Shown here: positions 1-64,000 of the stretch, piece by piece
Numbering within the stretch: the first letter of the stretch is position 1
How the letters are laid out: each line of letters begins with the position of its first letter
Sequence record: OR437326.1
From: Escherichia phage iGC_PHA_EC001
DNA: 64,000 bases
Strand: one strand, 5' to 3'
The notes under the pieces: model-generated
What the model was told of the DNA's origin: nothing
Databases searched by the model: none
The model's input: the letters and a program-made list of their open reading frames with translations, nothing else
Program-made: the position numbers and the translations under genes

Positions 1-330
1 ACCTTCGTTATCCAACATTTCAGCACAATGGTTAAAGAACTTAATGGCAAGACTAGCATTTTTTCCAAACGGAGGATTACCGACAAAAGCAGTTACACTA
101 CCAACAGACTCAACAGATTGAGCTAAAAAATCTGCCTCAATACAATCTTCAAACTTAGGGTCAATATCAAAAGAAGTTATGTTTTTAAAACAAGAAGAGA
201 AAGCCCCTTCTCCCGCAGATGGTTCTACGTAGTTAGCTTCCTCTCCAAAAATTTCTTTGATCTTATCACATAAGAACCCCGCATAAGCGGGGTTAGTGTA
301 ATATTGATCAAGTGTGTTCAACTTGCTCAA
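1..330 (-). CDS. N6-adenine DNA methyltransferase, gamma class (M.TaqI-like), N-terminal part; gene continues beyond left window edge
   Basis: Own minus-strand translation (not in ORF track): ..LDQYYTNPAYAGF..VEPSAGEGAF..SFDIDPKF..FVGNPPFGKN; motif I (EPSAGxGxF) followed by NPPF motif IV; putative TTG start 328-330 after RBS aggagg. Confidence 0.6.
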   Translation of the reverse strand, partial: MSKLNTLDQYYTNPAYAGFLCDKIKEIFGEEANYVEPSAGEGAFSSCFKNITSFDIDPKFEDCIEADFLAQSVESVGSVTAFVGNPPFGKNASLAIKFFNHCAEMLDNEG

Positions 331-339
331 TAGTCCTCC

Positions 340-771
340 TTAGTTGTTAGCGAACTCAATAGTGAGGTCAACTTTACCATCGTCAGAAATAACCATGTTT
401 TTGGTATTTTTAAAGATGATATCTACTTTACCTTCACTTACACGACAGAATGCAACACCATCTGCAACTTTATCGATATAATATTTGTAAGAAAGAATAC
501 CCACTTTACTACGACCAGCACCTTTTGTGAAAGAAGGGTTTACATCGAAACGGAAACCTTTAGAAGAAACAACACGGTAAGAACGTCCAGTTGGAAGATG
601 TTCAATAACAGAGACATTATTCTCAACAACTTTTACAGCAAACTCTTCAGGATGATCCTCAACAATCACATGTGGGATGGCAAATGCCAACGCTTGTTTG
701 TGTTTAATAACACCAGCACCCAGAGCACCAGCAGCTTTAACTTTTGCATTCAGATCGATTGTCATACGCAT
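340..771 (-). CDS. hypothetical protein (143 aa)
   Basis: ORF-track ORF, co-oriented in tight array; no motif recognised. Confidence 0.55.
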   Translation of the reverse strand: MRMTIDLNAKVKAAGALGAGVIKHKQALAFAIPHVIVEDHPEEFAVKVVENNVSVIEHLPTGRSYRVVSSKGFRFDVNPSFTKGAGRSKVGILSYKYYIDKVADGVAFCRVSEGKVDIIFKNTKNMVISDDGKVDLTIEFANN

Positions 772-848
772 TTTTACTTCTCCTCTTGTTTGGTTGATGA
801 GACAAGTATAAGTCCCTTCCGTAAAGTTGTCAACAGGTATTTTTAATA

Positions 849-866
849 AAAGGGCCGAAGCCCTTA
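849..866 (-). terminator. terminator hairpin after primase-helicase gene
   Basis: aagggc-cgaa-gccctt followed on minus strand by ttttatt. Confidence 0.55.
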
Positions 867-2642
867 ATAGTTGCTATCCGTAGGCAAATTAGCAGGATTG
901 TTGAAATACTGCTCTTTGTCATGCAGAGTTGCAGTTCTAATGTCATAGTAAAACTGCCCTGCCGGACCAGTTTCCGAGAACTCACGGTTTTTTAGGATAA
1001 AGCAATGAGTCGTATTGCGTTCTACAGGGTCTTCAGCGGCTTTATCTCGTTCCAAAGCTAAGGTAATACCAGCACCTTTAGCCAAGAAACTACTACCCAT
1101 TGCATCGTCCTCTGTTAAGTGTTCATTGCCACCATTAGCCGATTTCTTAACGTGCGAGATGACGATAATAGTTATAGCATACTCTTTCATGATGCGCTTC
1201 AACCATGTTGCTAACTCTTCCTGGGCTTGAACATCCATACCAGAAAGCAAATCAGAATAAGGGTCGATAACAAGAATTGTTACTCCAAAATAGATGATCA
1301 TCTCCAAAACTTTTTCTTTGATAGACTCCACATCTGCTCCACGATCATCACACACATAAAAACGTGGTGATCCATCTTCTCTTTCGTAAAAATCTAGGAT
1401 TTTTTCTTTATTCTCTTCCAAGATTTGAAATTTCTCTTCCGGTGTTTTCCTGTGTAGAGGAATATGCAGGAACGAGGACAACAGGTTACGAGAATATTTC
1501 TTATAAGTTGCTTCCAAGGACAGAATACCTAGGGTATGTTCTGGGTGCGCAACAATAATATGTTTGGTGATCTCGTTCACCATCAAAGTTTTACCGATAC
1601 TGGTCTTTGCCAGGATGACTGTAATCTCTTCCTCTACTAAACCACCACCCAGCATATTTGCAGCAACACGCATAAAAGGAGGCAAGGTAATCATCTTGGA
1701 TTCCAAGCATTCTAATGCAGCTTCATACAAGACATTAGAAGCATAAACACCTGCTGGGGTGTATAGACGAGCACTCCAAAAAGCTTTTACGAAATCTTTT
1801 GCACGACCTTCTTCCAGATACTGATTGGCATCCTTAAGATCCATCTGCATACGGTAGACTTTGTTACGAGGTAGCACCTTAACAATATTTTCAAATGCCT
1901 CATTACCTGCTTTGTCATTATCCATGCAAACAATAATCTTCTTAAATTTTTCAAAGAAAGGATATTGTGCCTGAACTTGTTTATACATACTGGTTTCACC
2001 AGTTGTGCCACTAACTACTGCTGGAAGTTCATATTTGTTGTCCAAGTTTTCAGACAGCATTTGATAAGCTGCCAGAGCATCGTGTTCACCACCTGTAATT
2101 ACCACAGTATGAGAACGGTCTGCAAAACGAATTTGTCCAAAAAGATCTACATCTTTACCTACTTGACCAATAGGTTTACTGAAATCTTTAGGATGAATAC
2201 GACGCTTAAAACCAACCAATTCTTTACCGATGGTAGTTGGATATAAACAACTTTCTACTACCATCTGATCCCCTTCCTGACGGTATTCATAACGCACACC
2301 ATAGAAAGATGAAACTTTTTCTTTAATGCCTCGATAACCACGTGGGTTGGTTGATGTTTCTTGAACAATTTTACGATGAATCTGTTTATTAAATTCCGAA
2401 CCCACAATCTCCTCCTCTTCTTCTAAAACTTCACCATTTTCTCGTAACCATTCTACGCTAGGAATAGTGTATTCACACGCAAAGCACTTAGCACCTTTAT
2501 GCTCTCCATTAGAATCTAATCCATAAACCATCAGGTTATTACGAGAGCGATCCTTGCCATTTTTCATGCAGCGCGGACAACCTGTATGCCCTTCCTTGCT
2601 AAGATCAACATCAAATCCATATTTAGTTATAATGTGCGACAC
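864..2642 (-). CDS. DNA primase-helicase (zinc finger + TOPRIM + DnaB-like helicase; T7 gp4-like architecture)
   Basis: N-terminal CPRC..CFAC zinc-binding motif, TOPRIM signatures VVITGGEHDALAAYQ and IVCMDNDKAG, P-loop ILAKTSIGKT and Walker B ILVIDPYSDL. Confidence 0.85.
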   Translation of the reverse strand: MSHIITKYGFDVDLSKEGHTGCPRCMKNGKDRSRNNLMVYGLDSNGEHKGAKCFACEYTIPSVEWLRENGEVLEEEEEIVGSEFNKQIHRKIVQETSTNPRGYRGIKEKVSSFYGVRYEYRQEGDQMVVESCLYPTTIGKELVGFKRRIHPKDFSKPIGQVGKDVDLFGQIRFADRSHTVVITGGEHDALAAYQMLSENLDNKYELPAVVSGTTGETSMYKQVQAQYPFFEKFKKIIVCMDNDKAGNEAFENIVKVLPRNKVYRMQMDLKDANQYLEEGRAKDFVKAFWSARLYTPAGVYASNVLYEAALECLESKMITLPPFMRVAANMLGGGLVEEEITVILAKTSIGKTLMVNEITKHIIVAHPEHTLGILSLEATYKKYSRNLLSSFLHIPLHRKTPEEKFQILEENKEKILDFYEREDGSPRFYVCDDRGADVESIKEKVLEMIIYFGVTILVIDPYSDLLSGMDVQAQEELATWLKRIMKEYAITIIVISHVKKSANGGNEHLTEDDAMGSSFLAKGAGITLALERDKAAEDPVERNTTHCFILKNREFSETGPAGQFYYDIRTATLHDKEQYFNNPANLPTDSNY

Positions 2643-2654
2643 TTTGTTCTCCTG

Positions 2655-2933
2655 TTAAAATGGTTCGTTAGTCTCCATCATATATTCTGCTTCTAGTTCT
2701 TCCATATGCTTTCTAAATTGGAAAGCAATTTCTGCTACAGTTACATTTAAATCTTTTTCAAAAACTTCTGTAGAGCCTTCATAAAAACGAATACCGTCAA
2801 TTAAAAGCCCTCCGTGGTAATCCCAATCACTTTCACGAGAAAGCGGGTTAGGCTCTTCATAATAGTAATCCACCTCCACAACTAAGGCTTTCCCGTTACG
2901 AGTGGTGTATTCAAAATCAAAAGTGTTAATCAT
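2655..2933 (-). CDS. hypothetical protein (92 aa)
   Basis: ORF in gene array, stop/start abutting neighbours. Confidence 0.5.
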   Translation of the reverse strand: MINTFDFEYTTRNGKALVVEVDYYYEEPNPLSRESDWDYHGGLLIDGIRFYEGSTEVFEKDLNVTVAEIAFQFRKHMEELEAEYMMETNEPF

Positions 2934-3877
2934 TATAGCTCCTCAAATAAAAGTCTACGACGCTCATTCAACACATCAATGTGATAATGAGTCCTGACAT
3001 ACTTAGCTAATGCTAATCCTTTCTCCATGCAAACATCGGGAGCACTTAATAAGTATTCCGTAATATCTTTCCACTCGGAAGGTGTTTCAGCAAAGAATAA
3101 CAAATCTTTAAACTCTTGTGGATGATAATTCTCACGAGGAGAACAGATCAAAGGTAAACCCTTAGCACCTGCCTCAAGAATTTTAAGATTGCTTTTTGCA
3201 TTATTAAACACGTTATCAATCAATGGCGCAAGACTGATTTGATGACCATCGTAAGATTCCATGTAGTTGGCATATGGTCTTACACCTTCATAAACACAAG
3301 TTGGTGCTACATTTTCTCTGATCACAGACCATTCACGACTACTTAAAACTTCAGAATCCCTACGAAAACCACATATTGTAAGATCTTTACCAAAATCGGG
3401 CAAGATAGCCAAATCTTGTTTATGTGTTTCACTTCCAGCCCAGACTAATGGAGTTTTGGAGTAGCGATCACGGGTCAACACAAATTGACCTTCATCGTAA
3501 GGAAGTCCATTAGGGATTATGTGCACATTATCATTGTATTGTGAAAGTTCAACTTGCAAAGCAGGTGTCGTAGTTGTAACAAGATCGCTGTGCTCTAAAA
3601 ACCATTTTAAATGTTCACGAATACCTGATTCAAAAATACCTTCTAGCATGTGTCCTTTTGGAATAACTAAAGAGTCATCCAAATCCATAACCATTTTAAA
3701 ACCTAGGTTTTTAAGGGCTAAAAAGCCCTCTTTACCTTTTGTTGGCACCCCGTTAAAAACGAAAACGTTGTGTTTAGGTTGTGAAGAGAACTGCCTTGAG
3801 TAAGGCAGCACTACCCTATGGAAATCGCAGACACTATAATTGATTCCGTTACGATTGTCAAGAATTATTTGTCCCAT
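2933..3877 (-). CDS. putative GT-B fold glycosyltransferase (paralog 1)
   Basis: Clear paralog of 3885..4871 (shared CDYHR, VWAG, NxKSNLKILEAGAKG(L/I)P); C-terminal KILEAGAKGLPLI resembles GT1/GT4 family motif. Confidence 0.5.
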   Translation of the reverse strand: MGQIILDNRNGINYSVCDFHRVVLPYSRQFSSQPKHNVFVFNGVPTKGKEGFLALKNLGFKMVMDLDDSLVIPKGHMLEGIFESGIREHLKWFLEHSDLVTTTTPALQVELSQYNDNVHIIPNGLPYDEGQFVLTRDRYSKTPLVWAGSETHKQDLAILPDFGKDLTICGFRRDSEVLSSREWSVIRENVAPTCVYEGVRPYANYMESYDGHQISLAPLIDNVFNNAKSNLKILEAGAKGLPLICSPRENYHPQEFKDLLFFAETPSEWKDITEYLLSAPDVCMEKGLALAKYVRTHYHIDVLNERRRLLFEEL

Positions 3878-3884
3878 ACTTCAC

Positions 3885-4871
3885 CTACAAACTTTCAATA
3901 ACCTGGCGTCGCAACTCGTTTGCATCTGCCAGATTATAATGTGTTCGAACATGTTCAGCCAAGAACAAGCCACGATCTTCCCGATAGTTTGGATTGCGAA
4001 GAAGCTTAACAATTTCGTAATGCCATTCTGCTTTATTCTCTGCGTAAGCAACAGCGCGAGCATCTACAGGGTTAAAATAAGGTAATACCTTAGAACAAAC
4101 AATTGGAATACCTTTTGCTCCAGCTTCCAGGATTTTGAGATTACTTTTACAATTATTAAAATCGTTATCTACCAAAGGAGCTATAGCAATAGCATGACTT
4201 TCGTAAACACTCATGTAATTATCTAAATCTTTTACAGCGGCTTTATATTTGGCATTTGGTAAATTTCTGCGAATCTTAATCCACTCTTGTCCCGTGATGC
4301 TTTGTGATGCTTCATATCCCGCAATAGTAAGAAGTTCATCATCGAAAGTATTAGAGACTAATCGTAAATCTGGTTCGTGACTAGCACCGCCAGCCCATAC
4401 AACAGGGGTACCGGATGAACGATCATTTGACAAAGTGAATTGTCCGCTATCAAAAGGAAGTGCATTTCGGATCACAACGACATTTCTATTTAAGTGACGG
4501 ATCTTATATGCCAAATATTCTGTAGTCACAATAACCACATCAGCAAGCTTAACCATAGCTACAATAGCATGAGTGTTTGACTCGTATAGACTTGCTAAAT
4601 AATGCTCTGGATTAAGTTGGTAAAAATCATCTAAATCTACAACAACCTTAACACCTTGACGTTTCAAAGATAAAACGTATTCTGCACCTTTAGAGTGGAT
4701 ACGGTTAAACACAACAATATCTTTCTTAGGTTGAAAATTATTGTTGTTAAATGGCATAACAATACGATGATAGTCACAACCGCTATGAGGTTTTGCATCA
4801 ATTTTTAGTTTAGACCATTTTTTATTTGACATGTGCCAGTGCCTCCTCATAGGAAATTCGGATTTTCCCAT
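3885..4871 (-). CDS. putative GT-B fold glycosyltransferase (paralog 2)
   Basis: Paralog of 2933..3877; start uncertain (Met1 at 4871 or Met14 at 4832, both with upstream RBS-like sequence). Confidence 0.5.
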   Translation of the reverse strand: MGKSEFPMRRHWHMSNKKWSKLKIDAKPHSGCDYHRIVMPFNNNNFQPKKDIVVFNRIHSKGAEYVLSLKRQGVKVVVDLDDFYQLNPEHYLASLYESNTHAIVAMVKLADVVIVTTEYLAYKIRHLNRNVVVIRNALPFDSGQFTLSNDRSSGTPVVWAGGASHEPDLRLVSNTFDDELLTIAGYEASQSITGQEWIKIRRNLPNAKYKAAVKDLDNYMSVYESHAIAIAPLVDNDFNNCKSNLKILEAGAKGIPIVCSKVLPYFNPVDARAVAYAENKAEWHYEIVKLLRNPNYREDRGLFLAEHVRTHYNLADANELRRQVIESL

Positions 4872-5505
4872 TTTTAATATCCTCTAAAGATGCTTTATAT
4901 TCTTCCCAGTTAATCCCGATAGCAGCTTCTTTCTCTTCTTTTGTCAGATTAGCAAAAGGCATAGGGTTGTTTCCAAAAACATCGTCTGGGTGGATATAAG
5001 CCATGATACGAAGTGGACAAGGTGTTGCCTGAATACCATGATTCAAACCAGCAGCTTGCAAACGGTGTCCCCATTCAGCATCTTCAAAACCATAGCCGTG
5101 AGTGTAAGGACGGAAATAACCCATCTTCTCAACAACGGCACGAGAATACATTGCAAATTGACACATTGCAAGTTCCCAGAGAATAACTTCTCCTTTGCTT
5201 CCAACAACTTTATCTTTGAAATACTCCGGCATACCAAAGAAATCCCATCCTCCAGAGACAGCTTGATCTACAAAGTATGTTTCCCATCCCTCCATGACTG
5301 GGTAGCAATCGTCGTCAAAAATAAACCAATAATCATAACCTTCTTCATAAAACTGGTGCATAAGTTCATTCCTGGCATAAGCTACACCTTTACGATCTGG
5401 ATCGTTGAATACTCGAAAATCTGCACGTGGATCTGTTACAAGGTAGTCTTTAAGTGGACGGACACCTACAGTGATAACACCCACTCCAATTTTAATATTT
5501 TCCAT
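4822..5505 (-). CDS. glycosyltransferase family 2-like (GT-A fold)
   Basis: DYWFIFDDDCYP (DxD-type motif) and HGYGFEDAEWGHR motif typical of GT-A galactosyl/glucosyltransferases. Confidence 0.6.
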   Translation of the reverse strand: MENIKIGVGVITVGVRPLKDYLVTDPRADFRVFNDPDRKGVAYARNELMHQFYEEGYDYWFIFDDDCYPVMEGWETYFVDQAVSGGWDFFGMPEYFKDKVVGSKGEVILWELAMCQFAMYSRAVVEKMGYFRPYTHGYGFEDAEWGHRLQAAGLNHGIQATPCPLRIMAYIHPDDVFGNNPMPFANLTKEEKEAAIGINWEEYKASLEDIKNGKIRISYEEALAHVK

Positions 5506-5513
5506 TTTCTCTC

Positions 5514-6077
5514 CTAAATAGTTTTACTGTGATCATGACAGTGTAATAAATGATGTATAGACCGTTGAGGATTTGTTTGACCTAATCTGTAAATGTGAAA
5601 CAGATACATTCCCCGCATCAATCCTAACCTCTTTCCTTTTTCATGTAAAGTGCGAGAGAAAATTAAGTCGAATTGGATAGATTTTTCTTCGAAAGGAATT
5701 TCATTCCACAATGATTTTCTAAAAAGCAAGAAGAAACCTGCCAGAGGTGTTCCGAAAGGAACTTCTTCAACACTCACTTTATGATATTCTCTTGCAATCT
5801 TAGCATATTCTATATGGTTTAGAATATCTGGATCATCATTAATTTGGTTAGAGAAAAGCTGATAACCACTGCCTAACCTGTTACAAGTTGCACCTATTAC
5901 ATCAAAAGGCGGGTTTGACATAACAAGCTCTTCAAGCATAGATGGTTGATCAGGTAGGAGGAACATTGTATCGGTATCTCTTAAACACACCCAACTATCA
6001 TCTGGAAGAACGGCAATGGCTTCATTGATAGCCTTGCCGATATTTCCTGTCAGATAGGGAGTAATATAATAAATCAT
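5514..6077 (-). CDS. putative nucleotide-sugar glycosyltransferase (GT-A-like)
   Basis: N-terminal YYITPY..N.G..NEAI..D.W..LRDTDTMF pattern reminiscent of GT-A Rossmann-like start; weak. Confidence 0.4.
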   Translation of the reverse strand: MIYYITPYLTGNIGKAINEAIAVLPDDSWVCLRDTDTMFLLPDQPSMLEELVMSNPPFDVIGATCNRLGSGYQLFSNQINDDPDILNHIEYAKIAREYHKVSVEEVPFGTPLAGFFLLFRKSLWNEIPFEEKSIQFDLIFSRTLHEKGKRLGLMRGMYLFHIYRLGQTNPQRSIHHLLHCHDHSKTI

Positions 6078-6094
6078 TCTCCCCCTCCGTTATA

Positions 6095-6286
6095 TTAACT
6101 GTCAGCTACAATCCCACGTTTAATCATTTCTTGTTGAATCTGGATCACACGATCTCGTGCTTCCATATATTCTTTAAAAGATTCTTGGAGATGGTCACGG
6201 GCTACGTCCCGTAGTTTAATCAGTTTGTCGTTTGTCACTTCTTGAAGAGAGATCTCGCCAGTTTCATTGGTCCCAAGCGTTTTCAT
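6095..6286 (-). CDS. hypothetical protein (63 aa)
   Basis: Small ORF in array. Confidence 0.4.
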   Translation of the reverse strand: MKTLGTNETGEISLQEVTNDKLIKLRDVARDHLQESFKEYMEARDRVIQIQQEMIKRGIVADS

Positions 6287-6542
6287 TTACAACCTCCTTA
6301 ATAGCTACTGCACAGTTCTTACAAATACATTGACCTTTGTTCTTAGAAATTTCAATGTAAGGTTCATTTTCGTTTTCTCCGCGTCGTGAGTCGTATATTA
6401 CTGTATTGAAGCAGACAACGCAAATGTTTTTAATAACGACATATTTTTGCACTTTCTGTTTAGTGCGAAAATTGACTTCAATGACTTCTCCCATCAATGA
6501 ATCTCCCCTAAAATGTTGTTTTGAGACATTACTGCGGAGCAT
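6264..6542 (-). CDS. hypothetical Cys-rich protein (92 aa)
   Basis: CVVC..CICKNC spacing suggests zinc ribbon. Confidence 0.45.
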   Translation of the reverse strand: MLRSNVSKQHFRGDSLMGEVIEVNFRTKQKVQKYVVIKNICVVCFNTVIYDSRRGENENEPYIEISKNKGQCICKNCAVAIKEVVNENAWDQ

Positions 6543-6778
6543 TCTACAGCATCATGAGTCCTTGCAAAACGCTCCCACAACACAGCATCTACTTTAAGAA
6601 CCATACAAGGATAAATACTGTCGTTGATCATATCAATGCTATATTTATCTACATCCTTTTCATCTTCCATAAACAAAGTAGCGTATGCTTCTAAATGCTT
6701 ACGGGTGTAGTATACATCCTCTTCAGTAAGACCGACAACCAGGTAACTTGCTACAACAACAGTATTATCTTCTTGCAT
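6494..6778 (-). CDS. hypothetical protein (94 aa from refined start)
   Basis: ORF-track ORF 6494..6841 trimmed to Met22 (MQEDNTVV) which has RBS aaggggag and abuts the upstream stop. Confidence 0.45.
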   Translation of the reverse strand: MQEDNTVVVASYLVVGLTEEDVYYTRKHLEAYATLFMEDEKDVDKYSIDMINDSIYPCMVLKVDAVLWERFARTHDAVECSAVMSQNNILGEIH

Positions 6779-6779
6779 T

Positions 6780-7301
6780 TTAACTCCCCTTTGGTAGATA
6801 GAAACCATGCACTTTATCTCGATAAACAAGACGCATATCACGTTCCCAGTGTGTCCTTATATTCCGTTTCTTGAAGTATAGAGCACCTTTAGTAACATCT
6901 AAAACAGACCGCAATTCAGGAAAATGTTTCTCTAAATAAAGTAAACGCTCCGCTATTGCTTTTGCTTCCTGCCACTTATCTTTCTCTGTTACGTTAAAAG
7001 TTTTCGCATATGAGAATTGTCCTTTCTGGAACAAGACTCCTCTGACTGTGTTAGGGAAGTAGGTATCATTTCTTCTGTTGATTACCACATTCCCAACGGC
7101 ATTCATTCCTTTTTTACCCAGACCGCGACCTTCTGCGTAAATTGCACAAGCTAATAGAATTTTATCATTATATTGCTTTGTACATTTGTGAACTACTTTA
7201 GCGGTTTTTACGTTTGCAGCTTCGGCTTTCGCCACAACAGGTGTAAATGTAAAAGCAGTTAAGGATAGTAACGCAACTGTTACAAAGTTTTTTATCAGCA
7301 A
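6780..7301 (-). CDS. SleB/CwlJ-like cell wall hydrolase with signal peptide
   Basis: N-terminal hydrophobic leader ending AKA; LLACAIYAEGRG and GNVVINRRN match the Hydrolase_2 (SleB) family pattern; TTG start after RBS aaggagg. Confidence 0.7.
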   Translation of the reverse strand: MLIKNFVTVALLSLTAFTFTPVVAKAEAANVKTAKVVHKCTKQYNDKILLACAIYAEGRGLGKKGMNAVGNVVINRRNDTYFPNTVRGVLFQKGQFSYAKTFNVTEKDKWQEAKAIAERLLYLEKHFPELRSVLDVTKGALYFKKRNIRTHWERDMRLVYRDKVHGFYLPKGS

Positions 7302-7324
7302 ATTTTGCCTCCTTTTTAAGTTAA

Positions 7325-7362
7325 CGAATTTCTAGTATAACACGATAGAGGCTTTATTGCAA
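7325..7362 (-). promoter_or_regulatory. sigma70-like promoter for the SleB-like gene
   Basis: Minus strand ttgcaa-N17-tatact upstream of RBS aaggagg. Confidence 0.45.
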
Positions 7363-7382
7363 GAGGGGGATTTCTCCCCCTC
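7363..7382 (-). terminator. hairpin terminator after the TerD gene
   Basis: gaggggga-tttc-tccccctc hairpin just downstream of the TerD stop. Confidence 0.5.
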
Positions 7383-7400
7383 AAAATCATTTGTTAATTA

Positions 7401-8003
7401 TTATGGACATTCATACCATTCTTTTTTACCACCGAAGGCCATCACCACATCACAAATATCCAGACCAGCTTTACCTACACCATATGCTTTCAGCTTCCAT
7501 TCCCCATCTTCACGAACCAAGGAAGCCACGTGGCAGATTGTGTTGCCAGCTACTTCAGGAGCCAGGAAGTCAAAATCCAGAATTTCCACATTGCGCTCGG
7601 AGTCGAAGATTTTAAGCATACCTTCAGAAGCATGACCAAAACGTTTCAGACCTGTATCATCATCAATGGTCAGAACAAAGGCAATCTCTTGTGCATCAGG
7701 AGAGATTTTAGCCAGAGTAATATCAATCTGCTCCATGCTGCCAGTTCCATCACGAACATCGTCACCAGCGAAGGTAGAACGTTCAGGATCAAACTTGTTA
7801 GCATAGCAAACCAGATGACGTGCAGACAGCATTTCAGGATTACCAGCGGCATTGTGACGACAAACCAGTGCACTTACATCCAGATCCAGTTTAGAATCAG
7901 ATTTCCAAGAGAATTCCAGGCGCAGTTCTTTCAGAGCCGGAGCAACTTTCTTCAGGGAAATTTTTTCGCTAGAGCCTTTTTTCAGGGAAATTTTATCAGT
8001 CAT
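7401..8003 (-). CDS. TerD-domain protein (tellurite-resistance TerD family)
   Basis: Aligns along its length with E. coli TerD as recalled: DLDVSAL, FAGDDVRDGTGSMEQIDI (Ca-binding GDN..GDGDDE region), FVLTIDD, EDGEWKLKAYGVGK. Confidence 0.9.
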   Translation of the reverse strand: MTDKISLKKGSSEKISLKKVAPALKELRLEFSWKSDSKLDLDVSALVCRHNAAGNPEMLSARHLVCYANKFDPERSTFAGDDVRDGTGSMEQIDITLAKISPDAQEIAFVLTIDDDTGLKRFGHASEGMLKIFDSERNVEILDFDFLAPEVAGNTICHVASLVREDGEWKLKAYGVGKAGLDICDVVMAFGGKKEWYECP

Positions 8004-8018
8004 CTTTTGTCTCCTCTA

Positions 8019-8288
8019 TTATTTAAGTGTAATACCAGTTACAGTCAATTCTACTTCCAAAAGCTTAGATGTGTTTTGGATTGATACTAATTGTGCATGA
8101 TGGTTTAGTTCTACAGCAGAATAATCATTTTCCCCATCATCTACTTTTAAATAAACAATGATTTCACTAAGGTCTAAACCATTTTCGTCAAATGCATTTT
8201 CATAGACGAAAGTATCTCCTACATCCAAATCTTTAATGGTAAGGCATCGTTTATTTACTTTTTGCTCATCAATTTCGAAGTTTAACAC
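8019..8288 (-). CDS. hypothetical protein, small paralog family (copy preceding TerD)
   Basis: Paralog of 9310..9588 (shared DLDVG.TF.Y, GLD, V.L.VT.ITLK). Confidence 0.55.
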   Translation of the reverse strand: MLNFEIDEQKVNKRCLTIKDLDVGDTFVYENAFDENGLDLSEIIVYLKVDDGENDYSAVELNHHAQLVSIQNTSKLLEVELTVTGITLK

Positions 8289-8517
8289 TTCTTCCTCCTA
8301 ATGTTATCTCCGGTTTGTATATACGAAGAATTATAGCATTTTCATTTTCTTTGTCAACCCATTCTTCATAATCGGGCCATACATGAATCTCTACTCTACT
8401 TACAATATCTTCCATTCGCACAGTCCCAATGAAATACTCTTTGAGACTGCGCATAATGAAAGCTTCTCTCTCGCGCCAATAATTTTCTATGACTTGAGAG
8501 GCAAGCTCGTCGATCAT
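8269..8517 (-). CDS. hypothetical protein (82 aa)
   Basis: ORF in operon between vWA and TerD genes. Confidence 0.45.
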   Translation of the reverse strand: MIDELASQVIENYWREREAFIMRSLKEYFIGTVRMEDIVSRVEIHVWPDYEEWVDKENENAIILRIYKPEITLGGRSVKLRN

Positions 8518-9308
8518 TTTTTAGCACCCACTTTAACAACCCACTCTCCGAACTCTTCAGATAAGAGTTTGTCATAAAGCTCTGAATCTGTCAAGTCTAA
8601 ATCTTTAATGCCAATAAAACCAACATTATCATAAGCATTTGCCAGTTCTTTCAGGAAGCCAAACTTCTCATTACCAACGCCAACCATGAACCAATAAATA
8701 GGTTTATTCTTATTCTCTTCGATAAGACGACGAACAGCACTAGGATCACCATTCTCACCATCCGTCTGGAAGAATACAACACTAGGGGTAACGTCAGCAC
8801 CTGGTTCAGATACAGCTACAACTTTTTCACGCTCTACAGACACTGTTTCAGTTTTACCAAGCAGACGATTAAAGAAGCCTTTCTTTGGAGCCTCCTCTTG
8901 TACCACTTGTTTAGTGGTAATATATTTAGTAACAGTGCCAAAATACTCATCGTAGATATCCGCCATTACAGGGGCGTAATTTGTTCCACCTCCGATACGA
9001 ACATTACGCATACATTTACCAACATAGTCATCGTAAACATCTGCTGTTGCTGGAGTAAGCTCTTGGGAACTCGTATTGAAGGCCCACATATCAATTTGTT
9101 GATTATCGTCGAACAGCATACCAAAAGGAAGCAGTTTACCTACAAAATCACTCACTACCCCACTAGAATATAGACCATGCATACTACCAGAAATATCTAG
9201 AGCACATGCTACACGAAGAACAATCTTACCTTCATTCAGGTTCTTATTCTTTTTCAGAGAGAAAGCAAGGTTTTCTTGACGTTTTTTCAGGCTGATTTTC
9301 TCGGACAT
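8514..9308 (-). CDS. von Willebrand factor A (vWA) domain protein with TerD-like N-terminus (TerY/TerF-like)
   Basis: MIDAS motif DISGSM; N-terminal KISLKK..FSLKK repeats like the TerD N-terminus. Confidence 0.7.
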   Translation of the reverse strand: MSEKISLKKRQENLAFSLKKNKNLNEGKIVLRVACALDISGSMHGLYSSGVVSDFVGKLLPFGMLFDDNQQIDMWAFNTSSQELTPATADVYDDYVGKCMRNVRIGGGTNYAPVMADIYDEYFGTVTKYITTKQVVQEEAPKKGFFNRLLGKTETVSVEREKVVAVSEPGADVTPSVVFFQTDGENGDPSAVRRLIEENKNKPIYWFMVGVGNEKFGFLKELANAYDNVGFIGIKDLDLTDSELYDKLLSEEFGEWVVKVGAKK

Positions 9309-9309
9309 A

Positions 9310-9588
9310 TTATTTCTCCTTTTTAAGTGTAATATTGGTAACTTCTAAATCTACTTCCACCATATTTGTATCTGGTGGGATGCAATGAGTATAGCCTCGT
9401 TGTGCTAGTGATCCATTAATACAAATCGCACTGTTTGTGGAATTTTTAATGAACACCAAGTTACGGTAGGTATCCAACCCTGCGTCTTCATAGGCATCAT
9501 AATACATGAATGTTGCCCCTACGTCAAGATCTTCGAAAGCAATAGGTAAATCTTGACTTTTTTCTTCTTGAATATTGAATCTAAACAC
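9310..9588 (-). CDS. hypothetical protein, small paralog family (copy preceding vWA gene)
   Basis: ORF-track ORF 9310..9654 trimmed to in-frame GTG with RBS gaggagg; paralog of 8019..8288. Confidence 0.5.
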   Translation of the reverse strand: MFRFNIQEEKSQDLPIAFEDLDVGATFMYYDAYEDAGLDTYRNLVFIKNSTNSAICINGSLAQRGYTHCIPPDTNMVEVDLEVTNITLKKEK

Positions 9589-10144
9589 GCATACCTCCTC
9601 TACCAATTTTGAAGCCCAAATCGTAAGCTTCCTTAGTGATCTTTTGTAACTCACTTATAGGAAGTGTTACAAGAGGATCATCTTCTTCAATTTCCATCTT
9701 GTCATCTTCTGTTTCAATGAGAGTATTATGCACTTTGTGATAAGGGTTGTCAACACGTTTAAACTTATTCTTTTCTGTGCTGAAAAAACAATCTGGATCT
9801 TCTTCACCATCACCCCAACCTTGGTTAGGATCTCCGTCAGATTGTTCTGTAGGGATTTCACCTGTAAAGTACTCTTCCAGCACCATAGCGATACCGTCCC
9901 TTGGATTTGAGGAATGCATCAAATCACAAACCTTACTCCAATCCATAGCCCATTCAAATCGTTCACGAACGCCGTTTTCATCCTCCTTTCCAGAGAAAAC
10001 ACAACCATAACTATCATAGTTGCCATACATCTCTTCAATAACAACACCGTCCTTCAAAAGAAAAAGATAACAAGGTGATCCGTCGAAAGAAGTAGAAAGG
10101 GCAGCTTTGCCCGATTCTTTGCACAAAAAGCTAAAACAACCCAT
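9581..10144 (-). CDS. hypothetical protein (187 aa), acidic
   Basis: ORF in operon. Confidence 0.5.
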   Translation of the reverse strand: MGCFSFLCKESGKAALSTSFDGSPCYLFLLKDGVVIEEMYGNYDSYGCVFSGKEDENGVRERFEWAMDWSKVCDLMHSSNPRDGIAMVLEEYFTGEIPTEQSDGDPNQGWGDGEEDPDCFFSTEKNKFKRVDNPYHKVHNTLIETEDDKMEIEEDDPLVTLPISELQKITKEAYDLGFKIGRGGMRV

Positions 10145-10347
10145 TACAAACCCTCCTTCAGATTATCAAGAGCTATAGTGGTTTCACAAGAGTCTCCATA
10201 AGTTTTATGATGTTCCAGAAAAGCTTCGGGTCCACCCCAGTCATTATCTTGCGTATTCCAGCCATCAATAAAAGCATCTTCAATGATTGTGATCAGTTCT
10301 TGTCGGGTTAACTGGATAATATTAGGATCGTTATCGTAGTTAAACAT
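10144..10347 (-). CDS. hypothetical protein (67 aa)
   Basis: ORF in operon, start overlaps upstream stop. Confidence 0.45.
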   Translation of the reverse strand: MFNYDNDPNIIQLTRQELITIIEDAFIDGWNTQDNDWGGPEAFLEHHKTYGDSCETTIALDNLKEGL

Positions 10348-10513
10348 CTTCTTCCTCCTCTAAAATATGGAACCCGTAATTACAATAATCCTGAAAGGTT
10401 TCGTGCGCAAGATCTTCTATATCCTCTTGAGACATATCATCTTCAATTTCGATATCCACAACCTCATTGCATCCACACCAAGCAGTTTCAATATTCACTC
10501 GTAATATTTTCAT
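10340..10513 (-). CDS. hypothetical small protein (57 aa)
   Basis: Own translation MKILRVNIETAWCGCNEVVD..; TAATG coupling to upstream gene and ATG overlap with downstream gene. Confidence 0.4.
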   Translation of the reverse strand: MKILRVNIETAWCGCNEVVDIEIEDDMSQEDIEDLAHETFQDYCNYGFHILEEEEDV

Positions 10514-10713
10514 TACTCCTCCTCCTCCTCATTGAAGTCAATATCTGCAATGAGTTCGAATTTACGGAAGTTACGACAACCTTCATAAATATAACAATCA
10601 CGACAAACTGCTAGAACACTTGGGGGATATATACCTCCCATCGGTGCGAATCGTTTTTCGTCATCATAACGGACACCAATGTCTTCATCAATTATATAGA
10701 TACGGATTCTCAT
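10513..10713 (-). CDS. hypothetical protein (66 aa)
   Basis: ORF in operon. Confidence 0.45.
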   Translation of the reverse strand: MRIRIYIIDEDIGVRYDDEKRFAPMGGIYPPSVLAVCRDCYIYEGCRNFRKFELIADIDFNEEEEE

Positions 10714-11822
10714 TTACCAAGCCCTCGTTTCACAGCAGCTACCATCCCGTCTTCCAGAGATTGAACTTCATTAATATAATCAACACGAGCAGCACGGGCT
10801 TCCGTATTGATGCGGTTAGTTTCTTCCAACATCTTAACCAAGTTTTCCTGATCGTGACGCAGAGTTTCAATATCCAACACTTGACGGTTAGCCAGTGCTG
10901 CTGCTTCGATCTGATTCTGTGTGGCAAGATCGCTACCCAGTTTAATTGCTAGGTTAAATTCATCAAGAACGTTATTCTGCGTCTCTGCTGCTTTCATTTG
11001 ACGTAAGCTCTCGATATACATTGAGAAGTTAGCAGAGTAAGCAGGAATAACATTATTTACTATGTTACGCGCAGATCGCATTAAGCTTGCAGAAACTTTT
11101 TGCATACCTTGTACACGCGGTCCCATTTGGACACACAGTAGGCGCAATGCTTTTAAATCTGCAATACGAATCTCCAGAAGATCCAAAGTATCTCGGATCA
11201 CTTGTCGCTGTTCTACTGCATCTTCTGGAAGAGCAGCCAAAGCTTGTTCTTCTTTTTCATAGGTTGCTGTTAGAAGCTGCATATCTCGGTTCAAACTTGC
11301 AGCATATTGTCCAATAGCTTGATGTAGCTTTTCAAGATATACCAAGGAATCTTCTTCTTTGCGAATATCCATTTGAAGGTTCTTTACCAACTCTTCAATA
11401 CGGTTATTAACATTATCAAACTCCCCAAACAGGTCTTCTTTCATACCCATAACTTTTTTAATGAGTTTAGTAATACCCTTGCTTTGTTTAATAGAGTTTG
11501 GATCAAGTTGTTTTGCCTGTTTAATCAAAGCTGTGAGTCGTTCACTCATCTGATCGCCTTGATTACTACGTTGATGTTTTAATACCTCGGCATTCAAGGA
11601 GCGCAAGGTTGTTCCTGCCTCTGCCCCAATCTCTTCGATCTCTTGTCGGGTCATAGAAGGCAAAACTGGAACTTCTTGCGGTGCCGCTGGTGCATAAACA
11701 GGACTGGCATCTAACACGCTTGGAGCGAATACAGATTTACTTGCATCTGTTGTTGCAGCAAATACGCTCATTTCAGGCTTCTTCTGACCACCAGTAGCTG
11801 CTTTTAAAAATGGACTTGTCAT
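10710..11822 (-). CDS. TelA-like toxic anion resistance family protein
   Basis: About 370 aa coiled-coil protein; N-terminal region (..KHQRSNQGDQMSERLTALIKQAKQLDPN) matches my recollection of the TelA N-terminal signature (D.GE....LT.L....K...P); size and architecture fit the TelA/KlaA family. Confidence 0.6.
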   Translation of the reverse strand: MTSPFLKAATGGQKKPEMSVFAATTDASKSVFAPSVLDASPVYAPAAPQEVPVLPSMTRQEIEEIGAEAGTTLRSLNAEVLKHQRSNQGDQMSERLTALIKQAKQLDPNSIKQSKGITKLIKKVMGMKEDLFGEFDNVNNRIEELVKNLQMDIRKEEDSLVYLEKLHQAIGQYAASLNRDMQLLTATYEKEEQALAALPEDAVEQRQVIRDTLDLLEIRIADLKALRLLCVQMGPRVQGMQKVSASLMRSARNIVNNVIPAYSANFSMYIESLRQMKAAETQNNVLDEFNLAIKLGSDLATQNQIEAAALANRQVLDIETLRHDQENLVKMLEETNRINTEARAARVDYINEVQSLEDGMVAAVKRGLGK

Positions 11823-12409
11823 TCTTCATTCTCCTCTTCTGCATCTCTTATATATGGTGAAACACCGTACTCTTTAGCTACTTTAACCCAATCGTCCCAT
11901 TTATACAACCATAATTTTCCTTCGGTCCCTTCTTTATCTGATTTCAACCACATATTAGGTTGCTTACCTGGGTACATGCGATTAGGTTTACGATTATAAC
12001 CTCTAACACATCTTGTCGCAAACCTATCTACCAGAACAAGAACATATTTATACTCGTGGTTCAACGGCTCTTTGGAAGTGGCTTTAGGATTAGCCCCTAA
12101 TTCTGCTGCCAGTTTTTGCCAATGAGCACCGTGCCTACTAAACTTACCCATACAACCATCAATAGCATGAGCAATTTCGTGCTTCATTGTATCCACGATC
12201 ATATCTCTTGTGGAGTTCTTATGCAAGTGCCAATTTACAACAACAATTTTATCTCGGTAGTTGCACCAACCGAAAGAGTTATTCACTTTGTTTCTAACAC
12301 AAGCTTTATATCCTGCTTCACGTAACATGTTGTAGTAAACAGGAAAATCTTCTTTTATTTCCTGCATCACTTCCCACCACAAGAGTTGCAAGTCTCTCTC
12401 GGTATGCAT
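11819..12409 (-). CDS. SprT-like zinc metalloprotease domain protein
   Basis: HEIAHAIDG (HExxH) within a SprT-like context (TMKHEIAHA..G..SRHGAHW). Confidence 0.6.
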   Translation of the reverse strand: MHTERDLQLLWWEVMQEIKEDFPVYYNMLREAGYKACVRNKVNNSFGWCNYRDKIVVVNWHLHKNSTRDMIVDTMKHEIAHAIDGCMGKFSRHGAHWQKLAAELGANPKATSKEPLNHEYKYVLVLVDRFATRCVRGYNRKPNRMYPGKQPNMWLKSDKEGTEGKLWLYKWDDWVKVAKEYGVSPYIRDAEEENEE

Positions 12410-12412
12410 AAC

Positions 12413-13006
12413 TTACACCTTAAAAGCGAAATGCGTGGTCGTGGCTTCAAAATCAGGGCCAGATAAACTTGCACTGAAATCTGAAATATTTGTAATTAAA
12501 AAGCTTTTATGCATACCTAACACAGCCACGCTTTCAATATCTTCTACTAACATTTCAATCATGTTAGAAACATGGCTGAACGTATAGTTTTGTTTTTTGA
12601 TGGTGTAGAAAGAAAGACTCCCACCTGCTGTATAAGATACCTCTTCAAAATCTTTAATCGTATATTGTGTGCCATCAGTAAAGAAAATGGTAGCTTTATT
12701 AGTAGCACGTTTCTTGTTTTTTGGTCCTTTTTTACGTTTACTGCGAGTAGGCAAACCGTTTGGAAATACTGTAGCTACAAATTCTTCAGGAGAAACCTCC
12801 TTACCGAAATCATAACCGTAAGAAACAGCGTCTATAAACTCGTCGTCTTCATTTTTAAAATAATGGAAATAGGGCCAATTTGAGAGATTATCGAGCATCT
12901 TATGCTCATCCACAGCAGAGAACGTATCCCTCAAAGCGCGTGTGATTTGCAAAGCATTAGGCAAACTTTTAACACCTGTAATGGAAGTACGAATAGAAAT
13001 TGTCAT
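12413..13006 (-). CDS. hypothetical protein (197 aa)
   Basis: ORF in operon. Confidence 0.5.
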   Translation of the reverse strand: MTISIRTSITGVKSLPNALQITRALRDTFSAVDEHKMLDNLSNWPYFHYFKNEDDEFIDAVSYGYDFGKEVSPEEFVATVFPNGLPTRSKRKKGPKNKKRATNKATIFFTDGTQYTIKDFEEVSYTAGGSLSFYTIKKQNYTFSHVSNMIEMLVEDIESVAVLGMHKSFLITNISDFSASLSGPDFEATTTHFAFKV

Positions 13007-13020
13007 TGTTTTTCTCCTTA

Positions 13021-13458
13021 TTAACGTCGCTTGCTACGAGATGAACTCTTTTTACTTAAAGGGCTATTGTAAGATTTGCGAGTTGTATAGCTACTATTTG
13101 TTTTAAAAGTTTGTCTCGGCTTTTCATAAGTTTTTATCTCTTGTTTAGGCTTACCATAAAAATTAGTTTTCGGTTTAGGTGTATTATAATGCTTATTAAT
13201 AATCGTTCTGTTATCGTTATAATCCCCACTGTTACGATTACTACCACCACTCATCATATGCCCTAACAACATACCTGTAGCAAACTCACCAACACCGCTA
13301 CTACTAGAACCGCCACCATTGTTGATAATAGTTGTATCTCCGTCAGATCCTTGTTGAGCGTATTGTTGAGGAGGTTGTTGGTATTGTGCAGGATTTGTTT
13401 CATCCTCGCAAGCTGTTAAAAAGATACAACCAATTAAAATCAGGGCTAGTTTTTTCAT
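13021..13458 (-). CDS. putative lipoprotein, Gly/Ser-rich with basic C-terminus
   Basis: ORF-track ORF trimmed to Met26: MKKLALILIGCIFLTAC = signal peptide plus lipobox (LTAC); RBS gaggaaag upstream. Confidence 0.55.
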   Translation of the reverse strand: MKKLALILIGCIFLTACEDETNPAQYQQPPQQYAQQGSDGDTTIINNGGGSSSSGVGEFATGMLLGHMMSGGSNRNSGDYNDNRTIINKHYNTPKPKTNFYGKPKQEIKTYEKPRQTFKTNSSYTTRKSYNSPLSKKSSSRSKRR

Positions 13459-13645
13459 ATTTGCTTTCCTCATTTTGACTATTAATACATCTGTGTTTGA
13501 AATCTCCAGAGAAGCAATAAAGTTGCTCTCCATCTCGGTATAAACTCACTTTACTGCCGTTGATTACGCTTGTCAATACAAAAATTACAACAAACAACCC
13601 TATTGCAAAACAAATATTTTCAAACACAATCAACAAGTATTTCAT
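13400..13645 (-). CDS. possible small membrane protein (overlaps lipoprotein gene start)
   Basis: Hydrophobic N-terminus; overlap makes it doubtful. Confidence 0.25.
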   Translation of the reverse strand: MKYLLIVFENICFAIGLFVVIFVLTSVINGSKVSLYRDGEQLYCFSGDFKHRCINSQNEESKYEKTSPDFNWLYLFNSLRG

Positions 13646-13992
13646 TTTAAAAATACCTCATCATCAGTTTCATTATCCCAGAAGAACAAATCCCAACCAT
13701 TCGGATCATTCCATTTGGCTGCTGGAGAAGTCCATATTTGTTCGATATCAATATTCAAAACTTCACCGTTTCGTTTTGAAACAGCTTTAGTTAATTCCCA
13801 ACGAGATACAGGCTCTACTTCCCCTGAACCACTCCCACAACAAGCTACCACGTTAGGAGGCAAATTAATTGGATCTTTGGTCACGATCATAACGCTTACC
13901 CCAGGGTAAACTTTTGAAAGATAATCTAAAACGTAATCCACATCACCAGATAAATCCCAAACAAGTTCTTGAATTTCATCAAAATTATTCAT
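13642..13992 (-). CDS. hypothetical protein (116 aa)
   Basis: ORF-track ORF. Confidence 0.5.
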   Translation of the reverse strand: MNNFDEIQELVWDLSGDVDYVLDYLSKVYPGVSVMIVTKDPINLPPNVVACCGSGSGEVEPVSRWELTKAVSKRNGEVLNIDIEQIWTSPAAKWNDPNGWDLFFWDNETDDEVFLK

Positions 13993-14008
13993 AAGTCTCT
14001 CCTATAAA

Positions 14009-14026
14009 ATAGCCTCCCGAAGGAGG
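14009..14026 (-). terminator. hairpin terminator after the TerC gene
   Basis: agcctcc-cgaa-ggaggct hairpin, T-rich on minus strand. Confidence 0.5.
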
Positions 14027-14034
14027 CTCATCTA

Positions 14035-15009
14035 TTAAACAGCAGCTTCTTCTTTTTCAGGGAAGATAAAGCTTGCAATAACACCAAGAGCTAATGTGCC
14101 TAGAACAATCATCAGACTTACGTTAGGGGAAATATCATGCGGGAGGAATGACCACTTGGCATGAAGTGTTTCACCGAACGGGTGATACATAAGTTTAGCA
14201 CCGACAAATACCAGAACCACAGCAACAGCTTTCTCTAAGTGAACCAGATATTTCACAGCCACACTTAACACAAAGAAAAGTGCACGTAAACCAAGAACAG
14301 CCATCAGCATTGCAGAATAAACTAGCAGAGGTTCTTGTGTCACACCGATCACAGCCGGAACTGAATCAAAAGAGAAGACAATATCTGTAAGCTCAATAAC
14401 AAACACACAAAGAAGAGCAGGAGTTGCATATTTAATACCATTCTTAATGGTGATGAACTTTTCACCATCCAGTGCATTGTGCACAGGCAGAACTTTACCT
14501 ACTAAACGAACAGCCCAATGCTTAGAGTAATCAATATCCTCTTCTTCGTCACCACCTTTGATGATAGCCACGGCAGACCAAGCTACAATCAAACCGAACA
14601 ACACTTGGACCGACCAATGAAGGTTAAACAAAGCGGTCCCTGCTGCAACAAAAATACCTCGGAAGACAATGGCTCCTGCAATTCCCCAAAGTAAAATCTT
14701 ATGTTGGAGATGTGTGCTCTTAATTCCAAAGCTTGCAAAAATTGCCATGAACACCATCAGGTTATCTACAGAAAGACTCTTTTCCAACACATAGCCACTT
14801 AGGAAAAGCGCGGCAAACTCTTTACCATGTTCTACCCAAATGAATGCGTAATATCCTAAAGCTAAAGCAATCCAAAAAACAGACCAAAGCAAAGCAGATT
14901 TAATTCCAATTTCTTTATTCTCTTTATGACCAAAGAAATCAATACCAATAGACAATGCTAAAATACCAACTAAAACAACTACATCAATAATGGGGAAACC
15001 GAGTTGCAT
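14035..15009 (-). CDS. TerC-family integral membrane protein
   Basis: Multi-pass hydrophobic protein with the family signature EKSLSVDN. Confidence 0.8.
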   Translation of the reverse strand: MQLGFPIIDVVVLVGILALSIGIDFFGHKENKEIGIKSALLWSVFWIALALGYYAFIWVEHGKEFAALFLSGYVLEKSLSVDNLMVFMAIFASFGIKSTHLQHKILLWGIAGAIVFRGIFVAAGTALFNLHWSVQVLFGLIVAWSAVAIIKGGDEEEDIDYSKHWAVRLVGKVLPVHNALDGEKFITIKNGIKYATPALLCVFVIELTDIVFSFDSVPAVIGVTQEPLLVYSAMLMAVLGLRALFFVLSVAVKYLVHLEKAVAVVLVFVGAKLMYHPFGETLHAKWSFLPHDISPNVSLMIVLGTLALGVIASFIFPEKEEAAV

Positions 15010-15026
15010 TCTTTTCTCCTCTCTTT

Positions 15027-15085
15027 GCGGGGAACTATTCCCCGCTTCATGTGATATATCTTACTCTTTTTAAGAACTATGTCAA
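15027..15085 (-). promoter_or_regulatory. early-type promoter plus 5-prime stem-loop cassette (minus-strand copy) driving TerC gene
   Basis: Minus strand: ttgaca-N16-taagat, then gcggggaatagttccccgc hairpin, RBS agagaggag, ATG; same architecture as the 18 plus-strand cassettes. Confidence 0.6.
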
Positions 15086-15088
15086 CAC

Positions 15089-15310
15089 TTATTTTGTTGA
15101 ATGAGAGGAAAAGATTCCTCGTAATACAGCCAGAATAAACGAAACACAAACCACGGTCCAGAAGGTTACTGGGACAGTGATATCTGCATGACCCATAACT
15201 TCAGCAACATAGTTGTAAGCCAGCAACAGTAACCAAGCTGGAATCAAACTAAGCATAAAAGCAATAACAAAAAAGCTTACCACTGCAACAATACCTGCAA
15301 AAACACCCAT
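15089..15310 (-). CDS. small hydrophobic membrane protein (73 aa)
   Basis: Two predicted TM helices. Confidence 0.45.
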   Translation of the reverse strand: MGVFAGIVAVVSFFVIAFMLSLIPAWLLLLAYNYVAEVMGHADITVPVTFWTVVCVSFILAVLRGIFSSHSTK

Positions 15311-15322
15311 ACTAATCTCCTC

Positions 15323-15796
15323 TTAAAGTTTATAAATAGTCACATCGTGACCTGTTTTTACTAAAGTTTCTTCAATCATCACTTGGATGATAGCCCAATT
15401 ACCTCCAGCATATCCAGCGCCAATCATAGGTAAGCCGATCTTACATTTTTGGTCACGGAGAAGCAAATCATTAGCCATAGCTATTAGTGCATCATAAAGT
15501 GCATCATAGTCCAACTGACGACCTTTAGCATTGTATCCGTAACGGTATTGCCCGTATAGATTATATACCAAAGGGTCTGATTGTTCGTCTGGCACCCCTA
15601 AACTAAAACAACCTAGTTTACTTTGATCACCAGCCATTGTGTCTAAGTCTGCTGCATATGCGTAAGGAAATGCTCGTTTGATTTGTGGGGCAATACCTGC
15701 CCCCATATTACACATACAATTGCAACAATGAGCAATAACAGTTACTTCACCTGCTTTAGCGGCATCAATAAGATTACCTGTTTTAATTTTAAGCAT
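15323..15796 (-). CDS. macro domain (ADP-ribose binding/processing) protein
   Basis: Trimmed to Met36 with RBS aaggag; VIAHCCNCMCNMGAGIA and IGLPMIGAGYAGG resemble macro-domain motifs. Confidence 0.55.
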   Translation of the reverse strand: MLKIKTGNLIDAAKAGEVTVIAHCCNCMCNMGAGIAPQIKRAFPYAYAADLDTMAGDQSKLGCFSLGVPDEQSDPLVYNLYGQYRYGYNAKGRQLDYDALYDALIAMANDLLLRDQKCKIGLPMIGAGYAGGNWAIIQVMIEETLVKTGHDVTIYKL

Positions 15797-15809
15797 TTTT
15801 AGCTCCTTA

Positions 15810-16637
15810 TTACAGAATGTGTTGTTTTGTGTAACGATCCAAGAATTCAAAGTTTTCAGCATACTTTGAAATTCGGTTGTAACCTTCTCCCAAGCATCCA
15901 AAGAAAAGTTGCTCTACATAGTAATGTGGCAATTGGCTAAGAATGATTTTGAAGTCTTCATGATTTTGGCCCATAAGATACTTAATAGGACGAACAAGAC
16001 ACTGTGCATCACGTTCTTCATTAATCATTTTAACAAACGCTTCTGGTGTATTAATGTAGTTAAAATTCAGTTTAGCTTCGGTATCTGCTTGATTACCTTC
16101 GTATTTTGCAAAATACAGGAAGTAAACATCATTTTTAACTTGATTTTCATCAAGGATCTCAATCAGTTTGTCTTCATGCGTTCCAGTGATATTTACATCA
16201 TCAATGAATACAAGCTTCTTATCACCCCAGAATTCTTTGTTGCAGTAGAATGTATCCCCATCAATAAGTTTCTTACGACTAGCTTTATCCAAGAAACCAT
16301 AATCGTTGATATAGCTAACTTTACGATGAATAATGTCCAGTTCTGCTGAACGACCTTGATCATATTGTGATTGCAACATATTAAAGTAATTAATAAAATG
16401 ATCTGTCATCATTGTTGCAGCATTATGCACATGGTTATAAGGAGAAGGAATGATAACAAATTGTTCCCCAATATGTTTCATTGCCACTTGAGCAAAAAAC
16501 TGAAGTGCCAATTCTTTACCCATACGACGCGCAGCTTGGTTACTACCAAATTTCAATTTTGAATAATCTTGGATATCAAAAGTAGCAGTTTCCAGGTCAT
16601 CAAATTTATTTGCAAAAATTTGAGTTTGATTACGCAT
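15810..16637 (-). CDS. phosphoribosyltransferase (type I PRTase fold) domain protein
   Basis: PRPP-binding motif KKLVFIDDVNITGTH. Confidence 0.6.
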   Translation of the reverse strand: MRNQTQIFANKFDDLETATFDIQDYSKLKFGSNQAARRMGKELALQFFAQVAMKHIGEQFVIIPSPYNHVHNAATMMTDHFINYFNMLQSQYDQGRSAELDIIHRKVSYINDYGFLDKASRKKLIDGDTFYCNKEFWGDKKLVFIDDVNITGTHEDKLIEILDENQVKNDVYFLYFAKYEGNQADTEAKLNFNYINTPEAFVKMINEERDAQCLVRPIKYLMGQNHEDFKIILSQLPHYYVEQLFFGCLGEGYNRISKYAENFEFLDRYTKQHIL

Positions 16638-17286
16638 TTACAATTTCTCCTCTTTTAAGTTTCTCTAGTAAGTCGTTAGGGTTCTTAATATGACAGAAGT
16701 TAAATCCTAAGTCAACACATTTTCCATCATATTCTTCACTATCGCCTACGTGCAACACTTCGTGCCCTAACAGAGGGATCGGAGAATACGTGAGCGTGCG
16801 AGCAAAGAATCGCGGATCTGGTTTACAAAGTAAAGCTTCATCCGAGAAATGGGTGAACTCAAAACAATTCCAACTATCAAACTTACAAGCACGACGCAGG
16901 ATATCCCCTGATATGAAGTTGGTATTGCTCTTAATACTCAAATCATAACGCCCCGAAAGATACAGCAAGTACATCGGCAGATCCACGGCTACGTGTGGTG
17001 GAAACTTAAGGAACCACTGTTCACACTCGAAACGAAGCTTTGCAGACTTCCAAGGCGTTATCCCAAGTTCAGAACCAAGTCTTTCCCAGGCATATGCTGC
17101 ACACTCGGCTTTGCCTTGAAGTGCTGCATTATCCAGTTCCTTTTTGATCTTTTTATAAGCTGCTCTTGCTTCCACTTCCGTAATATCTCCATATTTTGCG
17201 ATAGTCCAGGCTCGCATGTCTGCATAATTGGAGTTTGCTGTGATCAGTGTGTTCCATACATCAAAAGAGATATGTTTAATAGTCAT
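16630..17286 (-). CDS. HAD-superfamily hydrolase (subfamily IA-like)
   Basis: Motif I FDVWNTL, motif III-like KPDPRFF, motif IV HVGDS. Confidence 0.6.
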   Translation of the reverse strand: MTIKHISFDVWNTLITANSNYADMRAWTIAKYGDITEVEARAAYKKIKKELDNAALQGKAECAAYAWERLGSELGITPWKSAKLRFECEQWFLKFPPHVAVDLPMYLLYLSGRYDLSIKSNTNFISGDILRRACKFDSWNCFEFTHFSDEALLCKPDPRFFARTLTYSPIPLLGHEVLHVGDSEEYDGKCVDLGFNFCHIKNPNDLLEKLKRGEIVNA

Positions 17287-17287
17287 A

Positions 17288-17893
17288 TTAAGCCCACCAT
17301 GCGTCTAAGTTAAGATTACTGTCCACTACCACTTGTTCTATGTGGTAGCCTTTTATCTGTATCCCACTGTTCAAGAGCATATCATACGCTTCATTGAAAC
17401 GCAACTTATCTTCTGCGGAATATAAGCGAGCATTATAAAATCGGTAATCAACTTCTTCAGCATTAGAAGAAATACGGAAGAAGTTTGTTTCTACTTCGGG
17501 ATCACTTGCTGAAGTCTTAATGTGAACTTCTCCGTAATTTTCTTTACTTAGATCCATGAAAAGAACACAGGCAACATGTTTAAACATTCGTTCCAGTTTG
17601 TAACGAACAACATTGAAACCTGCATTCTCAAGTTTTTCTACACACTGCAACATTAAAGTAGTGTCGAGATCGCTTTGATACTTTGTTAACATACGATCAC
17701 GTTGAGACTTTGTATCCCGATGTAAATCAATTGTTGTGCATTTGGCACCAATAATCTTAGCTGCTTTCATCAACTCTTCAGAACTAACGTTAGATAAAGT
17801 AAGATGAAAATGGGCTTTCCACACTTTTTTAGCAGGGACACCAAAAGATTTATCCCCACTATTCGGCATGTTGACTACTACACTATGTTGCAT
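17288..17893 (-). CDS. hypothetical protein (201 aa)
   Basis: One HxTx motif (HLTL) reminiscent of 2H phosphoesterases but the second motif is not evident; unassigned. Confidence 0.45.
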   Translation of the reverse strand: MQHSVVVNMPNSGDKSFGVPAKKVWKAHFHLTLSNVSSEELMKAAKIIGAKCTTIDLHRDTKSQRDRMLTKYQSDLDTTLMLQCVEKLENAGFNVVRYKLERMFKHVACVLFMDLSKENYGEVHIKTSASDPEVETNFFRISSNAEEVDYRFYNARLYSAEDKLRFNEAYDMLLNSGIQIKGYHIEQVVVDSNLNLDAWWA

Positions 17894-17908
17894 TACTTAT
17901 CTCCTCAC

Positions 17909-18133
17909 TTAAAATGGAAGTCTTTGAAGTTCATCTCCTCCGATATCAAGTAATTTAGCAACATCTCGATCAGAAAGCAACTCTTTTCTTTGTAAAATAT
18001 CCACAAGGGTTGCAAGAATGTCCTTAACGTCCCGATCACTGTTCTTCAAAAGTTCTCCTGCCGTCCCTACTCTATCTCCTACAGCAAAATATGTAACCAT
18101 GAAACCTCCTAAGTTAATCTGATTGCCAACCAC
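17909..18133 (-). CDS. hypothetical protein (74 aa)
   Basis: ORF between HAD cluster and nrdG. Confidence 0.4.
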   Translation of the reverse strand: MVGNQINLGGFMVTYFAVGDRVGTAGELLKNSDRDVKDILATLVDILQRKELLSDRDVAKLLDIGGDELQRLPF

Positions 18134-18584
18134 TTGCCGTTTTGGTCCATAATCTTTGATTATCTGACCCTCTGAAAGGTTTTGTAGTTGGATTGTTTAT
18201 TTCATACTTTCCGTCTACAATAATGTCAACAAGATTTTTAATATACAAAGGCACTTCCTCAAAAGTATATCCTGTATACACCATTATATCTTTGCTTGAC
18301 CCATAAACGTCTCTAACCTTTTCTATAAGGTTTTTAACATTGTAAATATTCTGCGGATCTAATGGCTCTCCTCCTAAAATTGTTAAACCTTTTACAAACG
18401 GTCTTGACAAATCTTTTAAAACTTGCTCTACATTTTCGTGAGTGAACGGTTTCCCATAAGAATAAGACCAGGCTTTTTGGTTAAAACAGCCACGACAACC
18501 GTGGCTACAACCACTAACCCAGAGGGAGCACCTAACTCCCTCACCATTAATAAGATCTACAGGTTCATATCCTGCAAAATTCAA
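18114..18584 (-). CDS. nrdG: anaerobic ribonucleotide reductase activating protein (radical SAM)
   Basis: CSHGCRGC cluster (CxxxCxxC), 156 aa, similar to T4 NrdG as recalled; directly downstream of nrdD. Confidence 0.85.
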   Translation of the reverse strand: MNFAGYEPVDLINGEGVRCSLWVSGCSHGCRGCFNQKAWSYSYGKPFTHENVEQVLKDLSRPFVKGLTILGGEPLDPQNIYNVKNLIEKVRDVYGSSKDIMVYTGYTFEEVPLYIKNLVDIIVDGKYEINNPTTKPFRGSDNQRLWTKTASGWQSD

Positions 18585-20395
18585 AAATGTTTCTCCCTTT
18601 GCAAAACTTCCTGCATTTTACCTTTGTTGTAAGGGCGTGAATTAGGGGCAGAAAGATACCCTGACACACGTCTAACTACAGAAATAGTTTCTTCTTCATG
18701 GTTGCCACAATCAGGACACTCAAACCCTTTAGCCGTTGCCTTAAATTCTCCATGAAAACCACACTTAAAGCATTGATCCACGGGCTGATTAATACCAAAA
18801 TAGTGAATATGTTCATAAGCGTAGTCTACTAAAGTCTCCAAAGCTTCTAAGTTATTCTTTAAGTTTGGTGTTTCGACATAACTTATGTTACCACCATTAC
18901 TAATCTGTGCAAAACCTGCTTCATAATCCCATTTTTCAAAAGGATTTGTTACCAACCACACAGGTTGATGAAAAGAGTTAGTAAGATAGTCTCTTTCTAC
19001 CAAACCTGGGTATTTTTCATTTAAAGCTGTTGCAAACTTATAGCACAAAGATTCTGCTGGAGTTCCATAGAGACTAAACGCCAAATTAGATCGTTCTTTA
19101 AACACAGCACACACATCTTTCATATGTTGCAGAATGCTTTTACCAAGTTCCTTTTTATCTTTTTCTTCTGGATAAAGGATTTCCAAAGCTTCGGCAAGAC
19201 CTACATAACCAATACTAATAGAAGCATAACCACCTTCAAACAAAACACCAATTTCATCATTGGCATTTAAACGCGCTAAAGCCCCTTCCATGAAAAGAAT
19301 AGGGTTTTCAGATGCTTTGGTATGTCTGATACGGTTTACACGTAGCATGTGAGCATCGTAGGCTATCTCCATATGTTTATTAAGAAGATCGGTGAAAGAT
19401 TCTCCTTTACTTCTCGCTTCCGCAGCGATCAGAGGTAAGTTGATAGAAACTACTCCAAGGTTGAATCGTCCATCGTATTTTTCTCCTTGTTCGGTGGCAT
19501 AGTACGACAAAAAGGAACGACAACCCATACTCGTAACAGTACCATCTGCTGATCCCGTAACTTCTTTGTTCAAAGGAACAGAAATAAAATCTGGATAAAT
19601 ACGATCAGCACAACATGCCAAAGCTTGTTGCTTAAGGTCATAGTTAGGATCACTAGGTTTCATGTTAACACCTTCTTGTAAAAAGAAAATAACTTTAGGG
19701 AATACAGGCGTTACATGATCTTTGCCTAGACCGTTACTATGCACTTTAAGATAGTTAGCTGTAATCATTCTGCCAAAAACAGAGGTATCCAGACCCATAC
19801 TGATTGTAATAAAAGGAGATTGTCCATTAACACTCATTAAAGTATTAACCTGATACAAGAGAGTTTGCATAGCATCATATACATCTTGTTCGGTCATTTC
19901 CAGGGCTTCTTTCCTTGCATAACAACCGTAGCGACGTTTGGTTATCTCCATGTTTTTAAGGAAACTAGCTTCAACATAAGGACTAAGACCTTTATCAATG
20001 TGCGCACACGTCTGACCTCCATACTGACTGGAGGCAACAGCTTGGATGATTTGAGTTAGCACTGTGGTAGCTACTCCAATAGATTTTGGTTTTTCTATCT
20101 GTGCGGCTCCGATCTTAAAACCATTCTCTAACATATCTTGATAATTAACAAGACAACAGTTTGTAAGAGGAGAGAGTAGATAATCCAAGTCGTGAATATG
20201 TCCAAAACCTTCTGTATGCCACTCTGACAAGTTTTTTGGCAGTATCTGTGTCATTGCCATATGTTTGCTTAAAATCCCCGCCAAGAGATCCCTATGCGTG
20301 TTAACGAGGTGGGAAGGTTTGTTTGCATTCTCTCTAGTGTATGTTTCTGAAGTGCGATCTAAAAAAGAAAAAACATCTTGGTACAAATCTTTCAT
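18581..20395 (-). CDS. nrdD: anaerobic ribonucleoside-triphosphate reductase (T4-type, about 604 aa)
   Basis: Strong resemblance to T4 NrdD as recalled (NCCLV..MLENGFK.G.AQIE.PKSIGVAT; C-terminal Cys cluster and glycyl-radical motif RRVSGYL). Confidence 0.9.
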   Translation of the reverse strand: MKDLYQDVFSFLDRTSETYTRENANKPSHLVNTHRDLLAGILSKHMAMTQILPKNLSEWHTEGFGHIHDLDYLLSPLTNCCLVNYQDMLENGFKIGAAQIEKPKSIGVATTVLTQIIQAVASSQYGGQTCAHIDKGLSPYVEASFLKNMEITKRRYGCYARKEALEMTEQDVYDAMQTLLYQVNTLMSVNGQSPFITISMGLDTSVFGRMITANYLKVHSNGLGKDHVTPVFPKVIFFLQEGVNMKPSDPNYDLKQQALACCADRIYPDFISVPLNKEVTGSADGTVTSMGCRSFLSYYATEQGEKYDGRFNLGVVSINLPLIAAEARSKGESFTDLLNKHMEIAYDAHMLRVNRIRHTKASENPILFMEGALARLNANDEIGVLFEGGYASISIGYVGLAEALEILYPEEKDKKELGKSILQHMKDVCAVFKERSNLAFSLYGTPAESLCYKFATALNEKYPGLVERDYLTNSFHQPVWLVTNPFEKWDYEAGFAQISNGGNISYVETPNLKNNLEALETLVDYAYEHIHYFGINQPVDQCFKCGFHGEFKATAKGFECPDCGNHEEETISVVRRVSGYLSAPNSRPYNKGKMQEVLQREKHF

Positions 20396-20495
20396 TATTA
20401 ATCCTTATTTTGTGAGTAGAACTATTATTCTACCTCTTCCAACCGAAAAAAGCTTTGAGGAAAATCAAAAAAGGCGCAAAGTGCGCCTTTAAGTT

Positions 20496-21914
20496 TTATT
20501 GTTTGGAGAGGAATTGTCTTCCCATGATCTTACCGTTCTTTACAGCGGTCCCATCGTGTCCATTATAATCCCAAGTTCCATCAATGTTACGCAAGAAGCT
20601 ATCACGAACAGTGTAGGCTTTACCGTTCTCTACTTTACTTTCTTCAACAATAATCGCCATAACAAGCTTATTTTCAATTTCGGTAGTAACCGATTCTTTA
20701 ATACCCTCTGTAACTTCACGATCATATTGGATATAAACTCGCTCCTCGGTCACTTGCACGTCTACCACATTTTTAAATGTGTATGTCTGCTGTGTAGTGT
20801 AAAGGACACGAACAACACTCTTCTTACCTACTGGCGGCTTCTTACGAGGCTTACGGTAACGTGGTTTAGGGTTGTTAGTTGGAAGCCAACCAACAATATC
20901 CCGCTCATATCCAACATGACCCCAAGTGAAATGCGTAGCCGATCCACTATCCGTAGTTCCGTCACGAAAGAGAACTTCTACGTGACCACCACAAGGGCGG
21001 TGTCCACCATTATTATAGTTGTATTTTGCCGTGCGCGGGAGAATGAAGTATTCTTTAATCGCCCACTCTTCCAGATTGTCGATATTCCAAGTGAATACTG
21101 TTCCCTTAGCAACATCTGTTTGACCATTGTTGAAGCGAACCTGCACGAAATCTTCTGAAGGCATAACACCTGTGTTCGGCAGATATTCAAATGCAGTATC
21201 TTCCGCTACAAACTGTTCTTCCTCTTGCTCCTCAATACTTGGCACAGGCGCAGCTTCATCGTATTTCGCAGCAAACATATTTTTAAATTCTTGGGCCGTG
21301 ACTTGTACAAGGCCGCGATCACCAGTAGCAGCAGAGTGTGGGCGTGGTAAATCCCCAACTTCAATATGCATTGCATCTAAACCTGCTTGACGATCAAAGA
21401 AGATAACCTTGCGGAATTGTTTATCTTTATATTGTGGCAGTTCATACATACTTGGGTCGATTGTCTTCAAACGTTCAGCATCTTCTGGCTTCCAGAAGCT
21501 TTTACCTGTTGCAAATCTAAAGTCTACCAGTAGTTTAACAACATCTCCTAATGATAAACTATCTGCATCTACGAAAACGTCTTCGATTCCCAATAACCCT
21601 GATTTCTTAAGAATCAGATCTAACATGTAACCTCCTGTGGTTTGTTCTGCGTCTGGATAACGATCAACACTGGTGCTGGTTACACCGTTTATTTCACCAG
21701 TGGAGGCATTGTAGGAAATATATGGGAAGGTCATATCGTTCATTGCAAAATCACCTGAACAGGTTGGATCATCTTCTCCCTCCCAGCCATACACCTTCAC
21801 AATACCTTCACACAATTTGTCATACACACCAGCGCGACGTGCTGCTTCAGCAACTTCCTGTTTACGGGCAAATTTATTAATCATGATTCCTCCTGTTAAT
21901 TGCCATAGATGCAC
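20496..21914 (-). CDS. hypothetical protein (472 aa)
   Basis: Long ORF; start may be Met11 (MINKFARKQ); no confident motif. Confidence 0.55.
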   Translation of the reverse strand: MHLWQLTGGIMINKFARKQEVAEAARRAGVYDKLCEGIVKVYGWEGEDDPTCSGDFAMNDMTFPYISYNASTGEINGVTSTSVDRYPDAEQTTGGYMLDLILKKSGLLGIEDVFVDADSLSLGDVVKLLVDFRFATGKSFWKPEDAERLKTIDPSMYELPQYKDKQFRKVIFFDRQAGLDAMHIEVGDLPRPHSAATGDRGLVQVTAQEFKNMFAAKYDEAAPVPSIEEQEEEQFVAEDTAFEYLPNTGVMPSEDFVQVRFNNGQTDVAKGTVFTWNIDNLEEWAIKEYFILPRTAKYNYNNGGHRPCGGHVEVLFRDGTTDSGSATHFTWGHVGYERDIVGWLPTNNPKPRYRKPRKKPPVGKKSVVRVLYTTQQTYTFKNVVDVQVTEERVYIQYDREVTEGIKESVTTEIENKLVMAIIVEESKVENGKAYTVRDSFLRNIDGTWDYNGHDGTAVKNGKIMGRQFLSKQ

Positions 21915-22434
21915 GAGGTTCGGCTATGGCTGTTGCATAAATATATGGATGACCTTGTGGGGACAATCTTGTTCCGAATGACCCTAATTCTAAACCATTC
22001 ATGTCTTCCACGTCAAGCCCTATTTCTGTTTCTACAATTCTTGTTTGGACTTTGTAGTAGGTCCAGAAGAAGTATCGCATTTCTTCGGCATACTCTTTCA
22101 CTTCACCAAAGCTGGGATAGAACTCAATCAACTCCAGCTTCAAGAAGATGTTGAAGTGAGAATCATCCAACACTTCCTCTGTGCGGTAACATGGTGTCAG
22201 GGCCATGTAGGGATGACCAGCGATAAACTCGTAGCCATCCTTTTCCATTTGCAAGAATGATTGCTCGGCACTGGCAACATAAAACTTCCCATTAGGATGC
22301 CCCAAAGGAGCATCTTCTTTGCCAGGTGGCAGTGTGAATGCCAAAATATCTGCATCCACTAAATAAGGAACATCTAACATTTCAGCAAAGCGTCCATAAC
22401 TCTGGATGGCTTCGGCAATCACACCTGTGTTCAT
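21877..22434 (-). CDS. hypothetical protein (185 aa)
   Basis: ORF-track ORF. Confidence 0.5.
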   Translation of the reverse strand: MNTGVIAEAIQSYGRFAEMLDVPYLVDADILAFTLPPGKEDAPLGHPNGKFYVASAEQSFLQMEKDGYEFIAGHPYMALTPCYRTEEVLDDSHFNIFLKLELIEFYPSFGEVKEYAEEMRYFFWTYYKVQTRIVETEIGLDVEDMNGLELGSFGTRLSPQGHPYIYATAIAEPRASMAINRRNHD

Positions 22435-22682
22435 GACCTTCCTCCTGTGCGAAACGCACGTTTAGTAATGCTGGACATAATGATTAAATCTTGTAAAGTC
22501 ATATCTGGGAACTGTTGTTCTAAAACTCCCTCAACAGCACCTATAATATCTGATAATTCAACAAGTTGCATTATTTTGCAATCCTGTTCAACAGCATCAA
22601 AAAGTTCTTCTACTTCCTCTTTAATCTTTTCTATGCTGCCATAAGGTTGTTTCTTAATGTCTGTTATGTGATACCCCGCCAT
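22431..22682 (-). CDS. possible MazG-like nucleotide pyrophosphohydrolase domain protein (83 aa)
   Basis: EKIKEEVEELFDAVE..ELSDIIGAVEGVL resembles the EExxE..D helical motif of MazG/HisE-like enzymes; weak. Confidence 0.4.
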   Translation of the reverse strand: MAGYHITDIKKQPYGSIEKIKEEVEELFDAVEQDCKIMQLVELSDIIGAVEGVLEQQFPDMTLQDLIIMSSITKRAFRTGGRS

Positions 22683-24275
22683 TTAACGATCCTCTCTGAT
22701 TTGATTAATCTTACGAGCAAGGGCAGCTATAAGCTTATCTTCTTCGGATACAGGAGCCGTGCTCTTACCTAAACGATGCATGTCTAGAATCTCTTGAACA
22801 GTCCGGTTCCATTGTAGACATTTAATACAACGTGTATGTGCAACATACAGAAGGTTTCGTTCTGATTCTTCAAGACCTACCCACTCACCCTTCTTATCAT
22901 AATTAGAAGGAAAGTCATTTGCAACAATAACCTGATCCCACTCCAAACCTTTTGATTTGTGGGCTGTAGTTAAAGTAACTTTAGCCGTTGGAGAGTTACG
23001 GTGCATACGTAAAGTATATGCAATATTATTAGCTTTACCAGAAACAACAATGTTTAAAAGTCGTTTTGCATCAGGATCTGATTCTGCACACTCTACAAAT
23101 TCTTCCCAAGAAGTGTAAGGGAGAACTGTCTCATGCTTAACTTTGTCCAAATCACCTCTACGTAAAGCATTAACACTATCAACCATAGAAATGAAATCTT
23201 TGGTATCTACGTTAATAATAATCTCTTCTCCGTTAGCGATTCGGTCCATAGCTTCGAGCAACAGAGTCAAATTCTTACGGAAAATAATGGTGTAAGGTTT
23301 ACTATAATCTACCACATCAGAATGAAAACTTCCAGTGACAGTATCATAACCTTTGCCTACCAGCGGATGCTTCAGAGGTGAACGATCAGAAAGGATCGCA
23401 TTAGCAATTTCCGCAACTTTAGGACCAAAGCGAAAACAAGCTGTCAGAGGCAACTCAACCCCATATGTAGCCGTTTGCTTCATCATGTTCTGGCTTCCAC
23501 GGAACTGATAAATACTCTGAAATTCATCACCCACAACAACAATACGTTTAGCCGATTTAGCATTGCGAAGGATAGACAGGAATGCAGGGTTAACATCCTG
23601 GAATTCATCTCCGAAAATAATATCATATCCTAAGTCTTCTTTGCTCAATTCAAATAGTTTCACATAGGTGTCATGAGTCATAATTGTTTCTGATTTAGGA
23701 TCAATACGCTCACGCCAAAGTTGCTTCGCATATTTAACAACTTCGTTAATAAGTTTTTGTTCGTTGATGTTTTTACGTTTTAGGTCTGACATGTGCACTT
23801 TAGGAAAATGTTTATGTCCAATATGTTCATCGTCAGAAAACTCATATTTAGCTAAAGTTTGTTTTACCATTAACCCGATCATTGCACGAGTCAGTAGCAC
23901 TTTACCATTCTTATCGATCAAGTTCTGAATCTTGAATTTCTTGGCAATCTCACTACCAGTTCCAGCTACGTTAACATATTGACCTTCTGGACGAGATAAT
24001 TTGTGTCGAAGGTTTTGTGGAAGACGCTGGTAACAGATTGAATGTAGCGTTCGGCACATAACGTTAGGCGGCATTTTACGCCGAGCTTCCTCTGCCATAC
24101 TTTTGTTAAACGCCAAGTATAGAATACTATCATTTGTGCCATTAGCCAACATATACAGTGTTGACGTTTTACCTGATCCAGATTTAGCTTGAATTGTAAC
24201 GAAACGATTTTCTTTATACCCGCTTTCAATAGCGTATTGTTCCTCGGTAGGTGTAAAACTCAATTGTGTAGACAC
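22683..24275 (-). CDS. SF1 DNA helicase (Dda/RecD/UvrD-like)
   Basis: Walker A AKSGSGKTST, IIFGDEFQD, VVVGDEFQSIYQFRG, LTTAHKSKGLEWDQVIV. Confidence 0.75.
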   Translation of the reverse strand: MSTQLSFTPTEEQYAIESGYKENRFVTIQAKSGSGKTSTLYMLANGTNDSILYLAFNKSMAEEARRKMPPNVMCRTLHSICYQRLPQNLRHKLSRPEGQYVNVAGTGSEIAKKFKIQNLIDKNGKVLLTRAMIGLMVKQTLAKYEFSDDEHIGHKHFPKVHMSDLKRKNINEQKLINEVVKYAKQLWRERIDPKSETIMTHDTYVKLFELSKEDLGYDIIFGDEFQDVNPAFLSILRNAKSAKRIVVVGDEFQSIYQFRGSQNMMKQTATYGVELPLTACFRFGPKVAEIANAILSDRSPLKHPLVGKGYDTVTGSFHSDVVDYSKPYTIIFRKNLTLLLEAMDRIANGEEIIINVDTKDFISMVDSVNALRRGDLDKVKHETVLPYTSWEEFVECAESDPDAKRLLNIVVSGKANNIAYTLRMHRNSPTAKVTLTTAHKSKGLEWDQVIVANDFPSNYDKKGEWVGLEESERNLLYVAHTRCIKCLQWNRTVQEILDMHRLGKSTAPVSEEDKLIAALARKINQIREDR

Positions 24276-24289
24276 GTATTTCTCCTCTC

Positions 24290-24805
24290 TTAATAAAAAC
24301 TCTTGACAATCCTCATCATTTCCTTAGCTCTGCTGGCATAAGGTTCTTTTAGATTAGGTGGCAAATGTGCATTAATGTACCCCATTTGTTTTTCCCATGT
24401 CCACTTATCTTTAAATCTTGGCATGGTGTCTCCTGCTAAACTGTTTTCTTTTCGTGTTTGAATAATCCAATTACATGGAAAATGCACACCACCTTTACGG
24501 AAAGGAATATAATGTCCCAATGTGAATGCCTTATTGTTCTTTAAACGTCCAGCTAAATTAAGATTAACAATAAGACTACGAAACACGTAGTATTGATAAA
24601 GATTGTCAACAGTATATACAGAGTAGTATGCTCTAAGTGCATTATCTCGACTAAGATTACCAACATCCAAACTACACCAGTTTAAATTACTTGGATCGTA
24701 GTTGTGATTATCAATCCATTCTTCTCTTTCCTCAAATTCTGCATTAACAGCAGACTGCCCTGCTGTAGATACAAAAAGAGAATTTGCATCAAAGAACATA
24801 CTCAC
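24290..24805 (-). CDS. hypothetical protein (171 aa)
   Basis: ORF-track ORF. Confidence 0.5.
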   Translation of the reverse strand: MSMFFDANSLFVSTAGQSAVNAEFEEREEWIDNHNYDPSNLNWCSLDVGNLSRDNALRAYYSVYTVDNLYQYYVFRSLIVNLNLAGRLKNNKAFTLGHYIPFRKGGVHFPCNWIIQTRKENSLAGDTMPRFKDKWTWEKQMGYINAHLPPNLKEPYASRAKEMMRIVKSFY

Positions 24806-24812
24806 TCCCCCT

Positions 24813-25166
24813 TTAGTTTACATCGTTTAGAGCATTACCAATCTTTAAGATAATAACATCATTAAGAGCTTCTTCTCCATTAAGGCCAGAGAAAGCAGGA
24901 GTAACGAAAGTTACCATATAATAATGGTCTTCTTGTAGAATTGCGATAACGCCGTCTAGTTTAACATCTCCTGTGAAACGAAAAACTTTCAACTTTTGTT
25001 CTAAAGGAAGATCTCCTTCAACATTTAAAACCATATCTCCGACACCAAACTTTTCTGCCCCGATGTAGATGTAAGCTTGGTCCTCTTTTTTATGATAATA
25101 CAATGTTGCTTGTTTGTCTTGTAGTGTTGTGATACCAAACACATCTACATCAATAATATTTTTCAA
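24813..25166 (-). CDS. hypothetical protein (117 aa)
   Basis: ORF-track ORF. Confidence 0.5.
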   Translation of the reverse strand: MKNIIDVDVFGITTLQDKQATLYYHKKEDQAYIYIGAEKFGVGDMVLNVEGDLPLEQKLKVFRFTGDVKLDGVIAILQEDHYYMVTFVTPAFSGLNGEEALNDVIILKIGNALNDVN

Positions 25167-25178
25167 AAAATTCTCCTC

Positions 25179-25721
25179 TTATTTTGTGTTGACCTTATTT
25201 CGCATTAACCTGTGGGATACAGAGTTGCGAGATCTGTTTAGAACCTTACCAATCCCTGCATGACTATACCCTTCACTATTTAACTTTTCAAGAATCTGGT
25301 CTTCTTCCTCTGTCCAGTAGCGGCGTTTAGCTTGTCTATCATCCACACCATACATGATAGGTTGCTTTACATCCATCACTTTTAGCAATCTGACAGCCTC
25401 TTCCGCTTTCTCTTTTTTGAAACGGAGATAAGGGATTAAATTCTCAAGCAATCTTATCACACTTTCTCTGCTGCTAACATTGATATTATACATCAAATTA
25501 TCATATTTTTCAGCCCAAGCTACGCGCGATGTGAAAGAGACAGTATATCCATAACTTTCCAACTCTTTAGCCAAATCGGTCATTTCTTCTGCCGATCTCT
25601 CGTGTTGTGTAAGGTTTACTGTGTAGGAGTCTGAAGTCTCCCTGTTTCTGCTTATAATAGATCCATCACAATCTATGCAACCTGCGTAGTAAGCATAAAA
25701 CAGTTGTTCTTTTATGTCCAC
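25179..25721 (-). CDS. LAGLIDADG-like homing-endonuclease-type protein with C-terminal Myb/HTH-like DNA-binding region
   Basis: N-terminal FYAYYAGCIDCDGSIIS matches LAGLIDADG motif (LAGFVDGDGSI); C-terminal WTEEEDQILEKL..G..IGKVLNRSRNSVSHRL resembles Myb/SANT-type HTH. Confidence 0.5.
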   Translation of the reverse strand: MDIKEQLFYAYYAGCIDCDGSIISRNRETSDSYTVNLTQHERSAEEMTDLAKELESYGYTVSFTSRVAWAEKYDNLMYNINVSSRESVIRLLENLIPYLRFKKEKAEEAVRLLKVMDVKQPIMYGVDDRQAKRRYWTEEEDQILEKLNSEGYSHAGIGKVLNRSRNSVSHRLMRNKVNTK

Positions 25722-25725
25722 AATA

Positions 25726-26088
25726 TTAACCTAAACACATACGTGCGATCAGACCATGGATGAGCTTATCTGCTTCTTCACGATCATAGTCGGTATCTTC
25801 TATACCACCATCTTCGTCACGATAAACTTTACCTTCCAGGTACCCAGCATCGATCAAACCAATAATCAAATCGAACTGCCAGCAAGAGTTACCGAAAGGG
25901 CGTTTTCCACTGAAGCTATCTTCTTCTTCCCAAAGCGTAGAGAGCAGTCGTCTGAAATATTCACGCACAGTAACAGTGCCAAGATCATCGTCTTCAAAAA
26001 CAACATCTAAAGCATCTGGTTCAGCTTTCTCTACAACAGGCACATAACGTTGACCATTAATAACAACATCTACGATTGTTTCTCTCAT
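25726..26088 (-). CDS. hypothetical protein (120 aa)
   Basis: ORF-track ORF. Confidence 0.5.
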   Translation of the reverse strand: MRETIVDVVINGQRYVPVVEKAEPDALDVVFEDDDLGTVTVREYFRRLLSTLWEEEDSFSGKRPFGNSCWQFDLIIGLIDAGYLEGKVYRDEDGGIEDTDYDREEADKLIHGLIARMCLG

Positions 26089-26447
26089 TTTTCCTCCTTT
26101 TTGTATTCAATGAACATATCTGCATAGTAAGCTTTACGTTCTTCAAATTTAGCAGGGTTTACCACAATGAACAACACCTTTCTGTTGTCTTGTGGTTCTT
26201 TGACTGTAATATATAAATCTTTTGTGCAATAGAAACCTGTGGCTTTGTAAGCGTCACCCCAATTATCCACTCCACGATCTATACGATCAAACTTGCAGTT
26301 ATACTTTTTATCATCCACTTGGTAGACAGCCTCCCCACCATACCAAGTGAAGAATTGGCTACCTTCCACCCCAATCTTGAAACCATCACGGGCGGCTGTA
26401 GCATTGGTGGCAATCATCAACATCATGACACAAGGTAGCCTTTTCAT
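26085..26447 (-). CDS. secreted protein with signal peptide (120 aa)
   Basis: MKRLPCVMMLMIATNATAA leader. Confidence 0.5.
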   Translation of the reverse strand: MKRLPCVMMLMIATNATAARDGFKIGVEGSQFFTWYGGEAVYQVDDKKYNCKFDRIDRGVDNWGDAYKATGFYCTKDLYITVKEPQDNRKVLFIVVNPAKFEERKAYYADMFIEYKKEEK

Positions 26448-26753
26448 TTAGAATTCCTCTTCAGTCTTCTGTCGGTTTTTGAAGAATACTACGTCATATA
26501 CCTCTCCGTAACCATCATTTACACAGAACATAATAAAACGATCATCTTCTGCTGTTGGTGCGCGATGTTCAAGTTCAAAACTTTCAATAAAACCGCGTGA
26601 ATTTACGTAGTAGATTTCATCCTCGCCAGAGAACATCCAATCCCTGTCTATCAGATAGAAAGCTAAACTCACAGGCGACAACTCATCCTTCACAGAATCA
26701 TTGTACAGCATGTGGGCTGCAACTGCCAAGCTTAAAGTCGGGTTATACAACAT
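26448..26753 (-). CDS. hypothetical protein, tandem paralog a
   Basis: Paralog of 26753..27061 (E.E.R.P..EDD/E.FIM(F/Y).VN.G.GE...VVF.K). Confidence 0.5.
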   Translation of the reverse strand: MLYNPTLSLAVAAHMLYNDSVKDELSPVSLAFYLIDRDWMFSGEDEIYYVNSRGFIESFELEHRAPTAEDDRFIMFCVNDGYGEVYDVVFFKNRQKTEEEF

Positions 26754-27061
26754 TACACCTCCTCGTCAGACTCATCTGCTTTAGAGAATACAACATTAAA
26801 CGTTTCACCGCAACCATTATTTACGAAATACATGATAAAGTTTTCATCTTCGTCTACAGGGCCACGGTATTCCAGTTCGTAGCTATACAGAGAACTATCG
26901 CTTGTGGCTCCCTGCGGATACCAGAAATAGATCTCATCGAAAGATTTAACCCACTTCAAACCTGTACGATCCTCAAACACTAATGAGGAAGGATTGTCAG
27001 CATCTTTGACAGCTTCTTCATAATCTTGGTGGAACTTGACTGCTGTTGATAATGTGCTCAT
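26753..27061 (-). CDS. hypothetical protein, tandem paralog b
   Basis: ORF-track ORF trimmed to Met14 with RBS gaggagg. Confidence 0.5.
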   Translation of the reverse strand: MSTLSTAVKFHQDYEEAVKDADNPSSLVFEDRTGLKWVKSFDEIYFWYPQGATSDSSLYSYELEYRGPVDEDENFIMYFVNNGCGETFNVVFSKADESDEEV

Positions 27062-27234
27062 TATGCCTCCTCGTAATGTTTGCAAACAACGTGTCTCCAC
27101 GTCTTCTTATAATGTTCTCGCTTCGTCATAGCTTCTTGATAAGAGGGAATACGCTGTAACAGAAGTCTCCATTCACAATCTACGCCCATACGTCCGTACA
27201 AAGCATAACGAACATTGTTTTTCTTGTCTTGCAT
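27061..27234 (-). CDS. hypothetical small protein (57 aa)
   Basis: Own translation MQDKKNNVRYALYGRMGVDCEW..; RBS ggaggg; TAATG coupling to downstream gene. Confidence 0.35.
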   Translation of the reverse strand: MQDKKNNVRYALYGRMGVDCEWRLLLQRIPSYQEAMTKREHYKKTWRHVVCKHYEEA

Positions 27235-27253
27235 ACTCCCTCCGATCAGTTAA

Positions 27254-27451
27254 TTAAACTTTTCCCCAAGTACCAAAAGCACAGGAAGGGTAGATTCCAA
27301 CTTGAGGGTTTCCGTTATCATCTTTGAAAGTAAAACTGTTATTGTCTTTATCAAGAACTGTAGAATAAATCTTACCAACAGTAACGCAGTTGGAAGCTTG
27401 ACCCAGTTCAGTGAGAGTAAGACATTTCATTTTCTGTTTCTTTGTAGCCAT
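27254..27451 (-). CDS. hypothetical protein (65 aa)
   Basis: ORF-track ORF. Confidence 0.4.
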   Translation of the reverse strand: MATKKQKMKCLTLTELGQASNCVTVGKIYSTVLDKDNNSFTFKDDNGNPQVGIYPSCAFGTWGKV

Positions 27452-27533
27452 TTATAAAATCTCCTTAGTAAGTGAATCTTTATTCTACACAAAGAGCTTT
27501 GCACATGTCAAGTAACTCTTTGTCAGATTAGTC

Positions 27534-27803
27534 TTAATGATTAGTGATGTTGATGACAATCTTAGTTTCAACCTTAGCCCAACAGTAATCTGCTTCATTA
27601 AAACGACTAGTCACAATGTATTCTCCTGCACGAGAACCTGTTAAGCACACTGCACCTGTATCTGTAGCTAAGTAGTAGTCCCGTTCTTGTTCACTTACTT
27701 CTGAATCGTAGTAGTAGAAAACAGACATAGGTTCAATTTCAGATAAACGGTATAACTTTGGAACAGGGGATTTCTCGATAAACTCAACAGAAGTTTTACT
27801 CAT
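27534..27803 (-). CDS. hypothetical protein (89 aa)
   Basis: ORF-track ORF. Confidence 0.45.
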   Translation of the reverse strand: MSKTSVEFIEKSPVPKLYRLSEIEPMSVFYYYDSEVSEQERDYYLATDTGAVCLTGSRAGEYIVTSRFNEADYCWAKVETKIVINITNH

Positions 27804-28036
27804 TTGTTTTCTCCTAGATCTAAACTAATTAAGAAGTCACGAAGGATGATCATTTGTTCTGTAGACAATGATAATACACCTTCTCCATAAATATCACCAG
27901 ACCATTCGGTAGTTAGATCTAGTGTACCAGTACCAGGAAACCAATCAATAGTGATCTGATTACCATTAGAGTCAGGTAGTATTTCACTGACTAACATAAC
28001 ACACTCTCCTATTATTGTTCTTGATCTTACGATCAT
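27800..28036 (-). CDS. hypothetical protein (78 aa)
   Basis: ORF-track ORF. Confidence 0.45.
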   Translation of the reverse strand: MIVRSRTIIGECVMLVSEILPDSNGNQITIDWFPGTGTLDLTTEWSGDIYGEGVLSLSTEQMIILRDFLISLDLGENK

Positions 28037-28111
28037 CTACCGATAAGAACAAGTACTTAAATCTCTGTTCTTCGAACATCTAACGATAGAGATTAATCTA
28101 TTACATAATCT

Positions 28112-28172
28112 ATACTCGCTATCGCTCGACCCTTCGGGGTTAGGGTAGCATATTTTTTGAAAAAAGTCAACA
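28112..28172. repeat. about 60-bp repeated intergenic element, copy 1
   Basis: ctatactcgctatcgctcg..ttagggtagcatattttttgaaaaaagtcaa; second copy at 60237..60293 differs only in a short central segment. Confidence 0.6.
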
Positions 28173-28523
28173 CTTATTTTTGGTAAGTAGATAAATCAAT
28201 TGTTCACCTGCTTCTGGTGCATATAGTGCTTTAGTATCGAAGTCAAAGAAGTGAGTGACTCCTGTTACTTTGGATGCATGAATAGATGATCGTGCAAGCT
28301 TAAGCAGATTATCCATTTCCGCAATCTTTGCACGAAATACTGCACGTGTAGCGTCAAAAGCTGCATGTGGCATGTATTTACGATTTAGACTACTACGTTT
28401 AAATTTACGATAGTCTGCAATGATCCTGTTACGTTCTTTGTTCAAGTGCTTTACCAGTGCAGTATATACATGTGGTTCTTTGTTAGCCATTGTTAATCTC
28501 CTCTTCATATGTTGGTAGTGCAT
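28167..28523 (-). CDS. hypothetical protein (118 aa)
   Basis: ORF-track ORF. Confidence 0.5.
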   Translation of the reverse strand: MHYQHMKRRLTMANKEPHVYTALVKHLNKERNRIIADYRKFKRSSLNRKYMPHAAFDATRAVFRAKIAEMDNLLKLARSSIHASKVTGVTHFFDFDTKALYAPEAGEQLIYLLTKNKC

Positions 28524-28695
28524 GGTATGCGATCACAGGTGCCAAGTCAAAATAAAAATGACCATTGATAACAGCTATCGTGCCATTGCGTGTTTTGTTA
28601 ACTTCACAGAATCCCTTCTTGCCGTTTGCCATGATTACAAGCCACTCTCCGATAGGAACATCCTCGGTACCAGATACTTTAATCCATCCAATCAC
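28483..28695 (-). CDS. hypothetical protein (70 aa)
   Basis: ORF-track ORF; overlaps neighbour. Confidence 0.4.
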   Translation of the reverse strand: MIGWIKVSGTEDVPIGEWLVIMANGKKGFCEVNKTRNGTIAVINGHFYFDLAPVIAYHALPTYEEEINNG

Positions 28696-28952
28696 TTTAC
28701 TTCCCCTTTGTAATCGGACACTATACCAGGTCTTACTTTTGCCTTAAGATGTTTCAACTCTGCCATAGGAGTTGCCACTTGTATAAGGTTAATAATTTCA
28801 ACCTCGTAGATAGTATACTCATAACCCGCATACTTCCCGATGGAATGCAGGTATTTGATAGCATGTTCAGGTGAATCTGCTTCAACATACCCCAAATCTT
28901 TTGTAGTGCGGCCTTCACAGTCGCCTTCTGTAGTTACGTGATAAAGTGTCAT
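28692..28952 (-). CDS. hypothetical protein (86 aa)
   Basis: ORF-track ORF. Confidence 0.45.
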   Translation of the reverse strand: MTLYHVTTEGDCEGRTTKDLGYVEADSPEHAIKYLHSIGKYAGYEYTIYEVEIINLIQVATPMAELKHLKAKVRPGIVSDYKGEVK

Positions 28953-29098
28953 AAAACCTCCTCATAGTAAGGTAAAGCCTTGATCAATTGTTCTGAAGCA
29001 CCATTCTCTATCCATGTAGCCCCGTTGTCAAGAGAAACATACCCTTTCTTATCGATAAATTTACGAAGACAACCAGTGAACTTGTTTTTGTAGATCAT
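28949..29098 (-). CDS. hypothetical small protein (49 aa)
   Basis: Own translation MIYKNKFTGCLRKFIDKKGYVSLDNGATWIENGASEQLIKALPYYEEVL; ATGA overlaps at both ends. Confidence 0.35.
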   Translation of the reverse strand: MIYKNKFTGCLRKFIDKKGYVSLDNGATWIENGASEQLIKALPYYEEVL

Positions 29099-29538
29099 TT
29101 CTTCTTTCCTTTCTTTAATTTGTTGTGACCTTTACCCTTATAAAGCTTGTGATTACGAGCAGACGGGTTATTTTGGTTCTCCAGTCGGCTAACAGGTGTA
29201 TTCCAAAGGTTTCCTGCTACAAAAGATGCTGCCACAAGTTCTTCCAGGTATACAAAATCCAAAGCAGGTATCTTTGTTTCCCTAACCTCGCGTTCTACAT
29301 TAGACAACACGCCTTCTTCCTTACTGTCTTCTTTTTCAATTACAGACCAACCCTCTTCCTGCCAAGCTTCCCCTCTGAACCAAGTTTCCATGTTATAACC
29401 TTGTTCGTCGAGAATAACACCATCTCGCATCTCAAACCATTCGCCACCACAAAAATGGCGGTGCTCAACACGTCTACCTTCCTTCATTGCTTCTTTAGCT
29501 TCGGGCCAAGTCAGTTTGATGTTTTGGATGTTTTGCAT
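29095..29538 (-). CDS. hypothetical protein (147 aa), first gene of leftward block
   Basis: ORF-track ORF; Lys-rich C-terminus. Confidence 0.5.
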   Translation of the reverse strand: MQNIQNIKLTWPEAKEAMKEGRRVEHRHFCGGEWFEMRDGVILDEQGYNMETWFRGEAWQEEGWSVIEKEDSKEEGVLSNVEREVRETKIPALDFVYLEELVAASFVAGNLWNTPVSRLENQNNPSARNHKLYKGKGHNKLKKGKKK

Positions 29539-29652
29539 TTGTTTTCTCCTTTTGTTTGGTAGTAGTTGATCTTAACAAGATTAAAAAGTATGTCAATACT
29601 TGATCTGAAATTATTTTCAGGTATCATATATGAACATTAACAAGAGAGGTAG
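29539..29652. promoter_or_regulatory. divergent (strand-switch) control region
   Basis: Only gap between leftward and rightward gene blocks; AT-rich with ttgatc/ttaaca and tatcat hexamers on both strands. Confidence 0.4.
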
Positions 29653-29946
29653 ATGATGAACATTACTTTAGCAACTAAGAATATTTCTGAAACAATTAAC
29701 GGTTTTGGTGTGATTGTAGCCTTGCACGGTAACAATGAGAAATGGTTGGCTTCTTTTGAAGAGGATCGTCAGCACAACATCATTTTAGATGCTCCTATAA
29801 AAGTTATGCATATTGTTGGTGAAAGCAAAGTGCTCACTTCCTCCCGTTCAAAGGAACAAATTACAAACGAATTAGTAAAACTGCTTGACAATGTTCTTAA
29901 CATGTTTGATAATGCACCCATCGACACAAAACGTGTCTTAATGTGA
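29653..29946 (+). CDS. hypothetical protein (97 aa)
   Basis: ORF with RBS agaggtag. Confidence 0.5.
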   Translation: MMNITLATKNISETINGFGVIVALHGNNEKWLASFEEDRQHNIILDAPIKVMHIVGESKVLTSSRSKEQITNELVKLLDNVLNMFDNAPIDTKRVLM

Positions 29947-29958
29947 AAGGAGAACAAA

Positions 29959-30246
29959 ATGTACTATTCACAAGACGAAGTAGCAAACATTAAACTGGCA
30001 GTGGGAGATCTTATTGTGTCACCTAACTACTATTGGGATAACAGAGATTTGGTTGAAGTAGTAACCTATGTTGGAGTTGAAGGTATTGTGCTCTACACAC
30101 TAGGTGGAGGTGTTGTTGGGGAAATGGAACGTTATACGACAACGAAGAAACTGGTAAGCTCTTATCACATGTTTTTACACCAAGGTTCGGAAGAGTATAC
30201 AGCTTTCTTGTTGAAATTAGATGCAGATCGGGAGAAGGCACGATGA
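29959..30246 (+). CDS. hypothetical protein (95 aa)
   Basis: RBS aaggagaac. Confidence 0.5.
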   Translation: MYYSQDEVANIKLAVGDLIVSPNYYWDNRDLVEVVTYVGVEGIVLYTLGGGVVGEMERYTTTKKLVSSYHMFLHQGSEEYTAFLLKLDADREKAR

Positions 30247-30599
30247 AAATTGTACACGATGAAATTCAAATAGAAGAAAGTGACCTGATGGATTTGGATG
30301 CAGTTTTGGGGAAGGTAATCTATGCAGGAATTAAAGCCTTCCGTGAGAAGGCAAACAATAGCACGTTTGTCATGATCCCCACTAAACTGATGCGTGTTTT
30401 GTATCCAAATAGAAGTGCGCCGTATACAGATGAAGAAGAGGAGACAGGTAGAAGAGAGTGGTTAAATATTTTAGAAAAGATGGAGAATGCTTTTATTGAT
30501 AGTGGTAATCCAGAAATCGTGTATGCTGAAGATCAAAGGAAGGCACGATTAGAGGGCCGTCTTTTATTCGCTAGTTATTTTGATAATCTTTGGAGCTAA
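30243..30599 (+). CDS. hypothetical protein (118 aa)
   Basis: ORF-track ORF. Confidence 0.5.
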   Translation: MKIVHDEIQIEESDLMDLDAVLGKVIYAGIKAFREKANNSTFVMIPTKLMRVLYPNRSAPYTDEEEETGRREWLNILEKMENAFIDSGNPEIVYAEDQRKARLEGRLLFASYFDNLWS

Positions 30600-30601
30600 A
30601 T

Positions 30602-30778
30602 ATGTCTGAATTCTTCACAATGGCTTTCTTAGGGATCTATCTGATTATTAGTGCTGTTGGCTTAATCATGTCTCTAATAGAGGAAATGGGAATTAAGTGG
30701 AATTGTGTATTCGGTATAGCTCTTATGCTCACTCCGGTTTGGATCTACATCTGCAAAGCAGTTGAACTAATTGGTTAA
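30602..30778 (+). CDS. small membrane protein
   Basis: Trimmed to MSEFF; two hydrophobic segments. Confidence 0.45.
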   Translation: MSEFFTMAFLGIYLIISAVGLIMSLIEEMGIKWNCVFGIALMLTPVWIYICKAVELIG

Positions 30779-30789
30779 TATGGGGTAAT

Positions 30790-31041
30790 ATGATTCAGTT
30801 CCAAAAAGGTCAAAAGATGACGGTATACGACGCAAAAGATATGGAATTTGCACTTGAACTTCTCGAAGATGCAGGTTTTGTGTGGATCAACGGCGGAGAG
30901 AAGCCTACGGCTTGGCTTCCACATGAAAAAGTAGTCAACCACACCTTTCCTGACAGTATCAACTGGCATTCTGATGGTAAGATTTGCCGTGGAAGTTACC
31001 CAACAGGTGTCGAGTGGACCATTAAATTAGGAGGGCTTTAA
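30790..31041 (+). CDS. hypothetical protein (83 aa)
   Basis: ORF-track ORF. Confidence 0.45.
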   Translation: MIQFQKGQKMTVYDAKDMEFALELLEDAGFVWINGGEKPTAWLPHEKVVNHTFPDSINWHSDGKICRGSYPTGVEWTIKLGGL

Positions 31042-31042
31042 T

Positions 31043-31381
31043 ATGTTTAGTAAAGAGATGAGAGACGTAATTGCCACTCTGGTAGTTGATCATGGTGTTG
31101 AAGTTGAGCGTCACGTTTGGAAAGATGAGCCTCCTTTCTTTGATTTGGCATCACGGGCTAAAAGTCACATGTATCTCCTTGAAGATGATAAGGATTTTAT
31201 TCTGCGTATGCGTTATGATCGAGAGTTTAGAATTCCTCTTGACACAGATCCTGATGATGTAGTATTGTGGTTGGCAGAGCATTTCGCATTTAACGCTCTA
31301 CATGGAAGAAGTTTTGGTAATGAACGTTGGGATACCATTTGTCGTAAACATAATATTGAACCAGAATACGGGAGTATGTAA
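31043..31381 (+). CDS. hypothetical protein (112 aa)
   Basis: ORF-track ORF. Confidence 0.5.
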   Translation: MFSKEMRDVIATLVVDHGVEVERHVWKDEPPFFDLASRAKSHMYLLEDDKDFILRMRYDREFRIPLDTDPDDVVLWLAEHFAFNALHGRSFGNERWDTICRKHNIEPEYGSM

Positions 31382-31632
31382 TGTTAAGCGTTAAGCCTAA
31401 GATGATCAGTGAAGACCAGAAAGATTTCATTTACAAGTGTGGACGAATCTGGAGAGAGTATACCAAGGGTAACGAGGTCGTGGTGGTTACTGAACACCAG
31501 ATTGAAATCTCTGATCTTTTCGGTGATTATTTGCAAGTGATCAAATTAGGCATTGACAGAGGTTTGGTGCAGGTGTTAACATTATCCCAAGTTGAAGCAG
31601 AACACTTAGACAAAATCATTGTCGAGTTCTAA
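31381..31632 (+). CDS. hypothetical protein (83 aa)
   Basis: ORF-track ORF. Confidence 0.45.
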   Translation: MLSVKPKMISEDQKDFIYKCGRIWREYTKGNEVVVVTEHQIEISDLFGDYLQVIKLGIDRGLVQVLTLSQVEAEHLDKIIVEF

Positions 31633-31645
31633 GAGGAGAAAGAAT

Positions 31646-31810
31646 ATGATCTCTTTAGAATCAATAGCTTTTAAGAAAGGGTATACCGCAGGGTTCAAGT
31701 TTGGTATGTTTAATAAAGTAAATCCATACTGTCCAATGACACACAAAAAGGAATTCGAAGAATGGGAAGATGGATTTTCTAAAGGCTACCAGGCAAAGGG
31801 TTGGTTGTAA
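31646..31810 (+). CDS. hypothetical small protein (54 aa)
   Basis: Trimmed to Met10 with RBS aggagaaag. Confidence 0.4.
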   Translation: MISLESIAFKKGYTAGFKFGMFNKVNPYCPMTHKKEFEEWEDGFSKGYQAKGWL

Positions 31811-31819
31811 GGAGAGAAT

Positions 31820-31984
31820 ATGATTTTAAACTTCATCATCAACTTGTGTTTGACATTGGGACTACTCTGTGCAATAGTATCCCCTCTGGTTGGTGAATAT
31901 TGTTCTGAACTGGCGATGTTTATAGTTCTTGGTGCAGCTATTGCTAATATGTTTGTCGCTGCGATTTGTATGTTGTGGGAATAG
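31820..31984 (+). CDS. small membrane protein (54 aa)
   Basis: Own translation MILNFIINLCLTLGLLCAIVSPLVGEYCSELAMFIVLGAAIANMFVAAICMLWE; RBS aaggagag. Confidence 0.4.
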   Translation: MILNFIINLCLTLGLLCAIVSPLVGEYCSELAMFIVLGAAIANMFVAAICMLWE

Positions 31985-31995
31985 GAGGGAAGTTT

Positions 31996-32325
31996 ATGAA
32001 AAAATTAATCTTAGCCACATTGCTGGCTACCGTAAGCTTCACCACTTACGCTCAAAAATTTGTAGCAGTTAAAACGGATATTGGTAAAGATGTTGTGATC
32101 ACAGGCAACAAATTTTACTATACCCCTGGAAATGGTGTTCTAGAAGAGTGCCAAGATGTTGAGGCATATACAGGAAAAGAAGATAACACGGAACGTCCTT
32201 TTTATTCGATTATAGCTACTTGCAAAAATGAAATAGTAGCTATTAAACAATACAAAGATGCCCCTGGAGGAGAGTACTTATTAATCAAGAATATTAAGAG
32301 TGAAAAACTACAAAGTTTACAGTAA
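31996..32325 (+). CDS. secreted protein with signal peptide
   Basis: Trimmed to MKKLILATLLATVSFTTYA (signal peptide), RBS aggaggg. Confidence 0.5.
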   Translation: MKKLILATLLATVSFTTYAQKFVAVKTDIGKDVVITGNKFYYTPGNGVLEECQDVEAYTGKEDNTERPFYSIIATCKNEIVAIKQYKDAPGGEYLLIKNIKSEKLQSLQ

Positions 32326-32350
32326 TTATTTTAAAAGGAGAAACGTTCTA

Positions 32351-33490
32351 ATGAAATACACTATTTTTGGAGATGTGGCTGTTGTAAATAAGGAATATGG
32401 TGTTGAAGCTAATAAACTTCCTGCTGGAGTTTGGGTTGTCAACTGCGATCCGCACGGTAACTACTCTTTAGTGCGTGGCGAAAGTTTCTCTCTTCCGAAC
32501 ACTCTTTATGGGGAAACTAAAGACCGCGCCGCACATGTTATTAAAACATTTGCTCGTCGTAGTAAAGAAGGTAAAAATACTGGGGTGTTACTGACAGGAA
32601 CAAAGGGCAGTGGTAAGACGATGTTAGCTAAACTGATTAGCATGTCCCTAATGTCCACAGAAGGTTTAGGTATTCCAACCATTTTGGTGACACAGCCTTA
32701 CACAGATGCTGGATTCTTAGAATTTATGAGTAAAATTACAGATCGTGCTGTTGTTTTATTTGACGAGTTTGATAAAGTGTACGCTAAGAAAGAAGATCAG
32801 GAAGCACTGTTGACCTTGTTGGATGGAACAGGAAGTGGAAATAAACTTTACATCCTCACTAAAAATAGTGGCTATATCTCGGAATATTTTGTAAACCGTC
32901 CTAGTCGTATCTACTACAGTTTCAATTACGATAAACTGTCTAGTGAAACTATGTTAGATTACTTGGATAAGAACTTGGTAAATAAAAAGCACGTAGATAA
33001 CTTCCAACGTTTATGGGATGTTAGCACAGAGTTGTCTTTCGATGTTATTCAAGGCATTGTAGAAGAATTGAATTTCTATCCAAAAATGACTTTTAAAGAA
33101 TGTCTTGAAATGATGGGTATTTCTTTAGGGAACGATGCTAAATGGAATGTGGCTTCTATCGTAGCTAATGGCAAAACCTTGAAGGTGAATTGGATCAATA
33201 ACTGGCACGACTTCACCCCTACTAAGTTTTTGTCGGGTGCTTGTTCCCTGAACATCTATCTACAAAGTTTGAAAGATGATGAAGTGGAAGCAATAGAAAC
33301 CAACAGTTATGTTATCCTGGATGAAGATGGTGATCCACATATTGATCTATGTGCAACGGCGGATGGTCTAACTTGCGATCTGATTGAAGGTGGTAAGATT
33401 CTTGTGATGAGCACTACACCAGGAAACACTCTGCGAGTGGTGCTGGAGCCTGTAACACAACGTTCCACCACACTTGGTAGCGTGTTCTAA
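32351..33490 (+). CDS. P-loop ATPase (AAA-like)
   Basis: Walker A GTKGSGKT, Walker B VVLFDEFD; trimmed to MKYTIFG with RBS aaaggag. Confidence 0.6.
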   Translation: MKYTIFGDVAVVNKEYGVEANKLPAGVWVVNCDPHGNYSLVRGESFSLPNTLYGETKDRAAHVIKTFARRSKEGKNTGVLLTGTKGSGKTMLAKLISMSLMSTEGLGIPTILVTQPYTDAGFLEFMSKITDRAVVLFDEFDKVYAKKEDQEALLTLLDGTGSGNKLYILTKNSGYISEYFVNRPSRIYYSFNYDKLSSETMLDYLDKNLVNKKHVDNFQRLWDVSTELSFDVIQGIVEELNFYPKMTFKECLEMMGISLGNDAKWNVASIVANGKTLKVNWINNWHDFTPTKFLSGACSLNIYLQSLKDDEVEAIETNSYVILDEDGDPHIDLCATADGLTCDLIEGGKILVMSTTPGNTLRVVLEPVTQRSTTLGSVF

Positions 33491-33494
33491 TAAA

Positions 33495-33519
33495 GATGCC
33501 CCGCAAGGGGCATTTCTTA
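33495..33519 (+). terminator. rho-independent terminator
   Basis: gatgccccgcaaggggcat hairpin followed by ttcttat. Confidence 0.55.
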
Positions 33520-33531
33520 TAGGATGAAATC

Positions 33532-34740
33532 ATGAGTAAAGCTAAAAGTTGGGAAGAATATAAAGCAGAATGCGAGATCATAGCTCTCTCTAAAGGATAT
33601 AAAATTTTAGGCCATAAAGAATGGAAAGGGTGTGAGACTAAACTCCTGATAGAATGTCCTGTGCACGGTGTATGGGATACTTGTAAAATATCTAACTTTA
33701 AAAGTGGGAAGTCTTGCCCTTCTTGTGGTGAATTAACAAAAAGGGAGAAGAGAACGAAGAGCAGAGAGGACCAAGAGAAAGAGTGTGAAGAAGAAGCGTT
33801 AAAAAGAGGTTGGCGCTTCTTGGGTATCTATGGAGAATGGCTGAAAGCTAAAAAGACACGAGTAATCTTACGTTGTGATAGGGGTCACGAGTTTAACACA
33901 TCTACCATAGACAACTTTAAGAATAATAAACAAGGTTGTCCAGTTTGTCGTTTAGAGGATATAGGTAAACACAATAAGCTTTCAGACGATCAGCACATAC
34001 AAGATTTCATGAGTACGGGTGTGTTTCCCGAAGGCACTACCTTCACTAATACAGGGGAAAAAGCTGGGAGGAGCGAAATACTTTGGAGTGTATTTTGCCC
34101 TATCTGTGCTATAGATGAGTTTTCCAAAGCTGGGGTAGGAACGGGATATTTTATCGGTAGAGGTAGTTCATTAAAACAGGGTATGCGCCCTTGTCGTTGT
34201 TCTGCCAGTTACAAATATTCTGAAGAAGAGATGACATTTAGAGCAAAAAGTGACGTAGAACGTAGAGGGTACGTGTGGTTGGGGTGGATCGGGAAAGCTT
34301 CTATACTTGGGGATTTTGAATATGGTTGCAAGGATCATGGGAAACATGTGTGTAGTGCTAACAATTGGTTAAATAAGGGGTGTGGTTGCCCTGGTTGTGC
34401 AGGTATGAATCAACAACAAGCCTACATTAATTATATTTACGATGAGCAAGATATTATCTGTGCACTGAAGTTTGGTATTGCTAATAATAGTAATCGCCGT
34501 ATCAAAGAACAAAATAGTCGTAATGTGTTTACTATGAAACAGAGCCAAGTGTGGCACTTCCCTACTGTGAAGCAATGCAAAGATGCAGAAAAGCGTTGTA
34601 AGCGTGTCCTTCACACGGAAGCAGTGAGCAAATATTCTATGCCAGATGGCTACACAGAGACAGTGGAGTTATCTTGCATGGCATCAATACAAAATATTTA
34701 TAAACTTTATGGTGGAACATTACAGGAGGAAACATGTTAG
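33532..34740 (+). CDS. Cys-rich protein with four tandem zinc-ribbon-like modules and a C-terminal GIY-YIG/T5orf172-like region
   Basis: Repeated about 60-aa module ..G(Y/W)..LG...W......L.C..GH.......NFK..K..CP.C; C-terminus YINYIYDEQD..ALKFGIANN. Confidence 0.45.
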   Translation: MSKAKSWEEYKAECEIIALSKGYKILGHKEWKGCETKLLIECPVHGVWDTCKISNFKSGKSCPSCGELTKREKRTKSREDQEKECEEEALKRGWRFLGIYGEWLKAKKTRVILRCDRGHEFNTSTIDNFKNNKQGCPVCRLEDIGKHNKLSDDQHIQDFMSTGVFPEGTTFTNTGEKAGRSEILWSVFCPICAIDEFSKAGVGTGYFIGRGSSLKQGMRPCRCSASYKYSEEEMTFRAKSDVERRGYVWLGWIGKASILGDFEYGCKDHGKHVCSANNWLNKGCGCPGCAGMNQQQAYINYIYDEQDIICALKFGIANNSNRRIKEQNSRNVFTMKQSQVWHFPTVKQCKDAEKRCKRVLHTEAVSKYSMPDGYTETVELSCMASIQNIYKLYGGTLQEETC

Positions 34741-35099
34741 TTGACGTTCAAATTATGCGCAACGAAAGAATGGACTTCTTTGAAGCAGTAGAGAAACATC
34801 TGATCAGATGGGACTATGAATTTGTTCCTGCTGGATGTGGACCAGTAGAGCATTTAGCGGAAGACGACGATGTATACATGATCATTCGTCAAGTGTACCA
34901 GACAGACCAGTGTGAAGAAACTCCCGAACTAATTTTGTTTGAGTGCAAAGATCTTGCAAAATATTTTGACTATGGCGGAAAAGAGGGTCATAATCTCTCC
35001 AGATACAATAAACGTCTACTTATCTTAGACTACATGCGGAACAACAAACACAAACTCATCGACGCAGACGCAGTTTATGGCTACTGGTGGATGGACTAA
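34734..35099 (+). CDS. hypothetical protein (121 aa)
   Basis: ORF-track ORF. Confidence 0.5.
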   Translation: MLVDVQIMRNERMDFFEAVEKHLIRWDYEFVPAGCGPVEHLAEDDDVYMIIRQVYQTDQCEETPELILFECKDLAKYFDYGGKEGHNLSRYNKRLLILDYMRNNKHKLIDADAVYGYWWMD

Positions 35100-35112
35100 C
35101 AAAGGAGAAACT

Positions 35113-35292
35113 ATGGCACGTTTAGCAGATCATGAAATCTTTAAACCTATTCTGAACCACTATGATGAACTTAAAGCAGTGTTGGATTGTTATAAAGAGG
35201 ATGAAGAACGCTTGGAAGTCAATCTTAAGATAGTTCTGATGAAAGCTTTTCAAGACGGGCAAGCTAAAGTCTTAGAAGGTATGAAAAAATGA
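35113..35292 (+). CDS. hypothetical protein (59 aa)
   Basis: Trimmed to MARLADHEIF with RBS aaaggag. Confidence 0.4.
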   Translation: MARLADHEIFKPILNHYDELKAVLDCYKEDEERLEVNLKIVLMKAFQDGQAKVLEGMKK

Positions 35293-35831
35293 GAATAACT
35301 GACGAATATGTATTCTTCTTTTCACATAAAGATGTTTTTAGTAATTGGTATATTGCACCCTTTACAGAAACCGAACCAGGTTACAATCAGACATTTAATT
35401 GTGTCGAACAATACATGATGTGGCGTAAAGCTTTGCTTTTTAATGACCACAACACTGCACAGGCTATTCTGACTCATAGTTTGATACGGAAAGATGAGAA
35501 GATCCAAGCTTATTACAAACGTATGGGTAGGGCAGTGTCGGATTTTGATAACAATATGTGGGAAGAGAACCGTGAGCGTATTGTTATGCGAGGTTTATGC
35601 TTGAAATATGTACAGAATCCAGATTTGTATGCAGACTTACACCTTTACCAATACAAAACGTTTGTTGAAGCAAGCCCCTACGATAAGGTTTACGGAATTG
35701 GAATGGGGATGTATGAACCAGGGGTGCTAAACCCTGCCACCTGGAAAGGACAGAATCTTTTAGGCAAATATCATAATAAACTGATCGAAATACTTTTCCC
35801 AGACAAAATACCGCAAAGACGATATTTGTGA
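35289..35831 (+). CDS. NADAR-domain protein (YbiA/DUF1768-like N-glycosidase family)
   Basis: FSNWYIAPF, EQYMMWRKALLF, MGRAVSDFD..W, LKYVQNPDL, VEASPYDKVYGIGMG match the YbiA/NADAR family pattern as recalled. Confidence 0.7.
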   Translation: MRITDEYVFFFSHKDVFSNWYIAPFTETEPGYNQTFNCVEQYMMWRKALLFNDHNTAQAILTHSLIRKDEKIQAYYKRMGRAVSDFDNNMWEENRERIVMRGLCLKYVQNPDLYADLHLYQYKTFVEASPYDKVYGIGMGMYEPGVLNPATWKGQNLLGKYHNKLIEILFPDKIPQRRYL

Positions 35832-35886
35832 TATTTTAACTTTTTTCATTTTTAGAACAAAGGTGTCACTTTGTAGCACAGAAATA

Positions 35887-35925
35887 AGGCTCCTACAGCA
35901 CCGTAGAGAGCCTGTTATTTTGTCC
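35887..35925 (+). terminator. rho-independent terminator after NADAR gene
   Basis: ggctcctac-agcacc-gtagagagcc hairpin followed by tgttattttg. Confidence 0.5.
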
Positions 35926-36071
35926 TATACAAACCCTTGTCTTTTTCAGTTTGCATCACTAGGATTCGATCTGAGTGGGTTCCTGAAGGTCTGCCAATAA
36001 GATTAAAGGTTATCTCAAACTCCCATTACCTATTATCTCAAAAATCCCTCAAATTATTTAAACTTTTTAAG

Positions 36072-36260
36072 AATTTACAAAAGTGAAAGTTGAAAACCAA
36101 AATTTAAAGTTTAGGAAAATTATCTTAAAATGTCAGATACAAAACAAAACTCAAAAGTCAAGGAAAATTTTAAAAATTTTGCGCGCCCACAGTATTTAAA
36201 GTTTTTTTGCTTTTACAAAAATGAAAGTACAAAAGCAAAATTTAAAGTTTACAAAAATTT
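36072..36260. repeat. two imperfect direct repeats (about 45 bp) in AT-rich noncoding DNA
   Basis: ttacaaaagtgaaagttgaaaaccaaaatttaaagtttaggaaaatt (about 36072-36121) and ttacaaaaatgaaagtacaaaagcaaaatttaaagtttacaaaaatt (about 36211-36260). Confidence 0.55.
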
Positions 36261-36298
36261 ATGCAGATGGGAATGAGAAGAGTTCTCATATGGAAATG

Positions 36299-36322
36299 CA
36301 AATGATAATGATTCGCATTTAG
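36299..36322. promoter_or_regulatory. Fur-box-like palindromic motif, copy L1
   Basis: aatgataatgattcgcatttag; compare E. coli Fur box consensus gataatgataatcattatc. Confidence 0.35.
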
Positions 36323-36357
36323 GTTTATAAATGAGATTGATTCTTATTTGATAAGGT

Positions 36358-36388
36358 AAATGATAATCATTCTCATTTAGAGAATGAC
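36358..36388. promoter_or_regulatory. Fur-box-like palindromic motif, copy L2
   Basis: aaatgataatcattctcatttagagaatgac; near-perfect dyad. Confidence 0.4.
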
Positions 36389-36636
36389 GCGCAGGGGCGG
36401 TGTTTGTCTCGCGCTCCCGTGTCCCCTCGCCATGTAATAAGAATAACAGATCCAGCCAGGAAAGCAAGCGATTATTTTATCTTTACATTTCTTTACAAAT
36501 ATATAGCGCCCAGCCTACCGGCGATCAACCTTCCAACCAGTGCCCCTGGTATGTTAGCCCCGCCTTTACGCCGTGGGGTGGCGCTTCCTCTTCTGTATGT
36601 AAAACAGTATAAGCCCGATCCCTGGGCTTGTCAAGA

Positions 36637-36903
36637 TTATTTTTTGTTTTCTTGCCAGGTCAGGACACCTAGCCAAAAATGAATATCACCTTTTCCCCAA
36701 TGTGGTATATTGCTTTCTTTCCCACCTTCACGCGCCCAGGTAAAACCGCCCGTGTAACTTTGTAATTGATAACTATCCTCGACCTTATAATCTGATAGGT
36801 TGAGAACGGTTTCAACCTTTAAGCCCGTTGCGCTTGCTACCTGGTGCACCGTGCCGCCTTGCCAGCCCAATGAGTGCATAAGATGTAATGTAGTATTTGT
36901 CAT
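36637..36903 (-). CDS. hypothetical protein (88 aa) on opposite strand within GC-rich island
   Basis: Only sizeable ORF in the GC-rich segment 36390-37000; codon composition unlike flanking genes. Confidence 0.35.
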   Translation of the reverse strand: MTNTTLHLMHSLGWQGGTVHQVASATGLKVETVLNLSDYKVEDSYQLQSYTGGFTWAREGGKESNIPHWGKGDIHFWLGVLTWQENKK

Positions 36904-37012
36904 GGTGTCGCCCTTTCTTTGTTGTGCGCCCTGGTTGGCGCGGTAGAAAGATGATAGCCCTTTCCTTTATATATAGCAAGCAAAAAGAAAATAAAAAAGA
37001 TTGAAAAAGTGG

Positions 37013-37070
37013 TTGACGTTCGCCAGGTGGCGGCATAATATTTACCACGTAGCGCGGCAATGGTGCCGCT
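37013..37070 (+). promoter_or_regulatory. early promoter plus 5-prime stem-loop cassette 1
   Basis: ttgacg-N17-cataat then gcggcaatggtgccgc hairpin; RBS; ATG 37091. Confidence 0.6.
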
Positions 37071-37090
37071 CACTATTTGGAGTTAAGATC

Positions 37091-37288
37091 ATGGCAACAT
37101 TGCACATTGTGGCGAAAGCTGGACAAATCAACGTAATAGTAAACGGTTTTACTGAGTTCAGTCATCCCCAGGATGATCATGAAACGGTTTTATCTTTCAT
37201 TGATTCCCTGTTAGAAATGGGAGTCATTACAGAAGACCAGCACGCTACAAAATGCAAGCGCGTTAATCAAATTGCAGGGATAGAATAA
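37091..37288 (+). CDS. hypothetical protein (65 aa)
   Basis: Trimmed to MATLHIV downstream of cassette 1. Confidence 0.5.
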   Translation: MATLHIVAKAGQINVIVNGFTEFSHPQDDHETVLSFIDSLLEMGVITEDQHATKCKRVNQIAGIE

Positions 37289-37294
37289 AAAGTA

Positions 37295-37353
37295 TTGACA
37301 ACAAACAACAACCTGATAAGATGTATCACATAGGGCGGGAAGTGGTTTCCCGC
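37295..37353 (+). promoter_or_regulatory. early promoter plus 5-prime stem-loop cassette 2
   Basis: ttgaca..ctgataagatgtatcacata gggcgggaagtggtttcccgc; ATG 37379. Confidence 0.6.
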
Positions 37354-37378
37354 TCGTAACAGAAGAGAGATTATCATC

Positions 37379-37651
37379 ATGGCATCATATAGCGCAACAA
37401 TGATCGTAGCTGGCACAACTGGTAAACCTATGAGCGGTGTCGGATCTTTCGCTAATATCAATATTGACGGGCGTTTATCCCTGGACGCAGCGATTGCCAT
37501 TGCACGGGAAACATTTAAGAAAGAATGTAATTTCAACAAGCAAGATTATCTCGGTTTCGCTATTGAAAAAACCGCGCGCTTTGTTGATTATAAAAGCCCG
37601 AAAATGGTTGATACTACACTAAAAGCGCAAGATGTAGCGTTTTTGCTTTAA
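37379..37651 (+). CDS. hypothetical protein (90 aa)
   Basis: Follows cassette 2 with RBS agagagatt. Confidence 0.55.
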   Translation: MASYSATMIVAGTTGKPMSGVGSFANINIDGRLSLDAAIAIARETFKKECNFNKQDYLGFAIEKTARFVDYKSPKMVDTTLKAQDVAFLL

Positions 37652-37654
37652 GGC

Positions 37655-37710
37655 TTGACATTAACGAATAATTTGTTAATATGTTACATAAAGCGGGAAT
37701 AGTTCCCGCT
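37655..37710 (+). promoter_or_regulatory. early promoter plus 5-prime stem-loop cassette 3
   Basis: ttgaca-N17-taatat, gcgggaatagttcccgc; ATG 37728. Confidence 0.6.
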
Positions 37711-37727
37711 ATTTGTAAGGTGGTAGA

Positions 37728-37985
37728 ATGTTTTACATCAAATTAAAAGGTCACGTGATCGCGTTCAAAGATAACGCTTTTTACAGATTAGCAAAATATG
37801 CGTTAATACATCCCCACTATGTTTATATAAGGGGGCGTGACGAAATAAATATCTTTGATCAAACAACATGCGAAAACATCGAGATCCGCAAGGTTGGCGT
37901 ACGTGATTATCGTACATCTTTCTACCCTTGCAAGGATTCAGCAAGTCTTTTTAAGGTATGTCAATTGTTGAAAAAAGGTGGTTAA
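37728..37985 (+). CDS. hypothetical protein (85 aa)
   Basis: Follows cassette 3. Confidence 0.55.
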   Translation: MFYIKLKGHVIAFKDNAFYRLAKYALIHPHYVYIRGRDEINIFDQTTCENIEIRKVGVRDYRTSFYPCKDSASLFKVCQLLKKGG

Positions 37986-37986
37986 T

Positions 37987-38544
37987 ATGGGCCGCGAATA
38001 TGTGATCCAGTCTTGGGTAAAACATGAAGCAGATGATCCGCGCATCATTCCCGATCATCTTATCGATGAATCCACGGGATATAGCGGTGAGCAAATAGGT
38101 AACAGATTAGCACGTAGTAACGGCAACATAAAAGCGCGTTATGTGCGCCCTGGCTGGCTGGCAAATGGTAACGCTGATTTATCCAGTGCGGAAGATGCGA
38201 GCGACGGCGCGAAAGATAATCCTTTGTACAAAATTGATCCGGCTTTTCGTGTCCTGGATGAATACCCCAGCAAGATAGCGGCGCTTGATGAAGCATTGGA
38301 AAGTAAGCGCATCTCCTGGACCGCTTACAACATGGCAAAAAACGTACTTGATGGTAAATTGATTCAAGCTGAAAGAAAATTAGCCAAAATTGCAGCCATA
38401 GCCCAGGAGGAAGACGAGGAGACAACGGAAGAGGAAGAGTACGAAGAGATCCCGCCGTTGTTGTGTGTTGATGCTTTTCCTGATTATCAGCCGACAGAGG
38501 AAGAAAAAAGGATCGCACTAGAAAACTTTGAAAATAGTCTTTGA
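37987..38544 (+). CDS. hypothetical protein with acidic C-terminus
   Basis: Trimmed to MGREYVIQ (RBS aaaggtgg). Confidence 0.5.
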   Translation: MGREYVIQSWVKHEADDPRIIPDHLIDESTGYSGEQIGNRLARSNGNIKARYVRPGWLANGNADLSSAEDASDGAKDNPLYKIDPAFRVLDEYPSKIAALDEALESKRISWTAYNMAKNVLDGKLIQAERKLAKIAAIAQEEDEETTEEEEYEEIPPLLCVDAFPDYQPTEEEKRIALENFENSL

Positions 38545-38599
38545 CATATCGCCGCCACTGGCATAATATTTACCACGTAGGGCGGCAATGGTGCCGCTC
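38541..38599 (+). promoter_or_regulatory. early promoter plus 5-prime stem-loop cassette 4
   Basis: ttgaca-N17-cataat, gggcggcaatggtgccgctc. Confidence 0.6.
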
Positions 38600-38626
38600 A
38601 TAGTGAAATTATGCAAGAGGTTTACA

Positions 38627-38722
38627 ATGATTGATAAAGAAAATAGCTTGACGGTTGGAACGATTAACGCTATCATTCTTGCCGTTCCATTTTGGATTGT
38701 ATTAGCGGCTATTATTTTCTAA
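38627..38722 (+). CDS. small membrane peptide (31 aa)
   Basis: Own translation MIDKENSLTVGTINAIILAVPFWIVLAAIIF after cassette 4. Confidence 0.35.
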   Translation: MIDKENSLTVGTINAIILAVPFWIVLAAIIF

Positions 38723-38731
38723 AAAATATTC

Positions 38732-38792
38732 TTGACAACGTTTTTTAATCTGATAAGATGTATCACATAGGGCGGCGGAATACTTCCCCGCC
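38732..38792 (+). promoter_or_regulatory. early promoter plus 5-prime stem-loop cassette 5
   Basis: ttgaca..ctgataagatgtatcacata gggcggcggaatacttccccgcc; ATG 38814. Confidence 0.6.
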
Positions 38793-38813
38793 AAAACAAA
38801 AAAGGGTAACACA

Positions 38814-39176
38814 ATGAGCAAGCAAATCAATACTATCATGTTTAATCTGGTATCTTTCCGCGATGATATGAAAAATTTACCACGTGAAACGGTTGATATT
38901 CATGTTTCAGCTTATCGCGCCCTTATTGATATGTTACCGCTAAAACGTGATCAACATGCCGCTAATATGATGCTTAATGCTATGCTTAAAAAGATGATTC
39001 AAACGGATCTTACTCTGGCGTATGAGTATCAAGGGCGCTTATATGCTACTTACAACAAAGCGGTACCTGGTCTGGGAAGTACCGAAGAGTTGCACGGCTT
39101 AAACCTGGATCAAAACACTTGGGATAGTATGCGCCGCGTTATGGTATGGGCCGAAAGCGGTAAAATTTACGAATAA
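38814..39176 (+). CDS. hypothetical protein (120 aa)
   Basis: Follows cassette 5. Confidence 0.55.
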   Translation: MSKQINTIMFNLVSFRDDMKNLPRETVDIHVSAYRALIDMLPLKRDQHAANMMLNAMLKKMIQTDLTLAYEYQGRLYATYNKAVPGLGSTEELHGLNLDQNTWDSMRRVMVWAESGKIYE

Positions 39177-39182
39177 AAACGG

Positions 39183-39240
39183 TTGACACTGTTTAAAATT
39201 CTGGTATAGTTTATCACGTAGGGCGGCAATGGTGCCGCCA
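39183..39240 (+). promoter_or_regulatory. early promoter plus 5-prime stem-loop cassette 6
   Basis: ttgaca-N17-tatagt, gggcggcaatggtgccgcc. Confidence 0.6.
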
Positions 39241-39259
39241 ATAATGAAAGGTTAACATC

Positions 39260-39439
39260 ATGGCTATCATTGCAAAAACTGAGATTATAGGTTTAGATCC
39301 GATCCTCCTGGCTTATGAGGAAACTTTAAAAATGTATGTAGTGACCTATGGTGATTATGTGCGTGAATACGAATACATTGATCTTGCTTTCGAATGTTAC
39401 ATTCGCCAGGTCAATAAAGCCTATAACGATTATCGTTAA
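39260..39439 (+). CDS. hypothetical protein (59 aa)
   Basis: Own translation MAIIAKTEIIGLDPILLAYEETLKMYVV.. after cassette 6. Confidence 0.5.
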   Translation: MAIIAKTEIIGLDPILLAYEETLKMYVVTYGDYVREYEYIDLAFECYIRQVNKAYNDYR

Positions 39440-39450
39440 AAGTTTTAGTC

Positions 39451-39487
39451 TTATACTATTGACAATGAGTGATAGTATAAGCATAAT
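39451..39487 (+). promoter_or_regulatory. sigma70-like promoter with flanking 9-bp inverted repeat (operator-like), no stem-loop
   Basis: TTATACTAT-ttgacaatgagtg-ATAGTATAA then cataat; upstream of gene 39535. Confidence 0.45.
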
Positions 39488-39534
39488 AACTTTTATCGGG
39501 AATACTCCTAACTAATCAAAAGAGATTAAAGACT

Positions 39535-39900
39535 ATGGCTAAAAATATCAATGTTTCTGCTTATGCTACCCTGGCTAACACTGCTAAAATTGAACTATCC
39601 AGCATTGAAGCGGTACATATTAGCGCCCGTCGCTGGTTTCAAAAGTCTTATGGTAATACTTATTTCTCTTTGATGGTTGACGTTGAGATCGGCGGTAAAC
39701 TGATCGAAGTGGTTAACGTTCCGTTTCAATATGGCTATGGGGATCATTTTGATACCGTCGCCCTAGAAGAGTTTAGCAAGGTTATCAACCTGGAAGGTAA
39801 AGAGTTTTCAAATTATGCCTACCTTTCCCGTTTTTGCCGTGACAATGGGATCACTGTATACAGTCATGCGAGCGATGTAAAACGTAAAAAAGATTTATAA
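39535..39900 (+). CDS. hypothetical protein (121 aa)
   Basis: ORF-track ORF, RBS aaagag. Confidence 0.55.
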   Translation: MAKNINVSAYATLANTAKIELSSIEAVHISARRWFQKSYGNTYFSLMVDVEIGGKLIEVVNVPFQYGYGDHFDTVALEEFSKVINLEGKEFSNYAYLSRFCRDNGITVYSHASDVKRKKDL

Positions 39901-39905
39901 AAAGC

Positions 39906-39965
39906 ATTGACAGCACGAATAAAAAGAGTAAACTGTATTACATAGAGAGCGGGAACACTTCCCGC
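39906..39965 (+). promoter_or_regulatory. early promoter plus 5-prime stem-loop cassette 7
   Basis: ttgaca..gtaaactgtattacata, gcgggaacacttcccgc; ATG 39990. Confidence 0.6.
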
Positions 39966-39989
39966 CTCACTGAAAAAGAGAGAAAAATC

Positions 39990-40229
39990 ATGGCTAAATC
40001 TAAAATGTACAACGGTCACAAAAACAAAACTCATTGGAATGTAAGCCTTTGGATTAATAACGATGAATCGTTATACCGGTTGGCCCAAGATTTTATTAAC
40101 GCTAATGCTAATCGTAATGATGCGGCGCGGGATATGATGCTTTTTCTGGAACAAACTGGACAAGATAAAACGCCAGACGGTTTCAAATATAGCACTACTG
40201 CGATCCGTGCCGCGATGGTTGGAATGTAA
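39990..40229 (+). CDS. hypothetical protein (79 aa)
   Basis: Follows cassette 7. Confidence 0.55.
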   Translation: MAKSKMYNGHKNKTHWNVSLWINNDESLYRLAQDFINANANRNDAARDMMLFLEQTGQDKTPDGFKYSTTAIRAAMVGM

Positions 40230-40238
40230 TAAAAACAG

Positions 40239-40298
40239 TTGACAACGTTTAAAATTAGTGTAAGATGTATCACATAGGGCGGGAAGTGGTTTCCCGCC
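40239..40298 (+). promoter_or_regulatory. early promoter plus 5-prime stem-loop cassette 8
   Basis: ttgaca..gtaagatgtatcacata gggcgggaagtggtttcccgcc; ATG 40320. Confidence 0.6.
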
Positions 40299-40319
40299 AA
40301 AACAGAGAGATTAAAGATT

Positions 40320-40547
40320 ATGGCTATCAATATTGTTCGCGTATCCGGCACCGTTGGCACTTCCCAGGTTATTGCAGTTGTAACAAACAAAAAGATTAAT
40401 GATGTATGTGAGATCTTGAATAAGTGGGCTATTGCTAATTTTGGGGAATATGCAAGCGTCGAGTACATCGAATCCTACCAGGTGCCAACCATCAGCCTAA
40501 CCGATCTCAACGTTGATCGCCTGTTATGCCTGGATGAATTGATCTGA
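40320..40547 (+). CDS. hypothetical protein (75 aa)
   Basis: Follows cassette 8. Confidence 0.55.
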   Translation: MAINIVRVSGTVGTSQVIAVVTNKKINDVCEILNKWAIANFGEYASVEYIESYQVPTISLTDLNVDRLLCLDELI

Positions 40548-40556
40548 AAAAGATTG

Positions 40557-40614
40557 TTGACACCGGAAAGAAAAAGAGTAAACTGTATTACGTAGGGCGG
40601 CAATGGTGCCGCTC
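40557..40614 (+). promoter_or_regulatory. early promoter plus 5-prime stem-loop cassette 9
   Basis: ttgaca..gtaaactgtattacgta gggcggcaatggtgccgctc; ATG 40638. Confidence 0.6.
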
Positions 40615-40637
40615 ACAACAAAAGAGAGATTATTACG

Positions 40638-40850
40638 ATGGCTAATATCCGCACACTGTTAAAAAATGCAAGTCAAGTTTTATTTTCTGATCACGATCAT
40701 TTTAATAAAGATATTACAGGCGTGAAGAATATCAAAGATGTAAAAAGTGTTATGGGTATATATTGCAATGTTAAACGTGTTGGAACTTTCGGTGATAAAG
40801 TATTGTACCAATCAGGGGATTACAATTTTACTTTGACAATTATTTCATAA
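40638..40850 (+). CDS. hypothetical protein (70 aa)
   Basis: Follows cassette 9. Confidence 0.55.
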   Translation: MANIRTLLKNASQVLFSDHDHFNKDITGVKNIKDVKSVMGIYCNVKRVGTFGDKVLYQSGDYNFTLTIIS

Positions 40851-40856
40851 AACCGC

Positions 40857-40918
40857 TTGCAATCTTAATAAAATAAAGTAAACTGTATTACATCAAGGCG
40901 GCGGAATGGTCCACCGCC
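40857..40918 (+). promoter_or_regulatory. early promoter plus 5-prime stem-loop cassette 10
   Basis: ttgcaa..gtaaactgtattacatca ggcggcggaatggtccaccgcc; ATG 40943. Confidence 0.55.
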
Positions 40919-40942
40919 TAACAAAGAGAAGAGGAAAATATC

Positions 40943-41164
40943 ATGATCACTTTCGCTATTGTCGCCGTTGTCGCTGGTCAGGTTTACGTAAACGATACAT
41001 TCACCACAGAAGACAAGGCCGCAGGAGACATAACCGCCGTTTACAACGAGTGCAAGGCAGTAGAAAGGATGTTAGCGCCTTGTATGTTAATGAGTGAACG
41101 CCAGGACGGGATAACAGTGTTTACTAACATTGAAACAGGGTACCAAATGGTAGTAACAAAATAA
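40943..41164 (+). CDS. hypothetical protein (73 aa)
   Basis: Follows cassette 10. Confidence 0.55.
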   Translation: MITFAIVAVVAGQVYVNDTFTTEDKAAGDITAVYNECKAVERMLAPCMLMSERQDGITVFTNIETGYQMVVTK

Positions 41165-41167
41165 AGC

Positions 41168-41224
41168 TTGACACGGATTTAATTTTCAGTAAACTGTTAC
41201 ACGTAGGGCGGGAATAGTTCCCGC
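41168..41224 (+). promoter_or_regulatory. early promoter plus 5-prime stem-loop cassette 11
   Basis: ttgaca..gtaaactgttacacgta gggcgggaatagttcccgc; ATG 41243. Confidence 0.6.
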
Positions 41225-41242
41225 TAAAAAGAGAGAAAGACC

Positions 41243-41596
41243 ATGAAAGCACAAAATGCAATTAAAGAGTACATCCTTGCCGCTATCGATTTTAATGATT
41301 ACGGTATTACAACCGAAAAAGAGAAGATCGCGGAATTGATGCGCCGTTTTAATTCCGAGTACTGGTACCCTGATAATCAATCACGTTTTAATTATAGTAT
41401 TGTTAAAGCACTTGCATCATGGTTACAAGGCTTGCCATCAGATATTAACATAGCTTTCGAATATTGGGAAATTGATCGTTTGTTAACATCCTGGGGATAC
41501 ATTAAAGAGAATAGCAGCGATGATAAAATCCAACGAGAAAGGGAAAATTATTGGCTTTATATTGCAGGCGTGATCCTTGCTTGCTCTTATGAATGA
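41243..41596 (+). CDS. hypothetical protein (117 aa)
   Basis: Follows cassette 11. Confidence 0.55.
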   Translation: MKAQNAIKEYILAAIDFNDYGITTEKEKIAELMRRFNSEYWYPDNQSRFNYSIVKALASWLQGLPSDINIAFEYWEIDRLLTSWGYIKENSSDDKIQRERENYWLYIAGVILACSYE

Positions 41597-41602
41597 TAAA
41601 CC

Positions 41603-41657
41603 TTGACAATTTTACAAAACAGTTTAAATTAATAATATAGCGGCAATGGTGCCGCTC
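41603..41657 (+). promoter_or_regulatory. early promoter plus 5-prime stem-loop cassette 12
   Basis: ttgaca-N17-taatat, gcggcaatggtgccgctc; ATG 41676. Confidence 0.55.
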
Positions 41658-41675
41658 ATATAAAGAGGAAACAAA

Positions 41676-41822
41676 ATGAATACATCTAATCGCGCAGAAA
41701 AAATTCAATCTTCCAAGATCCGCAAGGCCTGGAACGAGGAAGTGATCCGCAAAGGCGACAAGCGTAATAAAACAAAGCGCGGGAAGAGTGACAAATATAA
41801 TTGGATGGATTTAGAGGATTAA
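41676..41822 (+). CDS. small basic protein (48 aa)
   Basis: Own translation MNTSNRAEKIQSSKIRKAWNEEVIRKGDKRNKTKRGKSDKYNWMDLED after cassette 12. Confidence 0.45.
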   Translation: MNTSNRAEKIQSSKIRKAWNEEVIRKGDKRNKTKRGKSDKYNWMDLED

Positions 41823-41829
41823 CATAACA

Positions 41830-41858
41830 AGGGCGCACCAAGCGCCCTTTCTTTTTAC
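41830..41858 (+). terminator. rho-independent terminator (repeated hairpin family, copy 1)
   Basis: agggcgcaccaagcgccct followed by ttctttttac. Confidence 0.65.
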
Positions 41859-41877
41859 ATGTAGAGGATAAACAAAA

Positions 41878-42063
41878 ATGACTTTAAACGAGCTTAAAAC
41901 AGCCTACAACGCAACATTAAAAATAGCCGTGCGTTACCGTGACGAATACGGTTTTATTGCGCAGGGCGTTATCCTGGGCTTTTCTGACGATGGTTTGATC
42001 TATGTTGATGCACATCACAACAAGGTTAAACCGGAAAACGTTATCAGTATAAAATATCTTTAA
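41878..42063 (+). CDS. hypothetical protein (61 aa)
   Basis: ORF-track ORF, RBS agaggataa. Confidence 0.45.
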   Translation: MTLNELKTAYNATLKIAVRYRDEYGFIAQGVILGFSDDGLIYVDAHHNKVKPENVISIKYL

Positions 42064-42068
42064 AAGTG

Positions 42069-42128
42069 GTTGACACCATAACCGGACCTGTTAAACTGTA
42101 TTACATCAGGCGGGGAATAGTTCCCACC
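42069..42128 (+). promoter_or_regulatory. early promoter plus 5-prime stem-loop cassette 13
   Basis: ttgaca..gttaaactgtattacatca ggcggggaatagttcccacc; ATG 42148. Confidence 0.55.
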
Positions 42129-42147
42129 ATACAAAAAGGTAAATATT

Positions 42148-42354
42148 ATGATCACCGCAAAACAAGAAAAAATCATTATCGACGTTGCAGCCGTAGCCGC
42201 TATTGCTATTATCGGTACCTACTATGACACCGCGCGTCCTTCCTCCTTGCATGAGATCGCCGCCGTTGCATCAGTTGGCGTACTGTTTTACGTTGGTAAA
42301 CGCTATTTATCACCAATGATTAACAAGCTGACACCGTGGAAAAATAAAGGTTGA
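42148..42354 (+). CDS. small membrane protein (68 aa)
   Basis: Hydrophobic segment AAVAAIAIIGTYY; follows cassette 13. Confidence 0.5.
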   Translation: MITAKQEKIIIDVAAVAAIAIIGTYYDTARPSSLHEIAAVASVGVLFYVGKRYLSPMINKLTPWKNKG

Positions 42355-42405
42355 TCCTGTTTTATATTGTGTTATAGTTATCGTGTAGGGCGGCAATGGT
42401 GCCGC
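42351..42405 (+). promoter_or_regulatory. early promoter plus 5-prime stem-loop cassette 14
   Basis: ttgatc..ttatagttatcgtgta gggcggcaatggtgccgc; ATG 42426. Confidence 0.5.
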
Positions 42406-42425
42406 GCCCCTTTGAGGATGCAATC

Positions 42426-42710
42426 ATGAGTAAAGCTAACACCGTGCTAATGTTTTCCCTGATTAATGATCCCGCTTACTTGTCCAACATGACGCAGGAG
42501 GGTAACACATTAACGGCAACATTCACCAATAAGCTTGACCGAGTGATCATCATCTCACTGAAAACAGTTAGTAAAGGCTTTTACTCGTTAGCTTATCATT
42601 GGATCACTGATACCGATGAGACAAGCCAGGACTATAGCGCCCCTTTCCCTGAATCAATGGCACGGGAGATCATCGCCGCCGTTGTAAATGATGGTTTGTT
42701 TACTGGATAA
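42426..42710 (+). CDS. hypothetical protein (94 aa)
   Basis: Trimmed to MSKANTVLMF after cassette 14. Confidence 0.5.
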   Translation: MSKANTVLMFSLINDPAYLSNMTQEGNTLTATFTNKLDRVIIISLKTVSKGFYSLAYHWITDTDETSQDYSAPFPESMAREIIAAVVNDGLFTG

Positions 42711-42728
42711 AATAATTCAGAAAAAGGC

Positions 42729-42785
42729 TTGCAATCATTTTGGGATAATGTATATTTAATGCATAGGGCGGCGGGAATAGTTCCC
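42729..42785 (+). promoter_or_regulatory. early promoter plus 5-prime stem-loop cassette 15
   Basis: ttgcaa-N17-tatatt..gcata gggcggcgggaatagttccc; ATG 42809. Confidence 0.5.
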
Positions 42786-42808
42786 AAAGCAAACGAGAGG
42801 ATTACACG

Positions 42809-42928
42809 ATGAGCAAGTACACAGTAGAATACACGGTAGAGAATCCGGCAGTATCCGAAGGTAAAAAGATGACATTTGCCATCAGTATAATCGCTTTCGT
42901 TGTCACTATCTTATCAATCATCTTATAA
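42809..42928 (+). CDS. small membrane peptide (39 aa)
   Basis: Own translation MSKYTVEYTVENPAVSEGKKMTFAISIIAFVVTILSIIL. Confidence 0.4.
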   Translation: MSKYTVEYTVENPAVSEGKKMTFAISIIAFVVTILSIIL

Positions 42929-42938
42929 GGTGCACACC

Positions 42939-43100
42939 ATGAAAACAACAGATATTATCAAAGAGATCGCCCTTGCCGCTGACGTTGAGATCGAGGAAGT
43001 GATCGCGCTCAATCTTACAGAAAACGATCTGCGCAACTATGAAGCGGAAAGCGTGAAAGCAAGTGGCGCGGTCCTGGCATATAATCCGGCTAACAAATAG
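42939..43100 (+). CDS. hypothetical protein (53 aa)
   Basis: Trimmed to MKTTDIIKEIA. Confidence 0.4.
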   Translation: MKTTDIIKEIALAADVEIEEVIALNLTENDLRNYEAESVKASGAVLAYNPANK

Positions 43101-43101
43101 T

Positions 43102-43159
43102 TTGACAAGCTGAATCAACCTGATAAGATGTATCACATAGGGGCGACAAGCGCCCCGCC
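43102..43159 (+). promoter_or_regulatory. early promoter plus 5-prime stem-loop cassette 16
   Basis: ttgaca..ctgataagatgtatcacata ggggcgacaagcgccccgcc; ATG 43181. Confidence 0.6.
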
Positions 43160-43180
43160 TAACAGAAGAGAGAAAAAATC

Positions 43181-43459
43181 ATGACCATCGTTAAATTAAC
43201 AACCGAAGAAATGAAAACAATGTTAACCACTAATTTACAAAATTGGAAAATTGGTGTTGACGTTGAAACAGTGTGCAAGTTGAACGACAAACTAACACCG
43301 GACGACATTGAAACGATCATCCGTGCAGATTTCTATGATGCTTTATACGATGATTCCACAGTCCTTGAAACGATGTTGGATAACGCTTGGATCAATCCCG
43401 ATTTGGCGGCTTATGGTCATCTTGCCTTTGAAGCCATCCATAATGTTTATAATCGTTAA
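43181..43459 (+). CDS. hypothetical protein (92 aa)
   Basis: Follows cassette 16. Confidence 0.55.
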   Translation: MTIVKLTTEEMKTMLTTNLQNWKIGVDVETVCKLNDKLTPDDIETIIRADFYDALYDDSTVLETMLDNAWINPDLAAYGHLAFEAIHNVYNR

Positions 43460-43469
43460 GGGGGATAAC

Positions 43470-43580
43470 ATGAATCCGAAAGATATGCAAGCATGGAAAG
43501 GGTACGACGATCTAAGCGCCTTGCGCAATAAGTCAAGCCGTAACCTTAGACGGTTGGAAGCAAAGAAAAAGAAAAAATAG
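43470..43580 (+). CDS. small basic protein (36 aa)
   Basis: MNPKDMQAWKGYDDLSALRNKSSRNLRRLEAKKKKK with RBS aagggggat. Confidence 0.4.
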   Translation: MNPKDMQAWKGYDDLSALRNKSSRNLRRLEAKKKKK

Positions 43581-43581
43581 T

Positions 43582-43640
43582 TTGACAAGTCCGCCTAGTC
43601 TGATAATATGTATCTTGTAGGGCGGCAATGGTGCCGCTCA
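43582..43640 (+). promoter_or_regulatory. early promoter plus 5-prime stem-loop cassette 17
   Basis: ttgaca..ctgataatatgtatcttgta gggcggcaatggtgccgctc; ATG 43659. Confidence 0.6.
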
Positions 43641-43658
43641 CAAGAAGAGAGAAAAATC

Positions 43659-43943
43659 ATGAAAATAACAAAAAGCCTAACTAATTATGCAGCACGTCGC
43701 GGATTATGTTTAACCGTTGAAAACTTAGGGAAAGAAGACTTTTTGTGTTTTTGGGAGCTTGAAAATGATTGCGAGTGGATGTTTTCTTATTCTATCTGCG
43801 AAGATCAAAACGGTTGTTTGTTAACCTGGCGCGGTAATATCTATTTACCGGAAGAAATCAAAGAGGAACTACCAGGCACGATCATGACTGAGAAACAGCT
43901 TAAGGAAGTGATCAATTTTGTAGGGCAAAACATTAAAAAATAA
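43659..43943 (+). CDS. hypothetical protein (94 aa)
   Basis: Trimmed to MKITKSLTNY after cassette 17. Confidence 0.55.
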   Translation: MKITKSLTNYAARRGLCLTVENLGKEDFLCFWELENDCEWMFSYSICEDQNGCLLTWRGNIYLPEEIKEELPGTIMTEKQLKEVINFVGQNIKK

Positions 43944-43947
43944 TAAT

Positions 43948-44011
43948 TTGACAGTAGGCAAACAACGTAGTAAAGTTTATTACATAGAGCGGCGGAATGG
44001 TCCACCGCTCA
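43948..44011 (+). promoter_or_regulatory. early promoter plus 5-prime stem-loop cassette 18
   Basis: ttgaca..gtaaagtttattacata gagcggcggaatggtccaccgctc; cassette ATG at 44031 opens only an 11-codon frame. Confidence 0.55.
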
Positions 44012-44050
44012 CAACAGAAGAGAAACAAATCATGATCCCGACTATGTTTT

Positions 44051-44362
44051 ATGTATCGCGCAAAGGTTAATCTCGTTGGTTATCTGACAGATGAAACTAT
44101 CCGTAAAAATTGGCGTAATGCTGATTTACTGGCTTGCTTATTGATTAATAGTGTCGCTGATGCTTTCCAGTGTGAAACAGCCGAGAGCCTGGAGGCAAAC
44201 TTGTTCGACAATATGGATCAAGCCATTGAAACCTATATTCAATCAAATTTAGATAGCTGGAACAGTAAAACATGGCCTGACAGCTTACGCGATACAACTG
44301 ATCAACTGATCCGCCTTGCCCTGATGGTTGAACGCGATAACGTTTACAACCGCACAAAGTAA
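44051..44362 (+). CDS. hypothetical protein (103 aa); start ambiguous (possible frameshift relative to cassette ATG at 44031)
   Basis: ORF-track ORF; the RBS-positioned ATG at 44031 is in another frame. Confidence 0.45.
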   Translation: MYRAKVNLVGYLTDETIRKNWRNADLLACLLINSVADAFQCETAESLEANLFDNMDQAIETYIQSNLDSWNSKTWPDSLRDTTDQLIRLALMVERDNVYNRTK

Positions 44363-44371
44363 GATTGTACA

Positions 44372-44395
44372 AGGGGCGCACTAAGCGCCCTTTAA
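44372..44395 (+). terminator. terminator hairpin (repeated family, copy 2)
   Basis: aggggcgcactaagcgccctt then tt. Confidence 0.55.
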
Positions 44396-44421
44396 CGTAA
44401 AGAAATGTAAATAATGCGCTA

Positions 44422-44457
44422 TCCCCTATTGACAGGGGATCGGCGTTATATTATATT
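44422..44457 (+). promoter_or_regulatory. sigma70-like promoter with palindrome over -35
   Basis: tcccctaTTGACAgggga-..-tatatt; precedes gene 44503. Confidence 0.45.
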
Positions 44458-44502
44458 TAACTCACTGGCAGCAAACAACGAAACGAAACAAAGGACAACA
44501 CC

Positions 44503-44922
44503 ATGAACATTAAATCAAATAATCCAGCTTACTCCTTCGATAACGCTTTTTGTCACGGTAGCGCCGCCAAAGGCTTCGAAATCGATGGTAAATTGGTTAT
44601 CGTGAACGTTGACGGGGAAGAGGTTGCAGTGTATCCGGTAAACGATGTTAAAAGCCGTTTACAATGCCGCATGGATGTTACCGCATATCAGCTTGATCCG
44701 GTCCGTGTAGTTGCCCTGGTATTAGAGGAAGAGATCAAAGCAATGCATCATAGCAATAAGTTTATTGGTGACGCGCAGGACAATATGAACGTTTGCCGCC
44801 ATAAAGTTAATGAAGCCTTGAAAGAATGCGGTTTTAAGGATCTGATGATCAAACGTGATGAAAAATTCCGCTTTCGTAATGACCTGGCAAACCGGATCTA
44901 CTCAATCTATGAAGCGTTATAA
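44503..44922 (+). CDS. hypothetical protein (139 aa)
   Basis: ORF-track ORF. Confidence 0.55.
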   Translation: MNIKSNNPAYSFDNAFCHGSAAKGFEIDGKLVIVNVDGEEVAVYPVNDVKSRLQCRMDVTAYQLDPVRVVALVLEEEIKAMHHSNKFIGDAQDNMNVCRHKVNEALKECGFKDLMIKRDEKFRFRNDLANRIYSIYEAL

Positions 44923-44935
44923 TTGACAACAAAAC

Positions 44936-44965
44936 AAGGGGCGCACTAAGCGCCCTTTCTTTTTG
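44936..44965 (+). terminator. rho-independent terminator (repeated family, copy 3)
   Basis: aaggggcgcactaagcgccctt followed by tctttttg. Confidence 0.65.
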
Positions 44966-45926
44966 CCTGAATAATGTTGATAGATTCCGCCTATGGAAAA
45001 CAGACACAGAACAAAACTGAATAAATAGCGGTATCAAGCTAATCAACCATTAAACGAATAACCATACCTCCCAGGGTAACAGGCTGTTAGAGAGCCATTT
45101 ATAGCGGTTAAAATCGATCAACAACCAACAACAAACCATCAAAAACACCCTTTTACCTCCTTTCTAGTGCAATGATAACCATTATCATCTATCCATGTTT
45201 ATCTATGCAATATAAGTGCATAACTATAATGTTGATAATAGTTCGCAACAACTAACTAACCAACAACCTAAAACAATAAGCAAACTAATCATAATCAAAG
45301 GAATAATAGCAAGATGATTGATAACGACAAACAATCAAACCATGATGAATACTAAGCAAGATAACGATAACACGACAAAACAACCAACTAACGAACAATA
45401 ACAAACGAAACCATTAAAATAATAACTATTAGCAAAATAGTGCCTGAATGAAATCATTACAAAACGAATCATTCCCAGGATCATCATTAGCACGCTATGC
45501 CGGACACATAGCGAGCTAATAATAAGCCAACTACACCCCAACAATCATAACCATCGGTGATGGTTATTTCTTGTTACTGCGTAGCTTGCAATAATTGCAA
45601 GCGTAATGACGCTTACACTTATTGCGCTGGCTTATTATTAGCATTATATGTAATTACCAAGATCATAACATTAGCGCAATAACAATAATCATTGTAGTAA
45701 TTACAAGATGAAATCATTAGCAAGATGAATAATTGCACGTAGCAACATGAGCGAATAGCGACAGGTTGCATAGTGTGCACATAGTGTATAAACATACAGG
45801 AAAATAAAGGCTAATCTTTTGGGGGCGAATACTATCGCGTAGCGATATGTTGAGCATCTTCTCTTAAACGTAAATAAAATCAGAAAATTCTTGATTTATT
45901 TTAGTTTTTATGTTAATAAACGTTTA

Positions 45927-45948
45927 AATAATAATCATTCTCATATAA
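45927..45948. promoter_or_regulatory. Fur-box-like palindromic motif, copy R1
   Basis: aataataatcattctcatataa. Confidence 0.3.
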
Positions 45949-46105
45949 ATAATAGTCTGCTTGTCATGAGCGGGATCAGTTGACAATGTTCCGTCATATG
46001 ATGAGGTTGCCAAACCATTGATAAATAAGTGTTTGTGTGATTTATAATCAAGTGGCCCACCTTGTCGCTACGTTGGCATGAGCCTTGCATAAGTCATTGA
46101 ATACG

Positions 46106-46127
46106 AATGATAATTATTCTCATTCGC
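46106..46127. promoter_or_regulatory. Fur-box-like palindromic motif, copy R2
   Basis: aatgataattattctcattcgc. Confidence 0.35.
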
Positions 46128-46466
46128 ATGATATTTGGGAATTGTCGCTGCGTGGACCTGACGGCCCGAAAATTCGCGTTAAGCACTTCTTACGTATGCG
46201 CCATGATTTTTTGCCATATGATATTGATTCTATTAGATATTCTTGCCATGATTGCCATGAAACAGGGTGTGTCGAAATAATCTCTCCCCGTAGATATTTT
46301 GGGTTACTTTTTATACAAGAGTGGGGTGTCAAAAATAATCGGTATATATGGGATAATTGATAGGAATCCCCTATGATAATTCTATTGTAATTCCCTAAGA
46401 TCGATCGTATGATGTTGGTGATTGATGATTGCCATGAAAGATGGCTAACGATGAGAGGAGATTATC

Positions 46467-46871
46467 ATGCAAGAGAGTAAAAATGTTCCGTTGAGTAGTG
46501 CAGAATTGATTCGATTCTACAAAGCATGGATGGCTGATCACTTCAGCATGGATCGCACGAAGAATGGTCTGTGCACTTGTCTTGTAAATTTCCTAGCCTC
46601 AACACTACAACCTGAAAACCCGACAGAGGATCAATGGATAACCTACTTAAAGATACGTAATAAGATTGTAAGAGAGATGAAATCTCAATTTCTTTGTGCT
46701 AACCTGTCTTATGTCTTTCCATTTAATATGGGCTTCCAAGATTATGAAAATGAAGTCAAACACAAAAGGTGTCATGAAAACCAACTACGTGTGCAATGGG
46801 TTAAGGACAGAATTGAAGATTGTTTGAATAATTATGAGGATGTGTTATGCGAACAAAACAAATCTCGTTAA
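46467..46871 (+). CDS. paralog family A member 1 (FY..W..../GLC/CHxN/WVKD signature)
   Basis: LIRFYKAWMADHF..NGLCTCL..PFN..CHENQLRVQWVKDRIEDC. Confidence 0.6.
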   Translation: MQESKNVPLSSAELIRFYKAWMADHFSMDRTKNGLCTCLVNFLASTLQPENPTEDQWITYLKIRNKIVREMKSQFLCANLSYVFPFNMGFQDYENEVKHKRCHENQLRVQWVKDRIEDCLNNYEDVLCEQNKSR

Positions 46872-47212
46872 GTAGTACAATGTTGTTGATGTTTTATAAA
46901 AGGTGGTTGGAAGGAGATACTTCCCTTAATCGCACAGAGCACGGGTTGTGTTTATGTATTAATCATTTTGTGCGAAGTCATTATGCAAAGGATGTGCATA
47001 GTCCCAGATGGTATGATGACATGGCGAACAGCTTGGTATATGAAATGCGCAAGCAATTTGAAGAAGCTGGTCTTTGTGCTATTAATCCATTTAACAAAGA
47101 ATATGCAGATTACTTCTTTGAAGTTGAGAACAAAATGTGTCATCTGAATCCGCTTCGCATTCAGTGGGTGAAAGATCGCATTGAAGATGCAAATAATGCT
47201 TGCATTGAATAA
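46847..47212 (+). CDS. paralog family A member 2
   Basis: MFYKRWLEGD..HGLCLCI..NPFN..CHLNPLRIQWVKDRIED. Confidence 0.6.
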   Translation: MRTKQISLSSTMLLMFYKRWLEGDTSLNRTEHGLCLCINHFVRSHYAKDVHSPRWYDDMANSLVYEMRKQFEEAGLCAINPFNKEYADYFFEVENKMCHLNPLRIQWVKDRIEDANNACIE

Positions 47213-47262
47213 AGATGTTTGTATAATGGATGACATAACAGATAGCCAATGAGGAGATTGAA

Positions 47263-47472
47263 ATGTCAAATATGAAAACTGTATCCTTGTATTTAGCTAA
47301 CACGGATCGTGTGCACACCCTTGCTAATGCAAGTCGTGTACTCGTGCAGTTCCGAAACTTTGCACCGTCCGTTGTGACAGGCAGTGAAACGTGTGTTATC
47401 GATTTCATTAACGAATACTTCCGAGGGAATCCGGTTAGTCGTTACTTTATTAAGGGTCTGAAGGATGCATAA
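47263..47472 (+). CDS. hypothetical protein (69 aa)
   Basis: ORF-track ORF, RBS gaggag. Confidence 0.5.
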   Translation: MSNMKTVSLYLANTDRVHTLANASRVLVQFRNFAPSVVTGSETCVIDFINEYFRGNPVSRYFIKGLKDA

Positions 47473-47473
47473 T

Positions 47474-47695
47474 ATGAAACGCATGAAAATTCGTATTGAG
47501 AATGATGGTGGTTATAAAGGATTGGCACATGCAAAATTTCCACTTGTGCTGGAAGCTACTGTGGAATACAGTGGGCTTGCGCATGTGCGATTCTCGAAGA
47601 TGATGGAAGTGCAGGAATGGTTTTGGGACGAGATAGATGCACGAGAAGGGGAAGATTATGTTTTCTTTCCTCATGAATATAACATTATCTATTAA
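47474..47695 (+). CDS. hypothetical protein, paralog pair B (copy 1)
   Basis: Trimmed to MKRMKIRIEN; paralog of 51415..51636 (MKIR(I/V)..FP/IPFV(L/V)EA..W..E...DYVFF..E.N). Confidence 0.5.
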   Translation: MKRMKIRIENDGGYKGLAHAKFPLVLEATVEYSGLAHVRFSKMMEVQEWFWDEIDAREGEDYVFFPHEYNIIY

Positions 47696-47707
47696 AGGTT
47701 GTGTGCA

Positions 47708-47947
47708 ATGATCACACCACAACAGAATGAAGCAGCAATGGATCTTCTTGATAGTTTGTATTTCGATAATTGGTACTCTGAATGTGAATGGATGAATATG
47801 CAAACTCTGAAAGAGAAGACAGAAGCGTTGATTACAGTAGATCAATTTCTTGCAGAGACGGAAAGAATGAATTATGATATGGCATCTCGCGCACGACGCG
47901 TTTCCATTTTCAATAAAATGTTAGCATTATGGGGAGGTAGAAAATGA
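47708..47947 (+). CDS. hypothetical protein (79 aa)
   Basis: Trimmed to MITPQQNE. Confidence 0.45.
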   Translation: MITPQQNEAAMDLLDSLYFDNWYSECEWMNMQTLKEKTEALITVDQFLAETERMNYDMASRARRVSIFNKMLALWGGRK

Positions 47948-48405
47948 GACAATTCACTATACTGGCAGCTTATGTGCAATGTGTTCACGATTATGTTAGT
48001 GCTCATACAGGTTTGCTGGAAGTTAATAGTAAAATTGAAGGCAATATGGGTACTGTCTGTGTGCAACATACTTTATCCAATGTGCCGTTTAAAGTGTTCA
48101 CTGTTGTAGCTGCCGATTACAATCGTGTAGATGTGCGTTTCTTGGATCATAATTTTCGTAACGCACTAGATAATATCGAAGATTATCTTCCCGTGAAACC
48201 TTTGTCATTTCCACCGAGTCGTGCAAATAATGTAGTGACAAACCTTAATGAAAGGAATGTGGCTATGCATAAAAAAGTCCGTCAACTGAAAACACTGATG
48301 GAAATGCAAGAAGAGATTGAAAAAGAACTGAAAGAAGATTTTGGTATGCTTCCAAAAGACGCTTTGAAATGGTATGATGAACTAGGAGGAGAAAGTTATG
48401 AATAA
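47944..48405 (+). CDS. hypothetical protein (153 aa)
   Basis: ORF-track ORF. Confidence 0.5.
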   Translation: MRQFTILAAYVQCVHDYVSAHTGLLEVNSKIEGNMGTVCVQHTLSNVPFKVFTVVAADYNRVDVRFLDHNFRNALDNIEDYLPVKPLSFPPSRANNVVTNLNERNVAMHKKVRQLKTLMEMQEEIEKELKEDFGMLPKDALKWYDELGGESYE

Positions 48406-48592
48406 AGGAACTACTGTATATTTAGTAACAAAGAATACCCCAGGCTGGAGCCAATGCAGCACTGTCCCTTACAAGATCTGTGCAACATTAGAACTAGCAC
48501 AACGTGCAGAAGCAGAAGTGGATGCCATGCAATACAGCTATGGTGAGATCATTCCTTTTACTCTTGAACAAGAAGGAGCACATCATGTTTAA
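48398..48592 (+). CDS. hypothetical protein (64 aa), related to C-terminal half of MFK family
   Basis: TTVYLVTKN..CSTVPYKICATLELAQRAEAE resembles C-terminal module of 48585..49040 and 49046..49504. Confidence 0.45.
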   Translation: MNKGTTVYLVTKNTPGWSQCSTVPYKICATLELAQRAEAEVDAMQYSYGEIIPFTLEQEGAHHV

Positions 48593-49040
48593 AGTAGGGT
48601 TTACTTATAAATTCAAAAGCGTTGCTGACCAAGGAGATATGGCAACACATGGCAAAGCAAATATTGCTGTTTGCCAAGCGATTGGAAACGAAGTTTTCAA
48701 AGTTATGAATACAGATGATAAGTATGGGCATGTTCTTGAGTTTTATATCAATGGTACCCTCTATACAGCAGGTGTTACCCCAGGGTTTAATTCGTATACT
48801 TATTTGATTGATAACGAAGAATTTAAATATTTTGAAGAAGTAAAGGAGGAAACAATGGGTAAAGCAGAACCACAGTGGCACGTTGTGATCGTAGAATCAG
48901 AGTGTGTAGATGTTTGTTCTAGTTTTGAAAAAGCTTCTGAAGTCGCTACAAAAGCTAAGAAGGCTTATCCGTCTTCGACGGTTGAGATTTACGCTCGTGT
49001 TGCAGTAGCAAACACCACAACCACTATTGATAAGGAGTAA
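48585..49040 (+). CDS. MFK-family protein (tandem paralog 1 of 3)
   Basis: Trimmed to MFKVGFTYKF (RBS agaaggag). Confidence 0.55.
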   Translation: MFKVGFTYKFKSVADQGDMATHGKANIAVCQAIGNEVFKVMNTDDKYGHVLEFYINGTLYTAGVTPGFNSYTYLIDNEEFKYFEEVKEETMGKAEPQWHVVIVESECVDVCSSFEKASEVATKAKKAYPSSTVEIYARVAVANTTTTIDKE

Positions 49041-49045
49041 AGCCA

Positions 49046-49504
49046 ATGTTCAAAGAAGGTCATGTCTACCGTTTCCAGGATGAAGATTATATGCGACTAT
49101 ATTCTACCTTTGATAACAGTATTGCTGCTATCATTGGAGAGAATTTTTTCGAGGTGTTGAGCACTGATGCAAATGGTAATATCTTGTCAATGGTTGTAAT
49201 AGGTATGAGAGACGGTATTATCACTGCTGGTGACGGGGATCGTTACATAATCAATTCTGCTCATATAGATTATTTTGTTGACGGTGGTATTCGCGGTGGT
49301 CGTGGAAAACCCCAAGAAGAACCTGTTGATACAACAAAAGAAGAGTGGTATGTTGTAATGACTGATGACACCTGTATTTCTGGATTTGAAAGTTATGAAG
49401 AAGCTTTGAAAGAAGCAGCAGAGCATAAAATGGCTAATCCTACAGAAGAGGTTGAAGTTTATAAACGTTTGGTTGTTGCTACCATCGGCGTATCTTTTGT
49501 TTAA
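49046..49504 (+). CDS. MFK-family protein (tandem paralog 2 of 3)
   Basis: MFKEGHVYRF..; C-terminal EWYVVMTDDTCISGFESYEEALKEA matches paralog 1. Confidence 0.55.
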   Translation: MFKEGHVYRFQDEDYMRLYSTFDNSIAAIIGENFFEVLSTDANGNILSMVVIGMRDGIITAGDGDRYIINSAHIDYFVDGGIRGGRGKPQEEPVDTTKEEWYVVMTDDTCISGFESYEEALKEAAEHKMANPTEEVEVYKRLVVATIGVSFV

Positions 49505-49516
49505 AAGGGGAATGTT

Positions 49517-49954
49517 ATGTTTAAAGTTAATGCTGTTTACTGTTTCAAAACTAAAGCTGCCCGTGAAGCTTTCTCTATGATCTCTGATGAAAATTTCAAA
49601 ATGGCAGCTTTGATTGAAGGGTCTTGTTTCCGCGTCGAAGATGTTAGTGAATCAGGCTCTGTTTGCTCATTGACTTTATTGGACAGCGGGGATATTATTG
49701 AAGCTGGACAGTATCCGTTCAGAAGTTGGGGGATGTTGTTAGCTCGCGGAGAGCGTAACTTTTTTATGTGCGTGTCTGCGGGGGAAGTTGTGAAAGAAAC
49801 TAAGGATGTTTCTGTTTACAATTCTGAATTTATAAGTTATAGTGAGTATCAACATCTGGAAGGCATTGTTGGTCACTTGTTATCTCTGATTGACATTGAA
49901 TGTGACCTGCCTGAATCATTGAAAGAAGAGTTGAAAGCATTAGATCTGTTATAA
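49517..49954 (+). CDS. MFK-family protein (tandem paralog 3 of 3)
   Basis: MFKVNAVYCF.. N-terminal signature. Confidence 0.5.
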   Translation: MFKVNAVYCFKTKAAREAFSMISDENFKMAALIEGSCFRVEDVSESGSVCSLTLLDSGDIIEAGQYPFRSWGMLLARGERNFFMCVSAGEVVKETKDVSVYNSEFISYSEYQHLEGIVGHLLSLIDIECDLPESLKEELKALDLL

Positions 49955-49981
49955 TGTTTCGCACAACGAAAGGAGAATAAG

Positions 49982-50281
49982 ATGAATCTGACCGAACAGT
50001 TACGCCGTATTGCAAAAGAAGCTTCCTTCAACTTCCCTGTTGAAGAAGTGATCGAGACATGCTTTGCTGAAGCACGAGCGGGAAACTCTTCAAGAAATTT
50101 CACGCCATCTGATTTTGGTCTGAATAATTCTCCCACCCACCCAGAGCAGATCTACAATCAGGTGAAGTGGATGGATGAAGCAGTAGCAATTCTTCGTGAG
50201 CGTGGGCTTATTGTTTATAAAGAAATGGATCTGAACGGGGCATACGAGTGGATCACTATTGATTGGTCCGAGGTGAAATGA
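49982..50281 (+). CDS. hypothetical protein (99 aa)
   Basis: ORF-track ORF. Confidence 0.5.
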   Translation: MNLTEQLRRIAKEASFNFPVEEVIETCFAEARAGNSSRNFTPSDFGLNNSPTHPEQIYNQVKWMDEAVAILRERGLIVYKEMDLNGAYEWITIDWSEVK

Positions 50282-50514
50282 TGAAAGGTAACAAGATGAA
50301 AGTTAATCAAGTGCCTAGCGCATACACTTTGTGGCTTGCGCGAGCGTTACACCAGACGATCAAAGACCCTAAGAAGCCAATGAAGAGTGGGAAGAAGTTT
50401 ATGTCTAAGGGCAAAACAACTTTTGGCTTCACTCGTATGTCTGTTAAGATGAAAAGGTTGGGGTACAAGCCAAACTACGCTCGTTACCCTTCCGAATACA
50501 ACTGGTTTGACTAA
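50278..50514 (+). CDS. hypothetical basic protein (78 aa)
   Basis: ATGA-coupled start; K-rich. Confidence 0.45.
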   Translation: MMKGNKMKVNQVPSAYTLWLARALHQTIKDPKKPMKSGKKFMSKGKTTFGFTRMSVKMKRLGYKPNYARYPSEYNWFD

Positions 50515-50527
50515 AAGGAGAAAGACT

Positions 50528-50704
50528 ATGGCTACTTTTCAACAACTGAAAGATGTTTCACGTTTAGTAAGAAAAATCCGAGAAGCAGACGCTGCTGTGC
50601 GGAATGCATTAACGCCAGCAGAGCGTGAAGATCTTGAAGAGGAGGTGAAAACAGCCGAGAATGCTTTTGCTGTGTATCTTTCAACACTGTATACAGGAGG
50701 TTAA
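50528..50704 (+). CDS. hypothetical protein (58 aa)
   Basis: Trimmed to MATFQQLKD with RBS aaaggagaaag. Confidence 0.45.
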   Translation: MATFQQLKDVSRLVRKIREADAAVRNALTPAEREDLEEEVKTAENAFAVYLSTLYTGG

Positions 50705-51019
50705 ATGTCAGAAGAACTTAAAGAATTTTATCAGGCATATCATAACTGGCTGTTAGCTGGTGCTCCAGATAATAATCCTTTCTGGCATGATAAAGGATTA
50801 TGTAGTTGCCTCTACCTTTGGACTGGAGGTTATGATGATCTAAATTATGAAATGCAAATGCAATTCCGTGAGGCAGGATTGTCTGAAGAATACCCGTTTG
50901 ATGAAGGAGACTGGTTTAAATATGATTTTGCACAAAGAAACGGGCTATTGCATTTGAATGCTGCCCGTATAAAATGGGTAAAAGACCATGCTACACAGGA
51001 GGATGTGCAATGCCAATAG
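50705..51019 (+). CDS. paralog family A member 3
   Basis: EFYQAYHNWLLAGAPDNNPF..KGLCSCL..YPFDEG..LHLNAARIKWVKDH. Confidence 0.6.
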   Translation: MSEELKEFYQAYHNWLLAGAPDNNPFWHDKGLCSCLYLWTGGYDDLNYEMQMQFREAGLSEEYPFDEGDWFKYDFAQRNGLLHLNAARIKWVKDHATQEDVQCQ

Positions 51020-51210
51020 TGTTTAGTTTCTTAGTAATTGTTATGATTGTTCTTTTCGCGGCATGGCTTTGGGATTTTGACCCAGGAGCAGCGCAGCAAA
51101 GAGCTACAGACTGGAAAGAACAATGTATTGTGCTCAAACATGAACGAAATGCGGAGAAATTTCTTGACCTAGAGTGTGATCGCCTTGTAAGATACAAGCA
51201 AGATAAATAA
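51010..51210 (+). CDS. small membrane protein (66 aa)
   Basis: Trimmed to MPIVFSFLVIVMIVLFAAWLW (TM helix), RBS aggagg. Confidence 0.45.
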   Translation: MPIVFSFLVIVMIVLFAAWLWDFDPGAAQQRATDWKEQCIVLKHERNAEKFLDLECDRLVRYKQDK

Positions 51211-51212
51211 CC

Positions 51213-51413
51213 TTGAGGTGCAAAATGGTAATTGAGATTAAACTTGAATATGCTGGGGCTGTTGCCCTGATCGCACAAATGTTGGGAGCAAAGATTGAAG
51301 AAGTGTGTATCAATGCCTGGAGTGTAGAGATTAATGTTCCTATGGATAACATTGCTAATCGCTTGCTGGTAGCAGAGTGTGAACGCACCAACATAATCTA
51401 CAAAGGAGCATAA
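51213..51413 (+). CDS. hypothetical protein (66 aa)
   Basis: ORF-track ORF. Confidence 0.45.
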   Translation: MRCKMVIEIKLEYAGAVALIAQMLGAKIEEVCINAWSVEINVPMDNIANRLLVAECERTNIIYKGA

Positions 51414-51414
51414 T

Positions 51415-51636
51415 ATGAAAATTAGAGTTTGTGATGTATTGGGTTATGTTGGTTTTGAGAATGTTCAGATTCCTTTTGTTGTTGAAGCACATCTTGTTAG
51501 CGATGACATGACAACATTCTTTGTTACGATAGAAGAAATGTCCAAAGTTGAGGGATGGGAGTGGTTTGAAGAAGATGTTTGGGAAGGTTGTGATTACGTA
51601 TTTTTCTCTGATGAAGTGAATGTTCTTTCGGAGTAG
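51415..51636 (+). CDS. hypothetical protein, paralog pair B (copy 2)
   Basis: Paralog of 47474..47695. Confidence 0.5.
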   Translation: MKIRVCDVLGYVGFENVQIPFVVEAHLVSDDMTTFFVTIEEMSKVEGWEWFEEDVWEGCDYVFFSDEVNVLSE

Positions 51637-51638
51637 GT

Positions 51639-51845
51639 ATGTCTCGTTTTACAAAAGCAGTGTCCATATGTAAGAAACAGTATGAAAGTGATTACGGAAT
51701 ATTTAATATTCCAGTGGATCATACGAAGTATTGTTCATGTGGTGGCAGAATGAAGAAAACAGTGATTTATGCGGATAGTGGAGACGAACTTGTTCCGGTT
51801 ATGGTTTGCAAAGCTTGTCATTCTGTTAAAACATTAAAAGCGTAA
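51639..51845 (+). CDS. hypothetical Cys-rich protein (68 aa)
   Basis: C..C....CSCGG..and CKACH pairs suggest zinc ribbon. Confidence 0.45.
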   Translation: MSRFTKAVSICKKQYESDYGIFNIPVDHTKYCSCGGRMKKTVIYADSGDELVPVMVCKACHSVKTLKA

Positions 51846-51849
51846 GGAG

Positions 51850-51915
51850 TCGGGACACCCGACGATTGGAGCTAAAAATTTTGCGTACAACCCTTTCCGC
51901 CCAACAGGGGCGCGT
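51850..51915 (+). other. structured GC-rich leader/terminator region
   Basis: gtcgggacacccgac hairpin and cgcccaacaggggcg hairpin between genes. Confidence 0.3.
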
Positions 51916-51940
51916 CGGGTAAATAAAGAGGAGAGTTTAT

Positions 51941-52339
51941 ATGAAAAAGATCATCGTAGGTTTCTTGTTACTCATTGCATCACTTGGAACAGCAAATGCG
52001 TCTCAAGTTTATGAGTGTGTGTCAGATGTGGTTGTTAAAAATCTGAAAGGTGAAGTGATTTCTGGTCCTAAGAAAATGGCTTCTGTTGTCATTAATAAAG
52101 ATAACTCCTTTATCCTTAAAAATTCAGGTGGTGCTTTGATGAGTGGCATTCTGCAATACACAGGAGAAAAAAGTAAAGATGGTAGTGCTATGTATGGTTC
52201 ACAACAATTTATTGGCACTACTGAAGTTGTGATGATGCGCACAGAGTATCGAGACACTTTGGCTTGGTTTGCATTTCTAAAAAATGATAAAACAATAACG
52301 AATGTTCTTACTCTAGAAGCTGATTGTACGCAACGATAA
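51941..52339 (+). CDS. secreted protein with signal peptide (132 aa)
   Basis: MKKIIVGFLLLIASLGTANA leader. Confidence 0.55.
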   Translation: MKKIIVGFLLLIASLGTANASQVYECVSDVVVKNLKGEVISGPKKMASVVINKDNSFILKNSGGALMSGILQYTGEKSKDGSAMYGSQQFIGTTEVVMMRTEYRDTLAWFAFLKNDKTITNVLTLEADCTQR

Positions 52340-52348
52340 GGGGGATTT

Positions 52349-52804
52349 ATGACTAAAATGAGACATTACGCTGTAAACTGCAACGATGCTTGGTGTTTGT
52401 GTCCTGATGATCCGACAGAAGGCACATTTGTAAGATATGAGGATTATAAAGAGTTATCGGATGCTGTGATCGCATTGTTAACTGATATCCGTTCACGTTA
52501 TCCAGGACAAGATTTCACTTGCCCTCACATCAAACTTCTTGCCCTTCTGGTAGAAGGGGAGGAACAAGTGGAAGATGGCTTCAAGCGTGTAGAGTATCAA
52601 GGTGAAACTTTAGAGGTTCCTGAATTTGTTAATTATATTGCAACAGATTCGAATGGCGAGCGTTATGGTTACAGTCATAAACCGGAGATTCCAGATTTCG
52701 CTTATGCGTGGCGTATTCCTTATCAAGTTTTTAATGCTGCGGATTACTGGTATTTAGGAGAAGGAGATAGCCGTAATTGGCGTGACTCCTTGGCTCAGGT
52801 TTAA
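52349..52804 (+). CDS. hypothetical protein (151 aa)
   Basis: ORF-track ORF. Confidence 0.5.
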   Translation: MTKMRHYAVNCNDAWCLCPDDPTEGTFVRYEDYKELSDAVIALLTDIRSRYPGQDFTCPHIKLLALLVEGEEQVEDGFKRVEYQGETLEVPEFVNYIATDSNGERYGYSHKPEIPDFAYAWRIPYQVFNAADYWYLGEGDSRNWRDSLAQV

Positions 52805-52808
52805 TACT

Positions 52809-53072
52809 ATGAAAGAAACATTACCAGCAGCCTACCGTCTGAATGATGAACGTATTTGGGAGTGGACCGACGTTTCTTGTTTTTACCCTGAAATAGTTCA
52901 ATATTGGCGAGCGAAAGGGTGTGTTGTAGTTATCAACCCTTGTGGACCAGTAGATGAAGATTGCTTGTATCTCGATGGAAAGTGGCACAGTTATTGTCGC
53001 TGGCCTTTTGAGTGGATGTGTAAAGAAGATCTACCAGAGAGTTGGGAGTATCCAAAAGCAAATAGGAGATAA
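52809..53072 (+). CDS. hypothetical protein (87 aa)
   Basis: Trimmed to MKETLPAAY; start uncertain. Confidence 0.4.
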   Translation: MKETLPAAYRLNDERIWEWTDVSCFYPEIVQYWRAKGCVVVINPCGPVDEDCLYLDGKWHSYCRWPFEWMCKEDLPESWEYPKANRR

Positions 53073-53073
53073 T

Positions 53074-53436
53074 ATGTCTAAAGATTTTGTTGAAGTATTT
53101 GTCAAAGATGAAGAAACTGGTTTAGGCACGGGTTTCATTTGTGAAGAAACTTTTAAGCGTGAACAAGAAAAAGCTATTCTTATGCACCGCTATGATCATG
53201 CACTAGAACAATGGAAAAATGCAGAACAAAAATGCAAAAACCTTTACGCAGAAAATAGAAAACTACAAGATCAAATGGAGTTGTTAGCTATCAGTTTACG
53301 ATCTCTCATTTTGGCTGTAGAAGATGGCTTTAAAAATCCAGATGGTTTTCCTGTGAGCGATATTGAACATGATTTGTATCTTGCTCGTGGTGCTTACTTC
53401 TATGTTAAACAGAAGTGTGTAGAAGGAGAGAAGTGA
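53074..53436 (+). CDS. hypothetical coiled-coil protein (120 aa)
   Basis: Trimmed to MSKDFVEVF with RBS aggagat. Confidence 0.5.
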   Translation: MSKDFVEVFVKDEETGLGTGFICEETFKREQEKAILMHRYDHALEQWKNAEQKCKNLYAENRKLQDQMELLAISLRSLILAVEDGFKNPDGFPVSDIEHDLYLARGAYFYVKQKCVEGEK

Positions 53437-53633
53437 TGGAAGAAAAACTGGAACGTATTATCGAGTTAGCCATGTCTATTGGCTACGACGATTGTTTTCT
53501 CCAAACTATTGGAGAAACACAGAACGATTACGACTCTTGGGTGAAAGAGTTGGAAGAACTCAAAACTTCCTTGATTGCTGACTTTGCTGAAGCAGAGGAT
53601 AAAGCAGATCGTTACAACCATCTGTGTCGATAA
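53436..53633 (+). CDS. hypothetical protein (65 aa)
   Basis: Trimmed to MEEKLERIIEL, RBS gaaggagag. Confidence 0.45.
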   Translation: MEEKLERIIELAMSIGYDDCFLQTIGETQNDYDSWVKELEELKTSLIADFAEAEDKADRYNHLCR

Positions 53634-53636
53634 GCC

Positions 53637-53666
53637 TTGACATTTATTTTATGTATGGTGTACATT
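53637..53666 (+). promoter_or_regulatory. sigma70-like promoter
   Basis: ttgaca-N18-tacatt upstream of gene 53692. Confidence 0.4.
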
Positions 53667-53691
53667 ATCAACGTGAGCAAGGTGGTGTAAT

Positions 53692-53964
53692 ATGAATAAA
53701 GATCGGTTTCTTTCTTTAGTCGCGGAAGCGCCTTTTGATGTTCTTGGGGTGAGATTATGGAAAGACAGAAACTATGGGTTAGATGTTCAAACATACTCTC
53801 TTTGGTTGGTTGGGGAGCACAGCTTAGATGAAAGCTTGTGCATGGGTAGGGATTCTCGTTCCCTCTGTTTAAAGTTCAGAAGCTTAGAACGCGCAAACAA
53901 AGAGCAAGAAAAACTAACGAGGTGGCTAAATGAAAACAAGCGCAAGGTTGATGGAGTTTTATAA
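53692..53964 (+). CDS. hypothetical protein (90 aa)
   Basis: ORF-track ORF. Confidence 0.5.
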   Translation: MNKDRFLSLVAEAPFDVLGVRLWKDRNYGLDVQTYSLWLVGEHSLDESLCMGRDSRSLCLKFRSLERANKEQEKLTRWLNENKRKVDGVL

Positions 53965-54256
53965 AATTTATCTAGCATGGATTGATGTTGGTGCTCCTGA
54001 TGGTAAACCTTTTCGGCGGGATTGCGGTTTGTGTGCCAACTTATTCGACTATGTGCACGCGGATGGCTACAATCCCCTTATAACAACCTTGTCAGATGAA
54101 ATGCACGCACAGTTTTACCACAAAGGGTTGAGTCAAGAATTACCCTTCAATGAGAACTACGATGCATATGTCTTAGAATCAGATGCAGAGGTATGTCACC
54201 TGAATGTGGACAGGATTAATTGGGTAAGAGATTGTATTGCAGAGGAGGATGAATAA
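53930..54256 (+). CDS. paralog family A member 4
   Basis: EFYKIYLAWIDVGAPDGKPF..CGLCANL..LPFNEN..CHLNVDRINWVRD. Confidence 0.6.
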   Translation: MKTSARLMEFYKIYLAWIDVGAPDGKPFRRDCGLCANLFDYVHADGYNPLITTLSDEMHAQFYHKGLSQELPFNENYDAYVLESDAEVCHLNVDRINWVRDCIAEEDE

Positions 54257-54426
54257 TGTCGGATTATAACTGGTATGAACTTGAGGCTGTTTGTCAGTTT
54301 TATGACTCAATAGTTCTGCGTGATCCAATCTGTCAAGAATTGAGTCGCCGTGCAAGTGCATTGGCAATCCGTGTTAAAATAAACGGTTGGAACGCAGATT
54401 TGGAAAAGAGTTGGAATTTCTCTTAG
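54256..54426 (+). CDS. hypothetical small protein (56 aa)
   Basis: Own translation MSDYNWYELEAVCQFYDSIVLRDPICQELSRR..; TAATG coupling. Confidence 0.4.
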   Translation: MSDYNWYELEAVCQFYDSIVLRDPICQELSRRASALAIRVKINGWNADLEKSWNFS

Positions 54427-54478
54427 AAAACACGCGGGTCTTCCGCAAAGTGTTCCCTGAATGGTTTGAGATGGAAGA

Positions 54479-54697
54479 ATGATCATGTGGATTGTGCGTC
54501 TTAAGTATGATGGCAAGTTTCCGTGGGAGAAAGATGTTTGTGCTTGTGATTCGGCAGCACATGCCAAAGCAGCGGGTCAGGCAGTAGTTGACATGTATAA
54601 CAACACTTCCGTTGATCCAGAAATGGCAGGTGTTACAATGAGCATGTTCACTTACTATTCTTTTGAGGTTTACTATCATGAAGGAGAGTGGAAATGA
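54479..54697 (+). CDS. hypothetical protein (72 aa)
   Basis: ORF-track ORF. Confidence 0.45.
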   Translation: MIMWIVRLKYDGKFPWEKDVCACDSAAHAKAAGQAVVDMYNNTSVDPEMAGVTMSMFTYYSFEVYYHEGEWK

Positions 54698-55014
54698 GCG
54701 AAGAACTATTAACATTTTACCGCACGTATTTGGCATGGTTGGAAGCTGGTGCTCCTGAAGGCGAACCGTTCACCCGTTGCACAGGTTTGTGCTCGAACCT
54801 CTATGATTTTTACGATATGGGTGAAAGCGAACGATACGAACCCGTACTGGATGAAATGCATGAACAGTTCTACCACAAAGATTTGGTTATGGTGTTGCCT
54901 TTCAACAGTAATTTTGGAAAGTACACCTTAGAAGCGGAAAAAAGCCGTTGTCATTTGAATGTGGATCGTGTGAACTGGGTAAAAGAACGTGTAGCAGAAG
55001 AAATAAATAGTTGA
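54694..55014 (+). CDS. paralog family A member 5
   Basis: Trimmed to MSEELLTFYRTYLAWLEAGAPEGEPF..TGLCSNL..LPFNSN..CHLNVDRVNWVKE. Confidence 0.6.
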   Translation: MSEELLTFYRTYLAWLEAGAPEGEPFTRCTGLCSNLYDFYDMGESERYEPVLDEMHEQFYHKDLVMVLPFNSNFGKYTLEAEKSRCHLNVDRVNWVKERVAEEINS

Positions 55015-55039
55015 CAGAAGGATCTGTCTTTGTCATAAT
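55011..55039 (+). promoter_or_regulatory. sigma70-like promoter with palindrome over -35
   Basis: ttGACAGAaggaTCTGTCtttgt cataat. Confidence 0.45.
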
Positions 55040-55068
55040 CATCTCATCGAAACAAAGAGGAGAAAATC

Positions 55069-55482
55069 ATGAAAAAGTTTATTTGCACCCGTTCCACTAA
55101 CAGTGATATCCTTGTAGGTAAGGTTATCAAAGGAGAACTCTTCCATGCAAACGGTAAGAAATATATTCTGCTGAAAGATTCTTTCAACGGGGAATATCCG
55201 CGCTGCACTTTCTTCAATTACAACACTCCATTTGCTTTAGAAGGAGATGCTTGGGACTGGGCTGAACTCAATCCTTGTTGTGAAGAAGAAGAATCTATGT
55301 TCTCAGGTTTAAACGTTTACCGTGTAGATTACACCATGTGCGGAGCGGAACATTCTGTTCGCGTAGAAGCCGAATCCAAGCTACAAGCACCTTTCAAGGC
55401 GGGATTGACTTTGGGTCATTGTTTGGCAAACATTGAAGATGTTGTGATCCAAAGAGTTGTTTTAGAGAAAGAGGCTATTTGA
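55069..55482 (+). CDS. hypothetical protein (137 aa)
   Basis: ORF-track ORF, RBS aagaggag. Confidence 0.55.
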   Translation: MKKFICTRSTNSDILVGKVIKGELFHANGKKYILLKDSFNGEYPRCTFFNYNTPFALEGDAWDWAELNPCCEEEESMFSGLNVYRVDYTMCGAEHSVRVEAESKLQAPFKAGLTLGHCLANIEDVVIQRVVLEKEAI

Positions 55483-55507
55483 CAGAAAACGGTGCAATAT
55501 TTAAAAT
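55479..55507 (+). promoter_or_regulatory. sigma70-like promoter
   Basis: ttgaca-N17-taaaat. Confidence 0.45.
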
Positions 55508-55535
55508 ATAAAGATTAACCACAAAAGGAGAGAAA

Positions 55536-55835
55536 ATGCAAGTTGAAGACCTGATCCAGATTCTGAATAAAGCCAAAGAGAAGGGTGCTATCAAAGACTG
55601 GAAACGTGAAACGAGTGAAGACCTATCTCACTGTTGCCGAGAATTTTACATCGAAGGTATTGCTGACGATCATTATATTATCGAATGGTATATCAACTTA
55701 ATGACTCTTAAGCACGGTTCGTTTGAGATTTGGTTTGATGACATTGATGTAAATGGTTTTCATCCTGGCTATAAAATCGCTATGCAGTTGTCTTATCGTA
55801 GAGAAGTTGTAGCACATTTGGGTTTACATAACTAA
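55536..55835 (+). CDS. hypothetical protein (99 aa)
   Basis: ORF-track ORF, RBS aaaggagag. Confidence 0.55.
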   Translation: MQVEDLIQILNKAKEKGAIKDWKRETSEDLSHCCREFYIEGIADDHYIIEWYINLMTLKHGSFEIWFDDIDVNGFHPGYKIAMQLSYRREVVAHLGLHN

Positions 55836-55845
55836 GGAGAAAAGA

Positions 55846-56169
55846 ATGGAAGCAGTTGTTAACGAAGCTATTATGAACTTATCCTTCTTGTTAGCTGGTT
55901 TAGGAGGTGTTCTCATAGGTTTGGCTCTTATCTGGTGTATTCGTCGATTAATCGGGTACCGACAAAAAGGTGTTTCATGTTTTGTATCTTACAATTTTAC
56001 AACTGCTTACAGCAATGAAGTTGGATCTGGTAATGCTCAAGCATTTTTACCAACATATCCTCCTACGGTGGAGGATATTCGAAACTTGGAAGTAGAACTT
56101 ATGGGACTAGGTGATAACTATACATCTCTAGTTATTCAAAATATTTTTCGACTAAAACAGGAGGCGTGA
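55846..56169 (+). CDS. membrane protein (107 aa)
   Basis: TM helix LSFLLAGLGGVLIGLALIWCI. Confidence 0.5.
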   Translation: MEAVVNEAIMNLSFLLAGLGGVLIGLALIWCIRRLIGYRQKGVSCFVSYNFTTAYSNEVGSGNAQAFLPTYPPTVEDIRNLEVELMGLGDNYTSLVIQNIFRLKQEA

Positions 56170-56382
56170 ATGAAGGTACATTACCCTCATCCCTTTGATC
56201 CTAAAAACAAAGCCGTAATTCTTCGTCAGTGGCAACGGATTTGTCGTACTAAATGTCCAATCAATAGCCCACACAATGTAGACAAGGACTATCTTGGGAC
56301 ATTTGTTGAATACACTTACATAGACAAAAACAAGCGTAAACAACATGTCGAGGAATACTGCTTAAGAGTAGAATGGCTGTAA
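56170..56382 (+). CDS. hypothetical protein (70 aa)
   Basis: ORF-track ORF. Confidence 0.45.
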   Translation: MKVHYPHPFDPKNKAVILRQWQRICRTKCPINSPHNVDKDYLGTFVEYTYIDKNKRKQHVEEYCLRVEWL

Positions 56383-56394
56383 ATAATAAATACC

Positions 56395-56423
56395 TTGACA
56401 AGTGTTTATTCGTTTTGTAAAGT
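56395..56423 (+). promoter_or_regulatory. sigma70-like promoter
   Basis: ttgaca-N17-taaagt upstream of recombinase gene. Confidence 0.4.
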
Positions 56424-56452
56424 GAGAATACAGCAATAGTTTAGGAGTGGTT

Positions 56453-57124
56453 ATGAAAAAGTTTGTTGTTTACAGTCGTCTTTCTAAACAGAAAAAAGGT
56501 GAGGCACAATATGGTATGGAGAGCCAAGAGAATGATATCCGTTACTTCTTAGACTCTGTGCCTGATGCGGAAGTTATTGGTCAATTTTCTGAATACTATT
56601 CGGGTAAGGGCGATTGGAAGCAACGTAAGGAACTGGTTAAAGCGGTTGAAATGTGTAAAGCTACCGGAGCAACTTTATTGGTAGCTAAAGTTGACCGCTT
56701 GGGTCGTAACAACGCCTCCGTAGCAACTCTTCTAGAAATGATCGATGTTAAGATAGCCATCATGCCAGACGCAGATAAAATGGTTATACAGCTTCTGTCT
56801 GTTCTGGCTGAACAAGAAGTTAGAGGTATTGCTGATCGTATTAAAAAGGGTCTTGCTGTAGCAAAAAGCAAAGGTGTTTTATTAGGCAGTGCTAATCCTA
56901 AAACTGCCGCTGCACGTAGAAAAGGAAAAATGGAATACAACTCTGTTAAAGCAGACGCTTTTGCAGAGACATTCCGTGAACGCTTGGAGATCCTTAGAGA
57001 TTTAAATACACCTTACAAAACTATTGCTGAAAAATTCAATAGTAAGAAAATAGCAACAGCACGTGGTGGTAAATGGGATGCTAAAACTGTTTCTCGTTTG
57101 TGTGCCAGACTGAACATTAAATAG
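56453..57124 (+). CDS. serine recombinase (resolvase/invertase family)
   Basis: Trimmed to MKKFVVYSRLSKQ; catalytic-domain motifs YSRLS..Q....GMESQ and TLLVAKVDRLGRN; C-terminal HTH-like region. Confidence 0.75.
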   Translation: MKKFVVYSRLSKQKKGEAQYGMESQENDIRYFLDSVPDAEVIGQFSEYYSGKGDWKQRKELVKAVEMCKATGATLLVAKVDRLGRNNASVATLLEMIDVKIAIMPDADKMVIQLLSVLAEQEVRGIADRIKKGLAVAKSKGVLLGSANPKTAAARRKGKMEYNSVKADAFAETFRERLEILRDLNTPYKTIAEKFNSKKIATARGGKWDAKTVSRLCARLNIK

Positions 57125-57132
57125 GAGAGGAT

Positions 57133-57555
57133 ATGAAACAAGAAAATGAATCTGTAGATCACTTAATCATGCTGTCAGCCCTTTTTGCCGGATGGGACGT
57201 ATTTTTTGAAAATTTGTTCAATTCTGCTACAGATGGTTCCGATTTTATGCGCCAGTTTAAACGACGAACTGTTGAGGACTATGCTTTCTATTCAGGTCTG
57301 ATTGAAAAAGGTTACGAAGATACAAATACAACACTCACCATTAAAGTTTTAGATGTGATGTTTAGTGTTATAGATGCTATCGACGAAAGTCTTCCGATCC
57401 TAGACAATTGTAATACGAAAGCCTATGTTTACAAAATAGCTCGTGCTTATGTGTCTGCAAACAGTTGTCTTCTTTCCACCCAGATTGCCGTGAACAATCT
57501 TGCCAACTTGTTCGATGAAGGAGAAACTTTTTATGACAATCGATTTGAAGTGTAA
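57133..57555 (+). CDS. hypothetical protein (140 aa)
   Basis: ORF-track ORF. Confidence 0.5.
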   Translation: MKQENESVDHLIMLSALFAGWDVFFENLFNSATDGSDFMRQFKRRTVEDYAFYSGLIEKGYEDTNTTLTIKVLDVMFSVIDAIDESLPILDNCNTKAYVYKIARAYVSANSCLLSTQIAVNNLANLFDEGETFYDNRFEV

Positions 57556-57898
57556 GAGGATTCTTTTAGATTTCTATAATAATTGGTTAGAACACCTCCG
57601 TCTCTTTCCAAGAGAAAGTGGTTACGCTGATGTTGGCTTATGCCGAGGTCTACGTATGTATATAAGTGATGAATTTCGGGCTGAGCATTCTTTAGCATAT
57701 TCTGTTTATGGTATGCAATTAGCCAGTTTTGAAAACGCTGGCTTAGATACAACTTTCCCATTTAACACAGCAAAATCTTTTGAGCAAGAGTGTAAGGAAA
57801 AACGTTGCATGTTTAATGAAAAACGTGTACAGTGGGTTAAGGATCAAGTTAAACAACTGGAACAAGAGTTGGATTTCTTCTATGATGAGGCAGAATAA
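57533..57898 (+). CDS. paralog family A member 6
   Basis: Trimmed to MTIDLKCKRILLDFYNNWL..VGLCRGL..FPFN..CMFNEKRVQWVKDQ. Confidence 0.55.
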   Translation: MTIDLKCKRILLDFYNNWLEHLRLFPRESGYADVGLCRGLRMYISDEFRAEHSLAYSVYGMQLASFENAGLDTTFPFNTAKSFEQECKEKRCMFNEKRVQWVKDQVKQLEQELDFFYDEAE

Positions 57899-58170
57899 TG
57901 GATAGACAAACCTTAAAAACAATGGCAGATGCCACTAATTCCCCATACTTTGAAAAAGTAAGTAAATTGGTAGCTCAAGCCGCAGAGGAAGGATATTATA
58001 ACATAAACATCCACAACCCAAGTCTTATACTAGAAATGCCAGGTGATAAGAAGATACAAGAGAGTATCTGTGAAGGTATTGTTAGTTACTGGCGCGAGCG
58101 TGGGTGTGGTGCAAACATGGCTTTAGACAGTGCAAACGTTGTAAGATATATAAATATTTCTTGGGGGTGA
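57898..58170 (+). CDS. hypothetical protein (90 aa)
   Basis: ORF-track ORF. Confidence 0.5.
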   Translation: MDRQTLKTMADATNSPYFEKVSKLVAQAAEEGYYNINIHNPSLILEMPGDKKIQESICEGIVSYWRERGCGANMALDSANVVRYINISWG

Positions 58171-58211
58171 TTTTATGATTCAATGCACTCATATCCAAAT
58201 TACTTGGAGAG

Positions 58212-58787
58212 ATGAACTTTACCATTTGGGGGCAATTTACTGTAGGGGAAACATACCCTATCATTAAACATAATCCTAACATCGCAAACTTTGACAGGAT
58301 GGTTCTTGTTGAGGACGATCTGGGTCAAACTTATTCTTTAGATCTAAAATATCCGTTTTCTTACGGCTACGATTGGATCGTTACTTTTGAAGACGTGGAG
58401 GAAAATAAAACAATGAACGAAAAAAATTCTTGGTATTATCGTTGTGAACTGCCGCCAGTAGGTGAAAAGGTTATCTTTGTTCCTGATTTGGAAAGATATT
58501 CTTGGGAAAGTTCTTATTCTGTTCCTAAAGAAGGCACCGAAGTTGAAGTTATTGCACATCGCACAACTTCGCATGGTAACGATGTAGCAGTTGTTTTCTG
58601 GGATGATGAAGGCGCTGCTTGTGCAGGTGGCTTTGTTGCAGGTAATTTTGAACCCCTGCCAGATCCTTTGAAGGAGGCAATTTTAGGCGTAGCTTCTTTT
58701 GGACTCTCTTACACATCTGCACAAGAGATCGTGGAAGGTATTTTAAACGGTACCGTTCCAAACGAAATTTTTAAACAGATTAAATAA
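58212..58787 (+). CDS. hypothetical protein (191 aa); start uncertain
   Basis: ORF-track ORF; well-placed RBS precedes an out-of-frame ATG at about 58175. Confidence 0.5.
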   Translation: MNFTIWGQFTVGETYPIIKHNPNIANFDRMVLVEDDLGQTYSLDLKYPFSYGYDWIVTFEDVEENKTMNEKNSWYYRCELPPVGEKVIFVPDLERYSWESSYSVPKEGTEVEVIAHRTTSHGNDVAVVFWDDEGAACAGGFVAGNFEPLPDPLKEAILGVASFGLSYTSAQEIVEGILNGTVPNEIFKQIK

Positions 58788-58793
58788 TAGTTG

Positions 58794-58815
58794 CACCCCG
58801 TTCTGCGGGGTGTTA
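58794..58815 (+). terminator. terminator hairpin
   Basis: caccccg-ttct-gcggggtg then ttattg. Confidence 0.5.
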
Positions 58816-58838
58816 TTGTATATGTAAAGGAGGCGCTA

Positions 58839-59177
58839 ATGTATTACACTGAAGACTACATACTGTATAACTTTTTTAAAGGTTGGTTGAAATGGGCGGA
58901 ACAAGCTCCTGTCGGAGATTGTGTTTTTCCTTGGGATTCTCGTCAAGGTTTGTGTCGTTGTTTGGAAGATTGGCTTATAACCACAAACTACAATTCAGAA
59001 ACTAAGAAATCTACATCAAACAGATTAAAAATGTTATTTGAAGAAGATGGTTTAGATCCAATTTATCCTTTCGGTGAGGAAAGTTTCCACAATGGTCTTT
59101 TCCTTGGCACTCAACATTATGATAAAGATCGCGTAGATTGGGTAAAAGAAAAGGTAGCACAGTATGAATGGGGTTAA
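58839..59177 (+). CDS. paralog family A member 7
   Basis: Trimmed to MYYTEDYILYNFFKGWLKWAE..QGLCRCL..YPFGEE..DKDRVDWVKE, RBS aaaggagg. Confidence 0.55.
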   Translation: MYYTEDYILYNFFKGWLKWAEQAPVGDCVFPWDSRQGLCRCLEDWLITTNYNSETKKSTSNRLKMLFEEDGLDPIYPFGEESFHNGLFLGTQHYDKDRVDWVKEKVAQYEWG

Positions 59178-59367
59178 GAATTATCACCGCTGGTTAGAAA
59201 GCTATCTTAAGAAATGTGAACTTGGCGTTCCAGGTTATACTTACGACACGGACGAGATCCTTGATGAAATGGAAGTTTGGTTTAAAGAGCCTCGTGAACT
59301 ATTGGAAAACATTCTAATGGCTTGGGATGGTACGGCACAAAGCATTGAAGGAGGTAGAAATGAGTAA
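59164..59367 (+). CDS. hypothetical protein (67 aa)
   Basis: ORF-track ORF. Confidence 0.45.
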   Translation: MNGVKNYHRWLESYLKKCELGVPGYTYDTDEILDEMEVWFKEPRELLENILMAWDGTAQSIEGGRNE

Positions 59368-59494
59368 GAAATTGTTTAATATTCGTGAGAACCGTGATGG
59401 ATCGTTCTCTGTAGTCAATGAGTTTAACGTTTCGGTTGGGACTTTTATTACTAAACGTCAAGCAGAACAAGTAAGAGATACTTTAAACAAGTAA
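59360..59494 (+). CDS. hypothetical small protein (44 aa)
   Basis: Own translation MSKKLFNIRENRDGSFSVVNEFNVSVGTFITKRQAEQVRDTLNK; strong RBS gaaggaggt. Confidence 0.45.
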   Translation: MSKKLFNIRENRDGSFSVVNEFNVSVGTFITKRQAEQVRDTLNK

Positions 59495-59511
59495 ATTTTT
59501 AAGGGGGACTT

Positions 59512-59931
59512 ATGTTAGGTAAGATCAAAGCCTTTTTCAAACGTATCATCGAAGGAAGTCCAACAGAAGGTGCATTAGGAAGATCTCTAACAGGAGAACC
59601 ACTTGCCATAATTTCTATCAGTCGGCATGGGGGGTATTCCATTCGACAAACACCTTTAGGTATAAAAGGTAGTATGCTTTCTTGGACAATATCTCAAGTT
59701 GGTGATAACAGACTTGCAGCTATAGCATTGCTTCGTGGGGAGTATGACTATTGTTTATCAGCATCTTGTAAAAAGCACCTCATAGAGCACATTAAAGACA
59801 GAGTAGAAAGAGAAGGCGGATACTTCTTCGAAACTAAGAGAAACGAACAAGGAACTCTTGACTTCACTAAGGTTTACTGGGACAATCATACTCGTCAAAC
59901 TGTTGAACAACTTCTGGAGGAAAGATGTTAA
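59512..59931 (+). CDS. hypothetical protein (139 aa)
   Basis: ORF-track ORF, RBS aagggggac. Confidence 0.55.
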   Translation: MLGKIKAFFKRIIEGSPTEGALGRSLTGEPLAIISISRHGGYSIRQTPLGIKGSMLSWTISQVGDNRLAAIALLRGEYDYCLSASCKKHLIEHIKDRVEREGGYFFETKRNEQGTLDFTKVYWDNHTRQTVEQLLEERC

Positions 59932-60134
59932 AAGCTTTTGCTATATACTCTACTGTAGGATTCTTTTATTGGATTATAGTTATTGTCGGATGTTGGTTAG
60001 GTTCTTCTGTTGTGATGGGAGAATGGTTAACATACAATGTATTTGAATGGGATGTAGTTTGTAGATCATTACTTGTTATATGGACTGCTATTGTTTGTTG
60101 GATAACTGTTAGTCTAACATTAGATCTATATTGA
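59925..60134 (+). CDS. small membrane protein (69 aa)
   Basis: Two hydrophobic segments. Confidence 0.45.
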   Translation: MLKAFAIYSTVGFFYWIIVIVGCWLGSSVVMGEWLTYNVFEWDVVCRSLLVIWTAIVCWITVSLTLDLY

Positions 60135-60236
60135 TTAATAGATGGTAGATAGATGATCATAGTTTATCTACCTTCACTTACGTTTCATACCTCACTATCG
60201 TGAGTAACATGAAACATTATTATATAGAAATCTACT

Positions 60237-60293
60237 ACTCGCTATCGCTCGTAAACATATGTTTAGGGTACCATATTTTTTTGAAAAAGTCAA
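60237..60293. repeat. about 60-bp repeated intergenic element, copy 2
   Basis: ctactactcgctatcgctcg..tttagggtaccatatttttttgaaaaagtcaa; see copy 1 at 28112..28172. Confidence 0.6.
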
Positions 60294-60303
60294 TGCTGAC
60301 TCA

Positions 60304-60390
60304 CCTATCAATTATCCGTTTAAGATAAGTCTTACCTATCAATCTAACTCTTAACTAGTATTGCACCTATAGTAAGACTATTCCTATAGT
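60304..60390. repeat. short direct repeats (iteron-like) in intergenic region
   Basis: cctatcaat twice and cctatagt twice within about 90 bp. Confidence 0.35.
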
Positions 60391-60427
60391 TATTAACCCT
60401 CTTCTTCTGTAGAATGTAATTAGATCC

Positions 60428-60456
60428 TTGACAAACTCACAAAGCTTGTGTTACAT
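60428..60456 (+). promoter_or_regulatory. sigma70-like promoter
   Basis: ttgaca-N17-ttacat upstream of gene 60495. Confidence 0.45.
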
Positions 60457-60494
60457 TGTGTCTCACAGGTGAATAATACCGAACAGGAGGAAGA

Positions 60495-60710
60495 ATGAGT
60501 TCCAATTTTCTATACAAAGCAAAAGATTCACGAGATGGAGAGAACCATTGGTGGTTGATCACAGCAGATGGTGTTATCATCCTACCGTGGGACGGAGAGA
60601 CGAAAGTTCAAATACTAGAGAAAGTAAAAGGTGTTAGTTTTAATGTTAGTCATGACATAACAACTTTCAAAGCTTTTGCTATGAATCCTAGTCTTGTTGC
60701 TGAATGGTAA
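60495..60710 (+). CDS. hypothetical protein (71 aa)
   Basis: RBS aggagg; C-terminal VAEW shared with next gene. Confidence 0.5.
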   Translation: MSSNFLYKAKDSRDGENHWWLITADGVIILPWDGETKVQILEKVKGVSFNVSHDITTFKAFAMNPSLVAEW

Positions 60711-60723
60711 TCCAGGAGAAAAT

Positions 60724-60942
60724 ATGACTAAAATGTATGCAGCCGTTGATAAGCTGGATGGGTCTGATTCTGTTTTTATTTTGAATAAAATGGGTGTCTT
60801 AGTTTATGCCCGAACTTCTCAAAACATAGAACACCAAGTGGAAGCAGCACAAATTTTAGAGCAAATAACCCCTCCATACCTATACTCAAATGTTGAGCGT
60901 TTTAACGATGCACTTGGTTTGACGTTAATAGCGGAATGGTAA
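60724..60942 (+). CDS. hypothetical protein (72 aa)
   Basis: Trimmed to MTKMYAAV; C-terminal IAEW. Confidence 0.5.
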   Translation: MTKMYAAVDKLDGSDSVFILNKMGVLVYARTSQNIEHQVEAAQILEQITPPYLYSNVERFNDALGLTLIAEW

Positions 60943-60944
60943 TA

Positions 60945-61142
60945 ATGGCGAAAATGTTGGAAATTGATAATGTCGTAACAATCACTACGTCCATGCCTTG
61001 TCCTCCTATGCCTTGTCCCTATTGTGGTGGTGCAGGATATGTTATGGCGGATGTAGGTCAAATTTACGAGTGTAACCCGTGCAAAACCACAGGTTATATC
61101 CAAATAGAATCAGAGGAGAAACACTATGAGCCAAAACGCTAA
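60945..61142 (+). CDS. hypothetical Cys-rich protein (65 aa)
   Basis: CPPMPCPYCGG..CNPCK suggests zinc ribbon. Confidence 0.45.
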   Translation: MAKMLEIDNVVTITTSMPCPPMPCPYCGGAGYVMADVGQIYECNPCKTTGYIQIESEEKHYEPKR

Positions 61143-61575
61143 AGAAAAAGAAGTAATCACGGTAATCCGTCAGATGGAAGGTGCCGAAAACAATGCTTTT
61201 GTTACTAAGATTCTTCTTAATATCTTTGAAGATGTTATTTTAAACAATCCTGGTCATAAAGATTATCAGTATGATGTTATGATGGGTGCTTTGCTTGAAA
61301 TTAACAAAAACACTTTTGCTGAATATGAGCAACACATGCTTTTACCAGAGGAAGATCAGGATTATTTGTTATCTGGTGCTTTAAGTGCACAAGAAAATTT
61401 CTACCACGTTCTTAATATGGCTTATGCAGATGAACTTGCTGTTTCCCTTGAAGAGCGGATTCAAATGGTTCGTGACGTAATGAATGAACAAATCCAAGAA
61501 GTTGAAGATCTGGTAGCAGAGCCTTTAGCAGAAATTCGTGCAGCTATTGAAAAACAAAAAGGAACTCAATCATGA
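61126..61575 (+). CDS. hypothetical protein (149 aa)
   Basis: ORF-track ORF. Confidence 0.5.
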   Translation: MSQNAKEKEVITVIRQMEGAENNAFVTKILLNIFEDVILNNPGHKDYQYDVMMGALLEINKNTFAEYEQHMLLPEEDQDYLLSGALSAQENFYHVLNMAYADELAVSLEERIQMVRDVMNEQIQEVEDLVAEPLAEIRAAIEKQKGTQS

Positions 61576-61739
61576 TGCAAGTAGGTGATGTGGTTTGTCT
61601 TAAAGGTGCAAACAAACAAATGACAGTAATAGAAAGTTATGGTGAATCTTGTAAAGTAACTTGGTTCGATGAAAACGGGGAATTGCAACACGCCATACTC
61701 GATCAAAAAGCTTTGAGGAAGGTTGAAGAAAAAGAATGA
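61572..61739 (+). CDS. small protein (55 aa), YodC/DUF2158-like
   Basis: Own translation MMQVGDVVCLKGANKQMTVIESYGE.. resembles the small GD.V.LKSGGP.MTV family; ATGA coupling both ends. Confidence 0.45.
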   Translation: MMQVGDVVCLKGANKQMTVIESYGESCKVTWFDENGELQHAILDQKALRKVEEKE

Positions 61740-61999
61740 GCCATCCGTCAATATTTTTCTGTTTTGTAGATCTTGAAAACGAGTCTTTAATCGTTGATAG
61801 TGAGGGTTACTTCACTTATTGGGAATCCGAGCACGAAACTATAAGTGTAGTGAAAGAAATTATGCAAACCAATCCAAACCTACCAGCGCATAAGTACGGT
61901 ATTGCAAAAGTGTTTGTTACTAAAACAGAGTACACAAAAGAGCGAAGCACTTTGTACCATAATATTGAAGTGATTCACTATTTCAAAGATGTTATTTAG
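61736..61999 (+). CDS. hypothetical protein (87 aa)
   Basis: ORF-track ORF. Confidence 0.5.
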   Translation: MSHPSIFFCFVDLENESLIVDSEGYFTYWESEHETISVVKEIMQTNPNLPAHKYGIAKVFVTKTEYTKERSTLYHNIEVIHYFKDVI

Positions 62000-62007
62000 G
62001 AGGTTAT

Positions 62008-62616
62008 ATGGAAGAGAAGATTTGGGATGGTAAAGATCCTTTAGAAGTTGGACACGTAGCGCGTGTCAAAAAATCTACTACAGGTCCTGGTTTTTCTGGT
62101 TTGTATCATATACCAGAAGAAGGTCAGCACGTTACAATTTTGGCTCGTGACAAACAAAACGGAGCAACGCCTGTGTGGATTGTTCGTTGGTATGACAAAG
62201 ATCTTAACATTTGCTTGTCACCTATTATGGCTCATTTGCTGGAAGCCCCTTGCTCTGAAGAAGCTCTAATTTTTGTTTCGGCTTTTCAGAAAGCCACAGG
62301 TTTAACATTAGATGCAAAAGATGTGCAAAAAGCATTTGACATTATTCAGGAAGACAACGATACTACATCTAACGACGAACTGGTTGAAGTTACAATCTTA
62401 TCTTCAGCAGATATCCGAGAGATTGATAATTGTGATTTTCCAATCACATTTAAAATGTCGCAGAAAGACATACAGTCATCTGGAAGTTGTTTTGGTATAC
62501 CTCGTTGGTTTTTTGATTCTATCAAAAATTCTACTACAGAGGGATCAGACTATGATCAAGATGACATGCTTTGGTTCTTAAAAAACCGAGAGATTGTTCT
62601 CTCACCACTTAAATAA
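62008..62616 (+). CDS. hypothetical protein (202 aa)
   Basis: RBS ttaggaggtt. Confidence 0.55.
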   Translation: MEEKIWDGKDPLEVGHVARVKKSTTGPGFSGLYHIPEEGQHVTILARDKQNGATPVWIVRWYDKDLNICLSPIMAHLLEAPCSEEALIFVSAFQKATGLTLDAKDVQKAFDIIQEDNDTTSNDELVEVTILSSADIREIDNCDFPITFKMSQKDIQSSGSCFGIPRWFFDSIKNSTTEGSDYDQDDMLWFLKNREIVLSPLK

Positions 62617-62625
62617 GGAGAAATA

Positions 62626-62727
62626 ATGGTTTCATTTATCGTAGGTGTAGTTGTAGGCTATCTTATTAACAAATATCAAGACGTTATCACGGCAAAAGTA
62701 AAAGACATTTTAGACTCATCTAAATAA
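62626..62727 (+). CDS. small membrane peptide (33 aa)
   Basis: Own translation MVSFIVGVVVGYLINKYQDVITAKVKDILDSSK; RBS aaggagaa. Confidence 0.4.
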   Translation: MVSFIVGVVVGYLINKYQDVITAKVKDILDSSK

Positions 62728-62739
62728 TCTATCAAAGCT

Positions 62740-62765
62740 GCATCTTCAATAGGTGCAGCCTTTTA
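62740..62765 (+). terminator. possible terminator hairpin
   Basis: gctgca-tcttcaatagg-tgcagc then ctttt. Confidence 0.35.
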
Positions 62766-62779
62766 AAAGGAGATATGGC

Positions 62780-62953
62780 ATGACTAAACGCACTGATTTT
62801 AAATGTATGCATTGTGGGAAATCTTTTGGGGATCATCAAGCTCGCACATTCAACTGTCCACGTAAAGGTCGCGGAAATTTTAAAGGTTTTAATCCCGCAC
62901 ATGTTTATTCTCCAGATTACGATAAGCCAGAAGAAGAAAAATTTGTTATTTAA
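62780..62953 (+). CDS. small zinc-ribbon-like protein (57 aa)
   Basis: Trimmed to MTKRTDFKCMHCGK..FNCPRKG; RBS aaaggagat. Confidence 0.45.
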   Translation: MTKRTDFKCMHCGKSFGDHQARTFNCPRKGRGNFKGFNPAHVYSPDYDKPEEEKFVI

Positions 62954-62965
62954 TAAGGAGGTCAT

Positions 62966-63247
62966 ATGGAACTCGTTCAAGAATTGTATAATGCTTTAGG
63001 AGCAAAAGGAAAAGATTGGCCCGAACATGCGCTTATTGCTATAAGAGACTCCGATGGTGAGATTAAGTTTTCAAGTGTAAGTAAAGAGCACATCGTAGAA
63101 ACAAAACTGGGTATTTACATGCGTGGAACTTATTGCTTATTCAACACCAGAATGGTAGAAGCTCCTGTTATTGAAGATGGAACAAAAGATTGCCCCACAA
63201 TCGTAACAAAAGCTGAATATGAGAAGTTTTTCTACGCTAAGGCTTGA
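62966..63247 (+). CDS. hypothetical protein (93 aa)
   Basis: RBS ataaggaggt. Confidence 0.55.
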   Translation: MELVQELYNALGAKGKDWPEHALIAIRDSDGEIKFSSVSKEHIVETKLGIYMRGTYCLFNTRMVEAPVIEDGTKDCPTIVTKAEYEKFFYAKA

Positions 63248-63290
63248 CACAGAAACAATACTATAGGATAGTGATCCTATCGTAGCAATA

Positions 63291-63313
63291 GAACCCGCTT
63301 CGGCGGGTTTTTC
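63291..63313 (+). terminator. terminator-like hairpin flanked by direct repeat gtagcaatag
   Basis: aacccgc-ttcg-gcgggtt followed by tttc; preceded by ttgaca and palindrome taggatagtgatccta. Confidence 0.5.
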
Positions 63314-63337
63314 ATATCTGTAGCAATAGGAGGTCGT

Positions 63338-63568
63338 GTGTTAAATAAAATCGAAGAAGGTTGTATGGCATTTTTGGTAGATAACCCGTTTCTCTTTATG
63401 GTTAAGGTCCATGTAGGAGAGTATTTAGGTTATGACGAATGGGATTGTATTATCAATAGTGAAATGCACCACTACCAACCAACAATACTTAAGACGGATC
63501 AAATGGCGCGTATTACAGTAGAGGATGAATTGATCATTGAGTTATACGAGAGAGCACTACACAAGTAA
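63338..63568 (+). CDS. hypothetical protein (76 aa), GTG start
   Basis: RBS aggagg 4 nt upstream of GTG. Confidence 0.45.
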   Translation: MLNKIEEGCMAFLVDNPFLFMVKVHVGEYLGYDEWDCIINSEMHHYQPTILKTDQMARITVEDELIIELYERALHK

Positions 63569-63610
63569 GCTAGAACCCACCTAAATCGAACAGAGACGCT
63601 CTAAAATAGA

Positions 63611-63640
63611 AAAGGCACCCACTTGGGTGCCTTTGTTTTA
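63611..63640. terminator. bidirectional rho-independent terminator between convergent genes
   Basis: aaaa-ggcaccc-actt-gggtgcc-tttgtttta. Confidence 0.7.
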
Positions 63641-63910
63641 TTCTTCGTTAGATTGCGTTTCAGACGCGTTAAATTCGGTTTCAGTACAACTTGCTAGGTA
63701 ACTTATATTTTGCATCACTACAACTACAGGTGTTTGAAGTTTATCTTCTAGCCCAGCAGCCACTTGAGCCAAAGCATTATCAATATTCGATTTCCTAACA
63801 CCTGTTCCATGTCCTGTTGCCAAGTAAAGATTACCTTCCCCTTTTTGTGTAGCATTGGCAAAGTAGTAAACGTAATGTGCAAGGTAGTAATCACGGATTT
63901 CTTCAGTCAT
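63638..63910 (-). CDS. hypothetical protein (90 aa)
   Basis: ORF-track ORF with RBS aggaga; convergent to rightward block. Confidence 0.5.
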   Translation of the reverse strand: MTEEIRDYYLAHYVYYFANATQKGEGNLYLATGHGTGVRKSNIDNALAQVAAGLEDKLQTPVVVVMQNISYLASCTETEFNASETQSNEE

Positions 63911-63928
63911 TTTATTCTCCTAATAAGA

Positions 63929-63946
63929 AAGGGGCCGAAGCCCCTT
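63929..63946 (-). other. hairpin between two leftward genes
   Basis: aaggggc-cgaa-gcccctt; same cgaa-loop hairpin type as at 849-866. Confidence 0.35.
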
Positions 63947-63953
63947 GAGTGGT

Positions 63954-64000
63954 TTATTTGTTTAAGTGGTCTTCGACCATTTTAATAAAACCTTCATTGC
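63954..64000 (-). CDS. C-terminal end of a leftward gene that starts beyond the right window edge
   Basis: In-frame open sequence ending with TAA at 63954-63956 (..AMKVLLKWSKTT). Confidence 0.3.
   Translation of the reverse strand, partial: NEGFIKMVEDHLNK

Follow-up and report, generated by a model that had tools for sequence, protein, structure and literature searches.

Phage glycosylation systems and the present locus

Mycobacteriophage Che8 reportedly encodes glycosyltransferases (GTs) that add sugars to its capsid and tail-tube proteins, and of these enzymes gp110 is named as essential (Freeman et al. 2023, as related in PMC12363180), and the same account states that mycobacteriophage virion glycans lower antibody recognition. 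Like Che8, Corndog and Myrna, the Escherichia phage studied here encodes a multi-GT set without predicted membrane segments. One of its enzymes, GT-A227, is homologous to a protein annotated as 'galactosyltransferase' or GT in cluster-F mycobacteriophages: beyond the enterobacterial phages, GTs from 356 Mycobacterium phages are its best relatives (25-27% identity over ~130 residues, E ~1e-8), and those of cluster F lie in a right-end locus that shares synteny with gp108-110 of Che8. The direct match to gp108 was weak (E 1e-3), and profile comparisons were non-significant. In addition, related cassettes of Serratia and Pseudomonas prophages immediately precede HNH and terminase genes, an arrangement that Che8 shows for its own locus across the ends of the genome. 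The systems differ in host phylum, in that Che8 has a fused methyltransferase domain and no GT-B partner, and in position, since the cassette lies in a replication region here; moreover, virion glycans have been demonstrated in Che8 and would be putative in the present phage and its relatives.

Chlorovirus PBCV-1 reportedly combines the rhamnosyltransferase domains of A064R with virus-encoded sugar-nucleotide synthesis, and its major capsid protein is said to be the experimentally established acceptor. Both PBCV-1 and the present phage have a viral rhamnose-nucleotide pathway and GT-A enzymes, independent of host glycosylation genes, but PBCV-1 is a eukaryotic virus and neither sequence similarity nor a close fold relation to the cassette was seen.

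Two described systems act on DNA. Phage T4 encodes the glucosyltransferases AGT and BGT and a dCMP hydroxymethylase and, as in T4, genes for GT-B-fold enzymes are embedded here in a replication region, with a DNA methyltransferase, primase and polymerase close by. In contrast to T4, which adds a single glucose, this phage has four GTs and a deoxy-sugar pathway. The TET-associated glycosyltransferases (TAGT; PF20691) provide the Pfam model with the largest number of matches among close GT-A227 relatives (17 of 19, around the DxD region), but always below threshold (best E 1e-4), and a TET/JBP dioxygenase is not annotated in the genome. Finally, the GtrABC O-antigen seroconversion genes, found in temperate enterobacterial phages that infect the same hosts, are likewise phage-borne GT genes but require a flippase and the integral-membrane GtrC. 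No Gtr homology was seen for the four GTs here, in which the maximal 19-residue Kyte-Doolittle hydropathy (0.76-1.65) reveals no clear transmembrane segment, and we rejected an identity with GtrABC.

Organization of the locus

The window, a stretch of 64,000 nucleotides from Escherichia phage iGC_PHA_EC001 (OR437326.1), derives from a phAPEC8-like phage (Phapecoctavirus; 99% identity). About 16 sequenced phages are 99% identical over the entire stretch, and 64 records reach 95% identity or more. Because every gene within positions 1-6077 (Table 1) lies on the minus strand, the co-orientation described in the original prediction stands, while the gene order that it gave is the reverse of transcription. 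The four GT genes are conserved and genuine rather than chance ORFs, and RefSeq already annotates all of them as GTs. GT-B328 probably begins at an internal start near 4832; the phAPEC8 annotation also has a shorter ORF for this gene.

Table 1. Features at positions 1-6077 of the window, in order of transcription.
Feature	Position	Strand	Evidence
GT-A187, minimal GT-A-fold glycosyltransferase (predicted), first gene of the cassette	5514..6077	-	phrog_14179, model, D-x-D
GT-A227, GT2-like GT-A glycosyltransferase (predicted), conserved partner of GT-B	4822..5505	-	DDD and E-D motifs, Pfam matches in family
GT-B328, GT4-like GT-B glycosyltransferase (predicted)	3885..4871	-	phrog_7162, Glyco_trans_1_4/1_2
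GT-B314, paralogous second GT-B glycosyltransferase (predicted)	2933..3877	-	41% identity to GT-B328, model, Foldseek
Conserved 92-aa protein	2655..2933	-	phrog_4240; no Pfam match
DNA primase/helicase	864..2642	-	Toprim_2 and DnaB_C; phrog_239 (2e-164)
Sigma-70-like promoter	805..833	-	11/12 matches; also annotated as promoter in phAPEC8
143-aa protein (hyp143)	340..771	-	phrog_9938; no Pfam match
Gamma-type N6-adenine DNA methyltransferase-like protein, first 110 codons	1..330	-	motif order; phrog_799

The start codon of the 92-aa gene overlaps the stop codon of GT-B314, and phi92-like phages have a small gene at the same position. Its product may be an accessory of the cassette; no homologue was found in temperate-phage cassettes. 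The primase/helicase is a neighbor that lies outside the glycosylation module. Directly upstream of the cassette, on the same strand, is a Ter-type cluster (TerD, vWA-TerF, TelA and TerC), an arrangement kept in phi92-like contigs.

GT-A and GT-B enzymes

GT-A187 (187 aa) had no match in a Pfam search but matched phrog_14179, annotated as 'glycosyltransferase'. Its AlphaFold model (pLDDT 93.1) predicts a GT-A fold: among the 50 fold matches listed, all were GT-A glycosyltransferases except a UDP-glucose pyrophosphorylase at rank 50, the PDB matches including LH3, GalNAc-T2, COLGALT1, SpsA and RmlT, and a Cellulophaga phage GT matched with a TM-score of 0.87. Invariant residues in the family are D34-x-D36, N66-R67, H161 and Y163-R164, of which the first would constitute the DxD motif that binds metal and nucleotide-sugar. 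For GT-A227 (227 aa), an invariant D64-D65-D66 and E141-D142, together with the Pfam matches of its relatives, likewise predict a GT-A fold; among 72 diverse relatives, 39 matched Glycos_transf_2 (E down to 2e-17), 35 matched Glyco_transf_7C and only five matched TAGT. GT-A227 itself scored 19.5 bits against TAGT, below the 27.5-bit gathering threshold, and was not accepted as a TET-associated glycosyltransferase. The family also showed sub-threshold similarity to phrog_842, the beta-glucosyl-HMC-alpha-glucosyltransferase.

The two GT-B proteins are 41% identical (E 1e-76) and match Pfam Glyco_trans_1_2 (25.1 bits against a cut-off of 25). The predicted structure of GT-B314 (314 aa; pLDDT 92.8) has two Rossmann-like domains, suggesting a GT4-like GT-B fold, and gave 227 PDB matches in Foldseek at E ≤0.001, led by GT4 enzymes, with GlgM, BshA, PglA, MshA, GtfC/Gtf3 and SdgB at the top. 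GT-B328 is the copy nearer to the temperate-phage homologues (50% identity to Serratia, 46% to lambdoid and 40% to environmental locus L005), and GT-B314 is a lineage-specific duplication. In distant homologues, the GT-B is joined to GT2 and GT4 domains within multi-GT proteins of 880-1700 aa. These results agree with the original prediction of two GT-A-like and two paralogous GT-B-like glycosyltransferases; HMM classification of the four ORFs, which had been suggested as a check, returned glycosyltransferase matches through Pfam and phrog or through family members.

Independence of the methyltransferase

The assignment of positions 1-330 to part of a gamma-class N6-adenine methyltransferase was also supported. 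In the full-length protein (264 aa), motif I (VEPSAGEG, residues 36-43) precedes motif IV (NPPF, residues 85-88), which is the gamma order, and a long C-terminal region follows NPPF. It matches phrog_799 'DNA methyltransferase' at 1e-10, and the phAPEC8 annotation calls it an N6-adenine methyltransferase; searches of Pfam, with the fragment and the full length, and of NCBIfam gave no match.

The methyltransferase is, however, an independent gene of the replication region, outside the GT module. The vequintaviruses (rV5-like) have the methyltransferase at 54% identity and are absent among the GT-B matches; conversely, in the phi92-like phage EmilieFrey, which has the GT cluster, the primase and the DNA polymerase, no methyltransferase was found between them. 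The promoter-like site in Table 1 separates the methyltransferase unit from the GT and primase genes and begins a unit of hyp143, methyltransferase and DNA polymerase. With the two gene sets occurring separately in both directions, a promoter between them, and temperate-phage cassettes located in late and head-gene regions, the tempting proposal that methyltransferase and GTs form one anti-restriction module found no support and was dropped; the two together probably do not constitute such a module.

A mobile phage cassette

The genes at 2933-6077 are a self-contained, horizontally mobile phage cassette common to many unrelated phages. Prophages of Serratia and Pseudomonas carry the GT-A227/GT-B pair, as do lambdoid phages and hundreds of viral contigs. 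Both genes occurred in 47 of the 107 loci fetched, and in 41 of these 47 they were directly adjacent and co-oriented with GT-A227 upstream; GT-A187 was additionally present in 15 loci. A Serratia prophage has GT-A187, GT-A227 and GT-B in the same order (36-50% identity), directly upstream of HNH, terminase and capsid genes. Proximity to packaging and head genes recurs in Pseudomonas prophages (upstream of DUF2280, TerL, portal and major capsid protein), in L005 (between TerL and portal) and in 34 environmental loci with TerL no more than 8 kb downstream, and in lambdoid contigs the cassette lies immediately before the holin gene. No promoter or terminator of its own was found bracketing the cassette, which therefore looks like part of a late operon.

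The composition of the cassette varies. A hexapeptide acyltransferase is present in 30 loci, an RmlB-like dehydratase in one (L041), and a DegT aminotransferase alongside a GT_PLOD protein in another (L120). In some relatives GT-A227 is missing or only one GT-B is present. Such variable gene composition is typical of surface glycan loci. The GT-B family extends over phages of Enterobacterales, Pseudomonas and Bacteroidota, often with a GT-A partner, and GT-B alone occurs in an Acetivibrio (Bacillota) genome.

Putative donor sugars and a candidate acceptor

About 13 kb beyond the end of the window are the dTDP-rhamnose genes RmlABCD, whose phAPEC8 products exceeded the NCBIfam equivalog cut-offs (rmlA 464 against 361, rmlB 431 against 365, rmlC 225 against 156 and rmlD 237 against 224). 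The distribution of GT-B (64 records at ≥95% identity and 66 at 60-80%) mirrors that of RmlC (64 and 65, respectively), and the GT cluster thus co-occurs with the phage dTDP-rhamnose pathway in this phage subfamily. Judged from co-occurrence, the Rml products may be used by the four GTs.

We propose that GT-A187, GT-A227 and the duplicated GT-B could add sugars stepwise to form a short oligosaccharide, with dTDP-L-rhamnose from the phage RmlABCD enzymes and host UDP-sugars as putative donors, and that the acceptor might be at least one phage virion protein, modified before or during assembly as in Che8. The enzymes probably work in the cytoplasm, given that none has a strongly predicted membrane-spanning segment. 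A virion protein is the most likely of the acceptors considered, although we favor it only tentatively, and glycans of the host envelope are the strongest alternative. The alternative offered in the original prediction, modification of the host surface or of virion proteins, is thus preferred by the evidence over its proposal of DNA modification. Several observations temper the choice of a virion protein, including the weak gp108 match and the placement of the present cassette away from structural genes. The virion modules of cassette-bearing phages differ, so that no common acceptor protein is apparent. Furthermore, cryo-EM of phi92 at 3-4 angstrom yielded atomic models of capsid, tail and baseplate with no mention of glycosylation or extra density (PMC13450770), which is only a mild negative because glycans on flexible tails would be invisible.

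Host envelope, DNA and other acceptors

The enzymes could instead act on enterobacterial common antigen (ECA), LPS or another surface glycan, adding rhamnose-containing residues to its core or undecaprenyl-linked intermediates, either in the course of infection or, for the temperate carriers, in lysogens. Such remodeling would mask the receptor and therefore exclude superinfection or spare progeny from loss on debris. Sites next to terminase and lysis genes, where the temperate cassettes lie, are also classic for host-acting genes, the morons; rhamnose and ECA sugar synthesis share the intermediate dTDP-4-keto-6-deoxyglucose; GT4 and GT2 enzymes, like the multi-GT fusions, are typical of systems that assemble polysaccharides; and sigma-70-like promoters ahead of the cassette fit early action. 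Consistent with this, the receptors reported for these phages are ECA and the LPS core (PMC8594841). Nevertheless, we consider an envelope acceptor rather unlikely. A membrane protein, flippase or Gtr-like component is absent, as is a strongly predicted transmembrane segment in the GTs, no autonomous promoter or terminator for expression in a lysogen was found, and a lytic cycle offers scant time for replacing surface glycans. The envelopes of the carriers, from Enterobacterales, Pseudomonas and Bacteroidota to Acetivibrio for GT-B alone, also differ greatly, which makes a host-specific acceptor awkward.

Transfer of rhamnose or other sugars to phage DNA bases, perhaps jointly with the methyltransferase and as a shield against host nucleases, has been suggested before: in at least three papers the combination of rhamnose and GT genes has been flagged as puzzling and DNA glycosylation guessed (PMC8594841, PMC7552041, PMC10844046), and the proposal was made in PMC7552041 and PMC10844046. 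The cassette does lie in a DNA-metabolism region with primase/helicase, DNA polymerase and methyltransferase, paralleling the neighborhood of b-gt, gene 42, dam, primase and polymerase in T4; DNA is an acceptor present in every phage and would suit a mobile cassette; and the sub-threshold TAGT and phrog_842 similarities of the GT-A227 family recur. However, homologues of the T4 dCMP hydroxymethylase, beta-GT and dCTPase were not found in phAPEC8 or the window, the best tblastn matches in the whole phAPEC8 genome and the window having E values of 1.2 for gp42 and 0.9 for BGT, and neither BGT nor AGT was among the top 50 fold matches of the GT-B314 model. The sole thymidylate-synthase-like gene of phAPEC8 is ThyX-like and annotated as similar to those of rV5 and PVP-SE1, rV5-like phages being among those without GT-B matches. 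With no hydroxymethylase or BGT homologue and only this ThyX-like gene, the usual hydroxyl acceptor on DNA has no visible source, and a T4-type glucosylation system was not supported. Neither TET/JBP nor C5-cytosine methyltransferase genes are annotated anywhere in phAPEC8, and GT2 and GT7C matches outweigh the TAGT matches among GT-A227 relatives. Moreover, phi92-like phages with the same GT and rml genes are described as 'exceptionally susceptible' to restriction-modification systems (PMC8594841), and EmilieFrey, a phage of this type, carries the GT cluster. Four GTs with sugar-tailoring enzymes point to an oligosaccharide unlike known DNA sugars, and the GT and methyltransferase distributions are independent. 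DNA hypermodification by the four GTs, as originally suggested, is thus not supported by this evidence or by the late-region position of the temperate cassettes; we regard this role as improbable and think it quite likely that the acceptor is something other than DNA.

A variant of the DNA reading, in which a rhamnose-containing sugar is placed on DNA without a hydroxymethyl-pyrimidine, for example on a base that is neither C nor T or at sparse, sequence-specific sites, is very improbable. If true, it could evade the type I-III restriction tests made with the relatives and protect against other defenses, and would constitute a new class of DNA glycosylation, encoded by a cassette that travels among phages of several bacterial phyla. 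An acceptor of another kind, either a small molecule such as a nucleoside-like metabolite tied to the Ter-type genes or a host protein to be inactivated, would fit the conserved Ter adjacency and a weak fold match of GT-A187 to the nucleoside glycosyltransferase AvpGT, but is distinctly improbable, since that adjacency is seen in a single lineage, Ter genes are missing near the temperate-phage and environmental cassettes, and no similarity specific to small-molecule or toxin-type GTs was found.

Implications and expression of the cassette

Should the cassette indeed decorate virions, it would be the first virion-glycosylation system known to us in phages of Gram-negative bacteria. Therapy and biocontrol often draw on Phapecoctavirus and phi92-like phages as candidates, and reduced antibody recognition of decorated virions would be relevant to therapeutic use. 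The GT-A/GT-B pair is a widespread, portable and mostly terminase-adjacent phage module, which turns an annotation oddity into a general, testable question. In this phage the cassette is surrounded by replication, Ter and endolysin genes, and early or middle expression is possible because it follows sigma-70-like promoters and lies away from the structural genes.

Layout of the glycosyltransferase genes

Comparison of window bases 1-6100 with phAPEC8, the reference relative, revealed 99% identity over the full length. The same held for dozens of other Phapecoctavirus (subfamily Stephanstirmvirinae), with 64 records at least 95% identical to this segment. The phAPEC8 equivalent of the window runs from ~106,686 to the genome end and on to ~24,175. 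The four glycosyltransferase (GT) genes, GT-A187, GT-A227, GT-B328 and GT-B314 (suffixes give protein length in amino acids), are real, conserved and already annotated as 'glycosyltransferases' in RefSeq. The original prediction had named these genes and a methyltransferase, and our analysis confirmed the genes and their conservation, folds, motifs and paralogy. It was also right that the genes are co-oriented; all genes in the first 30 kb of the window lie on the minus strand, so the order of transcription is the reverse of that described.

Features of the glycosyltransferase run and neighbouring genes, in descending coordinate order
Feature	Coordinates	Strand	Remarks
TerC	14035-15009	-	Ter-type set
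SprT-like metallopeptidase	11819-12409	-	Ter-type set
TelA	10710-11822	-	Ter-type set
vWA-TerF-like	8514-9308	-	Ter-type set
TerD	7401-8003	-	Ter-type set
Endolysin (Hydrolase_2, SleB-like)	6780-7301	-	hydrophobic signal-like N-terminus MLIKNFVTVALLSLTAFTFTPVVAKAEA
Small conserved ORF, phrog_15360	6264-6542	-	Cys pairs CVVC and CICKNC; two genes upstream of GT cassette
GT-A187	5514-6077	-	first of run in transcription order
GT-A227	4822-5505	-	second in run
GT-B328	3885-4871	-	third in run
GT-B314	2933-3877	-	fourth in run
92-aa ORF	2655-2933	-	after GT-B314
Primase/helicase	864-2642	-	after 92-aa ORF
Promoter-like site	833-805	-	sigma-70-like, 11/12; also annotated in phAPEC8
143-aa ORF	340-771	-	between promoter-like site and methyltransferase
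Methyltransferase start	330-1	-	last of run, partial

Identity of the encoded proteins

GT-B328 and GT-B314 share 41% identity (E 1e-76), which marks them as true paralogues at the sequence level, and both match Pfam Glyco_trans_1_2/1_4 and phrog_7162. An AlphaFold model of GT-B314 (314 aa), built on 30 homologues (pLDDT 92.8), was nearest to GT4-type GT-B enzymes, including GlgM, BshA, PglA, MshA, GtfC/Gtf3 and SdgB. Protein databases contain few members of this GT-B family, nearly all of them phage-borne.

For GT-A227, an exhaustive search yielded 357 representative relatives. Its DDD motif is invariant and is accompanied by a YGxED motif, and among 72 diverse relatives Glycos_transf_2 was matched by 39 (best 2e-17) and Glyco_transf_7C by 35. 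GT-A187 had no Pfam match, alone or among 22 relatives, and showed no significant similarity to GT-A227 even by profile comparison. Its D-x-D motif is invariant, and its model (pLDDT 93.1) retrieved GT-A glycosyltransferases almost exclusively, both among the PDB matches listed, headed by the LH3/PLOD3 GT domain, and among viral predicted structures, including a Cellulophaga phage GT at TM 0.87. Sequence searches of the PDB with three of the GTs and a GT-A227 profile returned nothing meaningful. Membership of GT-A227 in the TET-associated glycosyltransferases (TAGT, PF20691) was considered since this was the Pfam model matched by the largest number of close relatives; it was rejected on the score and on the wider-family profile, the similarity being weak, confined to the DxD region, always below the Pfam threshold and fading in the wider family.

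In the methyltransferase fragment, motif I (VEPSAGEG) precedes NPPF, the gamma arrangement; no curated model recognized the fragment, the sole match being phrog_799 at 1e-10. The proposal that the methyltransferase and the GTs form an anti-restriction module was not supported. Homologues of the methyltransferase (~54% identity) occur in Vequintavirus (rV5-like) phages, none of which is among the 146 records containing the GT-B. The phi92-like phage EmilieFrey of the BASEL collection shows the same arrangement (GT187, GT-A, GT-B, GT-B, small ORF, primase/helicase); next come a small ORF and the DNA polymerase, and the methyltransferase is missing there. Finally, in the window phage the sigma-70-like promoter (11/12) separates the primase from the methyltransferase unit. 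The methyltransferase is therefore not in one module with the GTs. In another lineage (Logan contig DRR173099_39656, L119:1447-5367), a GT-A187-like gene and a GT-B lie directly upstream of a primase/helicase, so the GT-to-primase adjacency is not unique to Stephanstirmvirinae.

A glycosyltransferase cassette mobile among phages

Analysis of relatives revealed that the GT cassette is mobile among phages. A Serratia sp. M24T3 prophage carries homologues of GT-A187 (41%), GT-A227 (36%) and GT-B (50% to GT-B328) in the same order, between lysis genes and HNH/terminase/capsid genes. A GT-A/GT-B pair lies directly ahead of the holin in lambdoid contigs and between the large terminase and portal in another phage (L005), and in Pseudomonas prophages it is located a short way ahead of DUF2280, TerL, portal and major capsid protein. 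A scan of IMG/VR found at least 568 relatives. Among 107 fetched loci, GT-A227 and GT-B occurred together in 47, adjacent and co-oriented in 41 of these, with GT-A187 also present in 15; neighbourhood clustering placed the large terminase at most 8 kb downstream in 34 loci, with the small terminase 2 kb downstream. Matches in Bacteroidota genomes are most likely prophages, because they share phage structural gene families. A search of 5,426 E. coli genomes and the phage collection did not find the lambdoid version. New in this analysis are the recognition of the widespread, portable phage glycosylation cassette and a specific hypothesis that can be tested, on an issue that several phage-genomics papers left unanswered.

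The cassettes scanned in temperate phages had no convincing separate promoter and terminator bracket and are apparently transcribed with the late genes; for lack of such a bracket, lysogenic conversion by a moron was not adopted as the best reading.

Conserved protein families of ~160 aa and ~101 aa lie directly upstream of the acyltransferase/GT-A/GT-B cassette (L059:3240-3722, L060:4713-5018 and ~45 other IMG/VR or Bacteroidota loci), in 16 and 13 dereplicated locus groups, respectively. Pfam and PHROGs gave no function for these or for other conserved neighbour families of environmental phages (683, 396 and 215/216 aa); the ~160-aa and ~101-aa families may represent additional parts of the cassette or acceptors. 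In a Pseudomonas silvicola prophage, the gene directly ahead of the GT-A/GT-B pair (L014:8628-9269) codes for a 213-aa protein that contains a bacterial Ig-like (Big_2) domain. Domains of this type are common decorations of phage capsids and tails, which makes the protein a candidate acceptor.

Some database host assignments look doubtful. In the genes compared, four 'Campylobacter phage' records (MG065689, A110a; MG065656, C3; MG065653, C14; MG065674, A140) and 'Acinetobacter phage' ABPW7 (OP562383) correspond to E. coli phages of the phi92-like or rV5-like kind, ABPW7 being 98.9% identical to the window; contamination or mislabelling could account for such entries.

Indications of glycan assembly and a probable donor sugar

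Other versions of the cassette contain embedded sugar-nucleotide tailoring genes, including a hexapeptide acyltransferase in 30 loci, an RmlB-like dehydratase in one (L041), and a DegT aminotransferase with a GT_PLOD protein in another (L120). This GT_PLOD protein agrees with LH3/PLOD3 heading the PDB fold matches for GT-A187. Cassette make-up varies even in close relatives, some lacking GT-A227 and some having one GT-B. In Gammaproteobacteria, distant homologues of the GT-B are joined to GT2 and GT4 domains within one protein, a Rosetta-stone argument for a shared pathway of GT-A and GT-B; Gammaproteobacteria and Dechloromonas MAG contigs (L028-L032) encode such giant proteins of 880-1700 aa, with the domain of this GT-B family at the C-terminus.

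All four phAPEC8 enzymes of the dTDP-L-rhamnose (rml) pathway scored above NCBIfam equivalog cut-offs, and the rml cluster lies ~13 kb beyond the window end. In the phage collection, RmlC and GT-B had matching distributions (64 versus 64 records at ≥95% identity; 65 versus 66 at 60-80% identity), suggesting that one or more of the GTs are probably rhamnosyltransferases.

Possible acceptors

We tentatively favor virion proteins as the acceptor that the cassette GTs would glycosylate, because the most plausible target of a cassette that travels between phages of widely differing hosts is one that the phage itself supplies, and because of its repeated position beside head genes and a possible parallel with mycobacteriophage Che8. 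The best relatives of GT-A227 outside enterobacterial phages were GTs of 356 Mycobacterium phages (25-27% identity, E ~1e-8), at a right-end locus corresponding to Che8 gp108-110, just before HNH and terminase genes. PMC12363180, summarizing Freeman et al. 2023, reports that Che8 uses GTs of its own to glycosylate capsid and tail-tube proteins, naming gp110 as essential, and that glycosylation shields virions from antibodies. The match of GT-A227 to Che8 gp108 itself was marginal, and profile comparisons of the GT-A227 and GT-A187 alignments with gp108, gp109 and gp110 gave no significant match, so that the link rests on tblastn matches to other cluster-F phages. The likeness, a GT-A227-related GT and, in Che8-type phages and the Serratia cassette, a locus beside HNH/terminase, is one of GT family and gene position and does not amount to proof.

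Several observations argue against virion proteins. In the window, the cassette follows sigma-70-like promoters and has Ter-type, endolysin and replication genes as neighbours, virion modules differ between cassette-bearing phages, and the recently published phi92 structure, solved by cryo-EM at 3-4 angstrom, does not mention glycans (PMC13450770). According to a glycoprotein-stain study, the virions of E. coli phage JEP7 and some other phages are not glycosylated; this has no bearing on the present group, to which JEP7 (53 kb) and JEP6 (170 kb) are unrelated.

The main rival, that the GTs remodel host envelope glycans, is consistent with the reported use of ECA and LPS core as receptors by these phages (PMC8594841) and with temperate-phage cassette positions that are also typical for morons, but the four GTs include no membrane component and there was no sign of autonomous expression; we rate this reading somewhat below virion proteins.

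Glycosylation of phage DNA, an existing speculation for this GT group (PMC7552041, PMC10844046) and the original prediction's DNA-hypermodification reading, is not favored by the data and appears unlikely. The T4 dCMP hydroxymethylase, beta-glucosyltransferase and dCTPase had no tblastn counterparts in complete phAPEC8 or the window (best E 0.2 to 1.2). The annotated thymidylate synthase of phAPEC8 is ThyX-like, not ThyA-like, and is annotated as similar to those of rV5 and PVP-SE1, rV5-like phages being absent among GT-B matches. The phAPEC8 annotation includes no TET/JBP enzyme, and the TAGT similarity of GT-A227 stays below threshold. Moreover, phi92-like phages described as 'exceptionally susceptible' to restriction-modification systems (PMC8594841) carry the GT cluster and rml genes. 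Least probable of those considered is a small molecule or host protein; our estimates leave a remainder assigned to none of the four readings.

Genes and promoters around the cassette

GC skew changes sign sharply at ~30 kb (-0.1 to +0.27), coinciding with the switch from minus- to plus-strand genes and indicating that the window halves are transcribed divergently. A perfect sigma-70 promoter (12/12 consensus with extended -10 TG; 8330-8357, minus strand) lies upstream of the small-ORF/TerD/endolysin/GT run, and a second match (11/12; 3833-3861) falls within GT-B314 at its 5' end. The tellurite-resistance-type (Ter) gene set (7401-15009, minus strand) is a short way upstream of the cassette, an arrangement kept in phi92-like contigs (L117/L118). 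The endolysin gene is in the replication-side block, not with the spanin near the terminase, and the N-terminal sequence of its product suggests an enzyme exported via a signal peptide or signal-anchor-release route, not a cytoplasmic one that depends on a holin. The phrog_15360 product looks like a zinc ribbon.

Follow-up and report, generated by a model that had tools for sequence, protein, structure and literature searches.

This virulent phAPEC8-group phage of E. coli carries a real, conserved module of Ter genes, of a kind already known. The explanation that best fits it, to which we give about an even chance, is that the phage bears an abbreviated Ter system, an accessory module conserved in the Stephanstirmvirinae (the phAPEC8 and phi92 group), whose most likely role would be superinfection exclusion. 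The window, by which is meant the whole 64-kb stretch of DNA analysed, is Phapecoctavirus sequence 98–99% identical to phAPEC8, ESCO13 and SF1-1. Within it TerD, TerC, TelA and a TerF-type vWA protein, four families kept across two genera, lie inside 8 kb, a conserved neighbourhood that is a Ter system in the network sense of Anantharaman, Iyer and Aravind. Every named ORF was confirmed at its coordinates on the minus strand, with a Shine-Dalgarno-like site before each, and the locus reads as follows.

16630..17286, minus strand: HAD-superfamily hydrolase; invariant non-canonical motif I FDVWNTL; overlaps the PRTase gene
15810..16637, minus strand: ComF-like phosphoribosyltransferase (PRTase_3) with intact PRPP loop (FIDDVNITGTHE); PF15610, 2.2e-41
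15323..15796, minus strand: macro-domain protein, DarG-like; Pfam Macro 1.2e-4, 22.5 bits (cut-off 22)
15089..15310, minus strand: 73-aa protein with two hydrophobic segments (hydropathy scan); 60% identical to its Bas62 orthologue
15058..15085, minus strand: sigma-70-like promoter upstream of terC, TTGACA-16-TAAGAT
14035..15009, minus strand: TerC/Alx-family integral membrane protein; PF03741, TIGR03718
14011..14028, minus strand: intrinsic-terminator-like hairpin directly 3' of terC, AGCCTCCTTCGGGAGGCT then a T-rich tail
13400..13645, minus strand: 81-aa single-pass membrane protein (hydropathy scan); 49% identical to its Bas62 orthologue
13021..13458, minus strand: putative lipoprotein (MKKLALILIGCIFLTAC), lipobox LTAC; basic low-complexity C-terminal part
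12413..13006, minus strand: 197-aa protein, phrog_27550
11819..12409, minus strand: SprT-like HExxH metallopeptidase, PF10263 4.2e-9; HEIAH at residues 77–81
10710..11822, minus strand: TelA-family protein; disordered N-terminus, then a long alpha-helical bundle; no TM segment
9581..10144, minus strand: 187-aa conserved phage protein, 76% identical in Bas62
9310..9588, minus strand: small protein of phrog_11278, copy A, encoded just 5' of the vWA gene; 4.8e-50
8514..9308, minus strand: stand-alone TerF-type vWA protein with complete MIDAS motif; PF10138
8330..8357, minus strand: perfect sigma-70 consensus with extended -10, TTGACA-16-TGcTATAAT, 12/12 match
8019..8288, minus strand: small protein of phrog_11278, copy B, encoded just 5' of terD; 7e-45
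7401..8003, minus strand: TerD-domain protein with divergent Ca2+-binding loop; PF02342

A sequence-only reading had proposed a co-oriented Ter/Tel-like module in a lytic phage, running from terD to the terC promoter. Its co-orientation and its virulent context hold, its five family assignments (TerD, vWA, TelA, SprT-like and TerC) all lie above the Pfam gathering cut-offs in profile searches, and the lipoprotein and separate terC promoter that it named agree with a readable lipobox and with a 'putative host dependent promoter' annotated at the homologous site in the phAPEC8 record. The grouping stands in so far as TerC, TelA, vWA and TerD recur in unrelated phages; its extent was drawn too short, as the module continues upstream to ~17286 through the macro-domain, ComF-like PRTase (PF15610) and HAD hydrolase genes (15323–17286). 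The suggestion that this was not a described phage system has to be given up, since Ter gene sets in virulent phages have been described (Iyer et al. 2021, PMC7824862; Bonilla et al. 2021, PMC8386662; Warring et al. 2022, PMC9796965) and these genes already bear the labels TelA-like, TerC, TerD family and VWA in GenBank records.

TerC scores 138 bits against PF03741 (3e-40; cut-off 27.8) and 319 bits against the NCBIfam TerC/Alx model TIGR03718 (cut-off 246), which places it in the Alx subfamily, and its multiple hydrophobic segments in a hydropathy scan mark it as polytopic. TelA matches PF05816 (3.2e-33, 115.7 bits; gathering cut-off 30), and its AF2 model is all helical and lacks a TM segment; a fold search with it returned no specific analogue, which counts against the best explanation. 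The vWA protein matches PF10138 (vWA-TerF-like; 7.8e-38, 131 bits; cut-off 29.4), carries the anticipated MIDAS residues (DISGS, the DxSxS element, at 38–42, plus GGGTNY and QTDG), and has homologues within the Ter clusters of CcrBL9 and phiPsa374. The TerD-like N-terminus once ascribed to it was rejected, as what is common is a motif of ~20 residues only (MxxKISLKK; pairwise E 0.013). No TerD Pfam match was found in the protein, so it is not a full-length TerF, which joins a TerD domain to vWA.

The TerD protein matches PF02342 (3.2e-28, 98.9 bits; cut-off 25.3), and it does align along its length with bacterial TerD, residues 5–183 falling on the solved Klebsiella structure 2KXT (1.5e-15), with a further match to 3IBZ (2.9e-14). 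The canonical acidic Ca2+-binding loop of TerD is GDN(R/L)TG(E/A)GDGDDE, which is visible in the aligned plasmid TerD, TerE and TerZ, kept in CcrBL9 TerD and largely kept in phiPsa374 TerD. In the phage the loop is GDDVRDG--TGSMEQ where the canonical one is GDNRTGEGDGDDE, with three Asp positions substituted and the DLD motif retained; it is degenerate in the phage lineage, and this too is counted against the best explanation. The promoter at 8330–8357 lies 36 nt upstream of the pair formed by copy B and terD and is the sole perfect sigma-70 match in the 64 kb, where 0.10 would be expected; at least one such match arose in 8 of 100 shuffles.

TerC, TelA, vWA, TerD and the PRTase are all kept in the sister genus Justusliebigvirus at 65–81% identity (TerD 81%), with the SprT-like gene missing there. 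Between the genera dN/dS is 0.07–0.15 for these five (0.13 for TerD and 0.09 for the PRTase), values comparable to the endolysin and obtained with synonymous sites near saturation, and they point to strong purifying selection. The core is also better conserved than most neighbouring ORFs, and compact four-family clusters are found in Caulobacter jumbo phage CcrBL9 and Pseudomonas phage phiPsa374, both unrelated to this one. The grouping of TerC, TelA, vWA and TerD, recurring compactly in unrelated phages and under purifying selection, is non-accidental. It is most improbable that the genes are cargo gained by horizontal transfer, without a significant part in the phage life cycle: their patchy distribution among phages would suit such an origin, but they are retained in both genera (~150–220 phage records), and their low dN/dS, their conservation above most neighbours and the independent assembly of comparable clusters in other phage lineages all speak against it.

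The SprT-like gene, originally taken as part of the module, and most of the small ORFs do not share this conservation. The sprT-like stop overlaps the telA start, but the gene is present upstream of telA in Phapecoctavirus only, and distant SprT homologues are frequent in phage groups missing from the TelA and TerD matches; as a candidate Ter component it was rejected, being absent from the sister genus and found elsewhere apart from TelA and TerD. Together with several small ORFs it is not core, because these genes are missing from Justusliebigvirus. The 73-aa and 81-aa proteins are kept in the sister genus, the 197-aa protein is partly conserved there (42% identity over 96 aa to a Bas62 283-aa protein), and the lipoprotein is 36% identical to its Bas62 orthologue and matched no Pfam family. 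The N-terminal domain (~135 aa) of the 187-aa protein is widespread, with 314 homologues, and occurs in contexts without Ter genes, so it is not Ter-specific. The two phrog_11278 copies are paralogous (33% identity, 3e-13), copy B being absent from the sister genus. Under the best explanation, the SprT-like protein, the lipoprotein and the small ORF products would be lineage-specific passengers or accessory envelope proteins. The small membrane proteins and lipoprotein within the block, like the promoter and terminator that bracket terC, were counted on the side of that explanation.

No riboswitch was found upstream of terC, the yybP-ykoY/Mn riboswitch of host alx included, and the gene would therefore be expected to be expressed whatever the metal status of the cell. 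This bears on another account, which we consider rather unlikely, in which the genes maintain the host instead of excluding competitors: TerC would export Mn2+, Zn2+ or Ca2+ or metalate secreted proteins, while TelA, vWA and TerD would buffer the envelope stress caused by infection, so that the cell stays energised and intact until programmed lysis, and the moment at which the adjacent signal-peptide endolysin lyses it might also be tuned. Metal-independent expression agrees with this, as do the Alx-subfamily placement of TerC and the position of the module directly upstream of a SleB-like endolysin with a hydrophobic N-terminus. Members of the TerC family are also known to export Mn(II) and to help metalate secreted proteins, and terC gives tolerance to Zn and Mn (PMC12054061, and references therein). 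However, no metal-dependent phage enzyme is tied to the module here, the metal loop of TerD is degenerate, and the association with the PRTase, HAD and macro genes is left unexplained.

In that upstream cassette, the HAD protein falls below threshold against Pfam Hydrolase (4e-4), with a strong phrog_14393 match (3e-117) and weak YjjG/REG-2 HAD matches; its motif I was read from an alignment with Justusliebigvirus, Rhizobium-phage and Xanthomonas-phage orthologues. PRTase identity is 65% in Justusliebigvirus and 45–52% in Rhizobium and Xanthomonas phages. Neither an ATP-grasp nor an aldolase was found beside the PRTase_3 and HAD genes among the window ORFs. Rhizobium and Xanthomonas phages, and Rhizobium plasmids as well, carry the HAD–PRTase_3 pair with no Ter gene annotated or detected nearby, so its tie to the Ter core is not an obligatory one. 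The macro protein matches phrog_335 (1e-55) and DarG models (1.9e-8 and 6.5e-10), and a homologue lies near the phiPsa374 Ter genes (2.8e-31).

These genes invite a reading that is mainly one of counter-defence, in which the macro domain would reverse DarT-type ADP-ribosylation, the PRTase and HAD would make or destroy nucleotide-derived immune signals, and the Ter proteins would disturb host Ter-like or membrane-acting abortive-infection systems. DarG macrodomains are indeed the closest to the macro protein (6.5e-10 in PADLOC-DB 2.0), which in phiPsa374 and XaC1 has homologues close to Ter or HAD-PRTase genes, and a neighbouring 201-aa protein matches the PADLOC 'AbiEi' models (3.6e-13). Against this, TerC, TelA, vWA and TerD match none of the PADLOC-DB 2.0 models, nor do the PRTase and HAD (the SprT-like and 197-aa proteins being marginal), and the sister genus lacks the 201-aa protein, for which a fold search was uninformative. 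K-12, among the listed hosts, supports these phages and is not known to carry a ter operon. Iyer et al. (PMC7824862) discuss phage systems directed at nucleotide and NAD+-derived immune signals, but taken together we regard counter-defence as an improbable main role.

There is more reason to favour superinfection exclusion, already a published hypothesis for phage Ter systems, one that casts the PRTase and HAD as signal-synthesis enzymes (PMC7824862). Plasmid ter loci inhibit phages and colicins, and knocking out terC in Klebsiella causes sensitivity to Zn, Mn and Te and enlarges the plaques (PMC12054061). By this explanation the core would comprise TerC, of an inner-membrane metal-ion exporter family, TelA as a soluble helical bundle, the stand-alone TerF-type vWA/MIDAS protein and the one TerD-domain protein, and the HAD–PRTase_3 pair, immediately upstream with the macro protein, might supply a nucleoside-like small molecule. 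Host RNA polymerase would transcribe terC from its own sigma-70-type promoter, plausibly early, and TerC would enter the inner membrane; TelA, vWA and TerD could then gather at or beneath the membrane through metal-dependent (MIDAS) contacts and alter the infected cell in its envelope or its divalent-cation state. The most likely pay-off would be inhibition of incoming phages and colicins, as with the plasmid loci, with stabilisation of the envelope until lysis as a secondary benefit. Several points count against this explanation: exclusion would benefit a strictly virulent phage of short latent period less than a plasmid or pseudolysogen, many other phages carry TerC alone, and TerB, regarded as a core sensor of the bacterial systems, is missing (a phmmer search with IncHI2 TerB against all window ORFs of at least 40 aa gave nothing at E<0.01). 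The phage module would nonetheless make a tractable test-bed for Ter biology.

The nearest relatives of the module are the abbreviated Ter operons of virulent and jumbo phages, namely Caulobacter CcrBL9/CcrColossus, Pseudomonas phiPsa374 (Otagovirus), Klebsiella phiKp34 and Acinetobacter ME3, all virulent and all with TelA, TerF-type vWA, TerC and TerD; ME3 carries PRTase and HAD too, and superinfection exclusion is the hypothesis published for these operons. Whereas the other Ter phages have a tight telA-vWA-terC-terD block, here lineage-specific small ORFs separate the genes, which extend over ~8 kb and begin with terC on a promoter and terminator of its own; a sprT-like gene stands upstream of telA, and the Ca2+ loop that is canonical in CcrBL9 and phiPsa374 is degenerate.

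The terZABCDEF locus of IncHI2 R478-type plasmids and E. coli O157:H7, which has a divergent biosynthetic operon beside it, resembles the module in its TerC (47–48% identity to the IncHI2 protein over the full length), a TerD/E homologue (1e-19) and the TerF vWA homologue (7.6e-23), and in both a PRTase-containing enzyme set adjoins the Ter genes. The set is nevertheless not near-complete, as had been supposed, for the window lacks TerB, the further TerD paralogues TerZ, TerA and TerE, ATP-grasp, HpcH aldolase, StiP protease and DUF4236. The phage PRTase family (PF15610) differs from the IncHI2 PRTase, with no detectable similarity, the phage vWA protein is without the TerD domain of TerF, and TelA is found in the phage and not in the 19-kb IncHI2 stretch inspected.

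Stand-alone Mn(II) exporters such as E. coli Alx and B. subtilis MeeF/MeeY resemble the phage TerC, a predicted transporter, in that it scores above the TerC/Alx model cut-off; it differs in lacking a yybP-ykoY riboswitch upstream and in being embedded in a Ter-type neighbourhood. In B. subtilis yceCDEFGH-type operons and RK2 kilA-telA-telB, TerD, TerC and TelA lie in one co-oriented, envelope-stress-linked cluster, as they do in the phage, which is not known to carry TelB or KilA. The phage adds a vWA protein and the PRTase/HAD/macro set to a single TerD, and would be regulated from phage or host sigma-70 promoters, not by ECF sigma factors.

Profile searches place the genes of the module in the families named by the sequence-only reading, each above its curated cut-off:

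7401-8003, minus strand: TerD (PF02342, 3.2e-28)
8514-9308, minus strand: TerF-like vWA protein (PF10138, 7.8e-38)
10710-11822, minus strand: TelA (PF05816, 3.2e-33)
11819-12409, minus strand: SprT-like protein (PF10263, 4.2e-9)
14035-15009, minus strand: TerC (PF03741, 3e-40)

Together with alignments of TerC and TerD and a series of short signatures, these matches confirm the observation. The phage TerC scores above the cut-off of the TerC/Alx subfamily model in NCBIfam (319 bits vs 246) and is 47-48 per cent identical over its full length to TerC of IncHI2 ter plasmids, and residues 5-183 of the phage TerD align with the solved Klebsiella TerD 2KXT (1.5e-15). The MIDAS signature of the vWA protein reads as complete, the SprT-like protein carries an HEIAH motif, a lipobox opens the 145-aa ORF at 13021-13458 (minus strand), and a Shine-Dalgarno-like site precedes each gene of the module. 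This identity part of the interpretation, taken alone, is very probably correct. A TerD-like N-terminus had also been ascribed to the vWA protein; the resemblance amounts to a common motif of ∼20 residues, MxxKISLKK (E 0.013), and the protein has no TerD domain.

The set had further been called near-complete, which it is not. Every protein of an IncHI2 ter locus served as a phmmer query for the complete set of window ORFs: matches came from TerC, a single TerD/E and the vWA part of TerF alone, and TerB, the ATP-grasp protein, the IncHI2 PRTase, the HpcH aldolase, StiP and DUF4236 found none. The window was also compared with Bas62, a Justusliebigvirus of the phi92 group:

Amino acid identity of window proteins to their Bas62 counterparts
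TerD: 81%
TelA: 78.5%
187-aa protein: 76%
TerC: 71%
vWA protein: 66.5%
PRTase: 65%
HAD: 50%
Macro: 49%

In this comparison synonymous sites approach saturation (pS 0.56-0.74), and the Ter core genes and the PRTase gene have dN/dS values of 0.07-0.15, similar to that of the adjacent endolysin. These selection data contradict the notion that the genes are neutral cargo, which we regard as very improbable. Several genes have no counterpart in Bas62, namely those for the SprT-like protein, a 201-aa protein, a 116-aa protein, three small ORFs and one phrog_11278 paralogue. The SprT-like protein, earlier counted as part of the system, is rejected as a component: besides its absence from Bas62, its distant homologues lie in Klebsiella, Enterobacter, Cronobacter and Vibrio phages of 170-250 kb, and none of these phage groups is among the TelA or TerD matches. 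Neither the Ter cluster of the Caulobacter jumbo phage CcrBL9 nor that of the Pseudomonas phage phiPsa374 contains a homologue of any small ORF. On the Bas62 comparison and the distribution of the small ORFs, the SprT-like protein and the 187-aa protein, the conserved functional core is predicted to be TerC, TelA, the vWA protein and TerD, with a HAD-PRTase-macro cassette alongside.

Other residents of the region were considered as partners. The 187-aa protein (9581-10144, minus strand) was rejected as a new Ter component since the domain it carries is common in phage contigs that have no Ter neighbours. Its N-terminal ∼135 aa, covered by no Pfam family, share 50-65 per cent identity with over 300 metagenomic proteins, including marine ones, and the two contexts inspected were phage-like replication or early-gene regions. 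Likewise phrog_11278, the 187-aa protein, p197 (12413-13006) and the lipoprotein were rejected as conserved Ter partners: the Ter clusters of CcrBL9 and phiPsa374 gave no homologue of any of them. The two phrog_11278 paralogues (8019-8288 and 9310-9654, minus strand; 33 per cent identity, 3e-13) lie directly upstream of terD and of the vWA gene, respectively, and look like a local duplication; Justusliebigvirus has a single copy. Directly downstream of terD is a SleB-like cell-wall hydrolase (endolysin; 6780-7301, minus strand, TTG start), whose hydrophobic, signal-like N-terminal segment suggests that it is secreted or membrane-tethered. Beyond it runs a series of four glycosyltransferase-like genes (2933-6077, minus strand), one with a weak match to the TET-associated glycosyltransferase family (PF20691, 1e-3), which may target DNA or the cell surface.

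The module reaches upstream of terC, where four genes precede it in the following order of transcription:

16630-17286, minus strand: HAD hydrolase
15810-16637, minus strand: ComF-like phosphoribosyltransferase (PRTase; PF15610, 2.2e-41)
15323-15796, minus strand: DarG-like macro-domain protein
between the macro gene and terC, minus strand: small two-TM protein

In the orthologue alignment HAD motif I is an invariant, non-canonical DVWNT that lacks the usual second Asp; the PRTase retains an intact PRPP loop. An overlapping HAD-PRTase_3 pair in the same order (window 15810-17286, minus strand; comparison loci L002:4540-6055, L013:8370-9840 and L014:8346-9819; Xanthomonas phage XaC1, L003:8333-9816) is shared, at 35-52 per cent identity, by coliphages, Rhizobium phages, the Xanthomonas jumbo phage and Rhizobium/Sinorhizobium plasmids. 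Among the neighbours checked in the Rhizobium phages, XaC1 and the plasmids, no Ter genes were annotated or detected beside the pair; in this lineage the pair is genuinely linked to the Ter core, but the link is not obligatory.

The macro protein is closest to DarG macrodomains (NCBIfam 1.9e-8, PADLOC 6.5e-10), with one homologue near the Ter genes of phiPsa374 (L005:3729-4262, 2.8e-31) and another in XaC1 (L003:17293-17748), and is a candidate enzyme for reversing ADP-ribosylation of DNA or protein. A counter-defence function with the macro, PRTase and HAD genes at its centre is, in our view, quite unlikely. PRTases and HAD phosphoesterases are the predicted signal-synthesis arm of Ter systems and have been noted in that of Acinetobacter phage ME3 (Iyer et al. 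2021, PMC7824862). Signal synthesis might be taken further, with the HAD-PRTase_3 pair (plus macro) making a small nucleoside-like molecule that the divergent TerD would sense and that would gate a complex of TerC, TelA and the vWA protein at the inner membrane, a metabolite-controlled, phage-encoded switch of envelope remodelling for superinfection immunity or lysis timing. We think this unlikely; were it true, the coliphage module would be the first mechanistic handle on any Ter system.

Adjoining the HAD gene upstream is the 201-aa protein (17288-17893, minus strand; phrog_22504), matched almost end to end by two PADLOC 'AbiEi' models (3.6e-13) and by nothing in Pfam or among PDB sequences. 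AF2 predicts (pLDDT 82) a tandem ferredoxin-like fold whose beta-strands carry the invariant residues H28/H30/T32 and H124/K126. Mimicry of an antitoxin and an enzyme activity on a small molecule are both conceivable roles for the protein.

Over the first ∼29,500 positions of the window every gene lies on the minus strand. At ∼29540-29650 minus-strand genes to the left meet plus-strand genes to the right, a divergent transcription boundary that coincides with a change of sign in GC skew near 30 kb. Upstream of terC lies a promoter-like TTGACA-16-TAAGAT (15085-15058, minus strand), in agreement with the host-dependent promoter annotated just upstream of terC in the original phAPEC8 record, and a terminator-like hairpin follows the gene (14028-14011, minus strand). 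In the short 5' leader of terC (15010-15057, minus strand), a GC-rich hairpin, GCGGGGAATAGTTCCCCGC, separates the promoter-like site from the ribosome-binding site; Rfam gave no match for it. A yybP-ykoY Mn riboswitch of the host alx type was rejected here, with no Rfam match at gathering score or E <=10. The sole perfect TTGACA-N16-TATAAT in the 64 kb window (0.10 expected by chance) has an extended -10 TG and sits at 8330-8357 (minus strand), within an 82-aa ORF and 36 nt upstream of the 8019-8288/terD pair. A second strong promoter-like site (9753-9725, minus strand; 11/12) lies ∼135 nt upstream of the start of the vWA-side phrog_11278 paralogue and the vWA gene.

The analysis establishes which families the genes belong to, their order, the regulatory-like elements around them, their conservation and their recurrence; beyond that we infer an abbreviated Ter module that excludes secondary phages or colicins by envelope or cation change, an overall account to which we give an even chance. 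TerC would be made from the host-type promoter, plausibly early in infection, and enter the inner membrane, where TelA, the vWA protein and TerD may gather via metal-dependent contacts; the changed envelope or cation state would then exclude secondary phages or colicins. Stabilising the envelope may be a further benefit or an alternative one, and a nucleoside-like ligand may come from the HAD-PRTase pair. For plasmid ter loci three phenotypes have been reported, in tellurite resistance, phage plating and colicin sensitivity. Host maintenance or metal management is a doubtful possibility. Bacterial terC has a part in resistance to Te, Zn and Mn and in making plaques smaller, and TerC-family proteins export Mn(II) (PMC12054061). 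Exclusion of secondary phages, the reading preferred here, has a published precedent in the superinfection-exclusion hypothesis for Ter gene sets of jumbo 'and certain other related smaller tailed phages' (PMC7824862).

The workings of Ter systems have been unresolved since the 1990s, and a 2025 paper still calls the exact function of the ter operon unknown (PMC12054061). Here a virulent coliphage carries a pared-down, strongly conserved set of four core families without TerB. The BASEL collection includes members of this phage group and the host E. coli K-12 has, to our knowledge, no ter operon, so deletion and expression experiments are straightforward. The module is thus a convenient, genetically tractable system for what Ter proteins do in phage exclusion, metals and envelope stability.

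Over 60 Phapecoctavirus genomes, among them phAPEC8, ESCO13, ZCKP1 and SF1-1, match the region at 98-99 per cent identity; these relatives are ∼150-kb virulent myoviruses of E. coli and belong to the Stephanstirmvirinae. Homologues of TelA, TerC, PRTase_3 and TerD occur in 224, 176, 156 and 148 phage records, respectively. Some host labels look doubtful (MG065650, MG065656, OP562383, OR584014): in 'Campylobacter phage' B15 and C3 and 'Acinetobacter phage ABPW7' the region or proteins are nearly identical to Stephanstirmvirinae coliphages, and proteins of 'Pseudomonas phage PsgM04F' are 72-91 per cent identical to theirs.

The system is not undescribed, as had been supposed. In public records the genes already carry the labels 'TelA-like protein', 'integral membrane protein TerC', 'TerD family protein', 'VWA domain-containing protein', 'SprT-like domain-containing protein' and 'tellurite resistance', and phage Ter systems have been published (PMC7824862), including a set in Klebsiella phage phiKp34 (PMC8386662); for Phapecoctavirus Ter genes or transcriptomes the literature yielded only a passing mention of 'tellurite resistance'. 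The module is real, conserved and of a kind already annotated and computationally described, not a discovery.

CcrBL9 has a tight telA-vWA-terC-terD block, and in phiPsa374 the order is telA, a small ORF, terF, then terC and terD; this recurrence in unrelated phage lineages argues for a functional unit. Bacterial TerF joins a TerD domain to vWA, whereas the phage vWA protein lacks the former. The Ca2+-binding loop of TerD, GDNRTGEGDGDDE in its canonical form in plasmid TerD/E/Z, is canonical in CcrBL9 and largely so in phiPsa374, but has diverged to GDDVRDG--TGSMEQ in the present phage lineage.

Follow-up and report, generated by a model that had tools for sequence, protein, structure and literature searches.

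The gene at positions 25179 to 25721 of the DNA analyzed here, a 64-kb stretch of Escherichia phage iGC_PHA_EC001 (OR437326.1; hereafter the window), raises the question of what a small phage protein with a LAGLIDADG-like start and a helix-turn-helix (HTH)-like tail does. A sequence-only reading of the locus had offered two answers, a free-standing homing endonuclease or a DNA-binding regulator domesticated from one. Fold prediction, residue conservation and comparison with related phages favor the first, and we consider the product to be, probably, a LAGLIDADG homing endonuclease of the I-CreI type that carries an additional tail for DNA binding.

Gene boundaries and genomic setting

The source DNA is that of a Phapecoctavirus, a phAPEC8-like coliphage with a genome of about 150 kb, and the 5-kb neighborhood of the gene is 94 to 99% identical to dozens of GenBank Phapecoctavirus phages. 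The gene is one of several short co-oriented open reading frames (ORFs) upstream of a UvrD-type helicase gene, and six close homologs of its 180-aa product are known. It runs from a GTG start at 25719-25721 to a TAA stop at 25179-25181 (Table 1), with the choice of start supported by the N-termini of homologs, which begin at the aligned position (M-D/E-I-K-E-Q-L-F-Y); the sister lineage uses ATG. The shorter annotation in WPEC4 begins at the internal Met47 and would lose the motif helix. We observe a weak Shine-Dalgarno sequence ahead of the GTG start, an unremarkable RNA fold at the start codon (z = −0.48), and no dedicated promoter or terminator adjoining the gene. The GTG start, the weak Shine-Dalgarno sequence and the lack of a promoter of its own indicate that expression may be low.

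Table 1. Features of the predicted endonuclease gene and its junctions, in window coordinates
Feature	Position	Strand	Details
3' junction	25167..25178	minus	12-nt spacer with GAGGAG, before the TTG start (25166) of the downstream 117-aa gene
Predicted LAGLIDADG plus HTH endonuclease ORF, complete	25179..25721	minus	180 codons plus TAA stop, GTG start
C-terminal three-helix HTH domain	25191..25328	minus	residues 132-177, W136 invariant
Segment deleted in nepoznato, DIJ07P2 and AV126	25285..25730	minus	446 bp, between two GTTAA microhomologies
Linker	25329..25364	minus	residues 120-131, modeled with low confidence and without structure
LAGLIDADG core domain	25365..25721	minus	residues 1-119; AlphaFold model and Foldseek matches
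K102-K103 codons (AAAAAA)	25413..25418	minus	K102 invariant in 48/48, aligned with I-CreI K98
Q39 codon	25605..25607	minus	invariant in 48/48; aligned with I-CreI active-site Q47
Motif stretch FYAYYAGCIDCDGSIIS	25650..25700	minus	residues 8-24, includes C15, C18 and D19
D19 codon, catalytic-position Asp	25665-25667	minus	counterpart of I-CreI D20
C18 codon	25668-25670	minus	
C15 codon	25677-25679	minus	
5' junction	25722..25728	minus	stop codon of the upstream 120-aa gene (25726-25728) and 4-nt spacer

The LAGLIDADG core

Residues 12 to 20 read YAGCIDCDG and match the LAGLIDADG consensus, with cysteine at the fourth (C15) and seventh (C18) motif positions, and this match exceeds chance. As a single sequence, the protein matches Pfam LAGLIDADG_3 over residues 10 to 94 with an E value of 7.8e-4 (20.1 bits, below the gathering score of 22.5). 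At the family level the matches extend to LAGLIDADG_1 in 27 of 48 representatives (best E value of 7e-8) and to LAGLIDADG_3 in 19 of 48 at an E value of 0.01 or below. A phmmer search against PDB sequences weakly matched I-MsoI, I-CreI and I-CvuI, end to end over residues 4 to 121, and among the PHROGs the protein falls firmly in phrog_16747 (“unknown function”; E value of 7e-46).

With respect to the fold, an AlphaFold model of the 180-aa protein, built from a seven-sequence alignment (mean pLDDT of 79), has a core of alpha-beta-beta-alpha-beta-beta-alpha topology with an extra helix (H3-18, E21-26, E31-40, H44-56, E61-70, E73-82, H85-98, and H103-119), followed by a linker and a three-helix bundle. 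The top Foldseek matches to this model in the PDB are all homodimeric LAGLIDADG enzymes (I-CreI, I-CvuI, and I-MsoI; probability of 1.0), with I-CreI (1bp7_A) superposing at a root mean square deviation of 1.9 Å over 120 columns, and viral LAGLIDADG proteins match it as well. The LAGLIDADG fold, whose absence from structure prediction and profile searches had been named beforehand as the outcome that would speak against the sequence-only reading, was thus found in both, and the resemblance of the N-terminus to the motif holds.

The C-terminal HTH tail

The model places three helices (H138-149, H154-161, and H165-177) behind a linker in which residues 119 to 128 have a pLDDT below 50. The stretch from residue 136 to residue 172, WTEEEDQILEKLNSEGYSHAGIGKVLNRSRNSVSHRL, carries the WTEEED...RS...HRL pattern that had first been taken as Myb/SANT-like. 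Pfam HTH_38 (PF13936) aligns over residues 132 to 175, covering all 44 positions of the model, with an E value of 2.4e-4 (21.2 bits; cutoff of 27), and Myb_DNA-binding follows at 1.6e-3 (19.0 bits, short of its gathering cutoff of 24.4). Among the 48 relatives, the tail matches HTH_38 in 14 (best E value of 1.2e-7), GcrA in 6 and Myb in 6. Of the three Myb tryptophans only the first (W136) is conserved, the later core positions being Ile157 and a variable Leu/Ile at 172. A three-helix, Myb- or HTH-like tail is therefore present, and “Myb” alone is too specific a name for it, since HTH_38 ranks slightly ahead and only the first tryptophan is kept. The C-terminal domain modeled on its own, without an alignment, reached a pLDDT of 59, too poor for a fold search, so the assignment of the tail rests on the HMMs and the full-length model.

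It is this tail that gives the regulator reading its appeal. In that reading a LAGLIDADG scaffold joined to an HTH would have lost its nuclease activity and would regulate phage or host genes in the manner of WhiA, a transcription factor of Gram-positive bacteria with a LAGLIDADG endonuclease ancestry, whose layout of a LAGLIDADG fold with a C-terminal HTH is paralleled here (PMC3384342). The tail resembles the HTHs of transcription factors, with matches to HTH_38, Myb, GcrA and sigma-70 region 4 and to the “transcriptional regulator” PHROG 323 (E value of 8.6e-9).

Conservation of active-site residues

An exhaustive profile search of the family returned 2,352 proteins (E value of at most 0.001). 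Some 60 cluster representatives, 170 to 200 aa long, align end to end with the profile, and many multi-repeat Myb/HTH_38 proteins, genuine Myb proteins among them, match it in the tail only. Aligning 48 full-length representatives shows A13, D17, G20, Q39, K102 and W136 to be invariant (48/48), with residue 19 being Asp in 46 and Glu in 2. D19 aligns with I-CreI D20 in the HMMER alignment, and we take Q39 and K102 to correspond to I-CreI Q47 and K98, respectively, from a by-eye alignment to the I-CreI sequence in which the short motifs LTQ and P-[YF]-L-x-[FL]-K served as anchors. Against a lineage with 77% identity, pN is 0.15 and pS is 0.79 (with synonymous sites saturated), giving a pN/pS ratio of about 0.19. 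Judged from these sequences, the conservation profile looks like that of an enzyme kept active, unlike that of a WhiA-like scaffold, and the conservation of D19, Q39 and K102 across the 48 representatives makes a domesticated regulator unlikely.

The comparison with WhiA itself points the same way. WhiA has replaced the catalytic residues (PMC3384342). WhiA/DUF199 proteins contain two LAGLIDADG domains per chain, whereas the phage protein has one, with the residues kept, and the WhiA Pfam families gave no match to it even at an E value of 10 or below. Membership of WhiA/DUF199 is ruled out by the domain number, the retained catalytic positions and the missing Pfam match. The likeness is one of architecture only, residing in the C-terminal three-helix HTH (residues 138 to 177) with its HTH_38 and sigma-70 region 4-like matches.

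Distribution among related phages

DNA of the endonuclease gene occurs in 13 records, all Phapecoctavirus, at an identity of at least 99.6%. Four further records (from three phages, nepoznato, DIJ07P2, and AV126) retain only its last 106 nt (about 35 codons) as a 3' stub, the deletion leaving the stop codon of the upstream gene intact. In phage ukendt, one additional A in the A6 run of the K102-K103 codons splits the ORF; this frameshift could be genuine or could be an artifact of sequencing a homopolymer. In 84 records the slot is occupied by an unrelated 122-codon DUF4326 gene (80 to 100% identity). The two are swapped exactly ORF for ORF: similarity between the alleles stops at 25722, past the stop of the upstream gene, and returns in the 12-nt spacer before the downstream start.

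We aligned 12.5 kb from seven carriers, one stub-bearing phage and five noncarriers. Diversity among carriers is 0.001 to 0.002 in the gene, 0.008 to 0.026 in the adjacent 300-bp bins and 0.15 to 0.20 at 26005-26604, the last level thus being reached within 300 to 900 bp of the gene. The next gene upstream (26085-26447) exists among carriers as two haplotypes that are about 25% divergent, with a switch near 26050-26074, and one of the two is common to all five noncarriers. Furthermore, the flanks of the window are closest to those of the noncarriers B15 (98.9%) and DE16 (98.5%), the best carrier reaching 95.8% over 5 kb. The comparison of related phages that had been proposed as a check accordingly returned the presence/absence pattern of a homing-type element together with frameshifted and 446-bp-deleted copies: occurrence is sporadic, the gene is more conserved than its flanks, and degenerate copies exist. 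The gene moves between backgrounds and then decays, as expected for a homing endonuclease gene. It is not sweeping, as the endonuclease is the minority allele (13 records versus 84).

This pattern also bears on the regulator reading. WhiA is a conserved housekeeping regulator, whereas the phage gene is sporadic and decaying; it is absent from most of the genus, exchanged for an unrelated gene, and frameshifted or deleted in places, unlike a regulator that is needed. With the catalytic residues kept as well, we regard a domesticated regulator as very improbable, and the free-standing homing endonuclease is the better of the two original proposals on account of its conserved catalytic residues, its presence/absence pattern, the frameshift and the deletion remnants.

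A different reading accepts the nuclease and doubts the homing. The gene would be an accessory cassette in a hyperplastic region, passed around by ordinary homologous recombination, and its nuclease would be used not for homing but, for instance, to keep out competing phages or to break down host or plasmid DNA. The mosaic neighborhood, in which the next gene has two haplotypes and further ORFs vary, is compatible with this, as are swap boundaries that coincide with gene boundaries, as in many phage cassettes. In the 12.5-kb alignment there is no co-conversion valley, carrier diversity in the immediate flanks being not below that of noncarriers, and without such a dip beside the gene ordinary recombination could have spread it. 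However, the endonuclease gene is near-identical across divergent backgrounds, and the exclusion of a competitor's markers is a known by-product of the free-standing homing enzymes of T4 anyway. The location of the gene's more distant relatives provides the remaining evidence.

Association with DUF4326

In all five of the more distant cases with a readable gene context (L027, L029, L031, L032, and L035; 31 to 57% identity), the full-length homolog adjoins a DUF4326 gene at its 3' end, directly after it or with an overlap of 1 to 10 nt. The cases are P0005/L027, P0004/L029, P0003/L031 and P0006/L032 (52 to 57% identity) and L035 (31%), and they lie in at least three different neighborhoods. In L032, which is syntenic with the window, a 120-aa gene is followed by DUF4326 and the endonuclease gene in tandem, then by a 124-aa gene and, a few genes on, the UvrD helicase. 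Between DE16 and L027, the DUF4326 proteins share 63% identity. The P0002 lineage, with 77% identity, shares the DUF4326-less arrangement and the same junction, indicating that this arrangement is old, and tblastn found no DUF4326 copy elsewhere in the 64-kb window. In IMG/VR, the flanking gene as query found only 4 loci and the family alignment only 7, too few for statistics on the DUF4326 linkage.

The family is not confined to this partner. The homologs of RB43, RB16 and KP27 lie between nrdB and denA and those of Pectobacterium Certrevirus phages elsewhere, in neither case next to DUF4326, so that the family has changed sites. That it is repeatedly linked to one gene in unrelated neighborhoods, and sits in known homing endonuclease hotspots such as the T4-like nrd region, argues against the accessory cassette, which we consider quite unlikely.

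For the homing endonuclease, the adjacency suggests that DUF4326 carries the cleavage target. As a working model, to which we give somewhat less than even chances, DUF4326 would hold the homing site and the Phapecoctavirus allele would have lost its target gene. Within about 500 bp of the gene, no flanking single-nucleotide polymorphism is fixed between carriers and noncarriers except the junction base 25722, so self-immunity, if any, must sit in the replaced segment. A symmetry-based search for a target in the DUF4326-type allele (L002:2501-3200) found no I-CreI-style pseudo-palindromic 22-mers at 8 or more of 9 pairs, and 1 at 7 or more of 9 pairs against 1.1 expected; with pseudo-palindromes at chance level, symmetry points to no candidate target. 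DUF4326 has been proposed to process ADP-ribose derivatives (PMC9503650).

The cysteine pair C15/C18

The two cysteines picked out by the sequence-only reading are real, and they behave as a conserved, co-varying trait of a lineage, not as motif decay. Across the 48 representatives, position 18 is Cys in 23, Gly in 22 and Ala in 3, and C18 is invariant in the close clade of the window's protein; the LAGLIDADG consensus itself has Ala at this position. Position 15 is Cys in 14 and Phe in 33, and C15 always comes with C18 (14/14; Fisher P = 1.7e-6, uncorrected for shared ancestry). The counterparts in I-CreI are F16 for C15 and G19, which adjoins the catalytic D20, for C18, so the phage protein has Cys where I-CreI has Phe and Gly, and as a homodimer it would carry the Cys in both subunits. 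A Ser at position 19 of I-CreI touches the main chain of the partner subunit at G15, the neighbor of F16, and the G19S/G19S enzyme, changed in both subunits, has undetectable activity owing to a steric clash (PMC3025557). The co-variation of C15 and C18 at positions that make cross-dimer contacts in I-CreI fits a compensated dimer interface.

The G19S result (PMC3025557) is the main caution against assuming full activity of the predicted endonuclease, and it underlies a third alternative, in which Cys at the G19 position cripples cleavage and the gene is a weakened or inactive remnant whose intact frame hitchhikes toward loss. The decayed copies in sister phages, the GTG start with its weak ribosome-binding site and the minority status of the allele are in line with such a remnant. 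Set against it are the wide occurrence of Cys at position 18 and its invariance in the window's clade, the accompanying Phe-to-Cys change at the partner-contact position, which suggests a compensated interface instead of decay, the pN/pS ratio with its intact catalytic residues, and the Ala of the consensus. On balance a remnant seems unlikely.

Proposed mechanism

For the homing endonuclease, whose cleavage activity, target site and biased inheritance we infer, the model suggests that two subunits would come together at their motif helices (residues 3 to 18) and form two active sites around D19, which Q39 and K102 would assist. The single motif per chain and the co-variation of C15 with C18 are indirect evidence for such a homodimer. 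The HTH of each subunit, held on a flexible linker of about 12 residues, would add a DNA contact outside the core site, in the way that GIY-YIG and HNH homing enzymes of phages use their tethered DNA-binding modules. When carrier and noncarrier phages meet in a mixed infection, the enzyme would cut the allele that lacks the endonuclease gene; the likeliest place is inside DUF4326, the gene occupying the slot in most Phapecoctaviruses, or at its edge. Repair would then copy the endonuclease-bearing genome by way of homology in the 120-aa and 117-aa genes on either side, and the endonuclease gene would thereby replace DUF4326. The carrier genome would be immune, as the target is absent, and the gene would later decay, as the frameshifted and deleted copies illustrate.

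Relation to known homing endonucleases

The nearest characterized enzymes by mechanism and by modeled fold appear to be I-CreI, I-MsoI and I-CvuI, with which the phage protein shares the core fold of about 120 residues, one motif per chain and a catalytic Asp ending the motif helix, and in the case of I-CreI also the conserved equivalents of Q47 and K98. The identity to these structures is only about 17 to 24%. Unlike these enzymes, which are encoded by group I introns of algal chloroplasts, the phage gene is free-standing, and its product has an additional C-terminal three-helix HTH on a linker where I-CreI has short C-terminal helices and a loop.

In its genomic behavior, the gene is like the Seg and Mob genes of T4-like phages, which are intergenic and free-standing, lie beside or replace their presumed target, and occur sporadically among relatives, and in its layout it is like I-TevI and I-HmuI, in which a nuclease domain is tethered to a separate HTH-type DNA-binding module. 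However, Seg, Mob, I-TevI and I-HmuI are monomeric GIY-YIG or HNH enzymes, whereas the phage protein is of the LAGLIDADG type and should need to dimerize. What is said here of the T4 enzymes is in part general background and in part taken from PMC3384342.

With respect to earlier annotations, RB43ORF066w belongs to the same two-domain family (37.5% identity over residues 8 to 174) and was listed in 2006 as a putative mobile element, “LAGLIDADG endonuclease, E 0.15” (PMC1524935). The Schickermooser record mentions HTH_38 and a likeness to RB43ORF066w, the PcCB7V copy is annotated as “intron-encoded endonuclease i-crei,” and UniProt automatically names the N-terminal fragment of ukendt a LAGLIDADG domain protein. 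Most copies, including all close ones, are labeled “hypothetical protein,” and the literature searched contained no experimental study of any family member. The family has thus been noticed before at the annotation level only, and the element itself is of an ordinary kind. The HTH tethered to a single-motif core, the co-varying cysteine pair and the recurrent link to DUF4326 lend it a modest extra interest.

Implications

The current understanding of homing endonucleases is unchanged by this gene. PHROG 16747 and the “hypothetical protein” labels can be reread as LAGLIDADG plus HTH homing endonucleases, which reaches at least a dozen Phapecoctavirus genomes as well as RB43, RB16, KP27 and the Pectobacterium phage relatives. 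To enzyme engineers, this I-CreI-type core, naturally joined to a tethered HTH and with Cys in place of Gly, offers a small natural experiment on the themes of a longer target and an altered dimer interface.

More tentatively, and less likely than not, the history may be that of a distinct phage lineage of LAGLIDADG dimers that acquired a tethered HTH, tracks DUF4326 as its homing site and replaced it in Phapecoctavirus, with C15/C18 marking a remodeled interface. If true, a dimer interface with C15 and C18 beside the active site would tolerate a side chain where I-CreI requires Gly, and the endonuclease and DUF4326, a candidate counter-defense gene, would compete as alternative alleles of one slot. 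Phapecoctaviruses are often isolated as candidate therapeutic coliphages, and a homing enzyme that removes DUF4326 from co-infecting relatives would affect recombination among the phages of a cocktail.

Variation and promoter matches around the endonuclease gene

The 120-aa ORF exists as two haplotypes whose DNA is approximately 25% apart, although the phages that carry them share at least 95% identity elsewhere; the switch, near window positions 26050-26074, is sharp, and the predicted homing endonuclease gene is found with either haplotype. We also observe a strongly hypervariable stretch, comprising the genes that lie between the anaerobic ribonucleotide reductase and the helicase, among carriers and non-carriers of the endonuclease gene alike, with pairwise diversity of approximately 0.02 in the flanking regions. 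The neighbouring 101-aa and 115-aa ORFs share, by eye, the C-terminal pattern ELE-x-R-x-P...D..FIM..VN.G.GE...VVF, and from their translations they look like tandem paralogues.

Sigma-70-like promoter matches in window 24700-26500 number 13, versus 5.2 in shuffled sequences (standard deviation, 2.2); since the sequence is AT-rich, this excess may be a compositional effect. Two good matches lie within the endonuclease ORF, on the same strand as the ORF, and could serve the expression of genes downstream of it.

Features in and around the endonuclease slot and in related records
Feature	Location	Strand	Remarks
120-aa ORF, two haplotypes	window 26085-26447	minus	
Hypervariable stretch	window 20660-22444		pairwise diversity 0.10-0.28
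Adjacent ORFs, 101 aa and 115 aa	window 26448-26753 and 26753-27100	minus	translations compared by eye
Sigma-70-like matches inside endonuclease ORF	25513-25485 and 25291-25263	ORF's own strand	
122-aa slot gene of most phages	L002:2665-3033		RefSeq equivalents, e.g., NC_047994.1, NC_052659.1
Endonuclease gene copy	PV659873.1:11741-12232		Escherichia phage WPEC1
UvrD-type helicase gene, enlarged	L026:5436-8075		contig SRR32678539_2590, metagenomic, Phapecoctavirus-like
T5orf172/DUF723 gene, 339 aa	L026:1489-2508		contig SRR32678539_2590

Slot occupants and database records

The 122-aa gene that occupies the slot in most phages is labeled "ribonucleotide reductase NrdA-like" in several records; its sole Pfam match is DUF4326 (E = 8.6e-22), proposed to be a rhodanese-phosphatase-type domain with ADP-ribose derivatives as substrates (PMC9503650).

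Four GenBank records with 95 to 99% identity to this coliphage region (MG065650.1, OP562383.1, MH252123.1, and MW175890.1) carry the names of Campylobacter, Acinetobacter, Klebsiella, and "Dompiswa" phages, and their true hosts may differ from these labels. In the WPEC1 record, only about 89 to 91% of the endonuclease query is covered, with matches at three to four separate places, which may be an assembly or terminal-repeat artifact.

Possible selfish elements near the slot

In L026, the contig of a metagenomic relative, the UvrD-type helicase measures 879 aa versus 533 aa and contains Hint/intein-splicing matches. The same contig has an inserted T5orf172/DUF723 gene, separated by a few genes from the endonuclease slot and upstream of it. 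The neighborhood of the slot seems to be a gathering place for selfish elements of several kinds.
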